From: an uncultured virus (IMG/VR IMGVR_UViG_3300009157_000020)
Lineage: Duplodnaviria; Heunggongvirae; Uroviricota; Caudoviricetes
Direction: 5' to 3' (one strand)
IMG/VR virus record: IMGVR_UViG_3300009157_000020
Length of the DNA stretch: 64,000 nucleotides
How positions within the stretch are numbered: the first letter of the stretch is position 1; each line of letters starts with the position of its first letter. Under the pieces are notes generated by a model. The model had not been told where the DNA came from. It ran no database searches and saw only the letters and a list, made by a program, of their open reading frames with translations. A program made the translations under genes and the position numbers. This document shows, in pieces, positions 1 through 64,000 of the stretch.

Positions 1-135
1 GCGGCGCAGCGCTTTCTTGTCGTCTTCGTCACTCACGTTCGGATCGCCGCCGAGAAAAGCGTCGCGCTCGTGCAGCATCTTCATGACGGCATCGACGATG
101 CGTCGAGCAAGCTCAGGTGTCGAGGGACGGGTCAC
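1..135 (-). CDS. hypothetical protein, truncated at window edge
   Basis: GTG-started open frame (TRPSTPELARRIVDAV...) runs off the window; sigma70-like promoter upstream at 181-210. Confidence 0.5.
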   Translation of the reverse strand, partial: MTRPSTPELARRIVDAVMKMLHERDAFLGGDPNVSDEDDKKALRR

Positions 136-180
136 GACGCGGAGACGACTCGGACGTGGTGGAGGCGACCACGTCCGAGA

Positions 181-210
181 AATGTAACCTATTTTGGTAG
201 GTTTTGTCAA
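181..210 (-). promoter_or_regulatory. sigma70-like promoter with palindromic spacer
   Basis: Minus strand TTGACA-N18-TACATT; spacer contains the inverted repeat ACCTA-CCAAAA-TAGGT. Confidence 0.55.
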
Positions 211-216
211 CGCAGC

Positions 217-1059
217 TCACAGACGCTTCAGCAACGCGTCCAGGCCCTTGATCTTGTCCGTCTCCAGCTCACCGACAGCCCAACGAGCGCCGCGGATGAA
301 GTCGGTGCTGATCACTCGCGTGCGGACGTCGGCGAGCTTCTTCACGAGCTTCTTGCTTGGGGCAACGAACGCGAGGTTCTTGGTGCCAGCCTTCTTCGCA
401 ATGGTGGCGACCTTCACCCGCTTGCCCTTGGGCGTCGCCTTCTTCGCCTCGGCGAGCTTCGCCTTCTGCTTCTTCGGCGGCAACCTGACGAGCTGACTCG
501 CAGCCGTGGCAGAGATTTCTTTCTTCTCGATCGCCTCGATGACCTCGGGGGCGAGGTTCTCCATCTTCTTCCAGTTCCCAATCGTCTTGATGTCGACGCC
601 GAAGACTTCGGCCGCATCCTTCTCGGTCTTGTCGGGGAACGCGAGGAAGCGCTTGAGCATCTTCGCGTTCTGCTCTGGCGACGGCGTCTTCGAGAAACAA
701 TTCGCCGCGATCATGGTCTCGAAGAGCTCATCGTCTTTGCCCTTCTCCAACATGCACGGCACGCGCTTCTCTTCCTTCTTGTCGATGGCGAGCTCGATGT
801 TCGCCTCGCGGCAGTTGATGACGCGGCGACGACCGTCGACGACTTGGATGTCGTCACCGACCTTGCGAACGAGGATGGGCTTCTTCACGCCGACGCGGAT
901 GATGTTCTTCACCATCGCGGGATCCGGATCGTCATGAACACGAGGGTCGTAGAGCTCGTGCTCGTGGCTGCACTTGATGTCCTTGCCGACGAGGATGACG
1001 TCGTCGGGATCGATCCAGAAGATGTTGCTCCGCGGAGCGTCGATGGCTTGGCCTCCCAT
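217..1059 (-). CDS. ParB/Spo0J-like protein (ParB/Srx N-terminal domain plus HTH)
   Basis: GVKKPILVR...QVVDGRRR arginine patch and HTH-like EKDAAEVFGVDIKTIGNW; AAGGAG RBS before ATG at 1059; frame is open to 1203. Confidence 0.8.
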   Translation of the reverse strand: MGGQAIDAPRSNIFWIDPDDVILVGKDIKCSHEHELYDPRVHDDPDPAMVKNIIRVGVKKPILVRKVGDDIQVVDGRRRVINCREANIELAIDKKEEKRVPCMLEKGKDDELFETMIAANCFSKTPSPEQNAKMLKRFLAFPDKTEKDAAEVFGVDIKTIGNWKKMENLAPEVIEAIEKKEISATAASQLVRLPPKKQKAKLAEAKKATPKGKRVKVATIAKKAGTKNLAFVAPSKKLVKKLADVRTRVISTDFIRGARWAVGELETDKIKGLDALLKRL

Positions 1060-1249
1060 GGGTCTGTTCTCCTTGAGTAACGCGCGTGCTTGTTGGGCAG
1101 CGGAAACGATTTCGGGTGTGAGGTGGAACCGGTCGTCGACGAACGCGTCGACGAAGGCGTTGTGGAACTCTGCGAGCGCGGCACGGTGGACGTCAAGAGT
1201 CACGACCTCGGCAATACCCTGGTAGATCGCGGTTCCCGAAATTTTCGAC

Positions 1250-1292
1250 GAAAAGTGCCCGGTCGAGGGTGGAGATCTCCCCCTGGTCGGGC
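1250..1292 (-). terminator. probable intrinsic terminator after the tRNA pair
   Basis: Minus-strand GC-rich hairpin GCCCGACC..CGGGC followed by ACTTTT. Confidence 0.45.
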
Positions 1293-1316
1293 GACGAAAC
1301 GATCACGTGTAACGAG

Positions 1317-1388
1317 TCGGCACGAGAGGGATCGAACCTCTGGCACTCCACGAGTCGGGTGGATGCTCTACCGCTGAGCTACGCGCCG
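1317..1388 (-). tRNA. tRNA-like gene, anticodon GAC (Val), non-canonical anticodon loop
   Basis: Acceptor CGGCGCG/CGTGCCG, D arm GCTC/GAGC, T arm with TTCGATC; anticodon loop CCGACTC lacks U33 and purine 37; no encoded CCA. Confidence 0.65.
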
Positions 1389-1464
1389 TGGTCGGGGACC
1401 CCGGGGTCGAACCGGGCGCCTCCTCATCCCAAATGAGGCGGCCCACCATCGGGCCTTGTCCCCG
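1389..1464 (-). tRNA. tRNA-Pro(TGG)
   Basis: Acceptor CGGGGAC/GTCCCCG plus ACCA; anticodon arm CCTCA-TT-TGG-GA-TGAGG; T loop TTCGACC; 76 nt. Confidence 0.9.
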
Positions 1465-1597
1465 GAAGGGAGAGGCCACGCGACGGTGGGCTACGCAACG
1501 AGCCGCACGCATCCCGTGGCCGGTGTCGGCTTCGGAGATGGGACTGGCTGCTGCACGCTCACGACGTAGCAACTCTACGCGGCGACACGTGAGCTCG

Positions 1598-1822
1598 TCA
1601 AGATCCGGCTTCAGTCTTGAGCCGCCGTCGCGTGCCCGCAGTCTTGACTGCGCCTTTGCCTGTGCCGATGGCCTTCGCCGCTCGTGCATCGGCAGCGGTC
1701 TGCACCCGGACCGCTCGACGCTGCGCGTTGGTCAGCTTCGCTGTGCGCTTCTTCGCGGGCTTGAGGATGGCTTCTAGTTTGGCGACGCGGGCTTCGAGCT
1801 CGGCAAGACGGTCCTTGGACAT
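1598..1822 (-). CDS. small basic hypothetical protein
   Basis: 74 aa; AGGAG RBS; coiled-coil N-terminus and K/R-rich tail. Confidence 0.65.
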   Translation of the reverse strand: MSKDRLAELEARVAKLEAILKPAKKRTAKLTNAQRRAVRVQTAADARAAKAIGTGKGAVKTAGTRRRLKTEAGS

Positions 1823-1874
1823 CCGGGAGTCTCCTATATAAGGATGCAGATCTTGGATCAGGAGGTCAATATCT

Positions 1875-1906
1875 TAGTTACTCTTAGTCCTAGACTAAGA
1901 TAACTA
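1875..1906. repeat. AT-rich inverted repeat, candidate recombination site or operator
   Basis: TAGTTA-C-TCTTAGTC-cta-GACTAAGA-TAACTA directly upstream of the tyrosine recombinase. Confidence 0.65.
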
Positions 1907-1975
1907 TCGGTTTACGGCACTTTAGCACCCTGAAAACAGGCCTTTTGTTTGATAATCTCGTGGAGCACACGTCCC

Positions 1976-2902
1976 ATGCCGAAGGTCACTGCACTCGTCC
2001 GGAAGACCACGATCGGAGAAGACCTCGCCCGAGCTTCCGAGCTCGCCCGTGATGCTGATTCTCTGTCGACCCAACGTGGCTACCGGATCGACGTGCAAGA
2101 CTGGATGGCCTACTGCAACGACGTCGGAGCGAAGCCACTGCCAGCAGACCCTGCTGTCGTCGTGGCCTGGCTCGGGCGCCTCGAAGCCACCGACAAGAGC
2201 GTGTCGACGGCGAGGCACCGGATCGCCGCGCTCAACCGGCTGCACCGAGAGCGCAAGATGGATCCGCCAGGCAGCCACCCTGACGTGAAGCGCACGCTCA
2301 AGGGCTACGCGAAGCGGCATGCCGGCGAGCACAAGCGCAAGCGAGCCATCACACCTCAGATGGTGGCGACGGTCCTGCTCGACCCCGACATGAAACTCCG
2401 CGACAAGGCCATCGTCGCTATCGGCTTCGGTGCGGGACTTCGTCGCTCCGAACTCGCGGCACTGACGTGGAACGACGTCGACTTCGTGCAGGACGGCGTG
2501 GTGATCACGATCCAGCGCTCGAAGACCGACCAAGAAGGCGAAGGTGCCGTGGTCGCCATCGTGAACGGAACACAACCACAGCTCTGCTTGGTGACCGTGC
2601 TCAAGGCGTGGCACAAGCAGAGCAAGACTGACAGCGTGTTCGCGATCTCCACGGAGACCATCAACCGCCTGGCGAAGCGCATCGCCAAGGATGCGGGGGA
2701 AGATCCGGCTGAGTTCGGTGGCCACAGTTTTCGTGCTGGCTTCTGCACGGTCGCGGGAGAAGCGGGTGTCGGTCTTGCCGAGTCCATGGTGGCGTCGCGG
2801 CACAAGGACGCGAACACGGCCGCGACCTACGTTCGCCCAGCGACTGCGCTCAAGAACAAAGCGTTTCGAGCCGTCGCTGACGCGCTGACGCGCAAGACTT
2901 GA
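1976..2902 (+). CDS. tyrosine recombinase (Cre-like/phage integrase family)
   Basis: Catalytic residues R (GLRRSEL), K (RSKTD), HxxR (GHSFRAG), H (SRHK), Y (TYVR); N-terminal core-binding domain; no obvious arm-binding domain. Confidence 0.92.
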   Translation: MPKVTALVRKTTIGEDLARASELARDADSLSTQRGYRIDVQDWMAYCNDVGAKPLPADPAVVVAWLGRLEATDKSVSTARHRIAALNRLHRERKMDPPGSHPDVKRTLKGYAKRHAGEHKRKRAITPQMVATVLLDPDMKLRDKAIVAIGFGAGLRRSELAALTWNDVDFVQDGVVITIQRSKTDQEGEGAVVAIVNGTQPQLCLVTVLKAWHKQSKTDSVFAISTETINRLAKRIAKDAGEDPAEFGGHSFRAGFCTVAGEAGVGLAESMVASRHKDANTAATYVRPATALKNKAFRAVADALTRKT

Positions 2903-2928
2903 CCGCCACCTACCACAACCGGTACACT
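2899..2928 (+). promoter_or_regulatory. sigma70-like promoter
   Basis: TTGACC-N18-TACACT with CTACCA in the spacer. Confidence 0.5.
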
Positions 2929-2998
2929 GGTTGCTCAAGTCGGCGTTGCGCTGTGACGTGCCGGACGCCGAAGGGTCGAGAGTCGTCCATGTCCACGA

Positions 2999-3028
2999 GG
3001 GGAGCCGCGAAAGCGGCTCCCCGTTTTT
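2999..3028 (+). terminator. intrinsic terminator
   Basis: GGGGAGCCGC-GAAA-GCGGCTCCCC followed by GTTTTT. Confidence 0.8.
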
Positions 3029-3037
3029 GACTCCGCC

Positions 3038-3334
3038 ATGACACTGCCGAAGATGAAGCCGTCGGATGTTCCGCTCTACCAGTGTCGTGACTGCGGCGTG
3101 CGGGCGGACGACTACGTCGTTCACGATCGGATCTGGTACGAGGCGTTCGAGATGAGCATCCACGCGCAGTTCGCACAAGCACGCAAGCCACGAGGGCATC
3201 TCTGCTTCGAGTGCTTGGAGACTCGCCTCAAGCGGCCGCTGCGGTCCGACGACTTCAGACTCATGCCCATCAACCGCGGCATCTTGCTCGGCTTGGCGAT
3301 GGCTCGACGAGAAGTAGAGGACTCGTCCCGATGA
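3038..3334 (+). CDS. zinc-finger hypothetical protein
   Basis: CRDC...HLCFECLE..L.RPL. Confidence 0.7.
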   Translation: MTLPKMKPSDVPLYQCRDCGVRADDYVVHDRIWYEAFEMSIHAQFAQARKPRGHLCFECLETRLKRPLRSDDFRLMPINRGILLGLAMARREVEDSSR

Positions 3335-3426
3335 GACGTCTCGGAGCCGTCATCGTCCTCGAACTCGCGATCTTCCTCGCGTTCTGCATCATTTTGTTCG
3401 TGATCAGCAGGCTGGTGCTACCGTGA
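3331..3426 (+). CDS. small single-TM protein
   Basis: 31 hydrophobic aa; ATGA/GTGA overlaps with both neighbours. Confidence 0.5.
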   Translation: MRRLGAVIVLELAIFLAFCIILFVISRLVLP

Positions 3427-3713
3427 CCGACAAGCTCGTGCAACTCCATCCGTACCGCGGACACGACGAGCTTCCCAGAGAAGCACTCGTGATCCCGATC
3501 TGCGACAACTGCATCTACCTTCGAGACCACAAAGACCCTTTCGGTAAGAATAAGCGACACGACTGGTGGAAGTGCGCTGCGTACGGCTACAGGTACGTGT
3601 CGACCTTGCCGATCTCCGAAGGCAACGGCTGCTACCGTTGGACACCACGACCTCGTCGTCGCAGCCTGCTGCGCTGGCTGTACGACGTGCTGTTCTACTG
3701 GGAGCCGCGATGA
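3423..3713 (+). CDS. Cys-rich hypothetical protein, paralog 1
   Basis: CxxC...C...C; clearly similar to the next ORF. Confidence 0.75.
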   Translation: MTDKLVQLHPYRGHDELPREALVIPICDNCIYLRDHKDPFGKNKRHDWWKCAAYGYRYVSTLPISEGNGCYRWTPRPRRRSLLRWLYDVLFYWEPR

Positions 3714-3973
3714 CCGACAAGCTCGTGCAGATCCACCCGTTCCGCGGACACGACGATCTTCCGGCTGAAGCTCGCATCATCCCAAGCTGTGTCGACTGTC
3801 GATATCGAGTTGGAGTATACGCCGACACGTGGCGTTGCGCTGCATATGGCGGCCGTCAAACAGCAGACCTACCAATTTCAGAACTGGATGGTCACTGCGA
3901 CAGATGGAAGCCAACTCCTCCTCCGCGAAGCCTGCTGCGCTGGCTGTACGACGTGCTGCTGCGCTTCAACTAG
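3710..3973 (+). CDS. Cys-rich hypothetical protein, paralog 2
   Basis: Both paralogs begin MTDKLVQxHPxRGHD and carry RSLLRWLYDVL near the C-terminus; ATGA overlap. Confidence 0.75.
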   Translation: MTDKLVQIHPFRGHDDLPAEARIIPSCVDCRYRVGVYADTWRCAAYGGRQTADLPISELDGHCDRWKPTPPPRSLLRWLYDVLLRFN

Positions 3974-4005
3974 GCGCGACGTACCCATTGTGGTAGCTTC
4001 CCGTG

Positions 4006-4326
4006 ATGGGACAAGGTCAGGGACAGATCTCCGTTCGCGGTTCAACACACGAACTGCTCAAGGTCAAGGCTGCCGGAAAACCGGTCGCGACGCTGATCGA
4101 CGAGTGGCTCACTGCAGCACTCGATCGCGACGAAGCCAATCCTGAAGCAGCTGTGGCTCGCGTACGTGCCAGTGTCGAAGCGCGCGTCGAAGCACGACGA
4201 GCTGCAACAGCACTCATGCCGAAAACTAAACGCGTGCGGACGCGAACAAAACCTGCGACTCAACCTTCCCCGAAAGCTTCCCCCAAACCTGCCCCGAGCA
4301 ACGGCAGCGGATACCACGACCTATGA
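4006..4326 (+). CDS. putative ribbon-helix-helix DNA-binding protein
   Basis: QISVR strand followed by two helices (STHELLKVKA, VATLIDEWL). Confidence 0.55.
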   Translation: MGQGQGQISVRGSTHELLKVKAAGKPVATLIDEWLTAALDRDEANPEAAVARVRASVEARVEARRAATALMPKTKRVRTRTKPATQPSPKASPKPAPSNGSGYHDL

Positions 4327-4871
4327 GCGACGAAGCACTTCTCTTCTCGAAGACGGACTACGAGTTCCTGCAAAAAGCTCTCTTCATCTACTCCAAGGCT
4401 GCCGAGCAACAAGGAGAGATGAACGAGTACAACCAGGCGATGTCCTTGAGCTCACGGCTCGAACAGCGCGTGCACAAGGGCGATGGGATGTCCGTCGAGC
4501 TCAAGAAGCGCTACGAAGCACGTATCGCCGTGGCGCAACAAAACGGTGACGGGCAACAGCTGGCGCGGATCCTCCGTGACTTCATCGCCTCACAAGTTCG
4601 TGTCGAAGCCGATCCTGGTCTCGCGATCGCCAACACCTGCATGGCCTCGATGATGAAGGCGAACATGGGCCAGGCAGCGTCGATGTTCATCCCGATCGTG
4701 CAGAAGAAGTTGCTCGGGTTGCAGAACTCGTACATCCAAGAGGGCTTCCCGGAGAGTCGAGATCTTCTCGACTACTTCAACGACTGGCTCGCGTACGGTC
4801 TGGAAAACCTGCAGCATGGACGTGAACCATGGGCCGAAGACGAGCATCTCAACAAGGAAGAGCCATCCTGA
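4323..4871 (+). CDS. hypothetical protein
   Basis: 182 aa helical ORF, ATGA overlap. Confidence 0.7.
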   Translation: MSDEALLFSKTDYEFLQKALFIYSKAAEQQGEMNEYNQAMSLSSRLEQRVHKGDGMSVELKKRYEARIAVAQQNGDGQQLARILRDFIASQVRVEADPGLAIANTCMASMMKANMGQAASMFIPIVQKKLLGLQNSYIQEGFPESRDLLDYFNDWLAYGLENLQHGREPWAEDEHLNKEEPS

Positions 4872-4882
4872 AGAACTTCGAC

Positions 4883-5044
4883 ATGCGCACGTTCATGATC
4901 AGCTCGACGCTGTGCGTCGCTCTCGTGATCGTCTACGTGTTCATGACAGACACGGAGAGCTGGAAACTCTGGACCTGTTCGCTCGCTGGCATATCCGGCG
5001 CGTTCCTTGGTGAACGTCTCCACTACTTCTACTCTGGGACGTAG
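4883..5044 (+). CDS. small 2-TM membrane protein
   Basis: 53 aa with two hydrophobic segments; stop overlaps the tRNA-Gln 5' end. Confidence 0.5.
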   Translation: MRTFMISSTLCVALVIVYVFMTDTESWKLWTCSLAGISGAFLGERLHYFYSGT

Positions 5045-5110
5045 ATCAACTGGTAGATCAACGGATTTTGATTCCGCAGGTTGAAGGTTCGAATCCTTCC
5101 GTCCCAGCCA
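5035..5110 (+). tRNA. tRNA-Gln(TTG)
   Basis: Acceptor TGGGACG/CGTCCCA plus GCCA; anticodon loop TT-TTG-AT; GGTTCGAATCC; 76 nt. Confidence 0.9.
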
Positions 5111-5118
5111 AGAGCGCC

Positions 5119-5640
5119 ATGACACCTCAAGAAGTTCAGACCATCATCGACAAGGCGAGCGACCTCGGGCTCTACCGGTTCTTGATGGGGTCGTGTGGAC
5201 CATCAGCGATCGCCATCAACCACGTGCTCTTCGAAGGTCGTGGCGTGTACGTCGTGATCAAGGCCAAGAACGAGTGGGTCGGTCACGTGGCGTTGCTGGT
5301 CGATGGCGTGTTGTACGACTACACCGGCAAGACCGACTTCAACTATTTGGTCGCTCACAAGTCACGTCCTGATGAACCGTTCGAGATCCGCACACACGTT
5401 CCCGAGTCGCAGATCCGTCGCCACTTCTGCACCAAGCACTGCCGGCTCGTCGAAGAGGCTGTCTTCATCCTCCAGAATGCGAAGGCCGTGATCGAGCTGG
5501 ATGACACGTACATGACCGAAGCCGACGTCACCGCTGCATTCATCGCGACGCCAGCAGGCAAGATGACGCTGCAGCGCCTCAAGGCGTGGGACCCCAAGGA
5601 CCCGAATATCCCGTCGTTCTTCCCGAGGAAAGCATCATGA
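5119..5640 (+). CDS. hypothetical protein, possible Cys-His-Asp (transglutaminase/papain-like) fold
   Basis: GSC...GHV...LYDYTG spacing. Confidence 0.55.
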   Translation: MTPQEVQTIIDKASDLGLYRFLMGSCGPSAIAINHVLFEGRGVYVVIKAKNEWVGHVALLVDGVLYDYTGKTDFNYLVAHKSRPDEPFEIRTHVPESQIRRHFCTKHCRLVEEAVFILQNAKAVIELDDTYMTEADVTAAFIATPAGKMTLQRLKAWDPKDPNIPSFFPRKAS

Positions 5641-5882
5641 AACGCAGCGAAGCCATCCACATGATGCACGCGTACGGTGAGTACGTCGCAGAGCACGTTC
5701 CTTCGAACGCGCATCCGGTGTTGACCGACCTTGCCGAGATGCCGAAACGATTTCCAGAGGACGGTAGCGAGGACAAGGCGATGCGCTGGCTCGGGTACAT
5801 GCAGGGCGTCCTCGCGTCCAACGGCGTGTTTACGCTCGAAGAGCTCAAGATCCACAACCGAGACAAGACGGTGTCGGCATGA
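5637..5882 (+). CDS. phage hypothetical protein
   Basis: KAMRWLGYMQGVL motif typical of small phage proteins; ATGA overlap. Confidence 0.7.
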   Translation: MKRSEAIHMMHAYGEYVAEHVPSNAHPVLTDLAEMPKRFPEDGSEDKAMRWLGYMQGVLASNGVFTLEELKIHNRDKTVSA

Positions 5883-6104
5883 ACCGTTGCCCGCACTGTG
5901 ACCAGCTGCTTGTCCTTGTCACGTGGTTACGAGCCAGCCATCATCTTCTGGTCGAAGACATCAAGCAACCCGACCTCCACGCCAAGTTATCCACTTCAGC
6001 CCAGGCGCTCGTACTACTGCACGAACGGCTGTGCGAGTTGTGACGAGCACGAAATGAAAACGCCCCCACCACGAGCGTGGTGAGGGCGTCACGTTGCTGA
6101 CCGA

Positions 6105-7196
6105 CTAGCGACCGACGGCGATCGGTCGCACCGGAGAGCCTGCTGCACCACGCAGACGCAGCGGCAAGATCATCGTGCACGCGACGTTGACGTTGTCGTT
6201 GGCGATCGCGGTGAGGTCGAGGTTCTGGATCTGGTGAATCCCCTCCTCGACCAAGTTGCTGTGGTGAGCGGGGAACGGGATCCCCGGCTGCGTCGAGTCC
6301 GGCGACGGACACGGGTTGTCGGGGTCGAGTTCGCAGATCTGGAACGCATCGGTGAACGGGTTGTCGAGGCCGACGACCACCGGTACGAAGTCCGCGAGGA
6401 ACTTCGAAGCCTGGTACGAGAGCCCAGGGCCGTTGAGGTAGTAGTTCGGGAACGGCTCTGGGTCGACCCACTGCTCTCCCCAGCCCGTGCGGATGTACAC
6501 CGCGTCGCCTGGCAAGATCCCTCTGACATGGACCTGCTCGTCGATCGCATCTTCGAGCATGTCGACCGTGATGAGCTCGCCGGCGACCATCGAGTGTCCG
6601 AGCAACTCCTTGAGGTCGAGGATCACCGCGGTCGTGATGATCGGCGGCGCCTTGTCGATAGACAGCGCTGCCATCTCACCGTTCGCGTTGGGCTTGACCT
6701 GCGCCTGCGTGAAGCCGTTGTAGTACGTCGCGGTGCCGGTCGGCGGCGCCGGGTCGACGAACGGGTTCCAGATCTGCGGCATCACGCCGAAGTGCCCGAG
6801 GGCATCCATCTGGGTGCCTTGGCTGCCGAGGCTGCCAGTGAAGATCTCCCCGTTGCCGACCTGCCGCACGAACGGCAACCCGAACGTCGGTACGAAGGTG
6901 AAGTCGACCGGTGCCTCAGCGAAGAGTGCCTGAGGCATCGTCTCCGAGAACGGACGGCTGAGGTCGTAGACCTTGGCTTGCGGATCGGCGAGACGCACCG
7001 AGCAACGCAACCGCGTGCCGTAGCTCTGCGTGTTACCGTTGCCGAGCTGATCGCCAGCACCCCAGCCGCTTGGGCCAGGTGTCGGGACGACAGCACCTGC
7101 ACGAGACTCGACATCGAGATCGGCAGGCAGTGGTTCGGTTTCGGCATCGCAGCCGAAGCTGAGAAGAAGTGCGAAGGAGATGGCACGGTGTTTCAT
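6105..7196 (-). CDS. cyclase-family (kynurenine formamidase-like) metallohydrolase with lipoprotein signal
   Basis: YDLS, GSQGTQMDALGH, GDAVYIRTGW, GPGL, VGLDN, PLRLRGAAGSPVRPIA; N-terminal MKHRAISFALLLSFGC. Confidence 0.85.
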   Translation of the reverse strand: MKHRAISFALLLSFGCDAETEPLPADLDVESRAGAVVPTPGPSGWGAGDQLGNGNTQSYGTRLRCSVRLADPQAKVYDLSRPFSETMPQALFAEAPVDFTFVPTFGLPFVRQVGNGEIFTGSLGSQGTQMDALGHFGVMPQIWNPFVDPAPPTGTATYYNGFTQAQVKPNANGEMAALSIDKAPPIITTAVILDLKELLGHSMVAGELITVDMLEDAIDEQVHVRGILPGDAVYIRTGWGEQWVDPEPFPNYYLNGPGLSYQASKFLADFVPVVVGLDNPFTDAFQICELDPDNPCPSPDSTQPGIPFPAHHSNLVEEGIHQIQNLDLTAIANDNVNVACTMILPLRLRGAAGSPVRPIAVGR

Positions 7197-7289
7197 CGGC
7201 GGCGATCCTACAGGACTCTTCTCGCGCTGTCTCTCAGGGTTTCCTTTAGGCTTCCTCGATCTACCAAAATGGGTTACGATCTCCAAGAC

Positions 7290-7580
7290 ATGGAAGCGAA
7301 GAAGCCCTACCATCTCAAGCTCGGAGAGACGTTCTCGTACACCGGAGCTTTCGGTCGCTACACGTTGCTCGACAACGTGCATAGAGACCCGCGCGGGCTG
7401 GCCAGCTTCCTGCTCTTCGTCGCCAACGAAGACGGTCGCATCATGCCGATGAGCTTGCCGGCGACCACCGACTGCGAAGTCGATCCGGAACAACTTCCCG
7501 ATCTCGACAAGGTCGAGTCGCTGCGCGTCAAGATGGAGAGCGTTCGCGAAGAGCACTTCAAGGTGCTCGCAAGAACCTGA
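7290..7580 (+). CDS. hypothetical protein
   Basis: 96 aa ORF preceded by a promoter-like CTACCAAAATGGGTTACGAT. Confidence 0.6.
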   Translation: MEAKKPYHLKLGETFSYTGAFGRYTLLDNVHRDPRGLASFLLFVANEDGRIMPMSLPATTDCEVDPEQLPDLDKVESLRVKMESVREEHFKVLART

Positions 7581-7668
7581 GTTCCAAGAGGATCAGCGGG
7601 CGGTATCCTCCGTTCGGTAGAAAAACACCCGCAGCACATCATGGTCTTGCATCAACCAGGGATGTGCC

Positions 7669-7706
7669 CGAAACCTGGGGAGTTGTGGCCCCGGGTTTCG
7701 CGTTTT
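7669..7706 (+). terminator. intrinsic terminator-like hairpin
   Basis: CGAAACCTGGGG/CCCCGGGTTTCG followed by CGTTTT. Confidence 0.6.
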
Positions 7707-7772
7707 GAGCACATCGCCAGCCAACCAGTCCCACGCCTTGTCCCGCGTGATCCCGGTAGCTAAACTGGTCTC

Positions 7773-8738
7773 GTGGCTGATGAAGATCCCGCTCTCGATC
7801 CCGTAGCCCTGTTCCTCAAGAGCGTCGAGAACATCGATCTGCCGGACGACTTGAAGGCGTCGTTCGTCGAGACGCTCAAGGTGTTCAAGAGCTTGGGAGC
7901 GGACGATCTCGACGGGATGACGAAGCACGACCCGGCGGAGATCGAGGCCGAGAAGGCGCGGGGCGAGGCCGAGGACGTCGCCAACGACTTCTTGTACGCG
8001 GTCATCGATCAGCGTGGCATCAAGCGGTTGCATCGCAAGTGGTACAACCCGAACACGACGCTCGGCGATCGGACTGGCGCGTCGAGACTCACGAAGAAAA
8101 CCGGCATCGGCTTCCACAACACGGCTGTCGCTGGAGGTTTCGGCGCATGGAAGAGCATCGTCGCCAAGCACAAGAAGATCGCCCTCGAAAATCACTGGGT
8201 CGACAACAACGGCATCATGCTCCCAGACGGCAACATGTGGTCGGGCTGGTCGGTGAAGCCGAACAAGCCACTCACCGTCGATGAATGGGCTCGTGCACTC
8301 GGTGTTGGTGCACGTTATCGCGGTGAGCCGGATGCCGACTACAACCACGGCGTCTCGTACCAGATCCTCGAAGGCGCCAACTCGGTCACGTACCTCAACC
8401 TGCCGTTCGACTGGGTGACATGGCACGGGCACGCGCTCAACACCGACTACATCGGCTGGGCTTGGGATGCGAACTCGACGAAGGAGAAGATCAGCGAGGG
8501 CTTGGGCAAGGATCTCATCTACTCGGTCGAGCGCACGGTCGACTTGGCGAGATCTGAAGGCCACCCGATCAAGTTCTTCAACGTGCACGCTACGACGGCA
8601 CCGAAGCCTGCAGATCCCGGCGTCGAGTTCATCCGCGAAGTTCTCATCCCCGCGGCTGCGCGCACGGGCTGCGAGCTCGTGATGGACAAGGCCTCGGGCG
8701 GCGGTCGAACACTTCGTGATATCCTCAAGGCAGCATGA
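7773..8738 (+). CDS. putative N-acetylmuramoyl-L-alanine amidase (Amidase_2-like lysin)
   Basis: IGFHNTA, SYQI, TWHGHALNTDYIG and NVH...KPADPG follow the Amidase_2 motif order. Confidence 0.65.
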   Translation: MADEDPALDPVALFLKSVENIDLPDDLKASFVETLKVFKSLGADDLDGMTKHDPAEIEAEKARGEAEDVANDFLYAVIDQRGIKRLHRKWYNPNTTLGDRTGASRLTKKTGIGFHNTAVAGGFGAWKSIVAKHKKIALENHWVDNNGIMLPDGNMWSGWSVKPNKPLTVDEWARALGVGARYRGEPDADYNHGVSYQILEGANSVTYLNLPFDWVTWHGHALNTDYIGWAWDANSTKEKISEGLGKDLIYSVERTVDLARSEGHPIKFFNVHATTAPKPADPGVEFIREVLIPAAARTGCELVMDKASGGGRTLRDILKAA

Positions 8739-9034
8739 GCGACGAGTACTGGCACATCGACATCACCGAAGGTGAAACCACTTTCGATGGAATGACTGGT
8801 CTTGGACCGTGGCATTTCGCCATCTTGAGAGGTAAAGATGGCGATGAGCTCGTCTACAGCGGAGCCGGATCTCGTTCTTCGCTCGAAGCCGCAAAATCAG
8901 CGAAACGAGCCTTCGAACAACACGTTGGACCCTATCCTCCGAGTGGTTGGCTTTTCGTCAACGCACCACAGGATGCGAAGCAATATCTGATGGCTCAAGC
9001 ATCGCGAAAACTGAAACACAAGCTGCTTCGGTGA
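8735..9034 (+). CDS. hypothetical protein with C-terminal KLKHKLLR
   Basis: 99 aa; ATGA overlap; shared C-terminal motif. Confidence 0.7.
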   Translation: MSDEYWHIDITEGETTFDGMTGLGPWHFAILRGKDGDELVYSGAGSRSSLEAAKSAKRAFEQHVGPYPPSGWLFVNAPQDAKQYLMAQASRKLKHKLLR

Positions 9035-9049
9035 TATCTTGAAGACCGC

Positions 9050-9277
9050 ATGAAGAGCACCATCAAGCAGCTGTTCGGCTACGCGTTGCTGACCTACGGT
9101 CTGCGCCTGCAAGCGGAAGCAGACAAGCTCGACATCGAGGCCAGGATGCTCAGGGAGCGAGCCGAACGTTGCGGCGGACTTGGTGTGCAGGCGATGCACT
9201 GGGGGATGCGGCTGGCGGGCATCGAGGAAACTCCCCCAGTGCAGTGCACGGAAGAAGACGACAGCTCGCTGCACTGA
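9050..9277 (+). CDS. hypothetical protein
   Basis: 75 aa ORF. Confidence 0.55.
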   Translation: MKSTIKQLFGYALLTYGLRLQAEADKLDIEARMLRERAERCGGLGVQAMHWGMRLAGIEETPPVQCTEEDDSSLH

Positions 9278-9382
9278 GCTGGTCGACGGCGAGACGCATC
9301 TGGGTGACAGCGAAGCGCATGGCTGAGAGGTCCATGCCGAAGCCATCGGCTGGACCGCTTCAGACTGTTGTCCCATTTTGGG

Positions 9383-9535
9383 CTATACGAGCTTGAGCAT
9401 CGAAAGCACGAACAACACTGCCACGATGGCAGCTGCGGCGTACAACGCCCGGTCCGAGCCTACACGTGGCCAGAAGGCGCCGGAAATCAGCACGAGCAGC
9501 AAGACGAGCAGGATGATGGCGAGCGGGGTCATCAT
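9383..9535 (-). CDS. small 2-TM protein (holin-like size and topology)
   Basis: Not in ORF track: MMTPLAIILLVLLLVLISGAFWPRVGSDRALYAAAAIVAVLFVLSMLKLV. Confidence 0.6.
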   Translation of the reverse strand: MMTPLAIILLVLLLVLISGAFWPRVGSDRALYAAAAIVAVLFVLSMLKLV

Positions 9536-9589
9536 GCTGCCGGTCTACACCACCTCAAGCTGCACGCAAAATCCTCAGCTTGTCGTCGA

Positions 9590-9904
9590 TCAAGTACTGA
9601 TTTCGGCTTCCTTGCTCTTGTCGCGGAGACTTTCCAAAACTGCAGCCTGTTGAGCCTGCTCGTAGTCCTTGAAGACTTCCCTGTAAAGAAGACTAGACTC
9701 CGCATCAGCAGCCATGCTCTCGAAGAGAACAAGCTGGACCAGGGCCACTTCATCATCACTCAAACAACGTCCGCGTTTGATTTGAAAACGCTCTGCGATC
9801 CCTCTGACGCGGTTTTCGATCATCGCTTCTCTCTTGAGGGCCAATTCCTCTGACAACTTCTCGTACTTTTTGAAACCGGGATCGAACGACTCAGGGTTGT
9901 ACAT
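9590..9904 (-). CDS. hypothetical protein
   Basis: 104 aa; TGGTATAAA just upstream of ATG. Confidence 0.65.
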   Translation of the reverse strand: MYNPESFDPGFKKYEKLSEELALKREAMIENRVRGIAERFQIKRGRCLSDDEVALVQLVLFESMAADAESSLLYREVFKDYEQAQQAAVLESLRDKSKEAEIST

Positions 9905-9928
9905 GCTCGATTTATACCAAAGAATGGT

Positions 9929-10249
9929 TCAAGCAGCACGCAAGGTCAGCGGCAGACTGCGGACCAGTCGAGCTCCTCGTGGCTCGATCGTCAGTGCCGT
10001 TGCCTCGTCGTTGTAGTCGGGCTCGTGGAAGAGTGAGACAGCGACGTTGCTCTCGACAGCACGCTCGTGCAGACGTCGAAGGGCTTGCTCGTCGGCGATC
10101 TGCAAGCACACGAGGTTGTTGCTGTCGCGATACCAAGCTGCATCGAGCTCGGGATGCTCGTGCACGAACAAGCGCATCGCGTGACAAGACTGCGCCACCT
10201 GTGCGCCCGGTGGCAGATCAGCGCGCACGATGATGTACAACTTTTCCAT
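9929..10249 (-). CDS. peptidyl-tRNA hydrolase type 2-like protein
   Basis: KLYIIVRADL..GAQVAQSCHA...EPD....TAL.I.P.......LPL, the Pth2 signature. Confidence 0.8.
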   Translation of the reverse strand: MEKLYIIVRADLPPGAQVAQSCHAMRLFVHEHPELDAAWYRDSNNLVCLQIADEQALRRLHERAVESNVAVSLFHEPDYNDEATALTIEPRGARLVRSLPLTLRAA

Positions 10250-10251
10250 AG

Positions 10252-10325
10252 TGCACCCGGCTGGATTCGAACCAGCGCCCTCCCGGGTCATTACGCCGGG
10301 GCTCAACCACCTGAGCTACGAGTGC
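10252..10325 (-). tRNA. tRNA-like gene with aberrant anticodon arm (AAT/Ile if read as a 7-nt loop)
   Basis: Acceptor GCACTCG/CGGGTGC, D arm, perfect T arm GCTGG-TTCGAAT-CCAGC; anticodon arm CCCGG-CGTAATGAC-CCGGG. Confidence 0.65.
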
Positions 10326-10327
10326 AT

Positions 10328-10402
10328 TGGTGCGAAGGGATGATCGCTAGCCACCGACCTCCATGCTTTTGCATGGCGCTCTAAGCTCTGAGCTACCTCC
10401 GC
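10328..10402 (-). tRNA. degenerate tRNA-like gene with encoded CCA
   Basis: Acceptor GCGGAGG/CCTTCGC plus ACCA; D arm GCTC/GAGC; anticodon arm CCATGC-AAAA-GCATGG; T loop CTAGCGA instead of TTCRANY. Confidence 0.55.
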
Positions 10403-10510
10403 ATGAAAACGCAGAAAACCCGCTACGTGACCATCGGTGGCCTCCGTGAGCGGGTTCTGTAGGTCGCCCCTGCGGGGTGACGGTCAATGGCTGACGATCA
10501 GCACGAGGCC

Positions 10511-10539
10511 ATCCTAAGACCTACCAGAGTTGGTGTCAA
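10511..10539 (-). promoter_or_regulatory. sigma70-like promoter for the tRNA-like/Pth2 unit
   Basis: TTGACA-N17-TAGGAT on the minus strand. Confidence 0.65.
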
Positions 10540-10979
10540 CGAAGAAGTTTGGCCTTCAACTTCTTCGGGTTTTCTTCCGGAGGTTCTGGTCGCTTCGTGT
10601 CGGGATGCTGCTGTTTCAGCTGGTCCCACACGACTCCAACATCTTCCCACGAATAGCCTTCCGATCGGGCGGTCTCGTAAACGTTGTCTTCATACACATC
10701 GAGCGCTTCCTGCAGGCTGTTGAAGGACTCCTGTTGATCCAGTGCTTCTTCAAAGTTCGAGAACGCGATCTCCCAACCAGGCACGAACCACACTTTTCCG
10801 TAACCACGAAGCAGCTTCCACATCTGGCCAACACCCATTTGGTACTCGAAGCCTCGTTTGCGGAGAGCGTTTTGAACCTTCTTCCGCTGGTTGAACGGGA
10901 CCTCGTACCACACCTCGTGTGCGTTGTCGGGATCAGCGATCATCGCCTCGGCATACTCGGTCGGTTTCATCGCGAGCAC
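10536..10979 (-). CDS. hypothetical protein with C-terminal KKLKAKLLR
   Basis: 147 aa (start may be 10970); shared C-terminal motif. Confidence 0.7.
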   Translation of the reverse strand: MLAMKPTEYAEAMIADPDNAHEVWYEVPFNQRKKVQNALRKRGFEYQMGVGQMWKLLRGYGKVWFVPGWEIAFSNFEEALDQQESFNSLQEALDVYEDNVYETARSEGYSWEDVGVVWDQLKQQHPDTKRPEPPEENPKKLKAKLLR

Positions 10980-11049
10980 TCCACGAGGATGGCGAGCGCT
11001 GTCATCGAAAACGCGATGCCGCAGAAGAACCCGTACTCGAAGCGAAGCT

Positions 11050-11677
11050 TCACCGCAGCAACCTCGCCTTCAGCGATGGAAGCCGGACATGTTCTTTCCA
11101 ACCCTCGTCAAGATCTCCAATGTCGATAATTTTCAACGCACCATTCTGCGTTGACGCCCCAGTTCTCGATCATGCCCAGCTCTGCAATGTTGGCGTAGCA
11201 GTCCGAGACAAGCATCAAGATTTGGTCAAAGAACCAACCTGTCTTTTTGAGGTCTTGGCTTTTTCTACGAGCCTTTGTGATGGCTCGCTTTGCATACTCT
11301 TCGAGCACTGGACCTTCAATCTCGTATGCCGCGTCGTTCCACGCATTCCAGGGGATGCCGGTGAAAACCGTGAACTCCTTTTTAGAGATCGGCCGCAAAA
11401 GCTCCAACTCGACCCATCGAGGGCTCTTCAACGGACCGTAGTCGTACATCTCCGGAAGAAGATCGGAAAAAGAGTTCAAAAGACAGGCAACTTCTTGATG
11501 CGTCCAAGAACCTCCGCTTTTTGAGTCGACCTTGATCGCTGTTGGTTCAAAGCCATCGACTTCGAGAAGGTAAGCGTCGCGCCTTGTACCACGACCAAGT
11601 ACCGGAAGACTTTGAAGACCGTCGTCGTTTCCCGAAGAAAGAGACAGAAGAAGTTCCTGGTATTCTTCGAACGTCAT
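11050..11677 (-). pseudogene. protein kinase-like gene interrupted by a one-base frameshift near 11145
   Basis: LGRGTRRDAY, AIKV, QEV and ENWG in the first frame; LKIIDIG and terminal LKARLLR* in the shifted frame; span is 3n+1. Confidence 0.7.
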
Positions 11678-12630
11678 CGCAGCAACCTCGCCTTCAGCTT
11701 CTTGGTGCGCGGCTCTCCATCTTCTTCGAAGTCTCCCCACTGGCGATCCCACGCTCGGTCATCCGCACGGAACACGACCGGGCACTGGTTCGGAAATCGT
11801 TTCTGTCGCGTCTGCTGCAACAGGAGGTCGGCACGCTCGGGTTGCAAAGCGCTCAGGTGACACGCGGCTTCCAACATCCAGGCGTTTGGATCCCCAGACA
11901 GCGTCGCGTTCTGCTGCGCGAACTCGATGAGCTGGCGTTCGCGTGTGAATGTCCAGTCGAGAGCAGCAAACGTAGCTGGTGGCACGAACGCACGTTGATG
12001 CGGATCAAAGAACCATCCTGTATGAACGACGAGCCCCGAGCTCTTGACCGTCTCCCAGTCCATGAAGTCGATCACTCGTTTTCTATTGAGGTCTGACACG
12101 CCCATGAATTCTAGATCAACAAAAACAGATTCCTCTTCTGGATATTCAGTCCTCGTAGCCAGCCCGTATCTCACCAAGTTCGTCCAGACAGCTTTAGCCG
12201 ACTTCGTTCGATCCTCATCACCACCACGCCCCGTATCGTGGCTGAACGTGCAGGCTTCAAGGCCCGGATCTCGCCAAGGAAAATCCCCCGTCGCGTTGTC
12301 CTTCATCGCCGCGATCGTCATGTTGCCGGCAAGGTACATCGCTGTACCGAGACCACTTCCTTGCAGCCCTGGAGACGCAAGACCCGGGTGCATGTGTTGT
12401 CGAGCACAGTGCCTCGGGCCTTCTTCGGCGAAGTACCCCTTGCCGACGCTACGCGCCTGATCCGGAGAGAAACACCGGAACTCCCACTCGTCCTGACGTA
12501 TGCCTGCGCTCGCAAACGCAGCCACAGGGACCATCGCCTTCGGGGCGATCACCGTGCCGACGTAGTTCTCGGGAGGATACGGAACACGCTCTCTGTCTGT
12601 CGAGCGTGGTGCTCTGGCCCAGACACTCAC
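11674..12630 (-). CDS. GNAT-like acetyltransferase with C-terminal KKLKARLLR
   Basis: LQGSGLGTAMY (acetyl-CoA motif A) and TKSAKAVWTNL. Confidence 0.6.
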   Translation of the reverse strand: MSVWARAPRSTDRERVPYPPENYVGTVIAPKAMVPVAAFASAGIRQDEWEFRCFSPDQARSVGKGYFAEEGPRHCARQHMHPGLASPGLQGSGLGTAMYLAGNMTIAAMKDNATGDFPWRDPGLEACTFSHDTGRGGDEDRTKSAKAVWTNLVRYGLATRTEYPEEESVFVDLEFMGVSDLNRKRVIDFMDWETVKSSGLVVHTGWFFDPHQRAFVPPATFAALDWTFTRERQLIEFAQQNATLSGDPNAWMLEAACHLSALQPERADLLLQQTRQKRFPNQCPVVFRADDRAWDRQWGDFEEDGEPRTKKLKARLLR

Positions 12631-13016
12631 GTCACCACGAGCCCCGTAACATGAGCCGTCGGCTTGACCAGGTCAGCGAACGCAGCGTCGGGAGTCAGGA
12701 AAGTCTTGCCGGCTTTTGCTTCGCGCTCCTTGTAGCCGATGTTCCAGGTTGGTTCGCCCGGACGCAGACGCACGACCCACGAGTACCCGGTGCCATCGCT
12801 GACGATCCACCAGTCGACTTCACGCACGGGAGGGTCGTCGAAGATGAGCAGCAAGCCGGTTCCCGATCGCACCGCATCCTTTGGCGGTTCGACAGCAGGT
12901 ACCGAGCTCGCCACGGCTCTCTTGAACTGCACCGAGTACCAGATTGCAGCCACGGCAGCAGCGATACCAAGCCAGATGACGCTCGTATCGTCACTCGGGT
13001 TTGGTCGCTTCTTCAT
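12627..13016 (-). CDS. membrane-anchored hypothetical protein
   Basis: N-terminal TM VIWLGIAAAVAAIWYSV. Confidence 0.65.
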   Translation of the reverse strand: MKKRPNPSDDTSVIWLGIAAAVAAIWYSVQFKRAVASSVPAVEPPKDAVRSGTGLLLIFDDPPVREVDWWIVSDGTGYSWVVRLRPGEPTWNIGYKEREAKAGKTFLTPDAAFADLVKPTAHVTGLVVT

Positions 13017-14812
13017 TTCTTCACGAGTCCTGTCACCGCGTTCTTCACGTCCCCGAGCTCGCCCTTGTACGCCTTGTAGCCCAGCCATGCAGCAGCTGCA
13101 GCAGCGCCAACATAGACGATCGTCTTCGTCGCCTTTTTCCCGTCGGGCTTCTTCGGACCATCCGGCACCGCGAGCTCCCCGAACGGGACGCCGCCTTGCG
13201 GCTCTTCAGGTGCAGGTCCGGGATCGACACCAGGGTCGAGCTTGGACGGTTCAGAAGCAAAGCCGAGCGGCGGATGTCCTTGCTGCGAGTTCTTGAGGCG
13301 CTCGGCGAACTGCGGATCCACATCACGGACATCCCAGTAGTTCACCTTCCATCGTGCCGGATGTTCGAGCAAGAGCTCCCGAGCACGATCACACTCGGCA
13401 CGTAGCTGCTGTCCGAAGTTGTCGAAGCCGTTCTTGGTGGCTGGACCGGGATCTTGGAATGCTGCGAACGCGGGCTGTCCCGTCACCTGGTCTTTGCGCG
13501 GGCGCACGTACGCGCACGAGAGCGAGTTGGTCAACGCTGACATCTGCCGCGAGCGCACGCGCTTGAGCGCGGGCGTGGTCAGAGACTCATCGGGTCGAAG
13601 GAACTGGCGACCGTACGAGAGCTCGTTGTCCTCGTTGAAGATGTTGCTGTTGATGAAGCCGTCGAGGTTGCGACTCTGGGCGATGTAGTTCGGGTCGACG
13701 AAGCACACCTGATTCTTCGTCCCGTCGTGACATGCTCCTGGCGAGCCTTTGAACGTCAAGAACTTCGCGATGGCCTTGGCGAGGAAGAGCTTCTCGGTGT
13801 CGTATTCCGGATGGTGCTCGATGGCGAAGATGAGATCGGCGAAGAACGCCTCCCAGTACTCCGCCCACATGCCAATCAGGCGGCTCGCTTGAATCTTGAA
13901 GATGTCCGCACCCGTTCCATCGTTGGCAGTTGCTTCGATCATGCCCCAACCGACGGTGCCCCACTGTGTCGTCGCAGGGTAGTAGTCGCCGACATTCGTC
14001 ACCGCGTCCCAGACGTAACTCGGTTGTCCCTGACCAGCTCCGATTTCGATCGTGCGCGCGACTTGAACGATCTCCACCATGCGTTGGGTGCCAGGCATGT
14101 AACCCAAGCCGGTGGTGTAGTCCGGTTGCGCCGAGACAAAGACACCCGCTGCTCGCTTGCCTTCTCCCGCTGTTTCGAACGTGAACGGACCCGGAGGCAT
14201 CGCCGGAGCATAGAAGTCCGTCCAGTCGACATCCGGAGCGAAGCGCTTGATGACGACCTTGTTGATGATGTCTTCGTCGACATCCCGCGAGTACCCTTGC
14301 CAAGGTACGGTGCGCTCGATCTGGTCTTTCGGTTTGCGAAAGAGCTGCACGAGTCCTTGAGCGATCTTCACGACAGCGTTCAACACGTTGCCGACGATGG
14401 GCACCGCCGAGATGGCATTGAGCGCGATGTCAAGACCAACCTGCACAGCGGCGCTGACCAACGCTTGTTTCTGTGTCGAGTTCGGGAATACAGCGGGAGC
14501 GAAGAGCCCACCGATCAGCTGTCCATCGAGTCCACCACCGGACGTGTCGATGATCTTGTGCACGATGCCGACCGGCATACCGCCCGTCGTTTGGCTCGTG
14601 AGGATGGATTTCGTGACGCGTGTGAGCGCTTGTTGCCACGCTTCGGCGCCAAGCGATGCGACAACTCCAGCCGATTCCTCGCCCAACAAGGCGTTGAATC
14701 TCGGAGAGCCGGCCGCATCCTTCGAGAAGAACGGTGAGACGAACGGACCGTCAGTCGATGCGAAGATGTCCGGGCTTGCGTTGCGTCCTTGCCCGTGCGT
14801 CTTGATGATCAT
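13013..14812 (-). CDS. large putative virion/membrane protein with C-terminal TM anchor
   Basis: 599 aa; internal hydrophobic helical hairpin (AISAVPIVGNVL), Pro-rich linker, IVYVGAAAAAAWLGY. Confidence 0.7.
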   Translation of the reverse strand: MIIKTHGQGRNASPDIFASTDGPFVSPFFSKDAAGSPRFNALLGEESAGVVASLGAEAWQQALTRVTKSILTSQTTGGMPVGIVHKIIDTSGGGLDGQLIGGLFAPAVFPNSTQKQALVSAAVQVGLDIALNAISAVPIVGNVLNAVVKIAQGLVQLFRKPKDQIERTVPWQGYSRDVDEDIINKVVIKRFAPDVDWTDFYAPAMPPGPFTFETAGEGKRAAGVFVSAQPDYTTGLGYMPGTQRMVEIVQVARTIEIGAGQGQPSYVWDAVTNVGDYYPATTQWGTVGWGMIEATANDGTGADIFKIQASRLIGMWAEYWEAFFADLIFAIEHHPEYDTEKLFLAKAIAKFLTFKGSPGACHDGTKNQVCFVDPNYIAQSRNLDGFINSNIFNEDNELSYGRQFLRPDESLTTPALKRVRSRQMSALTNSLSCAYVRPRKDQVTGQPAFAAFQDPGPATKNGFDNFGQQLRAECDRARELLLEHPARWKVNYWDVRDVDPQFAERLKNSQQGHPPLGFASEPSKLDPGVDPGPAPEEPQGGVPFGELAVPDGPKKPDGKKATKTIVYVGAAAAAAWLGYKAYKGELGDVKNAVTGLVKK

Positions 14813-15717
14813 CCGATCTCTTCTTTCAGCTTGTGCTCGAACCAGAGTCGCTGTGCCGTCACGAGGTACTGCGACGGATCGAGCAACTGCTCGGGCGCAG
14901 GATGACCATCAGGCCACTGCAGTTGGCGCTTGCGGATCTCGTCAACCGTGGTGTCGCCCTTGATCGTCTCCAAGTGCAGCATCTCGGTCGCTCCAACCGT
15001 ACCAAGTGGTTGTCCTCGCTTGATCCGTTGCGTTGTGTAGAAACCGCCGTCGATGCCGAACTGCTTCCACGAACCCTTCTTGAGTTCGCCGTAGTTGATG
15101 ATCTCCCCCGTGTCGTTGAGCACGTAGAGTGCCCATGTACCGTCGGTGAACGGAAGTGTAGAGATCACCGTACCGTCTTCCATGGCGACGACGATGTCCC
15201 CGATGTTCGCAAACAGGTCGATGCCCGCGTGTCGGCGAATCCCATGCTCACCCTTGCGCAACGTTCCGAAGTGCCGTCCCCACTTGCCGTGGAACTTGCC
15301 GCGCACATCCTTGTACGAGACCTTGATCTTCTTCTTGTCTTGCGTCAGCACCGGCCAAAGCGGATCTTCAGCACCTTTCGCAAACGGCACGATGGTCCCC
15401 GCAGCCTCGAAGTCCTTGGGAGGCACGCATTCACCGACACCTGGATCTCCGAGCCCTTCGAGCACGCCCGGCAACGTGCACGGGTCTCGATCATCGAACT
15501 CCAAATCTGGAGGTGGAAGCTCGACGATCTCCTCGCTGTGTTGTCCAGACACCTCAGCCTTTTTCCGCTTGGCGGCGATGTACTGCTCGGAGCGTCGCTG
15601 AATCAACGCGAGGGTCACACCGGTCACGAGCAGAATGAGCCCCTTGTTGGCAGGGCTCGATGAGGCTGCCGGGAACACGAGCTCGGGGATCAGCAGGCTG
15701 CGATGACCTTGCGGCAT
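14809..15717 (-). CDS. M23-family metallopeptidase with N-terminal TM
   Basis: HAGIDL and LHLE motifs. Confidence 0.85.
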   Translation of the reverse strand: MPQGHRSLLIPELVFPAASSSPANKGLILLVTGVTLALIQRRSEQYIAAKRKKAEVSGQHSEEIVELPPPDLEFDDRDPCTLPGVLEGLGDPGVGECVPPKDFEAAGTIVPFAKGAEDPLWPVLTQDKKKIKVSYKDVRGKFHGKWGRHFGTLRKGEHGIRRHAGIDLFANIGDIVVAMEDGTVISTLPFTDGTWALYVLNDTGEIINYGELKKGSWKQFGIDGGFYTTQRIKRGQPLGTVGATEMLHLETIKGDTTVDEIRKRQLQWPDGHPAPEQLLDPSQYLVTAQRLWFEHKLKEEIG

Positions 15718-15721
15718 GAAG

Positions 15722-16429
15722 TCACCGACTCAACTTGGTGCGGTAGTAGTAGAACGCTGCCGCGAGACCGAGACCGCCGACGATCAGCCACGTGTTCATG
15801 CTTTCTTTCTTCTTGCTGGGCTTCGTCGGTTCTCCCGTTCCCCCGAGCCCTGGCCAGTCGACAGGAACCGGAAACACAGAGACCGCCGGCTGTCCCACTT
15901 GCGGAGCACCAGCCAGGCCTAGTTCGGGGACATACTCACCGACCGCCTGCTGATACAGGACCACGCGCCAGGTCCAGTACTCGGCGCAGCGCAGGTGTTG
16001 GAGCGCTTCGATCATCAGACGTCGGACCTTCGTCGGACTGCCCTTCGACTTCTGTCCGGGTAGCTGCGCTTGATACAGGTCTTCGGCTCTCGCTTGCGAA
16101 CACAGGTTGAAGCCCGCCTCGATCAGCTTCTCGATCGCGTTCGTTTCATTGGGTCTAAACAACTGCGATTCGAGTTCCAACTTGTTCAGCGTCGCGGCCA
16201 AGCGCTCCTCGATAGGAGCCACGGCTGCTTCGACTTCGGCATCATCCTTGAGCAGCGGCGGACCGACTTGTCCGTAGTCGCCAAATGTGACTGGAGAAAT
16301 TTGCTGCTCGAACTGTCCTCCAAAAGAGGTGCCTGGGATCAGCCCGTTGACGTAGATAACTTTCTCGTAGGTATCGCCACAGCGCTGCGCGCCAGGCTCT
16401 TTCGGGATCGCCGCCGGGACTCGGGCCAT
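15722..16429 (-). CDS. protein with C-terminal TM anchor
   Basis: 235 aa ending WLIVGGLGLAAAFYYYRTKLSR. Confidence 0.7.
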   Translation of the reverse strand: MARVPAAIPKEPGAQRCGDTYEKVIYVNGLIPGTSFGGQFEQQISPVTFGDYGQVGPPLLKDDAEVEAAVAPIEERLAATLNKLELESQLFRPNETNAIEKLIEAGFNLCSQARAEDLYQAQLPGQKSKGSPTKVRRLMIEALQHLRCAEYWTWRVVLYQQAVGEYVPELGLAGAPQVGQPAVSVFPVPVDWPGLGGTGEPTKPSKKKESMNTWLIVGGLGLAAAFYYYRTKLSR

Positions 16430-16469
16430 AGGGGTAGTCTACCGGTTGTCAAGCGCCTAGAATACCCAC

Positions 16470-16964
16470 GTGGCAGAGCTGACGATCAAGGCCGCTCCAG
16501 GCACCGAACCGTGGGTCCTCAACGAGGACGACGCGGAGAAGATCGCCACCTGGATGCGCAACGACGTCACGTTGGAGTATCACCCGAGATCGCAGATCAA
16601 GGAGGTCTGGGGCCGCGACAGCCACACCAGCGACGAACCTGGACGACAAGACACCAACTTCCGCGGCTATTCGTTCGGCACGACCGATCGCGGGTACGTC
16701 GCGGTGATCTTCGTTGACCAGTTGGAGTCGTACCCGAGTGCCACGTTCGTCGTGCTGCACGAGCTCGCACACCTGCACGCTCCACCTTGGGCTCCACCGA
16801 TGGGCATGACAGATGCGCAAGTCCAAGAGGAAGAAGAGCGCGCTGACGAAGTCGCGAACCGGTTGATGTCTTCGCTGCTTGGATATCCGGAAGGTCCGTA
16901 CGAGGTTCGATTGCAAAACCCGCAGCGACCTTGTTGTCCTCGGCACTTCGTGGGACGATCGTAG
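16470..16964 (+). CDS. HExxH zinc metallopeptidase-like protein
   Basis: VVLHELAHL...EEERADEVA. Confidence 0.7.
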   Translation: MAELTIKAAPGTEPWVLNEDDAEKIATWMRNDVTLEYHPRSQIKEVWGRDSHTSDEPGRQDTNFRGYSFGTTDRGYVAVIFVDQLESYPSATFVVLHELAHLHAPPWAPPMGMTDAQVQEEEERADEVANRLMSSLLGYPEGPYEVRLQNPQRPCCPRHFVGRS

Positions 16965-16966
16965 CG

Positions 16967-17686
16967 ATGGCGCTTTCCATCCGCGAAGAGACTGTATTCT
17001 GGACGAAGCAGTTCTCCGAACATCTCGGTTTTCTGGCCGCCATGTTGCAGGGCTCTCTTCGCCAAGAAGCTGAAGAACGCCAGCGACAGTACGAGACGTT
17101 GCGCAAGAGCGTTCAACATCTTGACGGCGGCGCGATGGCAGCAGCTGTGGAAGACGCTACACGTGACGTGCACGTGTTCCAGTCAGAGCTCTGCAATCGA
17201 CTCGACGCGGGTCAGTGGCTCGGTTTTGCTTGGCCGCTGTTCTGCGACCACATCACGCGTGAAGTCGAGCTCTACGAACACCTCGCTTACGGAGATCCCG
17301 TTCCGAGCGGAGGTATCCCAGCCGCGGTCACGCAGATGGGTGGAGAGCACGCCTTGTTTGCAGCGAACCTCCTAGATCCCACCGAGCACACCGCGAACAA
17401 AACCGCGAGTGAAGTTGGTTGGAAGCTCATCGAGATGAGCAAGCAACCTCAAGGTCGCGCACGCATGCTGGACGAGGCCGGCTTGCAGAAAACGATCAAG
17501 CAGTTCATCGAGACCACTGGTCTCGGAACACCGAAGGGCGTCAAGAGCATCGTGAACTTCACGTTGCGTGAGCACGTTCTTCGTGAACAGGTGTACTACG
17601 CAGAGAAACTGCTCGACGCCGCCAACACCAAGAGTGCAGACACCAGCAGGTACCGGCGAACCCGCTCGATGCTCGGTCTGAGGTGA
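16967..17686 (+). CDS. DUF2935-like protein (duplicated helical metal-binding domain)
   Basis: FW...SEH...DHITRE repeated as GEHALF...EHVLRE. Confidence 0.65.
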   Translation: MALSIREETVFWTKQFSEHLGFLAAMLQGSLRQEAEERQRQYETLRKSVQHLDGGAMAAAVEDATRDVHVFQSELCNRLDAGQWLGFAWPLFCDHITREVELYEHLAYGDPVPSGGIPAAVTQMGGEHALFAANLLDPTEHTANKTASEVGWKLIEMSKQPQGRARMLDEAGLQKTIKQFIETTGLGTPKGVKSIVNFTLREHVLREQVYYAEKLLDAANTKSADTSRYRRTRSMLGLR

Positions 17687-17819
17687 CCCCACGACTTGTG
17701 CTGGGCTTCTAGCTCAGGCAGCGTACCGCGCTGTAGCCAAGCAGAGCTGAAATGGTCACGATCTCGCTGATCTCGGTGTTCGTGTACCGATTTTGGTAGG
17801 TTTCCGGTAGCCTTGTCGT

Positions 17820-18428
17820 GTGCGCTCCGTCGTCATCCTGATCGCTCTCCCAGGCCTTCACGGCTGCTTCTCAGATCCCCCTGCCGAAAACCTGCCCGAC
17901 ACCACGGGCGAGCAAACGAGCACGGCGGATCTGTCTTCGTCCACGACGATGTTGTCCTCGTCGACGAGTTCTGACGACACGATGTCGTCGACATCATCGT
18001 CGACATCATCGTCGTCAGGCGTCGTCGACGAAAGCTCGACATCGACGGGAGAATCAGATAGCTCGTCGAGCGAAAGCTCTTCGAGTACCGGAGATCCCCA
18101 TGCTCACGATCACGACGGTGTCTACGAGTACTGCTTCCCCGGAAACGAAGCGCTCTGCAGCGGAGCGCTCGTCACCGAATGCGTGTGGAGCAACGGCGGC
18201 ATCTGGGGAACGGCTCGCGGCTTCTGTTCCGAGTCCTGCGACACCGCAGCAGACTGCCCCGAGGTAGAAGTTGGCGACGTTGCTTGCCTCGACTACTGCG
18301 GCTCACCGACGTGTGCAATCCACTGTGGTCCCGGCTACACGTGTCCAGAGGGGATGTTCTGCGCAACGCCGGTCGACCTCGACGCATGCGGCGGGTCGTG
18401 GGACTTCATCTGCCTGCCAGAGGACTAG
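17820..18428 (+). CDS. Ser/Thr-rich, Cys-rich putative lipoprotein
   Basis: Lipobox-like LHGC, poly-Ser linker, Cys-rich C-terminal domain. Confidence 0.75.
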   Translation: MRSVVILIALPGLHGCFSDPPAENLPDTTGEQTSTADLSSSTTMLSSSTSSDDTMSSTSSSTSSSSGVVDESSTSTGESDSSSSESSSSTGDPHAHDHDGVYEYCFPGNEALCSGALVTECVWSNGGIWGTARGFCSESCDTAADCPEVEVGDVACLDYCGSPTCAIHCGPGYTCPEGMFCATPVDLDACGGSWDFICLPED

Positions 18429-19114
18429 CGGCGACGGAGTGAATCATGATTACCAAGATGGATGAACGCGCCGGGAAACACCTGCGCAACAAGTCCGTCA
18501 ACGCGCCGTTGCGCATCGTCTTCGCCTTGAAGTGGCACGGAGAACGCAGCAGCAACCGAACCACGTTGCATCGCTGGATTGAAGGTCCAATGTGCTGCAG
18601 CGACGTCGAATCGCTCACGTCGTTGCCAACGGATGGGCTGTCCGCTGACCATGTGGCGTTGCATGACGCGCTCCTTGTAGTACCGCAGCCGAACCTGCAC
18701 GATGTCAGAATGGTATTCGAGGATGTTCGCGGCTTCGCGGAGACACGCGAGCGTCGTGTCGACTTGGAACGCTTGCCAATCATCCTCGATATGCAGCCAC
18801 CAACGTGCGTCAGAAGCTGCGTCAGCGAGAATCGAGTAGCCCACGCCGATCGGCGTCAGGTGTCCCGTCGAGCTCCGCAGCACTTGAGCATGTTCGGGCA
18901 GCATCGCTTCCGACGCGACGTCAGTCTGATTCAAGTAAGTCACCACGCATGCCCCTGGAAGTACTTCCAACACAGGGGTGAGCGAATGCATGGTCTCCTG
19001 CAACAACTTCGGGCGACCACCAGCCAAGATCGTCACCACCAGGCCGCTGCCGTCACCAAGAAGATCTCGACCGCCATAAGGCGGAACCGGACGATGCGTC
19101 GGCCTTCGCGACAC
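18425..19114 (-). CDS. glycosyltransferase, GT-A fold
   Basis: TILAGGRPKLL, WWLHIEDDW, WTFNP, FIHLG. Confidence 0.7.
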   Translation of the reverse strand: MSRRPTHRPVPPYGGRDLLGDGSGLVVTILAGGRPKLLQETMHSLTPVLEVLPGACVVTYLNQTDVASEAMLPEHAQVLRSSTGHLTPIGVGYSILADAASDARWWLHIEDDWQAFQVDTTLACLREAANILEYHSDIVQVRLRYYKERVMQRHMVSGQPIRWQRRERFDVAAAHWTFNPAMQRGSVAAAFSVPLQGEDDAQRRVDGLVAQVFPGAFIHLGNHDSLRRR

Positions 19115-19128
19115 ACGAGGAGAGTACC

Positions 19129-19641
19129 ATGAAGAAGTTTTGGTGTTTGCTACTCACGGGATGCTTCACAGAACCCCCTACGGTCGGGAGCACGGAGAAC
19201 GAGGAAAGCTCCAGTTCTTCAAGTAACGAAATGGGGTCTTCGTCATCGAGTTCACCTGGCGGATCGTCAGCAGCTTCAGCCTCGTCCGCCAGCGGTGACG
19301 GTTCAGATGGATCGACCGGAACAACGGAAACGATTTCCGCAGAGAGCTCAACAGGAAGCTCGTCGGAAGAATCAACGAACGGAACTACAGAAACCGGTGA
19401 TACCACGGCAAGCACGACCACGCCGGCGACATCGACGACAGCACCGCCATGTGGAGAAGAAGGTGATGCTTGTGTCTTCAACGGTGAATGTTGCGGGGGC
19501 TACTGCTTCGACACGCCTGTAGGAGGCAACAAGTGCGGCTGCTCGAACACGGACTGCGGAGCGAGCCATCCACTCGGTCTTGGGTGCTGCGGAGGTAGCT
19601 GCGTCTACAATGCCGGTAGCGGCGATTGGTCCTGTGACTGA
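19129..19641 (+). CDS. Ser/Thr-rich, Cys-rich putative lipoprotein
   Basis: MKKFWCLLLTGC, S/T linker, CC-containing C-terminal domain. Confidence 0.75.
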   Translation: MKKFWCLLLTGCFTEPPTVGSTENEESSSSSSNEMGSSSSSSPGGSSAASASSASGDGSDGSTGTTETISAESSTGSSSEESTNGTTETGDTTASTTTPATSTTAPPCGEEGDACVFNGECCGGYCFDTPVGGNKCGCSNTDCGASHPLGLGCCGGSCVYNAGSGDWSCD

Positions 19642-19672
19642 CGACGTCGTTTGGTATTCTCGACCAGGCCAA

Positions 19673-20509
19673 ATGAAACACGTCGTTCGTCGACAAGTCG
19701 GAAGATCGAGTGTCGTCAAGCTTCCGACGAAGACTAGATCGAAACCGAAAGCAGCTCCACACGTCGACCGCTGGAACACGGAAGCCGCGCAACAGCAACG
19801 AGAGCAGCTCGAAGCTGCGGTGGCTGCAGAAGACCTGACAAAGCGTCCGCTGATCGCTGTCCTCGTACCCGTGCTGCGTCGACCACAGCGCGTACAGCCA
19901 CTTCTCGATTCGTTTCGCTCTGCAACGGACAGAAACGACGCCAAGATCTACTTCATCGCGCAGACATCTGACAGCGAAGAAGTCGCAGCGATCAGAGCCG
20001 TCGACATCGAACCGATCCTCGTCGCCGACGGTCACCGGTCTTGGGCAAAGAAAATCAACATCGGATACCGAAGCACGGACGAACCGTGGCTACTTCTCGC
20101 AGCCGACGATGTAGCGTTTCACTCTGGTTGGGTGGATGTCATCCGACCACTTCTGCTTTCACATCACGGAGTGCTCGGCAGCAACGACTTGGGCAACAAG
20201 GCAACGATCCACGGACTGCACTCGACACACCCACTAGTTCGCCGGGCCTACGCTGACCACTGCGGAACTGTCGATGAACGCGGAAAGGTCTTGCACGAAG
20301 GGTACGACCACAACTTCCCTGATACAGAGCTAGTCGCGACCGCCAAGAAGCGTGGGCTCTACCTTCACCGGCAAGACTTCATCATCGAGCACATGCATCC
20401 GGTTTGGGGCAAGGGTCAGACCGATCCGGTCTACAAGCTCGGAGCACAAAACTTCGCTCGCGATCAGGCGCTCTTCTTGAACCGCAGCAAGCGGTTCGGC
20501 TTCTCATGA
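19673..20509 (+). CDS. glycosyltransferase family 2
   Basis: IAVLVPVLRRP, AADDV, FPDTEL, IEHMHP. Confidence 0.85.
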   Translation: MKHVVRRQVGRSSVVKLPTKTRSKPKAAPHVDRWNTEAAQQQREQLEAAVAAEDLTKRPLIAVLVPVLRRPQRVQPLLDSFRSATDRNDAKIYFIAQTSDSEEVAAIRAVDIEPILVADGHRSWAKKINIGYRSTDEPWLLLAADDVAFHSGWVDVIRPLLLSHHGVLGSNDLGNKATIHGLHSTHPLVRRAYADHCGTVDERGKVLHEGYDHNFPDTELVATAKKRGLYLHRQDFIIEHMHPVWGKGQTDPVYKLGAQNFARDQALFLNRSKRFGFS

Positions 20510-21138
20510 AGTACTACGCCGAAGACCAGATCGATCGTGTCGTACGCGAAGCCTTCTTCGAGGACTGCTCCTACAAAGGCGTGATCGTAGAAGTCGGAGC
20601 CGCGTGTCCTGAGTACCTGTCCAACAGTCAGCACTTTCGAGAGAACGGGTGGCTGGTTCTGGCAATCGAACCGAACCCGACATTTTGTGACCTCCACAGA
20701 GAAGCTGGCTTCGAGATCTTGCAGTACGCCTGTGGAGACCACGACGAAGACGACGTGGACTTCGAACTGGTGTACCAGCAAGCGGAGTACAAAGGAGGAC
20801 ACGTGACCTACGAGTCCTTCTCGTCACTGAAGGTTGTCGACTCCTATCGCGCGCTCAAGCCAGACATCGACACTCGCACGATCAAAGTCAATCTTCGACG
20901 ACTCGACACGATCCTCGCGGAGCATGCTCCAACGGTAGAGAAGATCGACATACTCACGATCGACGTCGAAGGTTGGGAACTCAGCGTCATGACCGGTTTC
21001 TCGGTGCAGCGTTACAAGCCCAGCGTGATCGTCATGGAGAACCTCATGCAGGACAAGAAGTACGAGTCCTACATGCTCGAACATGGCTATCGGCTGTACT
21101 TGGAGATGCCTCCGAACGACATCTACGTCGTCAGCTAA
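20506..21138 (+). CDS. FkbM-family methyltransferase
   Basis: VEVGA, IEPNP, IDILTIDVEGWEL. Confidence 0.9.
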   Translation: MKYYAEDQIDRVVREAFFEDCSYKGVIVEVGAACPEYLSNSQHFRENGWLVLAIEPNPTFCDLHREAGFEILQYACGDHDEDDVDFELVYQQAEYKGGHVTYESFSSLKVVDSYRALKPDIDTRTIKVNLRRLDTILAEHAPTVEKIDILTIDVEGWELSVMTGFSVQRYKPSVIVMENLMQDKKYESYMLEHGYRLYLEMPPNDIYVVS

Positions 21139-21140
21139 CG

Positions 21141-22301
21141 TCAGATCGTGTGAATCTCAACGCCAGGGTATTTCGCAACGAGCTTGGCGCGATAGTTCCA
21201 AAACTGGTTTGACCATCCGCCATCGCCCCCACCTCCAACATGCCCAGCTTGGACGGCGGGGACGTAAGACTGCACATTCCTGGCGCGAGCTTGCAGACAC
21301 AGGTCTTCAACAACGCAGTGAAAATCGTTGAAGATCACGCCATCGAATCGCAACCCAAGCGTTCTACGGAAGAACACAGAACACGAGTCGAGTGTCGACA
21401 CAAACCCGCCGCCTTCGATGCACCACACGTAGCCATGGTGAGCAGGAGAAGGAGCTCGACGACCTACGATGCCAGTCAAGCAGTTCTGATCCACCGCTGT
21501 TCTTGCAAACACATCGAGCGCTCCGGGCGAAAACGATGTGTCAGCATGAACAACACCGACGACGTCTTCTGTGGCTTCTTCGAGAAACGGGTTTGCGATC
21601 GCAGCTGTTCCGCCAAACTTGCGTGCTGGGTTCGCAACGTAGACCATCCGTGCTTCGCTCTCGACATGCGGGCTCTTGGTTCTGAATTCCTGAATCTGCT
21701 CTTCGTTTTGTCCAATCACCAAAACGGCAATCGTGAGCGGCTTCCAGGAGCGCTGAGCAAGCATGCGACAAACGACCGGATCCACTGGACGCATCCAACT
21801 ATCCCGATTCGCAACGAAGTCCTCGAACGTCATCTCGTCCATGGATTTCGAGATCTGGATGGGCAGCGGGTTCACCACCTTTCGGATGAGTCCCACCCCG
21901 TAGTCGCAGGCAGCCACGACGACATCGAGATCAGCGCGCTCGCGGAACTTCGCCACGGCTCGCCAGACTGTCCCGCACAGAGAGATCGCTTCATAGGAAG
22001 CCTCGGGAGGAAGACAGTCGTGCAGGAAGACCACACCATCTTCACTGAGAACGTTGAGGCTGTTCTCGATCTCCCGAAACACTTGATCGTGATGGTGGAC
22101 ACCGTCAATCAAGACGGCGTCGAAAGTTTCCCCGTTCTTCGCGAAGAACTCGTCACTCGAAAGACCCGAACTTGGATCGACGACTACTTTGATCTCGACA
22201 GCGATTTTCTCGAAGGTGTGGTCGCCTTGGCAGCTGATCTCCAAGTACCTCTTGTACCCTCGCTCAGCGATGAACATGTTGATGATGCTGATGCGGTCCA
22301 T
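21141..22301 (-). CDS. class I SAM methyltransferase fused to a GT-A-like domain
   Basis: YLEI, FDAVLIDGVH, FLHDCLP; second half VHAD, VSTLD, FHCVVEDLCL. Confidence 0.8.
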   Translation of the reverse strand: MDRISIINMFIAERGYKRYLEISCQGDHTFEKIAVEIKVVVDPSSGLSSDEFFAKNGETFDAVLIDGVHHHDQVFREIENSLNVLSEDGVVFLHDCLPPEASYEAISLCGTVWRAVAKFRERADLDVVVAACDYGVGLIRKVVNPLPIQISKSMDEMTFEDFVANRDSWMRPVDPVVCRMLAQRSWKPLTIAVLVIGQNEEQIQEFRTKSPHVESEARMVYVANPARKFGGTAAIANPFLEEATEDVVGVVHADTSFSPGALDVFARTAVDQNCLTGIVGRRAPSPAHHGYVWCIEGGGFVSTLDSCSVFFRRTLGLRFDGVIFNDFHCVVEDLCLQARARNVQSYVPAVQAGHVGGGGDGGWSNQFWNYRAKLVAKYPGVEIHTI

Positions 22302-22304
22302 GAC

Positions 22305-23237
22305 CTACGAGACCCCTAGCTGTTGGAACATGTGCCTGTAATCCTGCACGAGCCGATCAAGGCTCCACGAGGTGTACAAGTCGTTGACGACTTCTCCAGA
22401 CGTCTCCAACGACTCTCGTAGGCTCTTCTTCGGGTAGACGTCGAAGCGCTCACGAACATGTCGGAACATCTGACTTTCGTTGATCGCGATGGGCCGCTGT
22501 GCAGCAATCGCATAATCCAACGCGCTCGCAACACCACGACCAGGGTTGTACCCGTAGAAAAACACGTTGAGGTCATTCCCAGCGAGCCACTCGATCAGCT
22601 GCAGCTCTTCGAAAAACCCGTGGTGGATCTCAGTACGAACCTGGACTTCTCCTGCCATTTGCACAGCACGACTGCCGTGGGCCATCTGCCGCGCGAGATC
22701 ACCTCGATCGTCGCCGTAGTGTGCAGCGGGAAGATGCAAGCGAACAAGCACGTTCGGGAACTCCATCCCGGAAGCATGAACGATTGTCGGAAACATCTTG
22801 CCGCCGACCGCAAACCCAAAGGACCCGATGGTCAACGGTTGGCCTTCGCGACTGCCGGGGTTGAACCGAGGAACGTGTCGAACGCTCTTGAAGATTGTTT
22901 TGTCATCCACGACGAAGCTCGGATCGCACACCATCCGATACGGAAAACTGTCCGAGTTTGCCCAAGGGTTCTCGGGGGAGATCTCGTGCATGAGGGCAAT
23001 GTGCTTGACCGCCGGAAGACGTCGAACAAGTTCTGGGGCCCAAGGTATCGTCGACGGATGCCAGTTGTAGATGATCGCTGACGGCTTGGTGGCGTTCACC
23101 GTCGCGGTAGCGTTCGCGATGTTGGTCTCTTCGACATAGTGAACAACGCCTGCATCGCGCAGCGTGTGACCGATTCTCCGTCCCATCTGGTAGACGCCGC
23201 AGCGTTGTTGTTGATGATTGAAGAATACGACGGTCAT
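22305..23237 (-). CDS. GT-B-fold glycosyltransferase-like protein
   Basis: [34 protein letters not shown]. Confidence 0.7.
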
Positions 23238-24211
23238 TTTTCAGCAGCCTCTTTCTTCGCAAGTTCGAGGTCCGATTCGACCATCATCTGCACGAGTCCT
23301 TCGAACGTCACCGACGGTGCCCAACCTAAAACCCTCCGAGCTTTCGACGCGTCTCCGACGAGCAAGTCGACCTCGGTGGGACGCAGCATCGTCTCGTCGT
23401 AGTCGACGTACTGCTGCCAGTCGAGGTCGAGGGTCTCGAACGTTTTCTCGACGAACTCGCGAACGCTGTGGGTCTCGCCAGTTGCGAGCACGTAGTCGTC
23501 TGGAGCGTCGGCTTGCAGCATCCGCCACATGCCCTCGACGTAGTCGCCCGCGAACCCCCAGTCGCGCTTCGCTTCGAGGTTGCCGAGTCGCAGTCGCTGG
23601 ACACTCCCCACCTTGATCCGCGTCGCAGCGCGAGTGATCTTACGTGTGACGAAGTCCTCACCGCGACGAGGACCCTCGTGATTGAACAAGATCCCGTTGA
23701 CGGCGAAGGTCCCGTACGCCTCGCGGCAGTTGCGAACCGCGTGATAGGCATGCACCTTCGCCACAGCGTACGGACTGCGCGGGTAGAACGGCGTGCTCTC
23801 GGTCTGCGGAGTTTCCATCACCTTGCCGAACATCTCGCTTGTTGCAGCTTGGTAAAACCGCGTGTCCGGCGACGTGGTGCGGATGATCTCCAGCAGTCGT
23901 GTGGGACCAAGCGCCGTCACGTCGTGGGTGTAGTCGGCCATATCGAAGCTCATGAGCACCTGGCTCATCGAGCCGAGGTTGTAGAGCTCATGCGGCCTGG
24001 ACTCGCGGATCGCTCGTGCCAACGACAGCGGATCGGACAGATCTCCATAGACAAGGTTGAGCTGGGACAGCATGTGATCGATTCGCTGCGTGTTCGTCGT
24101 CGACGCACGCCGGACGAGACCCCAGACGTCGTAGTCCTTCGAGAGCAACAGCTCAGCGAGGTACGAGCCGTCTTGTCCCGTAACTCCGGTGATGAGAGCT
24201 CGCTTGGTCAT
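23234..24211 (-). CDS. gmd: GDP-mannose 4,6-dehydratase
   Basis: [43 protein letters not shown]. Confidence 0.97.
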
Positions 24212-24867
24212 GCGCTGCGCCTCGCGATCATGGACGCAAACGTGTAGCTGTAGACGTGAGCTCCGTGGTCCGCGTAGTCGAACGGTCCAAGTGGTTCCAA
24301 TCCTGGAACTGACTCGAAAAGCGCCTGAATACGATCCTCGTTGTACGTGCGAAGGTGATCGCCGCTCTTCTGAGCACCGTCGGGCCAGAAGTCCACCGTC
24401 AACGCGACGACACCTCCAACACGCACGTGACGAGCGAGCTTGGAGAAGAACGCGAAGTCGTCGCCAACGTGTTCGAGCACCGAGATCGAGACGACGGCAT
24501 CGAAGTCTTCACGTCCGCCGTAGTGCATGAAGTCAGCGCGTTCGTAGGTGATGGGACGCCCGATCTTCTTGGACTGCTGCGCAACCCAGCCTTCGTACCC
24601 TTCTGGATCTACCTGTGTGACCTGCATGCCGACGTCGGGCCACGCGGCAGCAGGAGCGAAGCACGATCCGCCCCCGCCGACATCGAGCAGCGTTTTGCAA
24701 CCGTGCTCACGCAGGGCATGAAGCACGATACCGTACTCCCATGCGCGGTGCGGATGCTCAGCGCGGCCACCAAAAGTACCAACGATGGCCTTGATGTTCT
24801 GCGCGTGCTTGGTCTCGTGGATCTTCCCGTAATCGGCGGGATCCAGTGTCTTGCAGTAGCTCGTCAT
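24208..24867 (-). CDS. class I SAM-dependent methyltransferase
   Basis: [27 protein letters not shown]. Confidence 0.85.
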
Positions 24868-25832
24868 CGCAGCCCCAATCGTTCGAGGATCTTGTCGACG
24901 GTGATGTCGGCCAGGTAGTGGTTGTGCGGGCCGTGCACGACGTGATGCGTGTCGCCGGGAACGACCTTCGGAATCGGAAAGCCGTTCGCCAACACGAGCA
25001 TGGAGGAGTGGAAGCCGACGAAGCCTTTCGAAGCCTCCAACCACGGTAGTACTTCGAGCATGCCGAGGTCGGTTTTGTCGATCACTTTCGGAGATCCGGT
25101 CCCTTCTCCGTGACTGCCAATTTCGACGACCTGCAATGGACAACGCTCGGCAAGCTCTGTGAACAGCGGTCGATATTCCAGAAGACCGCGAGGAGCCGTC
25201 ACGATGTACGGCTCCTTCAAATCTGGTCGAGGCAGATTGTGCTCGTACTGGATCGGCAGACCAGCTGGCAGCTGAGCGAGCGCTGCGATGAAATCAGGTA
25301 GAGCACGATCGGGTGCATACGGAAAACCCATCTGGTAGACAGCGTCGTACCGATCGGGCACGGGCATTTGCCAAGGTCGTCCTCCACAAGCGAAGTCGTA
25401 CAACACGTAGTCCGCTGGGATGATGAAGTTTCGGATGCAGCTCTGAGCTTCGAACAGTCTACGCAGCGGTTCGCAGTACGAGCTCGTGTAAAAGTCGGCT
25501 TGGATCTCGTAACGACGACAGAGCTCTCGAATCGAAGGAAGCGCATACAGTGCGTCACCCATCTTGCCTGGATGCGTACACGCAAGGCTCGAAACCCGAG
25601 CTGTACCGATCGGACGCAAGGTGATCGTCGGCAAGTCTTGACTCCTTGCGATGACCACCGGGTCGTTCGACCGTTTACGCCGGGTCTTCTCTTGCTTCGG
25701 AGGTGTCGAGTCGACGCGAACCTTCGAACGTGGATGCAGCAACGGGATGGTCGGTCGAACTTTGCTCTTCTCGATCTTTGGCGGATCGTTAGACCGCTTG
25801 CGCTTCTCCTTGATGTAGCGTTTCTCAACCAT
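24864..25832 (-). CDS. GT9 (heptosyltransferase)-like glycosyltransferase with basic N-terminal extension
   Basis: HPGKMGDALYALP and FVGFHSSMLVLA. Confidence 0.7.
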   Translation of the reverse strand: MVEKRYIKEKRKRSNDPPKIEKSKVRPTIPLLHPRSKVRVDSTPPKQEKTRRKRSNDPVVIARSQDLPTITLRPIGTARVSSLACTHPGKMGDALYALPSIRELCRRYEIQADFYTSSYCEPLRRLFEAQSCIRNFIIPADYVLYDFACGGRPWQMPVPDRYDAVYQMGFPYAPDRALPDFIAALAQLPAGLPIQYEHNLPRPDLKEPYIVTAPRGLLEYRPLFTELAERCPLQVVEIGSHGEGTGSPKVIDKTDLGMLEVLPWLEASKGFVGFHSSMLVLANGFPIPKVVPGDTHHVVHGPHNHYLADITVDKILERLGLR

Positions 25833-26196
25833 ACGTCTTCGTCGTGATGGAGATCTCGGCTTCGCCAAGAAGTCGATCGATCTCACGGATGAACTTGGTC
25901 CGCAGTGCGTTCGTGCGCTGAGCGTGACGACCAGCGGATGCCACAACAACATCGCGTTGCTCGTGCATGACGACCTCCTGTGCTTGCCAAGCTGCAAGCG
26001 ACGAGACCGCAAGGTCATGGACGGCCGCCGCCACGTCGGTTCCGAGACGTTCTGCCAGCGCTTCACGCAGCAGCTCATACCTGCGCTCGTACTCGTCTGC
26101 CGTGAGCCCTTGACTACCAGCGTAAGCCGTCTTGAACGCGTTGGTCACGAGCTCGTCGACGAGCTGACCAGTGCTTTTCTCAGAGATGCGTCGCAT
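25825..26196 (-). CDS. hypothetical helical protein of the glycosylation cluster
   Basis: GQLVDEL...N..R...IREID; overlaps both neighbours. Confidence 0.65.
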   Translation of the reverse strand: MRRISEKSTGQLVDELVTNAFKTAYAGSQGLTADEYERRYELLREALAERLGTDVAAAVHDLAVSSLAAWQAQEVVMHEQRDVVVASAGRHAQRTNALRTKFIREIDRLLGEAEISITTKTYG

Positions 26197-27424
26197 GGAA
26201 CCGGTGAACCTGAGGAACCGGCAACGGTGTGAGAAGCACACCGCCGCTGACCATGTAGTCGGCAAACTTGTGTCGGAAGAAATCGATGAAGTGCCAGGGC
26301 AACACGAGGTAGTAGTCCGGCTTCTTCGAGATCGACTCTTCTTGGCTGACGATCGTGATGCCGCTTCCGGCGGTGCGCAAGCCGAACTTGGACTCGTTGA
26401 CCTCTGCTGCGAAATCGATCTCATTGTTCGTGAGGCCGAAGTACTGCAACAACGTATTTCCCTTGGTCGAAGCACCGAGCACGTGAAACCGCTTGCCGTT
26501 GAGCTTCTCAGTGCGGATGAACTGCGACACGCGGTCCTTCACGAACTCGACATTCGTTCGAAAGCGTTCGAGCCCTCCATGTTCCAAGTACACTGTCTCA
26601 TCGAGGAGTGCACTCTTCACACTCTTCTGGACGTCTCGCACGCCTTGAAATCCCACGTACGCCCGCAGGCTCCCGCCGTTGACGTCGTTGAACTCCACGT
26701 CGAAGACTTCGAGTCCGTACTGTTCGACGAGGTTCTTGAAGACGTAGAGCGAGTAGTAGCAGAGGTGTTCGTGGCAGATGTTGTCGAACGCGTTCGCTTT
26801 CAACATGCGCACGAGATCTGTCATCTGCATCACCCACACTCCGTCTTGGTCGAGCACGTCCCTGATGCGCTCCAAGAACTGTCGTGGGTCATCGAGATCG
26901 TAGAACATCGCGATGCTCGTGATGACCTTCGCTCGCGGCAGCAGCACCGCACTTGTCTCGAAAAAGTCGTTGACGTAGAGGTCGCAGGCCAAGCGTGCTT
27001 GAGCAGCCAGGTTCTCTGCCGGATCGAAGCCGATTTTGTTGATCTGCGTCTTCGCGCTGTACAACGTCAACAACGTCCCGTCGTTCGTGCCGATGTCGAT
27101 CACGGTATCGCCAGGTTTGAGCTCGACGCGTGCCTCAACGCTCTCGACGACGTTGCGCAAGGAAGCCACCATCGATGGGTTGATCCCCGACAAGTACCAG
27201 AAGTGTCGGTAGAGCTTGTCGCGATCGACGGTGTGCTTGAGTTGAACGAGTTGACAACTGAAATTCTCACAAGCAACGAGCTCCAGCGGAACTAGAACAT
27301 CCTCGACATGTTCCTGAACGAAATCGCTGAGCGCGAAGTTTCCAAGATTGAGAACGGAACGAAGCGGCGATCCGCACACTCGACAAATCTCTCTAACGAT
27401 CGCAACTTGGGCTGTCTCGGTCAT
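26180..27424 (-). CDS. NDP-hexose C-methyltransferase-like protein
   Basis: N-terminal CRVC...C..C zinc site, IDIGTNDG, HEHLCYY, GASTKGNTLL, VLPWHF. Confidence 0.9.
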   Translation of the reverse strand: MTETAQVAIVREICRVCGSPLRSVLNLGNFALSDFVQEHVEDVLVPLELVACENFSCQLVQLKHTVDRDKLYRHFWYLSGINPSMVASLRNVVESVEARVELKPGDTVIDIGTNDGTLLTLYSAKTQINKIGFDPAENLAAQARLACDLYVNDFFETSAVLLPRAKVITSIAMFYDLDDPRQFLERIRDVLDQDGVWVMQMTDLVRMLKANAFDNICHEHLCYYSLYVFKNLVEQYGLEVFDVEFNDVNGGSLRAYVGFQGVRDVQKSVKSALLDETVYLEHGGLERFRTNVEFVKDRVSQFIRTEKLNGKRFHVLGASTKGNTLLQYFGLTNNEIDFAAEVNESKFGLRTAGSGITIVSQEESISKKPDYYLVLPWHFIDFFRHKFADYMVSGGVLLTPLPVPQVHRFHATHL

Positions 27425-27427
27425 CCT

Positions 27428-28216
27428 CTATTCCTTCATGTTGAGCGTCGAGTTGTCGTTGGAATCGAACTGGTAGACGTACAGAGCTCTCGAAATGACA
27501 GACACGTGGACTGCTTTCGCCGCCATCTTCGAAGCCCATTCTGTGTCTTCGCCATGGTTGATGGTCGGGAACGGCACACTGACGGCGTGCTGCTTCTTCC
27601 AGACCATCAGGTGATTCGGCTTGCGCTGGTATTCGTTGCGTAGCGTGACGTGCTCGAAGCTCGGATGATATCGACAGGGCTTGTCGTGTGTGCCGTAGCC
27701 TCGCACGGTGACGACGAAGCACAGGACATCAGGCTCATTCTGCGTGAGCTCGCTGCAGATCACCTCGACATAGTCTGACTTGACCATGTCGTCATCATCG
27801 ACGAAGGCGACGTACTCACCTTGAGCCAGCTGTACGAGCTTGTTTCTCTTCTCGCCGATCGTCATGCGTCGGTTGTCTCGAAACACGAGAAGCTCGACAT
27901 CATCGCGTGCAGCGACCTGCGGATCGAGACAACTCAACAAGGCGGCCAACTTGCTGGAACGCCCCGGAATCGTGGGGATCAGGATCGATAGCAACGTCGC
28001 AGCTTGCGGGGGTGCAGATCGTCGTCGAGTTGGTGTTACTGTACCAGTTCGCGTAGGTCGAGTTCTCGTCCGTGTCACCATCGACGGTCGAACTTTGACG
28101 GGTGATGTGGCTTCTGGCTGCGGCTGCTGAGCAGGCAGCGGCTGCAACCCCGACAAACGCCGACGGTACTGTTCACGTGCTAGTTGTTCAGCACTCGGTC
28201 GACGAGAGCGCTTCAT
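27428..28216 (-). CDS. glycosyltransferase family 2
   Basis: LSILIPT, IGEKRN, YVAFVDDDD, GEDTEW. Confidence 0.88.
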   Translation of the reverse strand: MKRSRRPSAEQLAREQYRRRLSGLQPLPAQQPQPEATSPVKVRPSMVTRTRTRPTRTGTVTPTRRRSAPPQAATLLSILIPTIPGRSSKLAALLSCLDPQVAARDDVELLVFRDNRRMTIGEKRNKLVQLAQGEYVAFVDDDDMVKSDYVEVICSELTQNEPDVLCFVVTVRGYGTHDKPCRYHPSFEHVTLRNEYQRKPNHLMVWKKQHAVSVPFPTINHGEDTEWASKMAAKAVHVSVISRALYVYQFDSNDNSTLNMKE

Positions 28217-28222
28217 CGTCGA

Positions 28223-29083
28223 TCACCGCGGTCTCGACGTCTTCTTCACGATCGTGTTCTTGGGACCATCGCGAAAGCTGTACCGCCCATCCTTGGACGT
28301 CACACGCCGCACGTTCGGCGTCGCGAACGATTCCGGCTTGTCCGCTGCCGCCAGCTTTGCGTACGTGTTCTGAGCACGAACACGCGGATCTTCGTTGCGG
28401 TCCTCGCTCAGCTTGGCGAACGGAGCCCACTTGTCCCACTTGCATCCGTGCAGCTGCGCCTTCGAACCGGCCTTGTGGTACGGCCTTGTGGGAACCTTGT
28501 GGATTTCCTGATCGAGAGCAGCCCCGACATCGATCGCTGTCTGCCGCTTGCTGTACTCCTGCTGAGCCCAGTAGCGGTAAATGATGATGTTGGCACACGG
28601 CCCTGCCGCGACGAGAAACGGCTTGTCGATGCCGAGCATCTGGCTGACGACCGCGTCGATCTCCCACTTCTGCGAGACGCCGTTCGCAGGCACAACGATG
28701 TCGCAGGCACCGCTGCCGATCAAGACGGCGTTGTTGAAGCGCTTTCGCAGCGCTCGCCACCGCTTGTAGTTCTGGGCCTGGAAGATCGTCGCAAAGGTCG
28801 TCTTCTCCACAGCGGCGAAGCGGCGGTAGTACTCCGCCGCTTGCGGTGTGCAACACGGCGGCGAGATGCCGAGGTAGAACCCATCGACGTCGCACTTGAG
28901 GACCTCGAACAGCTCGTCCTTGAACCACACGTCGTTGCCACGAGACGTCCACTTCGAGGCTGCTCGGTACGGCAAGCCGTTGAGGATCGCGTGCTCGCCA
29001 TCGTGGAACCGAACGAACGCGAACGGTTCGCGCTCATTCACGATGGCGTCGAAGTCCTTGACGAAGTCGTGGGTGAACTTCAT
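28223..29083 (-). CDS. GT-D fold (DUF1792-like) glycosyltransferase
   Basis: FAFVRFHDGE, LVAAGP, IDVGAALD. Confidence 0.7.
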   Translation of the reverse strand: MKFTHDFVKDFDAIVNEREPFAFVRFHDGEHAILNGLPYRAASKWTSRGNDVWFKDELFEVLKCDVDGFYLGISPPCCTPQAAEYYRRFAAVEKTTFATIFQAQNYKRWRALRKRFNNAVLIGSGACDIVVPANGVSQKWEIDAVVSQMLGIDKPFLVAAGPCANIIIYRYWAQQEYSKRQTAIDVGAALDQEIHKVPTRPYHKAGSKAQLHGCKWDKWAPFAKLSEDRNEDPRVRAQNTYAKLAAADKPESFATPNVRRVTSKDGRYSFRDGPKNTIVKKTSRPR

Positions 29084-30420
29084 CCGACTCCCGCCTCGGA
29101 CTCATCCTCATCCCCAGCTTCGAAAGCGCACAACGGCGTCCAGCCGACCTGCCGATACGCGGTGTACAGCTCGCGCCGACGGAAGATGGCGTCCTTGCCA
29201 CCACGTCCCGCTTCGAGTTGCATCCGCCACGTCACCGAGCGATCGGTAACTGGTGGTTCGAGCATCCCCCAGTTCTCGGTGTTGCCCTGCTCGTACGGCA
29301 GCACGATCGTCAGCACGTCTTGAGTTTGCAGCGCTGCCGCGAGGTGGATGTCCCAACCCATGCGACCGTCACCGAAGAACGGGTTGGCGACGACAGCTGG
29401 CAACAAGTCGCGCCGAAGCACCCAGCCCTGTCGTCCGATGTCGACTTCCATCTCCTCGTCGCGGGGCATCTGCGGACCGAGGACCATACGGTCGTCTGGG
29501 TTGTCGCTGCGGAAGATTTCCCCCGCTGCGGCGACGCAGAGGGTGCCACCCTCGGGATCGGCTTCAGCGACCTTGATACGTTCGAGCGCCGATTCGAGCC
29601 AGCGAGGGCCGGGGATCGTGTCGTCGTCGAGGAAGCACACGTACGTCGTCGGAGCGAAGAGTCCTTCGCGGTACCGCGGCCATGCGCCGTGGTTGGTGTT
29701 CGAGCGAATGACCGTGCCCTGCAGCGAAGACATCACGCGCGCGTCCTGAGCGACCTCACCAGCGTTGGCCCACATGATCATGTGAGCCGGTTGCACCGTT
29801 TGATTGAAGAGCGCTTGCAGCTGACGCTTGAGCTGACCCGGCCGCTCGAAGATGGTGAGGATCACCGTAACATCTTCGCGACGCACACCTGACTGTTGCT
29901 GCACAGGCTCGGTCGGTACGTGCGACGGCTCGTACTGCTGCGGCTGCACGAGCTCTTGCGGCACGACACGTGGTTGCATCGTCGTGCGCTGACCACTCCC
30001 GTAACCCTGCTGCGGCACCATCGGATTCGGTCGAGGTTGCGACCGCACGACAGTAGTGCGATCGGGGTTCGAGGTGATCTGCACACCCGATCGAGCAGTC
30101 GTCGATGGCGAGACCTTCTTGACGTGTTGGTTGCCCCCACTCGTCTTGAACGTTCCGCCTCGATTGCGCTGCGCCGGCGTCGGTTGTTGCGCGACCGGTT
30201 TGCCTCCGACCAGCGTTGCTCGAATCTCGAAGTCACCCGTTGCACGAGGTACCGGACCCGTAGCTTGACCTTGCTGCGCTGCAGCGGCGGCCTGCTCTTG
30301 TGCCCCCTTGTTGAGGTTCTTCATCTGCGCTGCTTGTCGAGCTTGCGCAGCTCGTTGACGTTGCATCTTGCGGCCACCAGGCATGCCGAGACCGTAACCT
30401 ACCTGGTAGGTAATCGTCAA
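29080..30420 (-). CDS. GT2-like protein with long Q/P/R-rich N-terminal extension
   Basis: VTVILTIFERP, CFLDDDTIPG; start uncertain (may be 30384). Confidence 0.75.
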   Translation of the reverse strand: MTITYQVGYGLGMPGGRKMQRQRAAQARQAAQMKNLNKGAQEQAAAAAQQGQATGPVPRATGDFEIRATLVGGKPVAQQPTPAQRNRGGTFKTSGGNQHVKKVSPSTTARSGVQITSNPDRTTVVRSQPRPNPMVPQQGYGSGQRTTMQPRVVPQELVQPQQYEPSHVPTEPVQQQSGVRREDVTVILTIFERPGQLKRQLQALFNQTVQPAHMIMWANAGEVAQDARVMSSLQGTVIRSNTNHGAWPRYREGLFAPTTYVCFLDDDTIPGPRWLESALERIKVAEADPEGGTLCVAAAGEIFRSDNPDDRMVLGPQMPRDEEMEVDIGRQGWVLRRDLLPAVVANPFFGDGRMGWDIHLAAALQTQDVLTIVLPYEQGNTENWGMLEPPVTDRSVTWRMQLEAGRGGKDAIFRRRELYTAYRQVGWTPLCAFEAGDEDESEAGVG

Positions 30421-31106
30421 CCTGGGATCTGGTCACGCGCACGAAGCAAGTACTTCGTCGGATTGAGCAACGCCGATGGAGCTCCCCGAGACTTGTACCA
30501 AGGGTAGTTTCTGGTCACGCACCCGGCGTACGTTTCGAAGTGCAGCATGTAACTGCCGCCAGACATCAAAGCGATCTTCGCAAGAGGTTGTCCTGTTTCG
30601 ACACGAGATCCCGGGGAGATGCCGTAGTCGCGCCAGGAGTTGCGAGCGATCTCGCCGTAGTTGATCGTGATTCCACTGTCGGTGCACAAGTACAACGACC
30701 ACGCTCCGTGGAAGAACGTACGCATCGCTGTGACGGTGCCCTTCTCCATCGCGAGCACGGGGTCGCCAACGTTTGCGTACAAGTCGATGCCGGCGTGGTA
30801 CCGAGAATCTCGGTCAGCTCCGAATCGACGTGCCCAGTTGCCGATCGCTGAACCGGTCACCGATCGATACGAAACGATGCGTTCTCGACGAGAGCTGAGT
30901 GGCCAGATCGGGCACGCACCGCCTTGCGCAAACGGGACACCACGAAACTGCTCGGGCTCGGGACCAACAAAGCCGCATCGACGCGGAGCTGCAGGAGCGA
31001 ACAGTCCATCCTTCTTGGTTTCCCCGAGCGCCAAGGCGAGCGCGCCGCCGATGAGGCCCGCTCCGATGACCCACTCGGTTGTCGAGATCTCGTCGATCCA
31101 GCTCAC
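30417..31106 (-). CDS. M23-family metallopeptidase with N-terminal TM (paralog of 14809-15717)
   Basis: HAGIDL, INYGE, MLHFE. Confidence 0.85.
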   Translation of the reverse strand: MSWIDEISTTEWVIGAGLIGGALALALGETKKDGLFAPAAPRRCGFVGPEPEQFRGVPFAQGGACPIWPLSSRRERIVSYRSVTGSAIGNWARRFGADRDSRYHAGIDLYANVGDPVLAMEKGTVTAMRTFFHGAWSLYLCTDSGITINYGEIARNSWRDYGISPGSRVETGQPLAKIALMSGGSYMLHFETYAGCVTRNYPWYKSRGAPSALLNPTKYLLRARDQIPG

Positions 31107-31118
31107 CGAGTGAGCGTA

Positions 31119-31592
31119 TCAGGTCGACGGATCCGTCTCCACGGGGTCGATACGGAGGACCGGAGCATCCTCTTCTTCCGGTTTCTCGACGGATTCAGCC
31201 ACGCCGATCGAGGCACCGACAAACGCCACGTCTTGAACCTCGACTTCTTCAGGGTCAGAAATCGTTTCTTCCGGCTCCACCGCTTCGGGGTCACCCCAGA
31301 AGGATCGCTCCAAGAGCGCGACGAGCTTCTCGATGAGCTCGCGATCTTTCGCCGCGAGTTCGAGGTAGCGTGGGGAAATCTTCGGACCCACCGGTCCCGG
31401 AGACGGCGTCGTGCTCAACCGACGCGGCGGTCGAAACAACAACTTCGGTGCCGGCAGTCCATCAGCCTCTTTGCCGTTGCCGTTGCTGCTACCACGACCA
31501 AGCAGTTGGGACACACGTTCCCGAACACTGCCGGACTTCTTCTTTTTCTTCTTGGCTTTGCCGGTACCGAGGGTGTAGCGCGGGAGAGACAT
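31119..31592 (-). CDS. hypothetical protein, basic N-terminus and acidic C-terminus
   Basis: 157 aa ORF coupled to upstream gene. Confidence 0.6.
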   Translation of the reverse strand: MSLPRYTLGTGKAKKKKKKSGSVRERVSQLLGRGSSNGNGKEADGLPAPKLLFRPPRRLSTTPSPGPVGPKISPRYLELAAKDRELIEKLVALLERSFWGDPEAVEPEETISDPEEVEVQDVAFVGASIGVAESVEKPEEEDAPVLRIDPVETDPST

Positions 31593-31933
31593 CAGCTTTC
31601 TTCTTTCTTCTGTTCGAGTTTCTTGAGGCGGTCTTCGAGCTCATCGATGCGAACCGACATGCGGTCGAACTCTTGAGCTGTGAAGAACCAGTTCATCCGG
31701 ATGGCATCGATCAACACGCCGTACACACCCATCTGGGGATTTCGTCCTGCTTGTGTGTACACGTTCTTGATCGTCGGCATCACCTTATCGAACAGCTCTG
31801 CAGGTGTCTTGCCCATCGGCAACGCGATGTAACGTCCACCGAGATCACCAACAGACAGATGCGCCAGCGTCTTGTCGTCGGTGTCGTAGTTGCTCACCGG
31901 TCCGAGCCAGTACATGGACACGATCGTCGTCAT
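31592..31933 (-). CDS. hypothetical protein
   Basis: 113 aa, coiled-coil C-terminus. Confidence 0.65.
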   Translation of the reverse strand: MTTIVSMYWLGPVSNYDTDDKTLAHLSVGDLGGRYIALPMGKTPAELFDKVMPTIKNVYTQAGRNPQMGVYGVLIDAIRMNWFFTAQEFDRMSVRIDELEDRLKKLEQKKEES

Positions 31934-32376
31934 TTGCCCACCTTGTGTCTGTCGATCTTGTTGGCTTCACCGATCCACTTGACGAGCTCTTCGAGTTGAT
32001 TGAGCTGCACCGTCGTCACCGGCAAGTGCTTCTGGAAGTGCTTGGGTCCGACATCGAACGTCAGCAAGAAGCCTTCGAGACCCTTCGGGGCTGCACCACA
32101 TTCGAGCACCCAGTTGGGTGGCAACGGAATCGCTCCGATGATCCCCCGTGCAGCCTTGTACTTGAAATTTTCCTTGAACACTTCGGTGCCAGGAAACGCT
32201 TCGACGACTTCAGCAAGCGACGCCATCGATTTGTCGAGAACGGTCTTGCGTTCGTTGGGTGTCCCGTCGACGTTCCATCGAACGGTGAGCGTCGTCTGTC
32301 CACCACCCGAGTACGACTCGATGCGGAAGAAACTCGGTAGGTCGATGGCAGGAATGAACTTCGCCAAGATGCTCAT
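31930..32376 (-). CDS. hypothetical protein
   Basis: 148 aa, ATGA overlaps. Confidence 0.65.
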   Translation of the reverse strand: MSILAKFIPAIDLPSFFRIESYSGGGQTTLTVRWNVDGTPNERKTVLDKSMASLAEVVEAFPGTEVFKENFKYKAARGIIGAIPLPPNWVLECGAAPKGLEGFLLTFDVGPKHFQKHLPVTTVQLNQLEELVKWIGEANKIDRHKVGK

Positions 32377-32918
32377 CGCTTCTTCCTCTTCTTCTTCGCT
32401 TTCGATCTTGCCTTGGCCTTAGCCTTCACCTTGGCCTTCTTCTTGAGCGGTTGCTTGCGCTTCGCGTTGCGTTGTTTCTTCGCTGCGAGTTTCGTCTTCG
32501 CTCTCGGCTTGCGCTTGACGTCGAGCTTTGCTTTCGGCTTTTGCTTTTTCTTGCGCTTCGGTTTCGCGAGCAACGAACGTCCCGTCGCGAGGTTGCTCAA
32601 GTACTTGAGCGAACAACCGTACTCTTCTTGAATCTCCGCACGAGGCACTCCCTCTCGGAGCTTCGCGAGAATCTCTCGGCGCGGGTAGTACGGTTGCTTC
32701 GGTCGGATCTCCACATCTTGATCGACGAGCCAGCCGCGAACGACCTTGAGGTTGTTCGGCATGTGCGGCAGTCCGCAGATATCTGAGAGCGACCAAGGCT
32801 CTCGTTTCAACGTGTACAAGCGCCGAGCTTCGCGTCTGACCGCCTTCGGGTAGCGTTTTCCGGACGACTGCGTCACAGCACGTTCACCACGGCGAAGGGT
32901 ACGAAAATGGCGAGGCAC
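32373..32918 (-). CDS. HTH DNA-binding protein with Lys-rich tail
   Basis: Two HTH-like segments (WSLSDIC; GVPRAEIQEEYGCSLKYLSNL) and a K/A-rich C-terminus. Confidence 0.65.
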   Translation of the reverse strand: MPRHFRTLRRGERAVTQSSGKRYPKAVRREARRLYTLKREPWSLSDICGLPHMPNNLKVVRGWLVDQDVEIRPKQPYYPRREILAKLREGVPRAEIQEEYGCSLKYLSNLATGRSLLAKPKRKKKQKPKAKLDVKRKPRAKTKLAAKKQRNAKRKQPLKKKAKVKAKAKARSKAKKKRKKR

Positions 32919-33089
32919 AACAGGAGTAGGTGGAGAACGAAGCGATCACGCACGACGCCGGCAGGATCTCGTGGATCGCGCGATCCGTCAAGGCCCTGGC
33001 GAAAGTGGCTAAAACGGGCTTGTAGACCAGTTTTATCGCGATCTTACGAGCACTATTTTGGTAGGTGCATTTTTCAGGTAGAAAGGAAT

Positions 33090-33554
33090 GAACCGCATCT
33101 GGGAAGCGTCTCAGGGAAGGTAGCGGTTCCTGAAAACTGAATAGCTGAACGAAGCGTGCGGGAAGCTGAGTGCCCTCTGGGGTCGCCGCCGCGAAGGAAA
33201 GGGAGCTGAGATCCCCCTGCCCGTCCTCTTCTGGACCACTGGGCATCCTCGAATCGCTCACGGCTACGGCCGGAGATGCATCGAGCAGGTCTCCACGAGC
33301 GCCAGCGAGAGTCTGGCGAGCACGGTCTGAGCGAGGAAGAGCAGACGACCGAGCCTTGAGGGTGGCCCCGCCTCAACGGGGAAGCGACTGTCCGGGAGGA
33401 CAGCAGCCGAGCAGAGAACCGAGAGTTCGCGAAGTGACCGCCTGCAGAAGGCGGAACAGCACGCGAGCACAGAAGACCGAGTAGCTCTGCAACAACTGAA
33501 GAACAACAAGCGAAAACCCCGCGGCCGAGGCAACTCTGCTGCGGTCTTTTGTTT
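33090..33554 (+). ncRNA. candidate large structured non-coding RNA ending in a terminator-like hairpin
   Basis: About nine local hairpins plus long-range complementarities in a ~680-bp intergenic region with no convincing ORF. Confidence 0.5.
33519..33554 (+). terminator. intrinsic terminator-like hairpin
   Basis: CCGCGGC-CGAG-GCAA-CTC-T-GCTGCGG followed by TCTTTTGTTT. Confidence 0.6.
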
Positions 33555-33594
33555 GCCGTTCATTCGTAAAACCTAGAAAACCGAGAACAAGAAA

Positions 33595-33891
33595 ATGACC
33601 AAGAAGCTCCACACCCTTTGCGACATCACCTTCGAGGCCGTCAAGATCGACGAACGCATCACCGCTTACGGGGATCATCTCGTCGACTTCAACGCCGAGC
33701 TGAACACGGCAGCGGTGCTTGCCATCCTCGTCGCCGCACTCACCCTCATGATGTCCGGGCTCTATCTCCTCGTATGGCTGGTGCCGCTGTTCATGATTCC
33801 GAGAATCGTGTTCATGATTCGCCAACGCCGACACATCGACGAGATGCTCGCACGGTTGAACAGAGCACTCATCGAGTCAGACCTCATCTGA
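33595..33891 (+). CDS. 2-TM membrane protein
   Basis: 98 aa with long hydrophobic hairpin. Confidence 0.65.
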   Translation: MTKKLHTLCDITFEAVKIDERITAYGDHLVDFNAELNTAAVLAILVAALTLMMSGLYLLVWLVPLFMIPRIVFMIRQRRHIDEMLARLNRALIESDLI

Positions 33892-33951
33892 TTCGCACAC
33901 GAACACGGCCCCCGAGGGAACTCCGGTGCCGCATCGTGGACGACTCCACGA
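33890..33951 (+). repeat. intergenic hairpin element copy 1 (type A)
   Basis: CACGAACACGGC-variable stem with GGAA loop-GCCGCATCGTGGACGACTCCACGA. Confidence 0.9.
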
Positions 33952-33959
33952 CACAGACC

Positions 33960-34148
33960 ATGGAAAAATCCAAGATCACCCTCACGTACACGATCAACGA
34001 CCGCACCGACGAGCTCACCTCGACGTTCTACGTCGACGCCAAACTCTGTGCCGCAGACGCTTCGGACGCGGCGCATGAAAAGCTCTACGCGAAGTTCCCG
34101 AAGGCTCGCGAGATCCTCGTGCTCAATGAGGAGCTGGACCTCGCCTGA
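33960..34148 (+). CDS. small hypothetical protein (cassette)
   Basis: 62 aa, fills the space between repeats 1 and 2. Confidence 0.7.
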   Translation: MEKSKITLTYTINDRTDELTSTFYVDAKLCAADASDAAHEKLYAKFPKAREILVLNEELDLA

Positions 34149-34210
34149 ATCGCGCACGAGCACAGAGCACGAGGCAACTCGTGCGCTGTGTCGTGGACGA
34201 CTCTCCACGA
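34147..34210 (+). repeat. intergenic hairpin element copy 2 (type B)
   Basis: CACGAGCACAG-stem with GCAA loop-CTGTGTCGTGGACGACTC. Confidence 0.9.
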
Positions 34211-34217
34211 ACACGCC

Positions 34218-34508
34218 ATGAACGTCTACTCGAACTCCACCATCGAAGCCCAAATCGCTGAAGCCATGAAGCCGATGTGCGAAGCCATCGCGTTGGCTGC
34301 TGGCGTCAACCCAGAACAAGTTGAAGTCGGCTACAGCGCTGACGACCCGGAGTGCTGCTGGAACGTGCACATCACCGTCACGTTGAAGCGCACGAGACCA
34401 ACGAGAACCACCCGCATCCACAAGTGGGGACCATCCATCACAGAAGCCGCTCGACACGCTGTCGAGCACTACCGCGACGGCATCGCATTAGGAGACTACA
34501 AGAAATGA
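34218..34508 (+). CDS. small hypothetical protein (cassette)
   Basis: 96 aa directly after repeat 2. Confidence 0.7.
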   Translation: MNVYSNSTIEAQIAEAMKPMCEAIALAAGVNPEQVEVGYSADDPECCWNVHITVTLKRTRPTRTTRIHKWGPSITEAARHAVEHYRDGIALGDYKK

Positions 34509-34732
34509 AACTCTCACCAGCCCAACGAAGAGCGTTCGACGAACGCACGGACAACTGCCGCAAGAACAACACCATTACTGCCGCTCCGGCCACGATCGAC
34601 AGCTTGCGTCGCCTCGGCCTCGCGGGCCGAACGATCGAGCGCTTCGCCTTGAGAGAACAAGCTCCCCACGGGCGCTGGTTCAACCGTCAGTTCGTGACGG
34701 CTGAGCTAACGCCGGCGGGGCAAACCTTATGA
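34505..34732 (+). CDS. small protein, possible winged helix
   Basis: MKLSPAQRRA...TIDSLRRLGLA...ELTPAG. Confidence 0.6.
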   Translation: MKLSPAQRRAFDERTDNCRKNNTITAAPATIDSLRRLGLAGRTIERFALREQAPHGRWFNRQFVTAELTPAGQTL

Positions 34733-34796
34733 CTCGCGCACGAACACGGCGACCGAGCACATGCTTCGTCGCCGCATCGTGGACGACTCTCCACGA
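34731..34796 (+). repeat. intergenic hairpin element copy 3 (type A)
   Basis: CGGCGAC/GTCGCCG inner stem with the conserved flanks. Confidence 0.9.
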
Positions 34797-34814
34797 GAAC
34801 ACGAACACACGACC

Positions 34815-34973
34815 ATGGAAACCATCATCGACGTCCTTGTTACCGCCAACTCCACCCGCTCACGCACGACGCCTGTCGACCCTTGCGAAGAGATCGCCAT
34901 CGACTGGTTCGAGCGCAGTTTCTTCGACGGTGATGACCTCGCCGAACTCTACCTCGAAGAGGTAAATCGCTGA
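34815..34973 (+). CDS. small acidic hypothetical protein (cassette)
   Basis: 52 aa between repeats 3 and 4. Confidence 0.6.
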   Translation: METIIDVLVTANSTRSRTTPVDPCEEIAIDWFERSFFDGDDLAELYLEEVNR

Positions 34974-35032
34974 ATCGAGCACGAGCACAGGTCGCGACTT
35001 CGTCGCGGGCTGTGTCGTGGACGACTCCACGA
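34972..35032 (+). repeat. intergenic hairpin element copy 4 (type B)
   Basis: CGCGAC/GTCGCG inner stem with the conserved flanks. Confidence 0.9.
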
Positions 35033-35042
35033 ACACACGACC

Positions 35043-35405
35043 ATGTCACACACGATCACGATTGAAGTCGAAGATGATGACGGCAACTTCTCTGAGCTCG
35101 AACTCCCGACGTGTTGGGAGATCTGCACGAACTGCAAAGGCGAAGGTCACCACGTACACGACGCTCTCCGCGTCATGACGAGCTCCGAGTGGCACGAGGC
35201 CTGCTACGACGATGACGAGTTCGCCGAAGGCTACATGCGCGGCAACTACGACGTCCCGTGCGAAGACTGCAACGGCAGCGGCAAAGTTCGCGAAGTGGAC
35301 GAAGCGCGACTCACACCCGAGCAGCGCAAGCACTGGGAGTTCCACGTTCACTGCGAAAGCACGTATCAACAAGAACGCGAATCTGAACTCCGGTACGGCT
35401 ACTGA
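35043..35405 (+). CDS. acidic protein with DnaJ-type CxxCxGxG zinc finger
   Basis: CTNCKGEG and CEDCNGSG. Confidence 0.75.
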   Translation: MSHTITIEVEDDDGNFSELELPTCWEICTNCKGEGHHVHDALRVMTSSEWHEACYDDDEFAEGYMRGNYDVPCEDCNGSGKVREVDEARLTPEQRKHWEFHVHCESTYQQERESELRYGY

Positions 35406-35465
35406 ATCGAGCACGAGCACAGAGCACGAGGCAACTCGGGCGCTGTGTCGTGGACGACTCCACGA
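35404..35465 (+). repeat. intergenic hairpin element copy 5 (type B)
   Basis: Nearly identical to copy 2. Confidence 0.9.
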
Positions 35466-35475
35466 ACACACGACC

Positions 35476-35886
35476 ATGAAGATTCTCAAGCAAGCAGAGC
35501 TCATCACCGTCACCACCTACTCGCGGTGCTTCGACTGGTCCGACAAAGAGCCAAACTACGGCTACGCGTTCGACTGCGACAAGTACGGCAACCTCCTGCG
35601 ACCCTCGCTCTCGTTCGAGAAGTGCCTGACGGGCAGCGTCGACGGCACGCCGATCCTCGACAAGGGCGTCCGCAAACACGAGCACACGTATCGCGAACCG
35701 GCGATCGGCCAGTGCAATGCGTGTCGTCGACCGGTCGTGCTCGAAGGCTTCACGAACACGTGCGTGTGCAGCCTCGACTACAACAGCGCCGGACAGCAGC
35801 TCGCTCCGCGAGAACAGTGGGGGGAAGAAACCGGAGAAACCGCCTCGGACATCCTACTCGGCGGCGATGCCTGGGGAGAGCACTGA
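35476..35886 (+). CDS. zinc-ribbon hypothetical protein (cassette)
   Basis: CNAC...CVC..DYNSAGQQLAPREQWGEETGE. Confidence 0.7.
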   Translation: MKILKQAELITVTTYSRCFDWSDKEPNYGYAFDCDKYGNLLRPSLSFEKCLTGSVDGTPILDKGVRKHEHTYREPAIGQCNACRRPVVLEGFTNTCVCSLDYNSAGQQLAPREQWGEETGETASDILLGGDAWGEH

Positions 35887-36146
35887 TGACTCCTCTACCT
35901 CTGCCCCACACTCTCACGAAGCAAGTTGCCGTCGCAGAAGATTGGTACCCCACCGTCAACGGCCTCGTAGAAGTGAAGCTGTACTTCTACAGCAATGGTA
36001 TGCGTCGCGTGTGCGTCTGGGGTGGTGACGACTTCGGCATGGAGCTCGACACGTTCGATGACCTCCTCGCGAAACAGCTCTTCGCCCGCGTCAATCACCT
36101 CGTCACGCAAGCCGACCTTCGCTCCTGGGGCTTCGTCCCAGCTTGA
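35886..36146 (+). CDS. hypothetical protein
   Basis: 86 aa, RVCVWGGDDFGME; TGATG coupling. Confidence 0.7.
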   Translation: MTPLPLPHTLTKQVAVAEDWYPTVNGLVEVKLYFYSNGMRRVCVWGGDDFGMELDTFDDLLAKQLFARVNHLVTQADLRSWGFVPA

Positions 36147-36213
36147 AGCGCACACGAACACGGCGTCGAAGGCTCGCTTCGGCTCCGCATCGTGGACGAC
36201 TCAACGTTCACGA
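36145..36213 (+). repeat. intergenic hairpin element copy 6 (type A)
   Basis: GTCGAAG/CTTCGGC inner stem; core TCGTGGACGACTC. Confidence 0.85.
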
Positions 36214-36238
36214 ACCCAAAACACCGAAAGAAACACAC

Positions 36239-36640
36239 ATGAACAATCCTCTCGAACAGCTCGTTGGAGCGCTCACCCTCGGAGACCTCGCAGCACGCTC
36301 GGGCAAGAGCGTGGAGTCGATCGTCGATTTCGCGATGCGCGGTGGTAGTGCTTCTCCCAAGAACGGCGTGACCAAGACGGTGGCCGCGAAGGCCGTCAAG
36401 GTCGTGTCGTCGGCGTCCACTCAGGACGTCAACACGCGCACGCCTGCCGGACGCGATGCCTACGATGCAGCCGTGCTGACCTTCTTGAAGGCCAAGAAGG
36501 GAACGTGGGTCGGTGCCGGAGCAATCCGGAAGGCCGTCGGCGGCTCCGCGCTGCAGGTCCGCACCACCCTCAACCGCTTGCTCGAAAACAAGGGCGTCTC
36601 GTACAGGGGACAGGCACGCAGCACGCAGTACCAAGCGTAG
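36239..36640 (+). CDS. putative winged-helix nucleoid-type DNA-binding protein
   Basis: AVLTFLK...AGAIRKAVGGSALQVRTTLNRLL...GQARSTQY. Confidence 0.65.
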   Translation: MNNPLEQLVGALTLGDLAARSGKSVESIVDFAMRGGSASPKNGVTKTVAAKAVKVVSSASTQDVNTRTPAGRDAYDAAVLTFLKAKKGTWVGAGAIRKAVGGSALQVRTTLNRLLENKGVSYRGQARSTQYQA

Positions 36641-36701
36641 AAACGCACACGAACACGGCGGTCGAGTTCGCTCGACCGTCGCATCGTGGACGACTCCACG
36701 A
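36640..36701 (+). repeat. intergenic hairpin element copy 7 (type A)
   Basis: CGGCGGTCGAG-TTCG-CTCGACCGTCG with the conserved flanks. Confidence 0.9.
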
Positions 36702-36710
36702 AGAACACCC

Positions 36711-37037
36711 ATGACCAACACGCCCATACACGACCTGTTCGTACACGACCTCGTTGCAGCTGAAAGCGACAAGCGGACGCTCGCCAAGGAAGCAGAGTGC
36801 GAAAGACAGAAACTCGTAGATGCTCTCACGATGTTACGTAACGTCGTCGAGAAAATCTTCCGTAGCGCTGACGATCCAACCGACGCAGACGAAATCGGTG
36901 ATCTCCGCAAACTCGTCGATGCCATCGACGATGCTGAGTTCCGATACACAATTTCCGCACGGGAACGCTCATACAGCATTCGACGTGCTGACCAACTTCG
37001 CCAACTCCTAGACGTCTACAAAACCTCGCACCCCTAA
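36711..37037 (+). CDS. helical hypothetical protein
   Basis: 108 aa after repeat 7. Confidence 0.7.
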   Translation: MTNTPIHDLFVHDLVAAESDKRTLAKEAECERQKLVDALTMLRNVVEKIFRSADDPTDADEIGDLRKLVDAIDDAEFRYTISARERSYSIRRADQLRQLLDVYKTSHP

Positions 37038-37040
37038 GCC

Positions 37041-37283
37041 ATGTACCTCATGACCATCACCTTCACCGACGACCAACTCGACGCCGTACAAGTTCGCGAC
37101 CGCTGGCTGTCACCACAAGAAACTCTCGACGCGCTGACCATGTGCCGCGCCACCCCGCTCGACGTACGCGGCGTTCGGTGGAAGACCGGCGGCACCGTGG
37201 CTGCACGAGCTTGGGAACGCGGCAACAGCCTTCGCATCGGCGCCGGTACGTACAGTGCTCTCACCGTCCTCACCGCGGAGTAA
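37041..37283 (+). CDS. hypothetical protein
   Basis: 80 aa ORF. Confidence 0.6.
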   Translation: MYLMTITFTDDQLDAVQVRDRWLSPQETLDALTMCRATPLDVRGVRWKTGGTVAARAWERGNSLRIGAGTYSALTVLTAE

Positions 37284-37288
37284 CCGAT

Positions 37289-37567
37289 ATGAACATCGAC
37301 GACAGAACCCAAGACGAGATCGAGACCGATGAGCTCATCGCCAACGATCGCAAGAAGATGGACGCCGACGAAGAGATCGAGAAGACCAATCTGGCACGTC
37401 TCGAACAACTCTGTATCGCTCGCAACGTCATCATGCTCTGCGAGTACCAGGTCGAAGCCGTGAAAGAAGCTCTCGATCGAAGCAACATCATCGAGGCTCG
37501 CTTCCAACTCGATCAGCTGCTCCAACGCGTCGAGGGCTTCCGAAAGGAGTTCCCGAACAGGCCCTGA
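37289..37567 (+). CDS. hypothetical protein
   Basis: 92 aa; GGAG RBS. Confidence 0.65.
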   Translation: MNIDDRTQDEIETDELIANDRKKMDADEEIEKTNLARLEQLCIARNVIMLCEYQVEAVKEALDRSNIIEARFQLDQLLQRVEGFRKEFPNRP

Positions 37568-37576
37568 AGTAACGAC

Positions 37577-37617
37577 CTGCCGTTCAGCCTCGGAGCTTGC
37601 TCTGCGGCTGCGGGCAG
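37577..37617 (+). repeat. leader hairpin family 2, copy 1
   Basis: CTGCC-GTT-CAGCCT..GGCTG-CG-GGCAG; matches 41892-41931. Confidence 0.7.
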
Positions 37618-37662
37618 ACCGTCATTTTCTCTCAGCAACCAAAACACACCATACAGACCATC

Positions 37663-38886
37663 ATGTTCAACGAAGCAATCTTCAAGACCCTGTTCTTCTC
37701 TCGCGGCGGCGTCGACCACTACGGCAACGCCAAGTGGGGGATCTCGCCTGCGTTCCACTGGGGTGCCCCCGGTGCCGGCAAGACCGAGATCGCCAACAAG
37801 CTCGCAAAGGTGTTCGGCTGCGACTTCATCCACCCGATCAACCTCGCGGACAACAGCCCCGCAGAGATCGGCGGCGCCATGTTCCCGCACGAGTCGCGGC
37901 AGTACTTCGAGCGGCTACCAGCGAAGTGGGTGTGGGAAGCCAACAACGCCAAACGTGCGCTCATCATCTTCGACGAGTTCGGTGACGCTCCGAAGTTGAT
38001 GCAGAGCATCGCACAGAAAGTGCTCAACGAGCGCATCGTCGGAGACACGAAGCTCAAAGGTCACGTCCGCTTCGCGTGCTTCGGCAACCCACCGGAGATG
38101 TCCACGAACGCCGAGGAAACCGGCATGGCCGTCGCCAATCGTGGCTGCCACTTCGAGCTCCGTGACAGCGTCGAGTTCCTCGAACGCTGGAAGACGTGGC
38201 TCATCGAGGATGCCGGCGAGGTTTTTCAACCCGAGCAGATCGACGCCGACGGTCTCGAAAAGACGATCAGCGAACATCACGGTGCTGACCTCGGCAACGC
38301 TGTCGGCACGGTGATCGCGTTCACGGACTTCCGGCACAAGGACCCGAAGCGGACGGCAGACAACCAGTATGGTTCGGCTGGCGTCATGCTCATCCCCCCG
38401 GAAACGGAGCGCAACCGTGCGTGGTCATCCTACCGCACGATGACGTTCATGACGCGGTGGCTCGCGGCTGCGCATCGACACGGCCTCAGCGAACTCGACG
38501 TCGATCGCGGCATCGCAGCGTTCGTCGGCGAAGCCATGCTCAAGGAGTTCTCCGCATGGAGATTCGAGCGCAAGGACCTGCCGCGCATCGAGGACGTGCT
38601 AGACGGCGTCGTCGCGTTCAAGCACAAGCACGATCGCCCCGACATCACGCTGCACATCCTCTCGGGTGGTTCGGCTGTCGCGTTCGCGACGAAAGACCAG
38701 AAGCTCAAGAAGGAGCGCGCCAAGATGTTGTGGTCGATCATGAAGGAGATCACTCGCACCGAGCCCGATCTCTGTTTCACCGCTGCAACGTCTCTGCAGA
38801 AGATCAACCTGGGAGGCAAGAACGAAGCACAGAGCTTCGTCCGAACCCACCTGTGGGACTGCAAAGACATCGTCGAGCACGCATGA
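37663..38886 (+). CDS. MoxR/dynein-related AAA+ ATPase
   Basis: Walker A GAPGAGKT, Walker B IIFDEF, FGNP, ANR. Confidence 0.88.
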   Translation: MFNEAIFKTLFFSRGGVDHYGNAKWGISPAFHWGAPGAGKTEIANKLAKVFGCDFIHPINLADNSPAEIGGAMFPHESRQYFERLPAKWVWEANNAKRALIIFDEFGDAPKLMQSIAQKVLNERIVGDTKLKGHVRFACFGNPPEMSTNAEETGMAVANRGCHFELRDSVEFLERWKTWLIEDAGEVFQPEQIDADGLEKTISEHHGADLGNAVGTVIAFTDFRHKDPKRTADNQYGSAGVMLIPPETERNRAWSSYRTMTFMTRWLAAAHRHGLSELDVDRGIAAFVGEAMLKEFSAWRFERKDLPRIEDVLDGVVAFKHKHDRPDITLHILSGGSAVAFATKDQKLKKERAKMLWSIMKEITRTEPDLCFTAATSLQKINLGGKNEAQSFVRTHLWDCKDIVEHA

Positions 38887-39083
38887 AGGCCACCATAGCA
38901 GTTGCGTGGCTCGAACGACCAGCGATGCGCCATCGCTGGTGCCGAGCAGCAAGCAAAACCACGCTCGATAGCCAAGACGTGGTCAAAACACTCTGTGGGT
39001 ACTACGTCATGTTGCCCACAGGGTTCTCCTACAACGTACTTCTAGTCGACTGCGAGGAGTGCCTCGCGAAAGCACGTCAGTGA
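38883..39083 (+). CDS. small zinc-finger protein
   Basis: H...TLCG...CEEC. Confidence 0.55.
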   Translation: MKATIAVAWLERPAMRHRWCRAASKTTLDSQDVVKTLCGYYVMLPTGFSYNVLLVDCEECLAKARQ

Positions 39084-40582
39084 AAAAATCCAAACTCACG
39101 GCCGCGCAGGTCATCTCGGTTGCTCGCGCCATCGCGTGCAAGTACTTCCCGTTCTACAGCGCAGCAATCTACGGGATGATCTTCATCGAGAACAATCGAG
39201 AACCAACGCTCGGTGTCACGGACAAAGCGGTCTGTTACTACAACACCGACTTCGTCCTCAAGCAGGGACCGAAGCTGATCGCCGCCGTCCTCGTTCACGA
39301 GGTCGGACATCTTCTTCGACAACACCACAAGCGCTTCCAGCGAATGCGACTCCCACCCGAGGCATGGAAGTTGTGGGGCATCGCGATCGACTGCGAGCTC
39401 AACGACGGCCATCCTCCACAGCTGCCGTTGCCGAACAAGTGCCTGCTGCCCGAGCAGTACGGGATGCCACCGCACAAGACTGCGGAAGTGTACTTCAAAC
39501 TGCTTCGAGCACAGCAGGAACAACCACCGAAACCACCTCCACCACAAGCATCGGATGACACCGAAGACTCGGACGAGCAAGACGAGGAGGGCTCGGACGA
39601 GCAAGACGAGGAGGGCTCGGACGAACAAGGCGAGCGGGACTCCGACAAAGACGGCGACTCCGACGGCGACTCCGACGGCGACTCCGACGGCGACTCCGAC
39701 AGCGACTCCGACAGCAGCGGGAGCTCCAACAGCGACGGTGACGGCCAGGAAGACCACGAAGACCATGGACCTTCCACAGGCCACTGTGGAAGCTGCAGCG
39801 GTCCTCGCAAGCCGTACGAGCCCAAGGACGGGAAGCACGAAGGCGTCGGACGCTCCGAGATCGATATGGAGCGGATCCGTGACCGCGTGGCAGACGACAT
39901 CGTCCAACACGCGAAGCGCCACGGAACGGGGACCAGCAACAGCCTCGTCGAGTGGGCCGCTGCTCGGCTCAAGCCGAACGTCGTGTCGTGGCAGCAACAA
40001 CTCGGCTCGTTGGCGCGGCAGAGCGTTGCCTTCCGAGAAGGCTTCCTCGACTACCGCGACGACTTGCCGAGCCCGCAGCAAGGCGTGCTCGGGTGGGGAC
40101 CGGATGTCCCGTTGTTGCCGAGACTCGTCGCGCCGATCCCCAAGGTGCTGTTCATGGTCGACCGCTCGTTGTCGATGGGGATCGTCGAGCTCACCCAGGT
40201 CGCACAGGAAGTACCCGCCGTCTTGCGGGCGTTGTCGACTCCCCTGCAGTTCGGGTCGTTTGACACCACCGTCAAGAAGATCGAGCGAGTGAGCTCCGTC
40301 GATGCAGCGCTCAAGTTGTTCATCGGTGGCGGAGGCACGGACTTCAACCCGATCTTCGACGCGCTCAAGCGGATGAAAGATCGCCCAAACGTGCTCATCA
40401 TCGGAACAGACGGCTGTGGACCCGCGCCTACACTCGCGCCAAGAGGCGTATCGGTCCTGTGGCTGTTGGTCGGCAAGCAGGCGCAGCGACCTCGTGCACC
40501 CAACGGGAAATTCATCTCGTGGGGCAAGTTCATCTACACCGACCCGGAACTCCGGGCCAAACACATCCTGCAAGCAGCATGA
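39080..40582 (+). CDS. DUF2201-like metallopeptidase plus VWA domain protein
   Basis: HEVGH, DCELN, acidic linker, MIDAS DRSLSM, GGGGTDF, TDG. Confidence 0.88.
   Translation: MKKSKLTAAQVISVARAIACKYFPFYSAAIYGMIFIENNREPTLGVTDKAVCYYNTDFVLKQGPKLIAAVLVHEVGHLLRQHHKRFQRMRLPPEAWKLWGIAIDCELNDGHPPQLPLPNKCLLPEQYGMPPHKTAEVYFKLLRAQQEQPPKPPPPQASDDTEDSDEQDEEGSDEQDEEGSDEQGERDSDKDGDSDGDSDGDSDGDSDSDSDSSGSSNSDGDGQEDHEDHGPSTGHCGSCSGPRKPYEPKDGKHEGVGRSEIDMERIRDRVADDIVQHAKRHGTGTSNSLVEWAAARLKPNVVSWQQQLGSLARQSVAFREGFLDYRDDLPSPQQGVLGWGPDVPLLPRLVAPIPKVLFMVDRSLSMGIVELTQVAQEVPAVLRALSTPLQFGSFDTTVKKIERVSSVDAALKLFIGGGGTDFNPIFDALKRMKDRPNVLIIGTDGCGPAPTLAPRGVSVLWLLVGKQAQRPRAPNGKFISWGKFIYTDPELRAKHILQAA
39568..39712 (+). repeat. 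in-frame tandem repeats in the acidic linker
   Basis: 24-nt unit (SDEQDEEG) about 2.5 times and 12-nt unit GACGGCGACTCC (DGDS) four times. Confidence 0.85.
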
Positions 40583-40764
40583 AACGAAAAAGCAAAATCC
40601 ATCCAAGACCGCTCGGACGATGTCCGAAATGCGGTCAACGAGAGTACCTCGACTCGCGAGGACGCCTCCTCGCCCACACGCGCTACAGAGCGTCCGGCAA
40701 TCCAGACGGGCGCTGTGAAGGTCGAGGACAACTCCCACACATCTGGAACAGAGGCGAAGAGTAG
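40579..40764 (+). CDS. small zinc-binding protein
   Basis: CPKCG...H...C. Confidence 0.55.
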   Translation: MKRKSKIHPRPLGRCPKCGQREYLDSRGRLLAHTRYRASGNPDGRCEGRGQLPHIWNRGEE

Positions 40765-40944
40765 ATGAACCCCGTCAACACACTCAACAAACGAGCCCAG
40801 CTTCGGCACTACATCCTCAAAGCACTCGACAACATGAGCGAAGCCGAAGATCGAAACGACGACACCGGCATGCTCGATGCTGCCCGCAACATCGAGCACC
40901 TTGCTCGCGAGCTCCGCGGGCACGCCGAAGAGCACGGACTTTGA
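40765..40944 (+). CDS. small helical protein
   Basis: 59 aa ORF not in the track (MNPVNTLNKRAQLRHY...). Confidence 0.5.
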   Translation: MNPVNTLNKRAQLRHYILKALDNMSEAEDRNDDTGMLDAARNIEHLARELRGHAEEHGL

Positions 40945-40970
40945 ACCCTCACACCACACAGACCAAGAAC

Positions 40971-41870
40971 ATGAACGCCAAGATCCTCAAACCCGAAAAC
41001 CTGATCGCGACCGACAACCCCAACGCCTTCGTGGGCGCCATCGTGATGTGGCACCTGACGGGAGATGTTCAACTTGCCGAACTACAAGCAGCCTGGAAAG
41101 CACGGACACTCGACGAAGAACTGCTTCCCGACCTGCCCTCTGCCGAGGTCTGCCTCACGCGGGCGATCGACGACTTCACGAGCGGGAAGATCTCGAAGAA
41201 GCGCATCAAGGGCGGCGGCTACCGCATCGACCTCGACAGGAACTACCTCGGGGATACCGCGGACATCGTCACGATCGGCAACGTGACACTCGACGAGTTC
41301 GACAAGCTCGTGTTCACGCGGTTCCAAGACCAGGAGATCTCCGACACGATCATCGAGAACTTCGACAAGCACAGCAAGCAGCTCTCGTCTCGGGACATCA
41401 GCCCGTGGCTCTGCATGAAGCTGATGAATCACTTCAAGGCGACGTCGCTCAAGAGCAACGGCGGCGTCTACTTCGTCCCACGCGAGCGCGTGGACGAGTT
41501 GCAGCGCGTACAGCAAGCCCTGCAGTCCGTGTCGCCCCATCGCATCTACACGGTCAAGGCCATGACCGACAACGAGGCGATCGACATGGTGGTCGACGCC
41601 ATCATGCGCGAAGCCGAGGCCGAGGCTTTGGCCGTCGAAGCAGACCTCGCCATCGAGGACAACGAAGAAACCGGTACGAAAGCTCTCGGTGTTCGAGCGC
41701 TCCGCACCCGAGTCGAGCTCTGCGACGAGATGATCGAGAAGGTGCGCATGTACGAAGACTTGCTCGACCGCAAGCTCGACGACGTGCGCAAACGTCTCGA
41801 CGATCTCAAGGACAAGTCGATGGAGGCCGCGCTGACGGCCGACGCGAAGAAGGAAGAGGAAGGGGAGTGA
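40971..41870 (+). CDS. DUF6744/DUF3150-like protein
   Basis: GAIVMWHL, GGVYFVP, Y.DLL; usual neighbour of AAA-VWA pairs in mobile elements. Confidence 0.7.
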   Translation: MNAKILKPENLIATDNPNAFVGAIVMWHLTGDVQLAELQAAWKARTLDEELLPDLPSAEVCLTRAIDDFTSGKISKKRIKGGGYRIDLDRNYLGDTADIVTIGNVTLDEFDKLVFTRFQDQEISDTIIENFDKHSKQLSSRDISPWLCMKLMNHFKATSLKSNGGVYFVPRERVDELQRVQQALQSVSPHRIYTVKAMTDNEAIDMVVDAIMREAEAEALAVEADLAIEDNEETGTKALGVRALRTRVELCDEMIEKVRMYEDLLDRKLDDVRKRLDDLKDKSMEAALTADAKKEEEGE

Positions 41871-41891
41871 TCTTCTTCCGCAGGTAATATC

Positions 41892-41931
41892 CCGCCGTTC
41901 AGCCTGGAAATCGTTTCCAGGCTGCGGGCGG
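41892..41931 (+). repeat. leader hairpin family 2, copy 2
   Basis: CCGCC-GTT-CAGCCT..GGCTG-CG-GGCGG with GAAATCGTTTC at the apex. Confidence 0.7.
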
Positions 41932-41952
41932 TATGAGACCGCACTCATCACC

Positions 41953-42297
41953 ATGTTCAAGCCCGACACACTGACCAAACTCTCCACGCTTGGCGAACAC
42001 GAAATCGTCTGGCTCATCGAGAAGGCCTACGAAGGTTTCGCGAAGGACTACTACAAGTATCTCGAACAATCGCGTCGTCTCGAAGGGTTACACGTGCCCG
42101 ACAGCATCCCTTCTCCATACCCCCACATTGCGGCGTCCAATCGCAACCGAGAAGACGAGAGGGAGAGCGCGCTCAAGAACACCAAGCAAGCGCTCAAGCT
42201 CTGCAACGTTCTCGACAGCGTGCTCAAGGACCTTCGAGAAGCTCACCACCAGCAGTTTGCACACGACATCGTCGAGTTCTTTCGGAGTCGTCCATGA
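41953..42297 (+). CDS. hypothetical protein
   Basis: 114 aa ORF. Confidence 0.65.
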   Translation: MFKPDTLTKLSTLGEHEIVWLIEKAYEGFAKDYYKYLEQSRRLEGLHVPDSIPSPYPHIAASNRNREDERESALKNTKQALKLCNVLDSVLKDLREAHHQQFAHDIVEFFRSRP

Positions 42298-42875
42298 GAA
42301 AGAAACGCATCAACCCCGACAAGCCGCTGCGGGAGCTGCAGCGGTGCATCAACAAGCTGAGCGACGAGCAGGGGCCCGTCGCTCGGCGAAACGCCCGTGG
42401 TGCTGTACTCGCTGAGCTGCGTCGTGTTCGAGCGTGGCTCGACGCGACGTACCCGAACCTGCAGACCAAGCAGACGCGAAAGAATAGGCAATCGAAACGG
42501 AAAGCACTCGACGGTTGGAAGCCAACGATAGGCGCCATCGAGCAGATATCGTTGCTCGCTGCGGGCATCCCTATGAAGATCTGGCGTCAACCTTCTAAGG
42601 CGGACAAGAAGGACATGATCGAGGTGAAGTACTTCCCAGCTTGGGCGGTCGAGATGCTGGACCATCCTCGCTGCACCAAGAGCATGCTGCAGAAGGCTCG
42701 ACGCAGCGTGGCGTTCAGAAAAGACATGCTCATGGAAGAGCACTTGAGAAAGCGCGGTCTCGAAGAGACCACCGAGAAGGTGATGAGACTCGCGAGGAAG
42801 AAGGCTCCACCGAGGATTTCTCAACTCCAACTCGGACAACAGATCCACAAAGAACTGGAACGAAGTCTGCCATGA
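42294..42875 (+). CDS. basic hypothetical protein
   Basis: 193 aa, ATGA overlaps. Confidence 0.65.
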   Translation: MRKKRINPDKPLRELQRCINKLSDEQGPVARRNARGAVLAELRRVRAWLDATYPNLQTKQTRKNRQSKRKALDGWKPTIGAIEQISLLAAGIPMKIWRQPSKADKKDMIEVKYFPAWAVEMLDHPRCTKSMLQKARRSVAFRKDMLMEEHLRKRGLEETTEKVMRLARKKAPPRISQLQLGQQIHKELERSLP

Positions 42876-43057
42876 GAGAAGAACTCACCCAACGCATGCA
42901 AGCCAAGGGGTACATCACCGTCGCAGAAGCTGCCAAGCAAGCAGGTGTTCCGCCGCCGACGATGTACAGCTGGCTCGATCGCAAACTCATCCGCTCCCGC
43001 AAGCTCGGTGGCGGACGCTACGTCCACGCACAGAGCCTCAAGGAGTACCTCAAGTGA
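42872..43057 (+). CDS. excisionase/MerR-like HTH DNA-binding protein
   Basis: YITVAEAAKQAGVPPPTMYSWLDRKLIRSRKLGG..YV. Confidence 0.8.
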   Translation: MREELTQRMQAKGYITVAEAAKQAGVPPPTMYSWLDRKLIRSRKLGGGRYVHAQSLKEYLK

Positions 43058-43305
43058 CCCAAGAACAACCCAAGTGGTCCTTCGTCGTTCGCGACAAAAA
43101 GGACGGTCACGCCGTTCTTACATCCGCGAAGAACATGCTCTGGTTCGGCAGCGGCGAAAACAAAACCGCAGCCAAGAAGGACGCCATCCAGCATGCATCG
43201 AAGTTTTCTGGCATCAACCCCAAGAGACTCTTCAGTGCAGGGGTTGGAATCGCAGAGAACAGAGCAGCAGAACATCTCGACTACACCGAACGGAACTCGA
43301 CATGA
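43054..43305 (+). CDS. hypothetical protein
   Basis: 83 aa, coupled to neighbours. Confidence 0.6.
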   Translation: MTQEQPKWSFVVRDKKDGHAVLTSAKNMLWFGSGENKTAAKKDAIQHASKFSGINPKRLFSAGVGIAENRAAEHLDYTERNST

Positions 43306-43745
43306 AGCACTACATCATCATGCTCTGCATTCTCTTCGGATGCGGAGACGACGAGGTCGGACCGCCACCCCTCGGGAGCGGTCCGTCCACCACACTGACT
43401 CACGACGACCCCACGTCGGGGACATCAAGCACGACAGAAGAACCAGAGGCCTGCCCCTGGAACGGGCAGTGCTCGTCACTGGAACAGATCGCCGAGTGCC
43501 CCACTTGGGCACTCGCGTGCGGCGACGGATGGCGGTGCATCGACACCGAGAAAGAGCTGGACATCGTCTGCGCGCTGCCGGAGGAGTCGAGTTCGAGCTC
43601 GGGGGGATCGAGCTCGGGTTCAAGTTCGTCGGGCTCGGACTCGTCGAGCTCAAGCTCGTCAGGTTCGGGGTCGTCGAGCTCGGGCTCATCGAGTTCAAGT
43701 TCATCGGGCTCCGGCTCTTCGTCGAGCTCGGAAGGTGGTGAGTAG
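43302..43745 (+). CDS. Ser-rich, Cys-containing putative lipoprotein
   Basis: MKHYIIMLCILFGC; poly-Ser/Gly C-terminal tail. Confidence 0.7.
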   Translation: MKHYIIMLCILFGCGDDEVGPPPLGSGPSTTLTHDDPTSGTSSTTEEPEACPWNGQCSSLEQIAECPTWALACGDGWRCIDTEKELDIVCALPEESSSSSGGSSSGSSSSGSDSSSSSSSGSGSSSSGSSSSSSSGSGSSSSSEGGE

Positions 43746-43747
43746 TC

Positions 43748-43981
43748 ATGCACACGTTCGAAGGCAAGAAAACACGAATCTTCTACAGTAGTGATCTCAG
43801 TGGCGACGTCATCGTCGTCGTTTCCAAGGAGACAACTCTAGAAATGGAAGTCCCTGGTCAAGACTTGCTCGACTTCGTCGCCGAACACGTTCGACAACAA
43901 CGCATCACACAGCTCGAAGACATGACCACCGAAGCACTTCTCGGACTTCCAACTCGTCGCGATACTCAACCAGCAACCTAA
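43748..43981 (+). CDS. hypothetical protein
   Basis: 77 aa ORF. Confidence 0.65.
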   Translation: MHTFEGKKTRIFYSSDLSGDVIVVVSKETTLEMEVPGQDLLDFVAEHVRQQRITQLEDMTTEALLGLPTRRDTQPAT

Positions 43982-43993
43982 GAAGAAACGAAG

Positions 43994-44374
43994 ATGAAGA
44001 AAAAGAAGGAAAAGAAGGAAAAACCACTTCTGTTGATGTCACCCGAGGAACGCGAACGAGCATTTGACGAAGTAGTCCTAGATCTCGATGAGGAATTGCT
44101 CCGTTCTGCTCGGGATAACAAAGAAAAATATGTCACCCTCATCATGGTGGTCCTTATCAGCAGGAGAGAGCCTGCCATCGTTGTTCAGACCTTGGATTAC
44201 GGCGATGACGAAGGTAGAGAAAGGATGGATGAAGCCGTCCGACGTTATCTCCAATATGATCTGTTACAAGAAGGCGAGCATCTAGAAATCAAAGAAGTCT
44301 GTCTAGAAGCATCCGATATGCTCGCCCGTGCAACATTGTCGAAGACTTCAAAAATTCATCACATCAAAAGCTAA
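43994..44374 (+). CDS. hypothetical protein, lower GC
   Basis: 126 aa ORF with AT-richer codons. Confidence 0.6.
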   Translation: MKKKKEKKEKPLLLMSPEERERAFDEVVLDLDEELLRSARDNKEKYVTLIMVVLISRREPAIVVQTLDYGDDEGRERMDEAVRRYLQYDLLQEGEHLEIKEVCLEASDMLARATLSKTSKIHHIKS

Positions 44375-44375
44375 A

Positions 44376-44414
44376 GAAAAAGCCCCCAGCCCCCGCGCTG
44401 GGGCTTTTTCTTTT
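44376..44414. terminator. bidirectional intrinsic terminator between convergent units
   Basis: A-tract, GCCCCCAGC..GCTGGGGC hairpin, T-tract. Confidence 0.8.
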
Positions 44415-44423
44415 GGTTGTCAA

Positions 44424-44951
44424 TTACTTCACCAAGCGTTCGCGGAAGAACCGAGCCGCGGCGAGCGAGTTCTGCACGTCTCCCATCGCTCGATGGGCCT
44501 TCACTTGTTTCGGGAAGTCGACGCCTATCCACTGCCCGATCTCGTAGAACGCCGAGACGTCGAACTGCCGGTAGTGCAGCTTCGAGAGCGACAACGGCAA
44601 GTACTTCGCCATGAACGATCTGTCGAAGTGCACACTCGAACCAGCTAGTCGGAGCGGCTCATCGACCGTATTCTCGACGATGAACTTCTGCAACGCCTTG
44701 TCGACCTCTTCGAGAGTCTCCCCATCGTGATAGGCGACCGCGACCTCGTCGAGCAAGCCGCTCTCGGTGTGTTGCTTCCACGCCCACCGTGTCATCGGCA
44801 AACTGTCGATGTCATGCCCAACGTTGCGATGAAACTTCGAGAGCTCGACGAGGTCGATGCTCGTGGTGGTCGCCGCCACCTCGATGACAGGGACGCGTTC
44901 GGGGTCGAGGCCCCCGGTTTCGAGGTCGAGCCAGAGATGTCTTGCTTTCAT
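44424..44951 (-). CDS. orn: oligoribonuclease-like DEDDh exonuclease
   Basis: WLDLETGGLD, HTESGLL, LAGSSVHFDRSF, LHYR..DVS, HRAMGD. Confidence 0.88.
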   Translation of the reverse strand: MKARHLWLDLETGGLDPERVPVIEVAATTTSIDLVELSKFHRNVGHDIDSLPMTRWAWKQHTESGLLDEVAVAYHDGETLEEVDKALQKFIVENTVDEPLRLAGSSVHFDRSFMAKYLPLSLSKLHYRQFDVSAFYEIGQWIGVDFPKQVKAHRAMGDVQNSLAAARFFRERLVK

Positions 44952-45580
44952 GATGCTCCTTTCGCCGCTCTCGCGGACACGTTGACGTCTTTCCAGATCT
45001 TCAATCCAGGAATCTTCGCCTCGGCACCGTGCTCGGCGATGTACGCCGACACGGCATCGTCGTCGAGCTTGAGGAACTCTCGCGGGACCTCAGCGAGGTC
45101 GACGAGCTTGTACTTCACCACGTCGCTGACGCCTACACCCGGGACCTTGTGGACCTTCGCTTCGGTCGCGACCTGCATCGCTGCGCTCGCCCCCAACTTG
45201 TCGCCGTGCATCGAGGCTTCGCCGGCGATCTCCAACGCTGCTTGCATCTCGATGCGCTTGCTAACGTGGTACTCGCCGATGCGCTTCTTGAGCTTGTTCT
45301 CGGCCTTCTCGTAGTGCTGGATCGCCGGTCGAAACCAACCCTCGACGAGCCGGATGACCTTGTAGAGCGGCCCCGTTGCCTTCGAGCGCTCGCCTTCGAG
45401 TACCTTCTTCTTGGTCCTGATCTCGACGAGCACGCCTCCAGCGAAGTCGAGGTCGTCCTGCGTTTCGAGGACCATGTCGTCGATGGACTTCAAGATCTCG
45501 CTGGCCTCACCCGCCTCGGACTGCGCCTGCGTTTGGAAGACAGCGAGATGTTCCGTTTTGATCGTCTTGAGCTCGGTCAT
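44948..45580 (-). CDS. coiled-coil phage protein of the replication/recombination module
   Basis: 210 aa ending VPREFL...IPGL; GGAG RBS. Confidence 0.7.
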   Translation of the reverse strand: MTELKTIKTEHLAVFQTQAQSEAGEASEILKSIDDMVLETQDDLDFAGGVLVEIRTKKKVLEGERSKATGPLYKVIRLVEGWFRPAIQHYEKAENKLKKRIGEYHVSKRIEMQAALEIAGEASMHGDKLGASAAMQVATEAKVHKVPGVGVSDVVKYKLVDLAEVPREFLKLDDDAVSAYIAEHGAEAKIPGLKIWKDVNVSARAAKGAS

Positions 45581-45593
45581 GCTCTCTCCTTGT

Positions 45594-46049
45594 CTAGTGA
45601 ACCTTCAGCAAGGTGAAGAGCGCAGATTTGGCTGGACTACTTGGACCATGTTGTAGTGCCCGAGCACAGGTTTTCCACGCGTGCTCATCTTCACTTTCTC
45701 TAATGCGTTTCAGAAACTCGATCCAGAGATCATGCTTCGCAGAGAGGTTGAGCCACGTCGTATCGCGAAACTTCTCGCTCATCTGTTGGTGAAAAACACC
45801 TGTCTCGATCGCTAGCCTACGAATTAACGAGTTCGTTGCATCGAACTCTTTGCGTTCATTGGCAGTTGGTTGCGACATCACGTCACCGTATTTCACGATC
45901 TCGTCTACCGGAAGCTCTCTTCCGGCATAAATCGCCATCACTTGATCTTCTTTCTCTTCGTTTTGAGAGACGTTCTTCTTGATGAGTCTCTTTGTGAAAT
46001 CTCCCACCAGTTCTACCTTCTTTCCCGTGTTTACAGACCTCTCACGCAC
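45594..46049 (-). CDS. hypothetical protein, lower GC
   Basis: 151 aa ORF. Confidence 0.55.
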   Translation of the reverse strand: MRERSVNTGKKVELVGDFTKRLIKKNVSQNEEKEDQVMAIYAGRELPVDEIVKYGDVMSQPTANERKEFDATNSLIRRLAIETGVFHQQMSEKFRDTTWLNLSAKHDLWIEFLKRIRESEDEHAWKTCARALQHGPSSPAKSALFTLLKVH

Positions 46050-48144
46050 TTTTCCTCAACTCGTTGTCGAGAAATCGTTTCTCACCCCACGGCACGAGGC
46101 GGTTGTTCTCGTCGTACGTCGGCTTGGCTTCCTTGGACCAGTAGCGCATCGCAACCGGGGTTGCCTTGACGGCTGCAGCCATGTTCGGGTGGAAGCGCTG
46201 GAACTGCCCGATCATCACGTTGCTGAGCTCGATGCTTGCTTCGTGGCAACGCTCTTCGGGCGTTTCGAGGATGAGCTCGTCGTGCACGAACACAACCAAG
46301 TGCGAGCCCCACAACGCTGACTGCCGCTGCGTGAACTGCCGCTTGGTGACCTCGTAGCAAGCCGCCTTGGCACCGTCCGCCGTGCGCTGCTGGAAGAAGC
46401 CGTTACAACACTGCGTGTAGCTGACGTCACCGCGCCAGCGCTCGCTGATCGGCTGGATCACGTACCCGACACCACCGTCGAGCAAGTCGTTGATGAACCG
46501 GAAATAGTCCTGCATCTCCGGCCACTGGTGATGCCACGCTCGCCGCAGTGCGATGGCTTCGTCGATCGTCAAGATCACGCCGTAGCTGCTCTTGGCGTAT
46601 TCGACAAACGTCTCAGGACCAAGACCGCCGGGGAACCCGAAGTTCCCTGCCTTCGCCATCTGGCGCGACCACGACGTGTCGTCGAGTCGTTGCAGGATGT
46701 CGAGCTGCGCCGCGCTCATCTTGAGCGAATACTTCGAAGCCACGTGCTCGAACACGGCGTTGATGTAGTCCGTGCCCTCGGGCAGGTCGACCTTCGACGG
46801 AAATTTGAACGGCACGCCAAGATGCTTGCTGAGCTCGGCGACGTAACGGCCACCTTGCTTCTTCCACAGCTCAGCGGTCTCGTAGTTGATGCCGAGGACC
46901 TGCGCACCGAGATCGAGATGCGGATCGAACCCTTCGAGCAGTCGTCCTCCCAAACGCGAGTACCCGACGAACTCGATGCAGCTCTCGGCGAGCGACACGA
47001 GCTCCGCCTTGTCGTAGTCCGCCGCTACATACACGTAGCCGTCTCGTGGCGTGCAGCACTCGCGGATCCCTGGCTCCCGAGGGAAGTTCTGCATGTTCGG
47101 ATCGCTGCAGCTCGTGCGCCCGGTCTCGACCAAGATGAGGTACCAAGGCTGCAGTGGTGTCGTCACGCCGTTCCACATCGCTTGAACGTACGTGCTGCGC
47201 AGCTTCATGACCGACCCGTAGCGCGCGTACTTGACGAGGCCTGGGTGCTTCGAGCTGACACACGAGTCCTCGTCGAGCGACACGTAGCCCTTGTCGATGG
47301 CTTGGTCTCTCGTCATCGTCTCGGCGTAGACCTTGCGCTCGCCGGTTTTGGTGAGCTTGATCTGGTCCCGCGGCAGATGCTTGAGCAGCAGCTGTTTGGC
47401 GAGCGTCGTGTTGCGCGACCCTGCTCCCTTGCGCACGAGGTCGAGCTTTTCGAGCTCACGTTGAAGCAGCTTGAACTCAGCTTCACTGCGCTTGTCGATC
47501 TCGACGACGGCCTCGCGACTCGTGCGAACTCCCCAGCACGACATCAAGTGCAGCGCCATGTCGGCACGCACTTGCCGGAACTGGTCCTTGAGCATCTCCG
47601 AGTACTGCTCTTGATCTTCGAAGAGGTGGATCAAGATCTCCGAGTCGAGCTGGCTGTACTCCTGTGCTGCCTTCGGCCACTGCGCCACGGGGGTCTCGCG
47701 CAGCAACCCGTACTTCTTTCGCCACGTGTCTTCCTTCTCGATGTCGCGACGAAGCAGACGCTTGGCGAGGTCCTTGACCGTGTAGCCGATCTTCACCGAC
47801 TTCTTCGTCGACGGATCGAAGTAGAAGCCGTAGTAGTTGCCCTTCGCGATGTCGATGAGCCGCTGGCGTGTCTGGACGTCGTAGATGCGGTCGTTGTCGA
47901 GCGCATCGAAGATGAGCGGGATGAGCTCCGGGAACTGGTTGCCGATGACCGCGAGGTCGAACGGCGCGTTCGCCCAGACGCTGGTCTCGGTGAACAGCAT
48001 CCGGCACACGTCGAGCGCGTCCCAGTAGTTGACGATCTGCGCTACCGGTTGCGTCTGCTGGAACTTCGCGTACGAGACGCAGACCAGCGGCGGCGCCTTG
48101 AGCCCTCGGCGAAACGGACAAGTCTCTGTGTCTGCTCCGTACAC
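46042..48144 (-). CDS. family A DNA polymerase with 3'-5' exonuclease domain
   Basis: ExoI DTET, NAPFD, YSQLD; TGRTSC, NMQN, motif A DYDKAEL, motif B RQMAKAGNFG, motif C VHDE. Confidence 0.95.
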   Translation of the reverse strand: MYGADTETCPFRRGLKAPPLVCVSYAKFQQTQPVAQIVNYWDALDVCRMLFTETSVWANAPFDLAVIGNQFPELIPLIFDALDNDRIYDVQTRQRLIDIAKGNYYGFYFDPSTKKSVKIGYTVKDLAKRLLRRDIEKEDTWRKKYGLLRETPVAQWPKAAQEYSQLDSEILIHLFEDQEQYSEMLKDQFRQVRADMALHLMSCWGVRTSREAVVEIDKRSEAEFKLLQRELEKLDLVRKGAGSRNTTLAKQLLLKHLPRDQIKLTKTGERKVYAETMTRDQAIDKGYVSLDEDSCVSSKHPGLVKYARYGSVMKLRSTYVQAMWNGVTTPLQPWYLILVETGRTSCSDPNMQNFPREPGIRECCTPRDGYVYVAADYDKAELVSLAESCIEFVGYSRLGGRLLEGFDPHLDLGAQVLGINYETAELWKKQGGRYVAELSKHLGVPFKFPSKVDLPEGTDYINAVFEHVASKYSLKMSAAQLDILQRLDDTSWSRQMAKAGNFGFPGGLGPETFVEYAKSSYGVILTIDEAIALRRAWHHQWPEMQDYFRFINDLLDGGVGYVIQPISERWRGDVSYTQCCNGFFQQRTADGAKAACYEVTKRQFTQRQSALWGSHLVVFVHDELILETPEERCHEASIELSNVMIGQFQRFHPNMAAAVKATPVAMRYWSKEAKPTYDENNRLVPWGEKRFLDNELRKSA

Positions 48145-48194
48145 GTGACTCTCCCAACCGGCAGGAACCGAAGCTCCTGCCGGTCAGTCGTGGT

Positions 48195-48659
48195 TCAGGC
48201 AGCTCCCTCTTCCGAACTACCTTCCCACTGCTTCCAACGGTGCTCGGTGAAGTCCGTGTTCGCCTTCGTCGTGATAACGACACAATCGAGGTCCATCTCC
48301 TGCCCGACGCAGAACTGGGTGTCGATCGAGTCGTTGATCGCGTCCTCGTCGATCACGCCCTTGTTGTCCGAGGCGTTGGGGTCTTCACCGAGCGCCGCGA
48401 GCAAGAACCTTGCGACGTTGATCGGCCCCATGTCCTCGTTGAACTTGATCATCTGCGTGTACACACGCCCGAGCTTCATCTTCTCGGGGACCTCGGTGTC
48501 GTAGATCTCGATGAGCTCCGCGTCGATGCAGTAGAACGTGAACCCCTTGCGGGAGTTGACCTCGCGCAGCTTGGCGATGCGGACGCGGTAGCTCCCCGGA
48601 GAGAACCACTCGTTTCGCATGCCCGTCGGGTCGATGTCGCCTTTGACTGAAAACGCCAT
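48195..48659 (-). CDS. putative single-stranded DNA-binding protein
   Basis: Beta-rich, PGSY, acidic tail, located between helicase and polymerase. Confidence 0.55.
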   Translation of the reverse strand: MAFSVKGDIDPTGMRNEWFSPGSYRVRIAKLREVNSRKGFTFYCIDAELIEIYDTEVPEKMKLGRVYTQMIKFNEDMGPINVARFLLAALGEDPNASDNKGVIDEDAINDSIDTQFCVGQEMDLDCVVITTKANTDFTEHRWKQWEGSSEEGAA

Positions 48660-48713
48660 GTTGTTTTTCTTCCTTTCGTCTCGTCCGTGTTTCGTGTCCG
48701 TACTCGATTAGGC

Positions 48714-50591
48714 TCAATGCTTGAAGTAGAAGGAACCGGTCATGTCCGCGAGCATCAGCTTCTGCTTGTTGCCCGTGGTCTCAGAGATGAACGCAGCGTC
48801 GGCACAAGCTTGGTGCATGCCGTCATGCACGACGCGATGTCCGAGCTTCACCAAGTAGTAGACCGTGTCCGCTTCTTGCATCGAGCGGTGACTACGGCCC
48901 ATGAACTGTTGCCAGATGTAGCCGACAGGCGGCGCCGAGATGATGAGATTGCAGTGAGACGCCTGAAGGTTGCGACCTTCCTTATTGCTGTCGATCGACA
49001 GCACGACGTGCTCTTTGCCGGCGAAGTCGTCGACGAAGTTCTTCTGCGCGTCGAATCCGTTGTGGTGGAAGTACTTCCAGTCAGTCAGCTCATGCAACTT
49101 CTCGCCGACTGCGACGTGCTCGACCCACACGAGTGTCGGCTCTTCATCTGCGATGCGGTTGATGGCGTCTTCGAGGATCTCCGTGGAGAGCCACACCGGT
49201 TCGGTCACAGGCTTGAAGTCGTTTTTGACCTGCTTCCAGATCGCGTACAACCCCTTGTCCTTGAGCTTGCCGCGGAGGATCGCATTGGTGATCTGCAGCG
49301 GCGAGTCGAGCCCGGGGATGTCCTTTTCGAGGATGCCTCGTTGGAACGATGCATAGGCCGAACGCGCAGCTAACCAGTAGTCTGGCGCCTCTTCTTTCCA
49401 CTTGTAGACGAACCCGCAGTTGAGCTCGCGGGTGTGTCGCCAGATCTCCACGAGCTCGACGAGGTCGACCCCGTTGCAGTCTTTCTTGGATTCTTGGAGC
49501 TCGTCGATCTTGGTCTGGACATCGATCGGCAACTTCGGGTCGTAGAAGTCCATCCAGATCGATGCATCGCAATCCTCGCTCAAGCTCGCGACGATGCCGG
49601 GTGTCTCGAAGATGCGCTGCCCAAGCCCTTGCCGAACCTGACCGAGTCCGTACTTGTCGTCCTTCTCCCAGTAGTAGTTCTTGTCGGGTGGCGGCTCGCC
49701 CTCCATCGCTGCCTTCGTGAACTGCAGCAACGCACCAGGGGCGAGGCGACGTGTCGCGGGGATCTTCTCGTCCACGACCTGCGACCATCTCGTGGCTTCA
49801 CCGGCTTCTGCCGGCAACGGCATTCGCTTCGTACCGAGACACCACTTGAGCAAATGGTGGAAGTTCATCAACGAGCGCTTCGTGATCGTTCCGCTCGCTC
49901 CCATGAAAATGGTGTCCGGGTACTCATCCATGTACCGCACCATCCGCTTGGTACACGCCGCGCGCAGATTCTTGAAGTAGTGCACCTCGTCGCAACCGAC
50001 GAAGTCGGGTTTGAGGTCGAACAGGATGTCGGCTTGTTTCTCGCGGCTGAGTCCTTGGTAGTGGATGATCGTGAGGTTCTCCGGCGACCTCCAGTGTTTG
50101 GCGAGCGCGGCGAACTCCCGCTCGGTCTTCTCCTTGAGGCCGGCAGGGATGAACAACACCGGACGCAGTGCTTCGACGACAAGCGCTGCAACGAACGTGA
50201 TGAGCGTCTTACCTTCGCCGATGCCCGCCGGCACGAACGCACCGCCATAGTCGTGCAGGTCGGCGAACACCATCGCCTGCAACGCCCGAAAGCGTTGCGT
50301 GCCTCCTGGCACCTTGAGCCAGTCGGTGAGCTCGTCACACAAGAACTCCAAGTATTCGAGTTCTTGCCACACACGACGCGGCAGTTCGTTGATGCGTTTG
50401 AACTCCGGTGAGGTCGGGATGCCCTGCTCCCGAAACGATTTCCCGATGCGAGCGGTGAGGGCAATCTCGTGCCACTCCTTACCCGCTCGCTTGAGCATCC
50501 GCGCTCGAACGCCTCCGTCCTTCTCCCGCAAGGGAGTGATCGATTCGACGCGTTGTCGAACCTTGGCACGCATGCGTTCGAGCGTAGACAC
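48714..50591 (-). CDS. superfamily 2 (SNF2-related) helicase
   Basis: GIGEGKT, DEVH, SGT, EGRNLQ, QFMGRSHR. Confidence 0.9.
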   Translation of the reverse strand: MSTLERMRAKVRQRVESITPLREKDGGVRARMLKRAGKEWHEIALTARIGKSFREQGIPTSPEFKRINELPRRVWQELEYLEFLCDELTDWLKVPGGTQRFRALQAMVFADLHDYGGAFVPAGIGEGKTLITFVAALVVEALRPVLFIPAGLKEKTEREFAALAKHWRSPENLTIIHYQGLSREKQADILFDLKPDFVGCDEVHYFKNLRAACTKRMVRYMDEYPDTIFMGASGTITKRSLMNFHHLLKWCLGTKRMPLPAEAGEATRWSQVVDEKIPATRRLAPGALLQFTKAAMEGEPPPDKNYYWEKDDKYGLGQVRQGLGQRIFETPGIVASLSEDCDASIWMDFYDPKLPIDVQTKIDELQESKKDCNGVDLVELVEIWRHTRELNCGFVYKWKEEAPDYWLAARSAYASFQRGILEKDIPGLDSPLQITNAILRGKLKDKGLYAIWKQVKNDFKPVTEPVWLSTEILEDAINRIADEEPTLVWVEHVAVGEKLHELTDWKYFHHNGFDAQKNFVDDFAGKEHVVLSIDSNKEGRNLQASHCNLIISAPPVGYIWQQFMGRSHRSMQEADTVYYLVKLGHRVVHDGMHQACADAAFISETTGNKQKLMLADMTGSFYFKH

Positions 50592-50601
50592 GCGCTGAGG
50601 C

Positions 50602-51876
50602 CTACTCCGAGAAGAACTTCTCGATCTTGGAGAGCGCAGCTTCCAGCCCGAGCTCGCCGCCGATGCACGTTCCCATGACGACGAGGATCTTCGCCGTCCT
50701 CATGTCGTCGACGACGAAGCCCTTGGACTTGGTCTGCCGCGTCTTCTTGCCGCTTCCACCATCTTCCCGACCGTCGACGCCTTCGTTGACGTCGCTCGAC
50801 AGCTGCACATCATCGTCCGGCTGCTCGGGAGGATTCACCTTCACCTTGTCCGCAGCTTTCCTCGCAGCCTCGGCTTTCGCCTTCGCTGCGGCTTCCTTCC
50901 TGGCTTTGAGGCGCTCCATCTGTGCTTGGAGCTCAGCTTCCTCGGCATCGATCTCGTCACCTGCAGCTCTCTGCACGACTGCGGGCTCGGGATCGGGCGC
51001 AACCTGCAGGTTGGCGCGCGACGTGTTGTTGGTACCCTTCGATGTCGTCGACTCCGCTTTCGGGGATGGCGTCGCCGCATCGCGGTTTTGCTTGCGCTCC
51101 TGCATGCGCTGCAAGAGAGCCTTCTTGTCTTGTTGGGCCATGATCGACTTTCTCTTTTCTCGTGGTGACAGATTGCAACGATGTTGATGAGGACAACCGC
51201 CGAACGCAGCACAAGCGTTGGCGTTGGGAGGGAGTTCGAGCGGGTTGAGCACCGTCAACCGCACCTTGTCGGTCTCGGCTGCGAGCTCGTCGATGATCGG
51301 CCATCGGCAATCGATGTCCTGCCGCGTCATCGTAGTTTCGGTGATCCTGCTCGTGAACGGCTCCGTCGTTCGGTAGTAGACCCAACGCAGATGCACACGA
51401 TCAGTGTCGTAGCGGTCGACGGCTTCTTTGGCGTAGATGAGCGCCTGGATGTCGTTTTGCAACGCCTCGACGGAGAGCGCCCACATGAAGTCACGCGTGG
51501 TCTTGTGATCGATGACCCACGGCACCCCGTCGCCGTTCATGAAGCCGAGGTCGACGAAGCCGCGATAGTGGAACTTGCCGATGCGGATCTTGAACTCGCG
51601 CTCCACTTCGAGCTCGGGCCCAGGCGGCGGCAACCACTTCAAACCCTCGAACGCGACCTTGCCCGTAGGTCGGTACTGATTGAGAGCACGCCCTTGGCTC
51701 AGCCAGCCTTCGAGGACGCTATGCACGTCCTGTCCAAATTTTGCAGCAGCCCCAGGCGGCTCAATGAAGCCGCAGATCTTCTCCCACGCCCACGCTCTGA
51801 TGCACAGATCAGCGCGCTTGAGCTGTGTCGCGGAGAAGTACCAGGGTGCCGCCAGATGAGCGGCTGGTGTGTCCAT
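50602..51876 (-). CDS. PD-(D/E)XK (RecB/Cas4-like) nuclease with C-terminal extension
   Basis: SATQL...C, G..VH, VE, GFVDL, IDHKT, Q..IYA, C-terminal Cys cluster. Confidence 0.88.
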   Translation of the reverse strand: MDTPAAHLAAPWYFSATQLKRADLCIRAWAWEKICGFIEPPGAAAKFGQDVHSVLEGWLSQGRALNQYRPTGKVAFEGLKWLPPPGPELEVEREFKIRIGKFHYRGFVDLGFMNGDGVPWVIDHKTTRDFMWALSVEALQNDIQALIYAKEAVDRYDTDRVHLRWVYYRTTEPFTSRITETTMTRQDIDCRWPIIDELAAETDKVRLTVLNPLELPPNANACAAFGGCPHQHRCNLSPREKRKSIMAQQDKKALLQRMQERKQNRDAATPSPKAESTTSKGTNNTSRANLQVAPDPEPAVVQRAAGDEIDAEEAELQAQMERLKARKEAAAKAKAEAARKAADKVKVNPPEQPDDDVQLSSDVNEGVDGREDGGSGKKTRQTKSKGFVVDDMRTAKILVVMGTCIGGELGLEAALSKIEKFFSE

Positions 51877-51947
51877 GATGCCTGTTCAGTTCGTGGATTT
51901 CGTTTTCGTCGTTCTTCGTCGTCGTTCGTGAACGTGCGTACGTGAAT

Positions 51948-52373
51948 TCATCCCGTGTCGTCGAGGCTCTGCATGAGCCCGAGTTCGATGGCGCGTTGGT
52001 AGTCGCGCTGCCGCTTGCGTGTACGTCGAGCCGAGCCAGCATTGCCCTGGCTGCGGTTCTGAGCTTCCAAGTAGGTCGTGAGCACGACGAAGTGCTTGTC
52101 GCCGGTCTGTACGTGGATCACCGCTGGGTTGGGCTTGGCCATCAGTTTGGCCAAGTACCGCTCGACCCATTCGACATCGTCGCAACCGATGAGCATCGCG
52201 ATGCCCCGATGGAGATCTCCACCAACGATCGCGGGAAGTTCGAGCACACCGGCGTAATCGGCAACGAGTTCCAAGCGCTGGTACAGACACTGCGCGAAGA
52301 ATCCCCAAAGCGATGCCATCGGGTGCACATCACGGAACGCCCGGATGTACGGGTTGTTCTCGTACCAGGACAT
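51948..52373 (-). CDS. hypothetical protein
   Basis: 141 aa; frame open to 52409. Confidence 0.55.
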   Translation of the reverse strand: MSWYENNPYIRAFRDVHPMASLWGFFAQCLYQRLELVADYAGVLELPAIVGGDLHRGIAMLIGCDDVEWVERYLAKLMAKPNPAVIHVQTGDKHFVVLTTYLEAQNRSQGNAGSARRTRKRQRDYQRAIELGLMQSLDDTG

Positions 52374-52530
52374 TGCTCGATTGCTCGAAAACTCGTCTAC
52401 CGTGAACACCCGAGATCCGTCAACACTTTTCTTTCGATGGCGTCATGAAAATGATCTGAGCGTCGAAAATATTGAACGCACGACATGAAAATGGCACCGT
52501 GACGTTCCCTCGACCCGGACCTCGACCTCG

Positions 52531-55257
52531 ATGCCGTACACCAAGTTCGAAGCGCTCTACGCAACGACACCCATCGTCATCGAATACTTCGACGAGCTCT
52601 GCACCGAGCTCTGCGAACCGGTCATCACACCGGACAAGTACGCCGCTTGGATGTACAGCGCGGCTGTCTTCATTCCTGGAACGACGCGAGCCAACGCCAA
52701 CGTCCTCTACTGCTCGATGTTCATTGCGGACATCGACAAGTCCCCCGAAGAGCACGTCTCGGAACTCGTGGACTTCGTCGATGAAGCGCAGACCCGCTGC
52801 GTTTTTCATACAACGCACAGCAACGCCGAAGGTCAGAAAGAGGGCAAGTTCAAGTGCCGGTTCCTGTTCCCGGCATCCCGCAACATCGAGCCGTACGAAT
52901 GGGACCAGGCGTGGCGTGGCTTCGAGGTGTTCGTCAAACAGGCCTCAGGCTGCACGCTCGACCCACAGTGTCGAGACCCGTCGCACGCCTACTTCGCCCC
53001 ATCCGCATCCTCTATAGATGAAGTCGCGGTCCAGGTCTTCGAAGGCGAGCCCATCGACGTCGACATGTTGCTGGACCTCGCACCCCCGCGCGCCAGCAAG
53101 AGCGAGCCGACGTTCGAGAAGCCCTCCGAGGAGCTCCTCAAGCGCGTCGAGCCGTCAGTCCGCTACCGGATGGCCAAGCGGCTCATCGAAGTGATGCCGC
53201 CGGCGATCGAGGGCCAAGGCGGCGATCGACAGACACTACTCGCCGCGTACGTCGGCCACGACTACGCGCTGCCACCGGAAGACTTCTGGCCGCTGCTGTT
53301 GGAGTTCAACAAGAGATGTCGTCCACCGTGGTCCGAAGCAGACCTGCGGAAGAAGCTGGAGAACGCCTACAAGTACAGCCATCTCCCCGCAGGTTGGCGG
53401 CTCGTCGGTGCCGGTCAAGACGACGTCATCGAGGTCGAAGACGTCGAGAAGCTCATCCGCCGTCTGCTCAAGGTCGAGCACACAGCCCCTACCGGACGCG
53501 TCCTTCGATCGATGCTCTCGGGTGAAAAGCTCGTCGTCAACGACCCGGTGCAGACTCTGGAGCGCGTCGGCAAGGTGCTCGGGAAGAACTTCCCCCACGC
53601 ACCTGCGAGCCAACTCGCCACACTCTTCTCTGACTGCGTCGACGCAACGTCGGAGGACGACAAGGAGAAGAAGTACCGCAACGTGACGGTCGGCGCGTTG
53701 ATGATGCACATCCGTGAAGCTCAAGAAGAGCTCCAGGCGTTCAACACCGCCAACCGCCTCCAGATCCACGACACCCTCGCCAACAAATACTTCGCTGCGT
53801 TCCGTGGCATCGGCGAGACGCGGATTGTCCCGTACAGCGACGACGAACTCCTCAAGATGCGCAAGAAGTTCGATCGCGCAGCGCAGCTCGATCAGTCCTG
53901 GATCGTTCGCTACGGCGAGTCCTACTACTTCAGAGTGCTCGAACAGTACGTCGGCCCGTTTGGTCGCGATGCCTGGAACGCAGCCTCGACGTTCCTCGCC
54001 CCCGTACCGAACATCTCGCTCTACGAGTACACGCCGACCGGCAAACGAGCCCGCTCGATGAACAGCTTGGTCGAGGAGTACGGCATGGTCGCGCTCAAGG
54101 TCGTGGTCGACATGACCAAGCAGATCGCCGAGTTCGACCAAGCTGCGCTCTCGATGACCGAGGCGCCTTGCCCGATCCGCAAAGACCTCAAGGCCGAGTA
54201 CAACGATCACGTCAACACGTGGCTGCGGTTGCTCGCCAACGAGGACAGCGTCTACTACGAGAAGCTGCTCGACTGGCTCGCGAGCGTGCTCGTGCTCGAC
54301 CAACCCACGGCCGCCCTCGTGCTCTACGGCAAGGCGCAGACGGGCAAGACGTTGATGGGCTTTGCGCTCTCGCGGCTGTTTTGCCACGACGGACCCACCG
54401 AGGTGGAGGACGTCTCTGGCAACTTCAACTCCAAGCTCGTTGGCTGCCCGATCGTGCTTGCCGACGAGACCGTTCCAAAGGACGGGCGAGATCCGAACAC
54501 CAAGCTCCTGCGCAAGCTCATCACGGCGCACAGCCGCACGCTCAAGCGCAAGTTCATCCCCGACTCGGACGTCAAGGGGTGCCTTCGGTTGGTGATGACG
54601 GCGAACAACCTCGAAGGGCTGATCTCGTTCGAGAACATCAACGAAGACGACATCGAAGCGTTGTGTGAACGCTTCTTGCTCATCCGCATCGCGACGCACA
54701 AGCCCAAGGAGTTCCTCGACTCGCTGTCGAAGAAGGACCGCCAGGCCATCACCCACGGCGACGCGATCCCCAACCACGTGCTGTGGCTGCGGGACAACCG
54801 TACGATCGAGCACTGGGGCTCACGCTGCATCGTCGAGGGCTTCCAGGACAGCGAGCTCGCCGAGGCGCTGCGCAGCGGCACGGGCATCCGACCCGAAGTC
54901 ATCGAGTTCATCGCGAACTGGGTGACAGGTCGACGGATGCAGAAGCAGAACCATCAGCCGCTCGTGCACCAACTACCGAGCGGGGAGATGGCGTTGCTCA
55001 TGACCTCCAAGACTCTGAAGGAACATTGGAAGGCCATCATGGATGACGACCCTCCGAAGATGAAGCTGCTCTCCCGAGCTCTGCAAGCTCTTTCCGTCGA
55101 GATGATGCGCGTGCAGACGCGGAACTACTGGCGCATCGATCTCGAAGCCGTGCGGCGTTTCGCGACGCAACAGCAGGGCTTCGACCAAGACGAGTTCGAC
55201 AGCGGGTTGCGCAACCTCGGGTTGATCCCGGCGTTGGCGATCACGCCGATGAAGTAG
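52531..55257 (+). CDS. primase-helicase (AEP-like primase, PriCT-like domain, SF3-type helicase)
   Basis: IADID, HTTHS, CRFLFP; AIEGQGG...FNKRCRPPWS; Walker A GKAQTGKT, LADE, MTAN. Confidence 0.9.
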   Translation: MPYTKFEALYATTPIVIEYFDELCTELCEPVITPDKYAAWMYSAAVFIPGTTRANANVLYCSMFIADIDKSPEEHVSELVDFVDEAQTRCVFHTTHSNAEGQKEGKFKCRFLFPASRNIEPYEWDQAWRGFEVFVKQASGCTLDPQCRDPSHAYFAPSASSIDEVAVQVFEGEPIDVDMLLDLAPPRASKSEPTFEKPSEELLKRVEPSVRYRMAKRLIEVMPPAIEGQGGDRQTLLAAYVGHDYALPPEDFWPLLLEFNKRCRPPWSEADLRKKLENAYKYSHLPAGWRLVGAGQDDVIEVEDVEKLIRRLLKVEHTAPTGRVLRSMLSGEKLVVNDPVQTLERVGKVLGKNFPHAPASQLATLFSDCVDATSEDDKEKKYRNVTVGALMMHIREAQEELQAFNTANRLQIHDTLANKYFAAFRGIGETRIVPYSDDELLKMRKKFDRAAQLDQSWIVRYGESYYFRVLEQYVGPFGRDAWNAASTFLAPVPNISLYEYTPTGKRARSMNSLVEEYGMVALKVVVDMTKQIAEFDQAALSMTEAPCPIRKDLKAEYNDHVNTWLRLLANEDSVYYEKLLDWLASVLVLDQPTAALVLYGKAQTGKTLMGFALSRLFCHDGPTEVEDVSGNFNSKLVGCPIVLADETVPKDGRDPNTKLLRKLITAHSRTLKRKFIPDSDVKGCLRLVMTANNLEGLISFENINEDDIEALCERFLLIRIATHKPKEFLDSLSKKDRQAITHGDAIPNHVLWLRDNRTIEHWGSRCIVEGFQDSELAEALRSGTGIRPEVIEFIANWVTGRRMQKQNHQPLVHQLPSGEMALLMTSKTLKEHWKAIMDDDPPKMKLLSRALQALSVEMMRVQTRNYWRIDLEAVRRFATQQQGFDQDEFDSGLRNLGLIPALAITPMK

Positions 55258-55273
55258 ATCTCGGAAACGATTT

Positions 55274-55759
55274 CTACTCCTTACCGAGTCGGAACACTGG
55301 AATCTGCTGCTCTTTCCACAAGCCTTCATCCTCTTGAAGGCATTCGTCACAAACAGGAGCGAGTACAGACACGTACTTGTCTTCTCGCGTAACCGGGTGG
55401 GTCATGAGTTTGATCGTGCATGAAACTGCAACTGGTACCCTGTCTGGGTGATCCATGCACTTTGTCGCATCGACTTCAACCAGCATTTGAGGAGCAGTTG
55501 TCCACATCTTCGGAAGTTCAGGCTGATGGTACCAATGAAAACTACCGATGTTGTGAGATACGAGCCATTGAGCTCCATCGGGGCGCAAGCACACGTAGGC
55601 AAACGTTCGTTTTTGTCTCTTCAACCTGTCAATCTTCCTTTGATCCTCGACAGACAAAAACAGCATGTAACTTCTTCGCCCTTGGTCATTAGACTCTGTT
55701 GTCAGATCTTGTTGACGAGCTTCTCGTCTTGCCTTCTTGATTCGTCCTCTACGGCTCAT
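55274..55759 (-). CDS. hypothetical protein
   Basis: 161 aa, CxxH...CxxC, lower GC. Confidence 0.6.
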   Translation of the reverse strand: MSRRGRIKKARREARQQDLTTESNDQGRRSYMLFLSVEDQRKIDRLKRQKRTFAYVCLRPDGAQWLVSHNIGSFHWYHQPELPKMWTTAPQMLVEVDATKCMDHPDRVPVAVSCTIKLMTHPVTREDKYVSVLAPVCDECLQEDEGLWKEQQIPVFRLGKE

Positions 55760-55986
55760 GTGATGGTCCTCTTTCGCGACAACGCAGCGTTCCAATCCAC
55801 GTTTCTTGCAAACACAGATTCTTTGAAGCTCTCACCTCTGTCCGCAAGTTCGACGAGACGCTGCACAACAGAAGACAGTTTTTCATCTTCCACTCTCGTC
55901 GCAAGATTTTGCGGAGTAATCCCCGCTTTTCCGACTGCTGCCAGCAGTTCGACAACGTTGAGAACCAATCTTTCGTCCCTGGTCAT
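55756..55986 (-). CDS. hypothetical protein
   Basis: 76 aa; AAGGAG RBS. Confidence 0.6.
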   Translation of the reverse strand: MTRDERLVLNVVELLAAVGKAGITPQNLATRVEDEKLSSVVQRLVELADRGESFKESVFARNVDWNAALSRKRTIT

Positions 55987-56003
55987 TCTCCTTGTTTCCC
56001 CTT

Positions 56004-58346
56004 TCACTCCCGCACGAGCACGAGTCTCGTCTTCGCCCGAGTCACGGCCACGTACGCCAGATTGTGCTCCTGCTGCAGCATCCACGCCTGCTTAGCCTCC
56101 GCTTCGAAGAGGCGTTTGGGTTCGAGGATGAACACGGTACCCGCTTCGAGGCCCTTGGCCTTGTGCACCGAGCTGAAGACGACGCTCGACCGCTTGTCGT
56201 TGAACAACGCCTTGATCGTCTCACGCAGCTCATCGAAGCTGCCAACATCCGAGCAGTCGTAGATGACCTTCACGCACTCGACCTGGTCGTTGAGTGATGT
56301 GACGGCTTCCTTGACCGCGTCCTCGTCTTCGTTGGTGGTCCGGATCCTCGCTTCTTCTTGTTCGCGCCAGCGCTCCAAGCCGTCGAAGAGTTGGTCGAAC
56401 GACCGCGTCTTGTACTGCACCATGTAGACGATGTCGGCGAGGGCTTCACCGATCTCACTGCCGAGCACGGTGGATGAGATGCCTCGGCGGATCAACGCGA
56501 AGCACGTGCGCACGAGCGGGGCGTTGACGCGGCAGAGCACCATGTCACCTTCAGCGACCTGCTCGAAGAAGTCATCGTACGATACTTCGTCCACGCTTCC
56601 CTCCGGCGCACCTGGTGCGGCCTCGATGTTGGGGCAGTACATCTGAGCGCGCTCGATGATGGACGTGGCGCAGCGGTAGCAGACCGACAGCGGGAGGTGG
56701 TTGTCGACGTTGTCGACGATGTTCTGGAAGCTCTGGTAGTCCGAGCCCGCGAAGCCAAAGACCGCTTGGCAATTGTGCGTGAGCAGCCCATCTGCGACGT
56801 AGAGCTCGTACTTGTCGACGTCCATCGAGTAGACAAATCCCTTGTATGTCTCGCGAGACACCTCTGCTCGGCACCACTGCTTCACGGTGTATTGAGTCTT
56901 GCTTCTGTTCTCGTACATCAACAGTTCTACGCCGTCGATCAAGTTAGCTGCACGAATCACGATCGGTCTTTTCAAAGAATATTGTCGTCCGTCACGTCCA
57001 GTCAAAGCGTGGTCACGTTTCTGTTCCGATTTCGTAAAATCGAACAGTGGGTACTGGAGCACTTGCCCAACACTGCGAAGAAGTTCTTCAGCACGAGTCT
57101 CGTTAGCTCCAATACCTTCCCACATGCGATCTAGAATCGCTCCGTACTTCTCGGTGTTGTACGTGGTGTCCTCGAAGCGAAGCTGTGGGATGCCGAACTT
57201 CCCGGAAAAGATCTGCTCTGTCTCCCACGCTTCAAGTTTCGTCTCGAACACTCGAAGGATCCATAGAGCGTCAGCTCTTTCAGAACGAGCTCGCGCGACC
57301 GGCCCGCTACTAGCACCGTAGTCCATGCTGCACTTCCCTACCCGGAACTGATCGCCGCGACGCTGCAAATAGACGCACCACTTCCCTCGAAGCCCCGAGA
57401 ACCGCACCACACACCGATGGTTCGGCGTGTAGCGACTGACGCGATCACCTACGCGAACCACGATCATGTCCCCCGAGTAGCGGCGTTTGGTGATCCCCTT
57501 CACTCGCTTGCCCTTCTGGATGAAGGCGGACGAGGCCATGTCGCATGACACGACGAGATCTCCTTTGCGAAGCTTTTCGATCGGAACATCTCCAGCGGGG
57601 GTTGCGACCATCGTCCCTGGAGGTTGACAGGGATCTCCGACGAAGATCGCCCGACCACCAGTTGCGAGACTCGCCCGCGCGATGTAGTGCTGCGCTCGGT
57701 TCAAGTCTTGGCACTCGTCGATGAAGACCCACGGGAACTCCCGCACCGCGAGCTTCTGCGAACCTGTCAGCCACACCATGTCGGGGTAGTCGACGACATC
57801 CCAGTTGTCGTGGCCCCACTCTGCGAGCTTGAGGATGATGCTGGCGAAATCGTGACTCCCGGCGCTGTAGATGAGGCTGTGGTGCTTGGCGAGCGCGACG
57901 ATCTTCGAGCGGTAGTTCGGGCTGCCGAAGTCCATCAAGTTGAGCCGCGCCAACGTGAAGAGGCGCATGAGCGGCTTGAGGACCTCATACTTGCGGATCC
58001 CGAGCCGCTCCTTGAGGAAGCTCCAGTACTTCCCCTTGTTGAGCGTCGAGCCGCCCGATGCATCACGGACAGCCTCGAAGCCGACCGAGTACGTGCTGCG
58101 CACGAAGACGTTGCGCAGGTGCTTGAGGCGAGCGTCGAGCTCTCCCGTGATGGCGCGGCTGAACGAGGAGTAGAGCGCTTCTTTGCGCAGCAGACCAGCA
58201 CACGCAACGATACTGGTTGTTTTTCCACTGCCTGCAACTGCTTCGATGATCGCGCTGCCTTGACCCTTCTGGATGAACTCGAAGATGGCGTTCTGGTAGT
58301 GTGATGGCTCGTAGCTGAGTCGAAGCTGGCGTCGGAAGTTGGGCAT
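56004..58346 (-). CDS. UvrD/Rep-like superfamily 1 helicase containing an intein
   Basis: AVAGSGKTT, IDECQD, VGDP, YRC, SVHKAKGLE, YVAVTRAK. Confidence 0.93.
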   Translation of the reverse strand: MPNFRRQLRLSYEPSHYQNAIFEFIQKGQGSAIIEAVAGSGKTTSIVACAGLLRKEALYSSFSRAITGELDARLKHLRNVFVRSTYSVGFEAVRDASGGSTLNKGKYWSFLKERLGIRKYEVLKPLMRLFTLARLNLMDFGSPNYRSKIVALAKHHSLIYSAGSHDFASIILKLAEWGHDNWDVVDYPDMVWLTGSQKLAVREFPWVFIDECQDLNRAQHYIARASLATGGRAIFVGDPCQPPGTMVATPAGDVPIEKLRKGDLVVSCDMASSAFIQKGKRVKGITKRRYSGDMIVVRVGDRVSRYTPNHRCVVRFSGLRGKWCVYLQRRGDQFRVGKCSMDYGASSGPVARARSERADALWILRVFETKLEAWETEQIFSGKFGIPQLRFEDTTYNTEKYGAILDRMWEGIGANETRAEELLRSVGQVLQYPLFDFTKSEQKRDHALTGRDGRQYSLKRPIVIRAANLIDGVELLMYENRSKTQYTVKQWCRAEVSRETYKGFVYSMDVDKYELYVADGLLTHNCQAVFGFAGSDYQSFQNIVDNVDNHLPLSVCYRCATSIIERAQMYCPNIEAAPGAPEGSVDEVSYDDFFEQVAEGDMVLCRVNAPLVRTCFALIRRGISSTVLGSEIGEALADIVYMVQYKTRSFDQLFDGLERWREQEEARIRTTNEDEDAVKEAVTSLNDQVECVKVIYDCSDVGSFDELRETIKALFNDKRSSVVFSSVHKAKGLEAGTVFILEPKRLFEAEAKQAWMLQQEHNLAYVAVTRAKTRLVLVRE
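56772..57629 (-). mobile_element. intein (286 aa) with putative GIY-YIG-like homing domain
   Basis: Starts CQPPGTMV, block B TPNH, ends VYSMDV...YVADGLLTHN/C; removal restores motif III VGDP-C-QAVFGFAG. Confidence 0.9.
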
Positions 58347-58370
58347 CGCGCAGAAATCGTTTCCGCGACG

Positions 58371-58400
58371 AAGCTACCAGAAAAGTGCTCGGCGATCTAC
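58371..58400 (-). promoter_or_regulatory. repeated promoter-like motif
   Basis: GTAGATCGCCGAGCACTTTTCTGGTAGCTT upstream of the helicase. Confidence 0.65.
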
Positions 58401-58921
58401 ACTGGGCTCCATGGGCTCCACTGCTTCTCGTGACCTCGAAACACCACCAAGGCCAACGCCAACGCGTTCCCACGTTCGCGATGGCGAACGCCGAGGTGAC
58501 TTGTTGAGGTTGGAAGAAGAGATCTCCACTCGGATGCAGATACTCTGGTGCTCGATGCTCAACACGTGACGCCCCCGACACTCGACACGCGACGCTCGAA
58601 CAGCCCCACGAAACGAACCGTTTTAGAGGTATGTAGAGATAACTCTTGCGTCGACGCGCAAGTTGATCAACGCTCCACCCAGTTCTAGAACATGTGAAGA
58701 GATAACTTTCCAAGTCTTTGAAACCATTCAATTCACCTGTTATCGCCGCATCTGAATTCCCGCAGTTCTACTAAGGTGGAAGAAAAAATTTCTCTTCTTC
58801 AATTTTTCTACCAGTTTGCCGGGTATCACTGACTATGTATGTAGAAGAAACACTAGAAGATAAGGATTTCAAGAAGTTGGCGAGTTATCGCTTCACATAT
58901 TTTTCCCCCGAGGGCTTTTTG

Positions 58922-59539
58922 ATGCTCACGAAAGCACAAGCGCAGCAACGTCTCGGCTCGTTCTACCTCAGCATCTGGTTGCGTCTCGACGAGAACGGGG
59001 TGCTCAGTCTCGCCGAGCTTGCGAAGGTGTTGCCTCCGACACACGAGACACGTCGACTCGGGCATCGGATGCGCCTCGCTAATGCCTGTCATGACATGGC
59101 GACCAAGCGGCAGATCTACCGCGTCGGTCGTGGCCAATACGCGACAGCTCTGCAGACCAAACGACGACCGGAGCACTACACGTTCAAGGAGCAGTTGGCT
59201 CAGTACATCGAGCAACACGGTCGCGTGCAACTTCAGCAGATCGTCGCCGCCTGCGAAGCGATCGACAAGAGCCCGAGAGCTGTTCGCTCAGCACTCGAAC
59301 GACTTCGCAAACAAGGCCACATCAGCAAGGACGGCATGTACTGGTGCTGGATGGGTAACGTCGTGCAGCTCGCTCGACCTGCGAAGAAAACTATCGACGC
59401 GCACCGCAAGAAGCACTGGCCCGCAAAACCAGAGAGCGACGATGACCCCGAGACGTGGGACGACGATGACGACCGCTGGGATTGCAACGGCGAAGCGGAC
59501 GAAGCACTTGACGCGGAGGTGGCTTCCGATCAAGAGTGA
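58922..59539 (+). CDS. tandem winged-helix DNA-binding protein with acidic tail
   Basis: Two wHTH-like units (QIYRVGRGQY; AVRSALERLRKQGHI); frame open from 58835. Confidence 0.65.
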   Translation: MLTKAQAQQRLGSFYLSIWLRLDENGVLSLAELAKVLPPTHETRRLGHRMRLANACHDMATKRQIYRVGRGQYATALQTKRRPEHYTFKEQLAQYIEQHGRVQLQQIVAACEAIDKSPRAVRSALERLRKQGHISKDGMYWCWMGNVVQLARPAKKTIDAHRKKHWPAKPESDDDPETWDDDDDRWDCNGEADEALDAEVASDQE

Positions 59540-59675
59540 CGGAGCCCGAAAGAGGAGCCCGTGTTCGCACGGTGGGCCTCGACTAGGACCCGACGTTGGT
59601 ACGGCTGAGGTTTGGAGTCGCGCGTCGGGAGAAAGCGGTCCAGAGCCTCGCCGCTTTCACCTGAACGAACACGAG

Positions 59676-59978
59676 ATGTGCACGATGACCACGATGACGA
59701 AGATCAAGACGACCGAGCACGCACGGCACATCGAAGAGATGCACGGCTACGACAAGGAGGCGTTCTTGCGAGCACGAGGTTGGAAGCACACGTGCGAAGC
59801 ACCGGGTTCGTACTGGCTGTGGCAGCGCACGTGGAACGACCGCGTCATCTTGGTGGACCGCGACACGGCCATGAACATGGAAGCGTACTTCGAAGCCGAC
59901 CGGTGCACGTGCACGGAAGAGAACACGGAGCCCGACAGCGGCTCGCACGCGACGAGCTGCCCGCTCTACTTCGAGTGA
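59676..59978 (+). CDS. hypothetical protein
   Basis: About 100 aa, FLRARGW...WLW; start uncertain. Confidence 0.55.
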   Translation: MCTMTTMTKIKTTEHARHIEEMHGYDKEAFLRARGWKHTCEAPGSYWLWQRTWNDRVILVDRDTAMNMEAYFEADRCTCTEENTEPDSGSHATSCPLYFE

Positions 59979-60069
59979 CGACCCATGGACGACCCGTGTA
60001 CTTGTCCGGAGCTCTGCATCATCACGGCCTCGCCGCATCCGGACTGTCCGGTTCACGGCGAGCCCGCTG

Positions 60070-60354
60070 ATGAACGTGAACGCAGACGACAAGAAGAGGA
60101 CGAGATCGTCGATCGCCTCATCGAGGATGCTCAACGGCGGCAAGGGTGGTGACGTCGTGGGCGACATGCAACGAAGAGCGCGTCAACTCCAGCTGCGTGC
60201 TGAACAGCTGGAAGAGCTCGCTTTCGATTTTCAGCGTCGTGGAGATTCTGCCGCTGCATATGCTTGCTTCGTTCGTGCAGATGAGCTCTTCGACGAAGCC
60301 ATCAGGACCGCGGTGACACCTAGGCGTTCGCCTTCACGGTCAATGAGTTCGTGA
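60070..60354 (+). CDS. hypothetical protein
   Basis: 94 aa ORF. Confidence 0.5.
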   Translation: MNVNADDKKRTRSSIASSRMLNGGKGGDVVGDMQRRARQLQLRAEQLEELAFDFQRRGDSAAAYACFVRADELFDEAIRTAVTPRRSPSRSMSS

Positions 60355-60386
60355 ACGCGTAGGCCCGGGTGGTGCTCTGGAACTTC

Positions 60387-60413
60387 GAGCACTTTTCTGG
60401 TAGAAATCGTTTC
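60387..60413 (+). promoter_or_regulatory. repeated promoter-like motif overlapped by GAAATCGTTTC
   Basis: GAGCACTTTTCTGGTAGAAATCGTTTC immediately before a GTG. Confidence 0.65.
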
Positions 60414-60731
60414 GTGGACGGCCGCACGCTCATCGAAGCTCTTCGACAAGAACCGATCCCCGAAAACTGGGACCCTGCCTCGGGTGGCGCGTACATCCGG
60501 GAGCTCTGGGCTCCCAACGCCGCCGAGGCCAACGACCTCAACAAGCTCTTGCTCGACAACGTCGAGGTTCGTGCCGCCGCGTTCGAAGAAGCTGCCACCA
60601 TCGTAGAACAGATGGCGGCGGAAGAAGCTGCGGCGAAGTCTCAGCGCATGAGCCCGCTCGCGCTTCCCAATCTCATCGCGATGCGGTTTCGGCAGATCGC
60701 GAGAAAACTTCGAGCGAGGCACAGCCCGTGA
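60414..60731 (+). CDS. hypothetical protein
   Basis: 105 aa starting right after the promoter motif. Confidence 0.6.
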   Translation: MDGRTLIEALRQEPIPENWDPASGGAYIRELWAPNAAEANDLNKLLLDNVEVRAAAFEEAATIVEQMAAEEAAAKSQRMSPLALPNLIAMRFRQIARKLRARHSP

Positions 60732-61126
60732 TCCGCAGCGAACCGTACATCGAGCATTGGGCTACGGCAGAAGAGCTCGCGAGGTCGATGGGCACCGTGC
60801 TGGGTGCTGACGTCGTCGAGTACTCGGAGCAAGTGTTCGACGGGTACGTCGCTGCAGGAGCGTTGCGAAAGCGCGTGCGATCTGATGGTCGAGCCGAGTA
60901 CTGCAACTACCCACCAGAGTTTCACCCGTTCCCGTATCGCGGCGGGTTCGTTCGAGCAGACATGCGCCCGAGCAAGATCGGCGACCAGTACGTGCAGTAC
61001 GAAGACTACCAGCCCACGTGGCTCTTCATTCCCGACGACTGGCGCGCGGACATCGACCTACCGCCGCTGCGGGACTACACGGTTCGCGTGACGACTGAAG
61101 ACGGGGACGTGCTCTTCGAGCGGTAG
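60728..61126 (+). CDS. hypothetical protein
   Basis: 132 aa, GTGA overlap. Confidence 0.65.
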   Translation: MIRSEPYIEHWATAEELARSMGTVLGADVVEYSEQVFDGYVAAGALRKRVRSDGRAEYCNYPPEFHPFPYRGGFVRADMRPSKIGDQYVQYEDYQPTWLFIPDDWRADIDLPPLRDYTVRVTTEDGDVLFER

Positions 61127-61152
61127 ATCGTCGAGCACTTTTCCGGTAGAAC
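61124..61152 (+). promoter_or_regulatory. repeated promoter-like motif
   Basis: TAGATCGTCGAGCACTTTTCCGGTAGAAC. Confidence 0.65.
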
Positions 61153-61158
61153 TGACCG

Positions 61159-61473
61159 GTGGTCCACGCCATCTACGCCGTCGTCACACTTGCTGCGCTT
61201 CTGCTTGGTGGCTATCTCGGTCATCGTTTCGCGTTGATGGCCACGGTCAAGATCTTGCGTCGAAGTTTCAGTGCCGGCGGTGCTCAGCCGATGGTGCAGA
61301 TCCACACGCTCGCTCGCGTCCGCGATCGTCTCCTCAACGGCGAAGACGTGTCTGCGTATATCGAGTTGGAATTGGATCGACTCACAGCGCTCGCCCATGC
61401 TGTCACCCAGGGCACTGCCAAGGAGTTTGCGGATGAACTCTTGGGTGATGAAGACGCGGACGGGCCGTCGTGA
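61159..61473 (+). CDS. membrane-anchored hypothetical protein
   Basis: N-terminal TM segment. Confidence 0.6.
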   Translation: MVHAIYAVVTLAALLLGGYLGHRFALMATVKILRRSFSAGGAQPMVQIHTLARVRDRLLNGEDVSAYIELELDRLTALAHAVTQGTAKEFADELLGDEDADGPS

Positions 61474-61805
61474 GTTTCGACGAGGGCGGTTTTGCGCAAC
61501 GAGCATGGGAGTGGTTGCGCTACGACGTGTTCACGAAGATCTTCCCTCCGCGTTGTCGAAACTGCCGTTGTCAGTTTCGCAAAGCGGACGGTTGCATCCC
61601 AGTGCCTGTACGCGGCTTGAAGCCGATTGCGTATGGGTCCGAAACCTGGGACTACTTGTTGCCAGAAGAACTCTTGCCGCGGTGTGCTGACTGCAACGCC
61701 AAGCTCGGTTGCTTCCACCATCCTGGCTGCGACAAGGAACAGTGCCCGCGCTGCGAAGGCCAGGTCATTTCGTGCGGCTGTCTAGACCTACAGATCGTGG
61801 AGTAG
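61470..61805 (+). CDS. Cys-rich zinc-binding phage protein
   Basis: CADC..KLGCFHHPGCDKEQCPRCEGQVISCGC. Confidence 0.75.
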   Translation: MSFDEGGFAQRAWEWLRYDVFTKIFPPRCRNCRCQFRKADGCIPVPVRGLKPIAYGSETWDYLLPEELLPRCADCNAKLGCFHHPGCDKEQCPRCEGQVISCGCLDLQIVE

Positions 61806-61838
61806 ATCGCCGAGTACTTTTCTGGTAGAAACGATTTC
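61803..61838 (+). promoter_or_regulatory. repeated promoter-like motif overlapped by GAAACGATTTC
   Basis: TAGATCGCCGAGTACTTTTCTGGTAGAAACGATTTC. Confidence 0.65.
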
Positions 61839-61839
61839 T

Positions 61840-62124
61840 GTGACAGAGCTGACTCCTGCAACTGCAAGTTCCATGGTCCCAAGAGATGGTGACCAAGCTC
61901 TTCTCGTGTCCATCACGGCGGCTGTAGTCGCATCGATGGACGGAACGTTGACCATCTTGCCGGATGTCTCGCTCGAACTTCGGCAAGCGGCGATCGACGG
62001 CTACCACGTCGGTTTGAAGTACGAGCTCGTGCGGCCTCCTGCATGGTGGAAGCGCTTACCTGGCATCCGCCGATGGTTCCCGATGCGCGCTACACTTCAT
62101 CCTCGAAGGGATGAAACTCCGTGA
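61840..62124 (+). CDS. hypothetical protein
   Basis: 94 aa starting right after the promoter motif. Confidence 0.6.
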   Translation: MTELTPATASSMVPRDGDQALLVSITAAVVASMDGTLTILPDVSLELRQAAIDGYHVGLKYELVRPPAWWKRLPGIRRWFPMRATLHPRRDETP

Positions 62125-62387
62125 CCGAGCACGAACACGAAATCGACGAGCGAGATCAAGAAGCTGAAGCGACAGAGCACTTCAAGCGACTGTTCTACGG
62201 CTTCTTGGCGATCATCACGTCCGAGTTCGGATCGCGACGCGTCATATCGGAGTTGGAGTTTATCGTAGAGCACCCCGAGGTCTTGACCAACTGGGAGCGG
62301 AGCAAAGAAGATCTTCGTGTTGCGGTCGAAGAGATCATGACGCCGATGGTCGACGAGATGCGGCAGAAGGCCGAGAACCAGGACTGA
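62121..62387 (+). CDS. acidic hypothetical protein
   Basis: 88 aa, GTGA overlap. Confidence 0.6.
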   Translation: MTEHEHEIDERDQEAEATEHFKRLFYGFLAIITSEFGSRRVISELEFIVEHPEVLTNWERSKEDLRVAVEEIMTPMVDEMRQKAENQD

Positions 62388-62392
62388 ACTGT

Positions 62393-62758
62393 ATGAGCAT
62401 CGTAGTCGCAACTGGAGGTCGGGCGTACGAAGGGGACGCTGAGGCTGAAGATCAGTTCAAGAAAGTCCTGCAGCTGGTTGATGCGCAGGTACTTCGGCAT
62501 GGAGGCTGCTCCGGAGCAGACGAGTTCGCAGACGATGTCGCGCGACGCATGCGTCTCATCGTAGAGATTTACGAAGCAGACTGGAGCACATACGGTCGTG
62601 CTGCCGGGCCTATCCGCAACCGAACGATGGTGAATGGAGCTGATGTCCTCATCGCGATGCCCGGTGGTAGAGGTACTGCTGACTGCATCCGAGCAGCGAA
62701 GAAGGCTGGTTTGGAAGTGTTTCACATCGGCGAACCCAAGCCAGGAGCTGGGCCATGA
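62393..62758 (+). CDS. SLOG-family (YspA/DUF2493-like) protein
   Basis: VATGGR, HGGCSGAD, ADWSTYGRAAGPIRN, MPGGRGT. Confidence 0.88.
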   Translation: MSIVVATGGRAYEGDAEAEDQFKKVLQLVDAQVLRHGGCSGADEFADDVARRMRLIVEIYEADWSTYGRAAGPIRNRTMVNGADVLIAMPGGRGTADCIRAAKKAGLEVFHIGEPKPGAGP

Positions 62759-63273
62759 GCGGCGTGTTCATCTGCGGCGAGTGCCGCTCGACCGTGTTCG
62801 AGCCGGCCAAGGGTGGCGGTTGTCCGTGTTGTGGCTATCGGACACCGAAGGTGGTGACGAAGGTGCAGGAGAACTTCAGTCCGTCGAAGCAGAAACTGGT
62901 CGACGGTAGTCATGAGCGCATGCTCTGTCCGCTGTGCTGCGTCCCGTTCCAGGTGCAGGAGGACGGACGTCTCGGCTGTTCCTCGTGCAGCATTGTTCTG
63001 CACTCGACGTTGACGTTGTCTACAGATGAGACTGGACGGATCACAGGGATCGAAGATGAGGACACCCGGTCCGAACCGAAGTCCGAGTACACGCCGTCCA
63101 TCGCTGCGCAGATCAGCGCAGAGAATCAAGAACGTCGACGACAAGGGAACGCCATCGAGGGCACGCACTACGGCGAGCAGCGCATCAGCAACCGACGAGA
63201 CTGCCCCGCTTGCGGTGGAACGAGCGACACGTGCTCGACGTGTTTCGACTTTCGCGGAGATCCAATGGGATGA
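62755..63273 (+). CDS. multi zinc-ribbon protein
   Basis: Three pairs of CxxC motifs. Confidence 0.65.
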   Translation: MSGVFICGECRSTVFEPAKGGGCPCCGYRTPKVVTKVQENFSPSKQKLVDGSHERMLCPLCCVPFQVQEDGRLGCSSCSIVLHSTLTLSTDETGRITGIEDEDTRSEPKSEYTPSIAAQISAENQERRRQGNAIEGTHYGEQRISNRRDCPACGGTSDTCSTCFDFRGDPMG

Positions 63274-64000
63274 ATGTACGAGACGAGAGTGAACCGCCCG
63301 AGCGGTATGTTGGTGAACCTGAGGCGTGTGAAGACTGCGGTCGAACTGACGCGCACCCGCTCATCTGCGCCATCACGTACGTGTGCTCGGATTGCTGCGA
63401 CGATCCTCCGTTCACACACCCACCACGCGACGCGGCCCCACCCACGGGTGCCGCCGAGCGTGATGAGACGGAAGGCCAGCGCGCGACCCGGCACGCATGG
63501 GAGTACGCGCTCAACGTGAAGCCACCGGGTGCCGCCGAGGACCAACCCTCGGAGTCTGTGTGTCCGTCGCCCGACTGCATGATGTGCAGCGGCGAAGCCT
63601 GCAACAAGTGCGGCGCCGGATGCTGGTCGAAGCGTCGCGACTGCGAGCACGACTCCGCGGAGCGCCACGAGGAGCCGGTTCCGCACGACGGCATCACCGC
63701 TCCTCTCCGAGCCGAGGTCGCCCGTGTACAGGAGGAGTTGAGCCGTGCGAACGGCGAACTGCAACTTGTGTACTCGCATGTGACGAGCACCGGGCACCGC
63801 GGACTGCGTGTAGAAAACGGTCGCTCGTCCGAGGCCGTGATCGCCCTGATCAAGGAGTGCGCCATCGAAACCTCCACGCTCCGAGCCGAGGTCGAGCGCC
63901 TCACCAGGGAGCTGACTGGGCAGGCCATCGTCGCTGAGACCCTCGGCATCGCGCTCGCTGCTATGGAGAACGACCGCAACGCGTGGAAGTTCACGGCGCG
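63270..64000 (+). CDS. Cys-rich/coiled-coil hypothetical protein, truncated at window end
   Basis: Frame from ATG 63270 (MNVRDESEPP...) stays open to the end; CxxC clusters and LRAEV repeats. Confidence 0.6.
   Translation, partial: MNVRDESEPPERYVGEPEACEDCGRTDAHPLICAITYVCSDCCDDPPFTHPPRDAAPPTGAAERDETEGQRATRHAWEYALNVKPPGAAEDQPSESVCPSPDCMMCSGEACNKCGAGCWSKRRDCEHDSAERHEEPVPHDGITAPLRAEVARVQEELSRANGELQLVYSHVTSTGHRGLRVENGRSSEAVIALIKECAIETSTLRAEVERLTRELTGQAIVAETLGIALAAMENDRNAWKFTA

Follow-up and report, generated by a model that had tools for sequence, protein, structure and literature searches.

The window, a 64-kb stretch of DNA from a large uncultured phage-like element, carries an array of seven hairpin elements (56-59 nt each, 33890-36696, all on the + strand) that most likely act on mRNA and not as integron recombination sites. 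The original prediction had left the array between an integron-like cassette system and an RNA element repeated along an early transcript. Our analysis favours the RNA element: the copies share the sense orientation, are locked between a stop and a start codon, have GNRA or UUCG loops (in four of the seven) and a T7-like layout, and have a counterpart in a relative that folds well on the sense strand only. From these sequence features, the elements probably act as sense-strand RNA.

Organisation of the array

Both ends of the element are recognisable by sequence. The invariant right block, TCGTGGACGACTC, has exactly seven exact matches in the 64-kb window, all on the + strand, and its next best match (one mismatch) lies at 42285 on the - strand. 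At two mismatches or fewer there are 17 matches, compared with 5.24 +/- 2.03 in shuffled sequence, and 17 was reached in 0 of 100 shuffles. The left box, CGNNCACGARCACRG, is exact in all seven elements and occurs at no other place in the window. The seven predicted positions on one strand are thus borne out, as is the subtype order A,B,A,B,B,A,A. Element e5 is a mosaic of the e2 body (57/59 identical) and the e4 flanks (identical on both sides). No Rfam family matched the elements. The sole run containing the sequence consists of DNA contigs at ~3x depth.

The array forms the opening of a rightward operon behind a canonical terminator. Its features are listed here with those used for comparison; for each element we give the start of TCGTGGACGACTC, the distance from the element end to the next ATG, and the bit score in a covariance model (CM) of the elements (67.4-79.1 across copies). 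L016 is the sole close relative, with flanking genes of 54-65% amino acid identity.

33507..33555, + strand: canonical intrinsic terminator, a hairpin then TCTTTTGTTTG; MFE -25.3, z -3.58; kept in L016
33566..33582, + strand: possible -10 region of the operon promoter, GTAAAACCTAGAAAACC; 17/17 identity with L016, single-copy in each
33595..33891, + strand: first ORF of the rightward operon, 98 aa with a hydrophobic segment; no family
33890..33946, + strand: e1, type A, from the G of the TGA of the preceding ORF; loop GGAA; TCGTGGACGACTC at 33934; 13 nt to ATG; CM 75.9 bits
34147..34203, + strand: e2, type B; loop GCAA; TCGTGGACGACTC at 34191; 14 nt; CM 79.1 bits; MFE -34.5, z -3.77
34731..34789, + strand: e3, type A; TCGTGGACGACTC at 34777; 25 nt; CM 70.6 bits
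34972..35027, + strand: e4, type B; 3-nt loop; TCGTGGACGACTC at 35015; 15 nt; CM 67.4 bits; z -2.47
35404..35460, + strand: e5, type B; TCGTGGACGACTC at 35448; 15 nt; CM 76.2 bits
36145..36202, + strand: e6, type A; TCGTGGACGACTC at 36190; 36 nt, the longest leader; CM 69.3 bits
36640..36696, + strand: e7, type A, after TAG; loop TTCG; TCGTGGACGACTC at 36684; 14 nt; CM 74.8 bits; z -4.23
33960..37283, + strand: ten small ORFs (52-136 aa) between or just after the elements, with ATG at 33960, 34218, 34505, 34815, 35043, 35476, 35886, 36239, 36711 and 37041
41880..41942, + strand: long hairpin, unrelated to the elements and with no T-run, in the gap from gene 40941-41870 to gene 41953-42297; MFE -34.6, z -3.87
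1949..2902, + strand: tyrosine recombinase of the generic Xer/phage-integrase type, not IntI

Each element starts inside the stop codon of the preceding ORF, so that this codon covers the element's first base or two (TGA six times, TAG at e7). The predicted coupling of stop codon, element and nearby ATG therefore holds in all seven copies. The units between elements contain 1, 2, 1, 1, 2 and 1 ORFs and show no paralogy, again as predicted; across all ten small ORFs, none scored above any family cutoff and none were mutual paralogues. ORFs directly behind an element have an A/C-rich leader lacking a Shine-Dalgarno (SD) sequence. The two ORFs internal to a unit have starts that overlap the previous stop (ATGA, TGATG), and GGAG-like sites are present.

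Fold and conservation of the hairpin

The element folds into a long, imperfect hairpin, with covariation in the terminal stem among the seven copies, in agreement with the original prediction. Over 23 scored pairs, 88.8% of cells were paired compared with 82.4 +/- 1.7 in shuffled alignments, and the covariation score was 0.236 compared with 0.105, neither value being reached in 500 shuffles; both figures are flattered because the structure was derived from the same seven sequences. Six hairpin pairs are altered on both sides, and slid controls were 23-40% paired. The helix extends outward, where GAnTCG pairs with CGAcTC, making a single hairpin of the entire element. Neither the outer stem nor the foot stem (CACGA/TCGTG) varies among copies, and covariation consequently supports neither.

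On the sense strand, four of the seven loops are GNRA (GGAA, GCAA, GCAA) or UUCG, types that are extra-stable in RNA. Across 13 nt the right arm does not vary, while the left arm varies at four positions without compensation. Together these exceed the known sequence needs of RNase III, pointing to a sequence-specific factor. L016 contains three diverged versions of the hairpin (h1-h3). All have the same CACGA/UCGUG foot and adjoin a stop codon (TAA, TGA and TAA).

Possible processing of an early transcript or translational control

By analogy with phage T7, the elements may well be cleavage or stability punctuation of a polycistronic early mRNA, a reading we hold tentatively. One polycistronic mRNA would begin behind the terminator at 33507-33555 and span about ten small genes without assigned function. 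After a gene's stop codon, the transcript would form a helix of ~22 pairs in which a 2x2 internal loop and a bulge or small loop disrupt the pairing, with a constant foot (GAnUCGnnCACGA / UCGUGGACGACUC) and a tip free to vary. The foot could be targeted by host RNase III or an equivalent endonuclease specific for double strands, or by a sequence-specific factor. Cutting would yield gene-sized transcript pieces, the upstream piece keeping a protective 3' hairpin, and would free a short A/C-rich leader without a Shine-Dalgarno sequence for the next gene, comparable to the T7 early RNase III sites.

The T7 intergenic regions 0.4/0.5, 0.7/1 and 1.2/1.3 (62-80 nt) fold like the elements; the early-region RNase III sites of T7, which the T7 record compared here does not annotate, are R0.3, R0.5, R1, R1.1 and R1.3. 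In both systems, the hairpins are repeated, related to one another and set in intergenic gaps of 62-90 nt. The upstream stop codon adjoins or contains the start of the lower stem, an internal loop breaks the roughly two-turn helix, and the next start codon follows a few tens of bases past the hairpin. The portion of the T7 literature considered here (PMC3867540) describes five RNase III signals in the early mRNA, and loops or mismatches that can direct single-strand cuts leaving stabilising 3' hairpins. The elements have no sequence similarity to the T7 hairpins, which share their upper stem, whereas the present elements conserve the foot and vary at the tip; they also differ in having no SD behind them, and cleavage here is putative.

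It is possible, though unlikely, that the hairpin is instead an RNA switch or operator that controls translation of the next ORF without cleavage. The right-arm UCGUG would pair either with the left CACGA, giving the long hairpin, or with a downstream CACGA, giving a small hairpin with loop GACGACUC. Which form prevails would be decided by a ribosome halted at the stop codon in the foot, or by an RNA-binding phage protein on the invariant right arm, and translation of each SD-less early ORF would be coupled or shut off. A CACGA does lie 0-7 nt behind the invariant block in 7/7 copies, the small hairpin appears in the MFE structure of 6/7 copies with DNA parameters (1/7 with RNA parameters), and the terminating ribosome is within reach, the stop codon being in the hairpin foot. 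L016 has the same option in other letters (CGUGC-loop-GCACG, 3/3, in the MFE of h2 and h3), but the CGUG/CACG core is common to both phages, which are therefore not independent evidence for the alternative pairing. A switch would account for the invariant right arm and the missing SD; however, the start codon and leader are unpaired in either conformation, leaving no obvious on/off mechanism, and no RNA-binding protein was identified within the window.

Cluster K mycobacteriophages offer a precedent for repeats at gene starts preceded by an inverted repeat, in their start-associated sequences (SAS/ESAS). In the sections of Pope et al. 2011 (PMC3203893) that concern them, these are phage-specific, one-orientation repeats before a subset of non-structural genes, with an inverted repeat of variable spacer directly upstream of a conserved start-proximal block, and their function is given as not known. 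The same sections describe SAS as SD-like (GGGATAGGAGCCC) and 3-8 bp from the start, whereas the elements have no SD, and ESAS as having 17-bp arms and a 4-13 bp spacer, compared with arms of ~19 nt and a covarying inner stem-loop of 19-21 nt here.

DNA-level alternatives and possible gene exchange

As intrinsic terminators the elements are ruled out, with a T-run in 0/7 although the phage has canonical terminators (a second, also hairpin-plus-T-run, lies at 44384-44410), and as sigma-70 promoters they are ruled out by the lack of any sigma-70-like site in 32500-44500. They should thus mark neither a transcription stop nor a start.

We consider it improbable that they are composite terminator-promoters, ending upstream transcription and restarting it for the next ORF, as promoter-early stem-loops (PeSLs) do in T4-type phages. 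The parts of Arbiol et al. 2010 (PMC2839356) and Comeau et al. 2014 (PMC4122927) that bear on this describe repeated cassettes that extend from an upstream stop codon, across a stem-loop, as far as the next start codon, placed before ORFans of the variable early region, with gene indels between relatives at the cassettes; in the former, a conserved block lies between stem-loop and start codon, as here. The invariant 13-mer looks promoter-like in lying at a near-constant 13-15 nt from the ATG in 5/7 copies, and the equivalent region of farther relatives holds repeated terminator-promoter units (four copies in L112, six in L100, five in L028). Those units have plain -35/-10 boxes that the elements lack, and a PeSL, by the same accounts, joins a strong sigma-70 promoter to a terminating stem-loop, while here no hairpin is followed by a T-run in a phage whose own terminators are canonical. 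Against 1.8 sigma-70-like sites expected in 32500-44500, none was found; the conserved block has no TA dinucleotide and hence no TAnnnT, and a start driven by it would give a leader of at most 15 nt. The promoter would have to be of an unrecognisable type, for example one read by a phage RNA polymerase, or by an unusual sigma factor, whose gene lies beyond the window; the window itself has no RNA polymerase gene.

Very improbable is a single-stranded DNA recombination site, at which a phage recombinase would move ORF-plus-element units by way of a bottom-strand hairpin with one extrahelical base. Like integron attC sites, the elements are imperfect palindromes of ~57 nt that close promoterless ORFs at their 3' end. 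They have two boxes that pair, a spacer that does not, a conserved bulge and a variable terminal stem. The bottom strand is a continuous helix with a single bulged base (T in type A, C in type B), as originally described: sense-strand A.C in 4 of the 5-6 non-Watson-Crick columns of the conserved foot (18 cells) becomes G.T. Chance from composition is 0.21 per column (nominal p 0.009-0.07 by column counting), and the bias is partly due to a top strand rich in A and C (A 0.24, C 0.33, G 0.27, T 0.16); the excess leaves a single-stranded DNA role a low probability. The bottom strand folds better by 0.6-7 kcal/mol in 4/7 window copies, but four top-strand G.T pairs of the variable stems become mismatches on it, and L016 h3, with its three sense-strand G.U pairs, reaches -25.6 kcal/mol on the top strand compared with -15.6 on the bottom, 10 kcal/mol worse.

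As attC sites proper, the elements are rejected. No RYYYAAC...GTTRRRY pair occurs on either strand of 33401-37300, as the original prediction had noted, and unlike in integrons there is no IntI, attI or Pc, while the element includes the next ORF's leader. The recombinase proposed as the enzyme (given then as 1976-2902) scores 21.5 bits on the integron-integrase model (cutoff 265), and is encoded 31 kb away, next to tRNA genes and ParB. It is the only recombinase found, Pfam scans of 140 ORFs giving no HUH, Y1, serine or other single-stranded DNA recombinase.

N4 promoters have 5-7 bp stems and 3-nt loops and number three per genome. An N4-type hairpin promoter, extruded on the template strand of supercoiled DNA and read by an injected polymerase, is scarcely credible here: the template (bottom) strand does fold slightly better in those four copies, early-looking genes follow, and the operon ATPase weakly matches N4-like phages (26-30% identity over a third of its length), but the seven helices have ~22 pairs, no giant polymerase is present among the window's largest ORFs (polymerase A, primase, helicase; maximum 908 aa), and the polymerase A and helicase place the phage far from any cultured group.

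The comparison with L016 cut both ways for the cassette idea: the sense-only fold of h3 speaks against it, whereas gene content in these two genomes differs at hairpin positions. ORF 37041-37283, which has no adjoining hairpin in the window, is 34% identical to L016 1385-1621, located between h1 and h2; ~2.3 kb of extra L016 genes begin at h3, where the window has the other hairpin, at 41880..41942. The idea thus falls as an integron and survives in a weaker form alongside the mRNA punctuation we prefer. Because the elements are repeats flanking every unit, they may be seams for gene shuffling by ordinary recombination, and the 57-nt repeats would provide homology for the gain, loss and exchange of small genes, as at PeSLs.

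Genome setting and sequence of the seven elements

As a large phage-like element, the window encodes ParB, a tyrosine recombinase (1949–2902), four tRNAs, a primase, a family A DNA polymerase and helicases, of which one carries a Hint domain; its polymerase and helicase reach at most 27–38% identity with their counterparts in cultured phages. In the UvrD-type helicase (56004–58346, − strand), the Hint (intein) domain is an insertion occupying about residues 239–299. A sugar-modification block (19580–30420) contains GDP-mannose 4,6-dehydratase, several methyltransferases, including a C-methyltransferase, and family 2 glycosyltransferases, with most genes leftward (21141–30420) and those at the left edge (19580–20509 and 20404–21138) on the + strand. 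The tRNA-Val, tRNA-Pro and tRNA-Gln genes lie near the integrase, while a PTH2-type peptidyl-tRNA hydrolase ORF (9929–10306, − strand) overlaps the gene for tRNA-Ile(AAU) (10251–10325, − strand).

The array forms the start of a rightward operon (33595 to ~43745), whose later genes encode a MoxR-type ATPase and a DUF2201/VWA protein. The only close relative compared was L016, an 11.6-kb metagenome contig.

Features just upstream of the operon
33507–33555: canonical intrinsic terminator, a hairpin followed by TCTTTTGTTTG (z −3.6)
Just upstream of the operon: 17-nt block GTAAAACCTAGAAAACC, identical in L016 and unique in both the window and L016

The 17-nt block may hold the −10 region of the operon; it was rejected as a repeated operon-promoter motif, occurring once in the window. 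A stretch of ~330–450 nt upstream of the operon has no convincing ORF in either phage (window 33264–33594, L016 100–600) and ends in both in a conserved intrinsic terminator plus GTAAAACCTAGAAAACC. One possibility for this stretch is a leader or small RNA closed by an insulating terminator, with the promoter of the operon coming next.

The array of seven elements was confirmed, with copies of 56–59 nt on the + strand across 33890–36696, and alignment of the copies reproduced the proposed order of two subtypes (A,B,A,B,B,A,A).

The seven elements (+ strand): start, subtype, position of the 13-mer TCGTGGACGACTC, distance to the next ATG
e1: 33890, A, 33934, 13 nt
e2: 34147, B, 34191, 14 nt
e3: 34731, A, 34777, 25 nt
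e4: 34972, B, 35015, 15 nt
e5: 35404, B, 35448, 15 nt
e6: 36145, A, 36190, 36 nt
e7: 36640, A, 36684, 14 nt

The invariant 13-mer has no other exact site in the window, and the left box CGNNCACGARCACRG is likewise exact at the seven elements only. With up to two mismatches the 13-mer gave 17 matches, compared with 5.24 ± 2.03 in shuffled sequence (0/100 shuffles reached 17). The next-best match (one mismatch) is at 42285 on the other strand; here GAGTCGTCCATGA (42285–42297, + strand), spanning the start of ORF 42294 in the same operon, is complementary to the 13-mer at 12/13 positions, which is probably chance, given the ~5 sites expected when up to two mismatches are allowed.

Every element starts within a stop codon, its first two bases being the GA of TGA in six copies and its first base the G of TAG in e7. 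The units contain 1, 2, 1, 1, 2 and 1 ORFs of 52–136 aa. As the original prediction had held, these are mutually unrelated, with no significant similarity among them, and none received a family assignment above cutoff.

Predicted fold and active strand

Each element is predicted to form a single imperfect hairpin over its full length. From the outside inward, this comprises a GA/TC pair, a mismatch, TCG/CGA, a 2×2 internal loop and CACGA/TCGTG. Next come a 3×2 loop in type A or a bulged base in type B, then five further pairs and a terminal stem-loop of 7–9 bp, the sequence of which varies from copy to copy. The helix of each element has 18–22 predicted pairs. Over 23 pairs, 88.8% of cells were standard pairs (82.4 ± 1.7 in shuffles) and the covariation score was 0.236 (0.105 in shuffles), values reached by 0/500 shuffles in each case, with the bias that the structure tested was read from the same seven sequences. 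Six pairs are altered on both sides, and sliding the partner by 1–3 columns lowered pairing to 23–40%. Covariation is confined to the inner stem and pair 18–43 (G-C in type A, A-T in type B) and is neutral on the outer stem and CACGA/TCGTG because both are invariant. With flanks included, minimum free energies (MFE) were −34.5, −34.8 and −33.0 kcal/mol for e2, e4 and e7 (z −3.8, −2.5 and −4.2).

A second CACGA, found 0–7 nt past the invariant block in all seven copies, can pair with TCGTG of the right arm, and the resulting small alternative hairpin appears in the MFE structure of 6/7 copies under DNA parameters; with RNA parameters the long hairpin is favoured in 6/7. L016 retains the alternative pairing, as CGTGC-loop-GCACG, in each of its three related hairpins. 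These pairings could serve a switch, in which the hairpin would control translation without being cleaved: the foot of the hairpin contains the stop codon, so a ribosome terminating there would melt the long hairpin and set the choice between the two pairings.

Evidence on the active strand is mixed and points in both directions. Four column pairs of the foot (3–57, 7–53, 15–46 and 16–45) are A·C or C·A on the top strand in most copies, and these 18 cells would become G·T pairs on the bottom strand. At the local base frequencies (A 0.24, C 0.33, G 0.27, T 0.16), 21% of random non-Watson–Crick pairs would be A·C-type, and the excess has a nominal p of 0.009–0.07, depending on how columns are counted, for a post hoc count that includes two linked columns. 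In four elements (e1, e2, e3 and e5) the bottom strand gives the more stable fold, by 1.8–7 kcal/mol, and in the remaining three the top strand does, by 0.3–1.6. On the top strand, G·T occurs in four different inner-stem pairs (e3, e4, e6 and e7), and the loops include GGAA, GCAA, GCAA and TTCG. The third L016 hairpin has three G·U pairs on its top strand, which folds to −25.6 compared with −15.6 for the bottom. We consider the sense strand more likely to be the active form of the elements.

Relatives and signs of gene exchange

L016 shares 54% identity with the window in the ATPase, 53–65% in the DUF2201 protein and 44% in the next gene. Closer relatives (P0001, P0002 and P0004) have 50–56% identity on contigs of 68.6, 28.2 and 42.7 kb.

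Hairpins of L016 (foot CACGA/TCGTG common to all, inner stems different) and a window hairpin
L016 ~1306–1348: h1, left side adjoining TAA
L016 ~1628–1669: h2, left side adjoining TGA
L016 ~6332–6373: h3, left side adjoining TAA
Window 41880–41942: long hairpin without a T-run (−34.6 kcal/mol, z −3.9), at the same junction as h3

A Shine–Dalgarno (SD)-like leader, GGAAAGGAA, follows each L016 hairpin. The shared foot indicates that the element type is conserved across ~50% protein divergence, with its sequence drifting. The DUF2201 homologue of L016 (4266–4531) contains an acidic, D/S/G-rich tandem-repeat insertion (periods of 9 and 30–39 nt), which is absent from the window's DUF2201 gene.

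Several observations bear on gene turnover at the hairpins. The body of e5 matches that of e2 at 57/59 positions, inner stem included, while its flanks are those of e4, with 21 nt identical upstream (CTGAATCGAG through the left arm) and 19 nt downstream (CCACGAACACACGACCATG); the ORFs flanking e2, e4 and e5 are mutually unrelated. In L016, the homologue of ORF 37041–37283 (34% identity) lies between h1 and h2, and the window copy has no adjacent hairpin. About 2.3 kb of extra L016 genes start directly after h3, and the flanking homologues are adjacent in the window, where the hairpin at 41880–41942 is unrelated in sequence to e1–e7. These sequence comparisons fit the repeats acting as seams for gene turnover. 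The indels at hairpins are two cases from a genome pair at ~54% amino acid identity, which is too distant for junction mapping, and because one distant pair was compared, they are compatible with site-specific and homologous exchange alike. A DNA run (X1; contigs, ~3×) had no joints, indels or molecule ends and was uninformative on circles and expression.

A covariance model built from e1–e7 found no more than these seven copies in the window and was convincing in 0/131 loci around homologues of the DUF2201 gene, the extent of the search (L147–L176 and L181–L216 lay outside it). Seven single matches in 31 of these loci (14.9–20.5 bits, E 0.011–0.54) were taken as noise, and the 100 further loci gave nothing at E ≤ 0.1; the model also missed the diverged L016 hairpins. 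Three IMG/VR pattern searches gave matches that we rejected as chance: motif TCGTGGACGACTCNNNNCGA at 15 loci, one match each within unrelated coding sequence; a two-box pattern at three loci without hairpins; and an L016-type pattern at 36 loci, as single matches with weak folds. Megablast of 33000–43000 against cultured phages gave no match, the operon ATPase as a single-protein query found no relative in IMG/VR, and a DUF2201 profile search of genome contigs returned one distant, uninformative MAG match.

More distant relatives (30–39% identity) have their own repeats in the equivalent region, resembling ordinary promoters.

Intergenic repeats of more distant relatives (4–6 copies)
L112 10730–13500: terminator, then TTGCGC-N17-TAGCTT
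L100 5900–11450: TTGACA-N17-TATACT around a palindrome
L028 6300–12050: own intergenic repeats

These look like PeSL-like (promoter-early stem-loop) cassettes of terminator plus sigma-70 promoter or promoter plus operator. L028 also has CCTAGA, a motif from the conserved block in the window. At the contig end of a further relative (L017, 12450–13330), ten repeats of 33–35 nt with an 8-bp hairpin (ACAACGGC...GCCGTTGT) are irregularly spaced (58–160 nt), giving a CRISPR-like look with uneven spacer lengths.

Comparison with known systems

The original prediction proposed either an integron-like cassette array or a repeated RNA element of an early transcript; the second is best supported, and integron membership fails. 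The attC cores RYYYAAC/GTTRRRY are absent, as had been noted, with no pair on either strand of 33401–37300, where the sole + strand GTTRRRY (33855) is outside every element. The tyrosine recombinase, put forward as a candidate enzyme, scored 21.5 bits on the integron integrase model TIGR02249 (cutoff 265), lies 31 kb from the array and fits best among generic Xer/phage integrases. Pfam searches covering 63 likely genes plus another 77 ORFs gave no further recombinase, HUH enzyme, RNA polymerase or RNase III. Observations on an attC-like bottom-strand fold are divided: one conserved bulge and a variable tip are present and the bottom strand gains 18 G·T cells, compared with four on the top; h3 of L016 favours the top strand by 10 kcal/mol. 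An integron-like way of working retains a small probability, resting on the bottom-strand bias. In its specific form, the elements would be bottom-strand ssDNA hairpins of a phage cassette system, integron-like in working and unrelated to integrons, which we regard as very improbable. In such a system, a recombinase other than IntI would bind at the constant foot with its one extrahelical base and shift ORF-plus-hairpin units into or out of the early operon, and its traces would be the conserved A·C (bottom-strand G·T) positions and the seams common with L016.

Other identities were rejected. Intrinsic terminators are contradicted by the absence of a T-run in all seven elements and by 14 terminator-like sites in 32500–44500, none an element; canonical terminators are used by the same phage at other places. 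Sigma-70 or PeSL promoters were discounted, with no promoter-like site in 32500–44500 and no TA dinucleotide in the conserved block. On a PeSL-like terminator or attenuator role the observations are mixed, with a stable stem-loop present and a T-run in 0/7 elements. N4-type promoter hairpins have a 5–7 bp stem, a 3-nt loop and a giant virion RNA polymerase, whereas the helices here have ~22 pairs, the largest window ORF is 908 aa and no RNA polymerase family matched in the window. Ribosome bypassing of the T4 gene 60 type was dismissed, the pre-stop codons differing in every copy. Rfam returned only four tRNAs at the gathering threshold and, at E ≤ 10 in 32800–37300, three chance-level matches, none on an element.

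One close likeness is to phage T7. The T7 gaps 0.4/0.5, 0.7/1 and 1.2/1.3 (62–80 nt), which we take to be the RNase III sites R0.5, R1 and R1.3, fold with a lower stem running from the stop codon and an end near the next start, the stop codon of the 0.4/0.5 gap being inside the lower stem. Similarly, e1–e7 are intergenic hairpins of about two helical turns with a 2×2 loop and a bulge or 3×2 loop; in all seven the foot is at the upstream stop codon and a start codon follows soon after, and the same-strand ORFs behind a single terminator suggest a polycistronic early transcript. The T7 early precursor (~7000 nt) is described as processed at five RNase III signals, and loops or mismatches as able to confine the cut to a single strand, so that stabilising 3′ hairpins remain (PMC3867540). 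PeSLs, described as combining a stop-to-start layout with gene shuffling and as defined by a sigma-70 promoter (PMC2839356; PMC4122927), share the layout with e1–e7 but differ by that promoter, which is absent here. The start-linked SAS/ESAS repeats of Cluster K mycobacteriophages have an inverted-repeat extension, and their function is given as not known (PMC3203893).

The best-supported reading is that e1–e7 represent an undescribed family of sense-strand RNA hairpins punctuating a phage early polycistronic mRNA. Most likely they would act as sites of processing or stability, with a secondary role as seams for recombination.

Phage early regions are dense in small genes that change fast and serve in host takeover and counter-defence. 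To our knowledge, the balanced expression and swapping of early genes are understood in few model phages, through T7 RNase III sites and T4-type PeSLs. The array presents a T7/PeSL-like design, with gene-sized units and a repeated hairpin fused to the next leader, in a lineage far from cultured phages, and its element is undescribed and contains neither promoter nor terminator. A true bottom-strand reading would make it a new ssDNA recombination system. If RNA processing is its function, a compact, sequence-defined processing module would be gained, and hairpin punctuation of early mRNAs would seem widespread.
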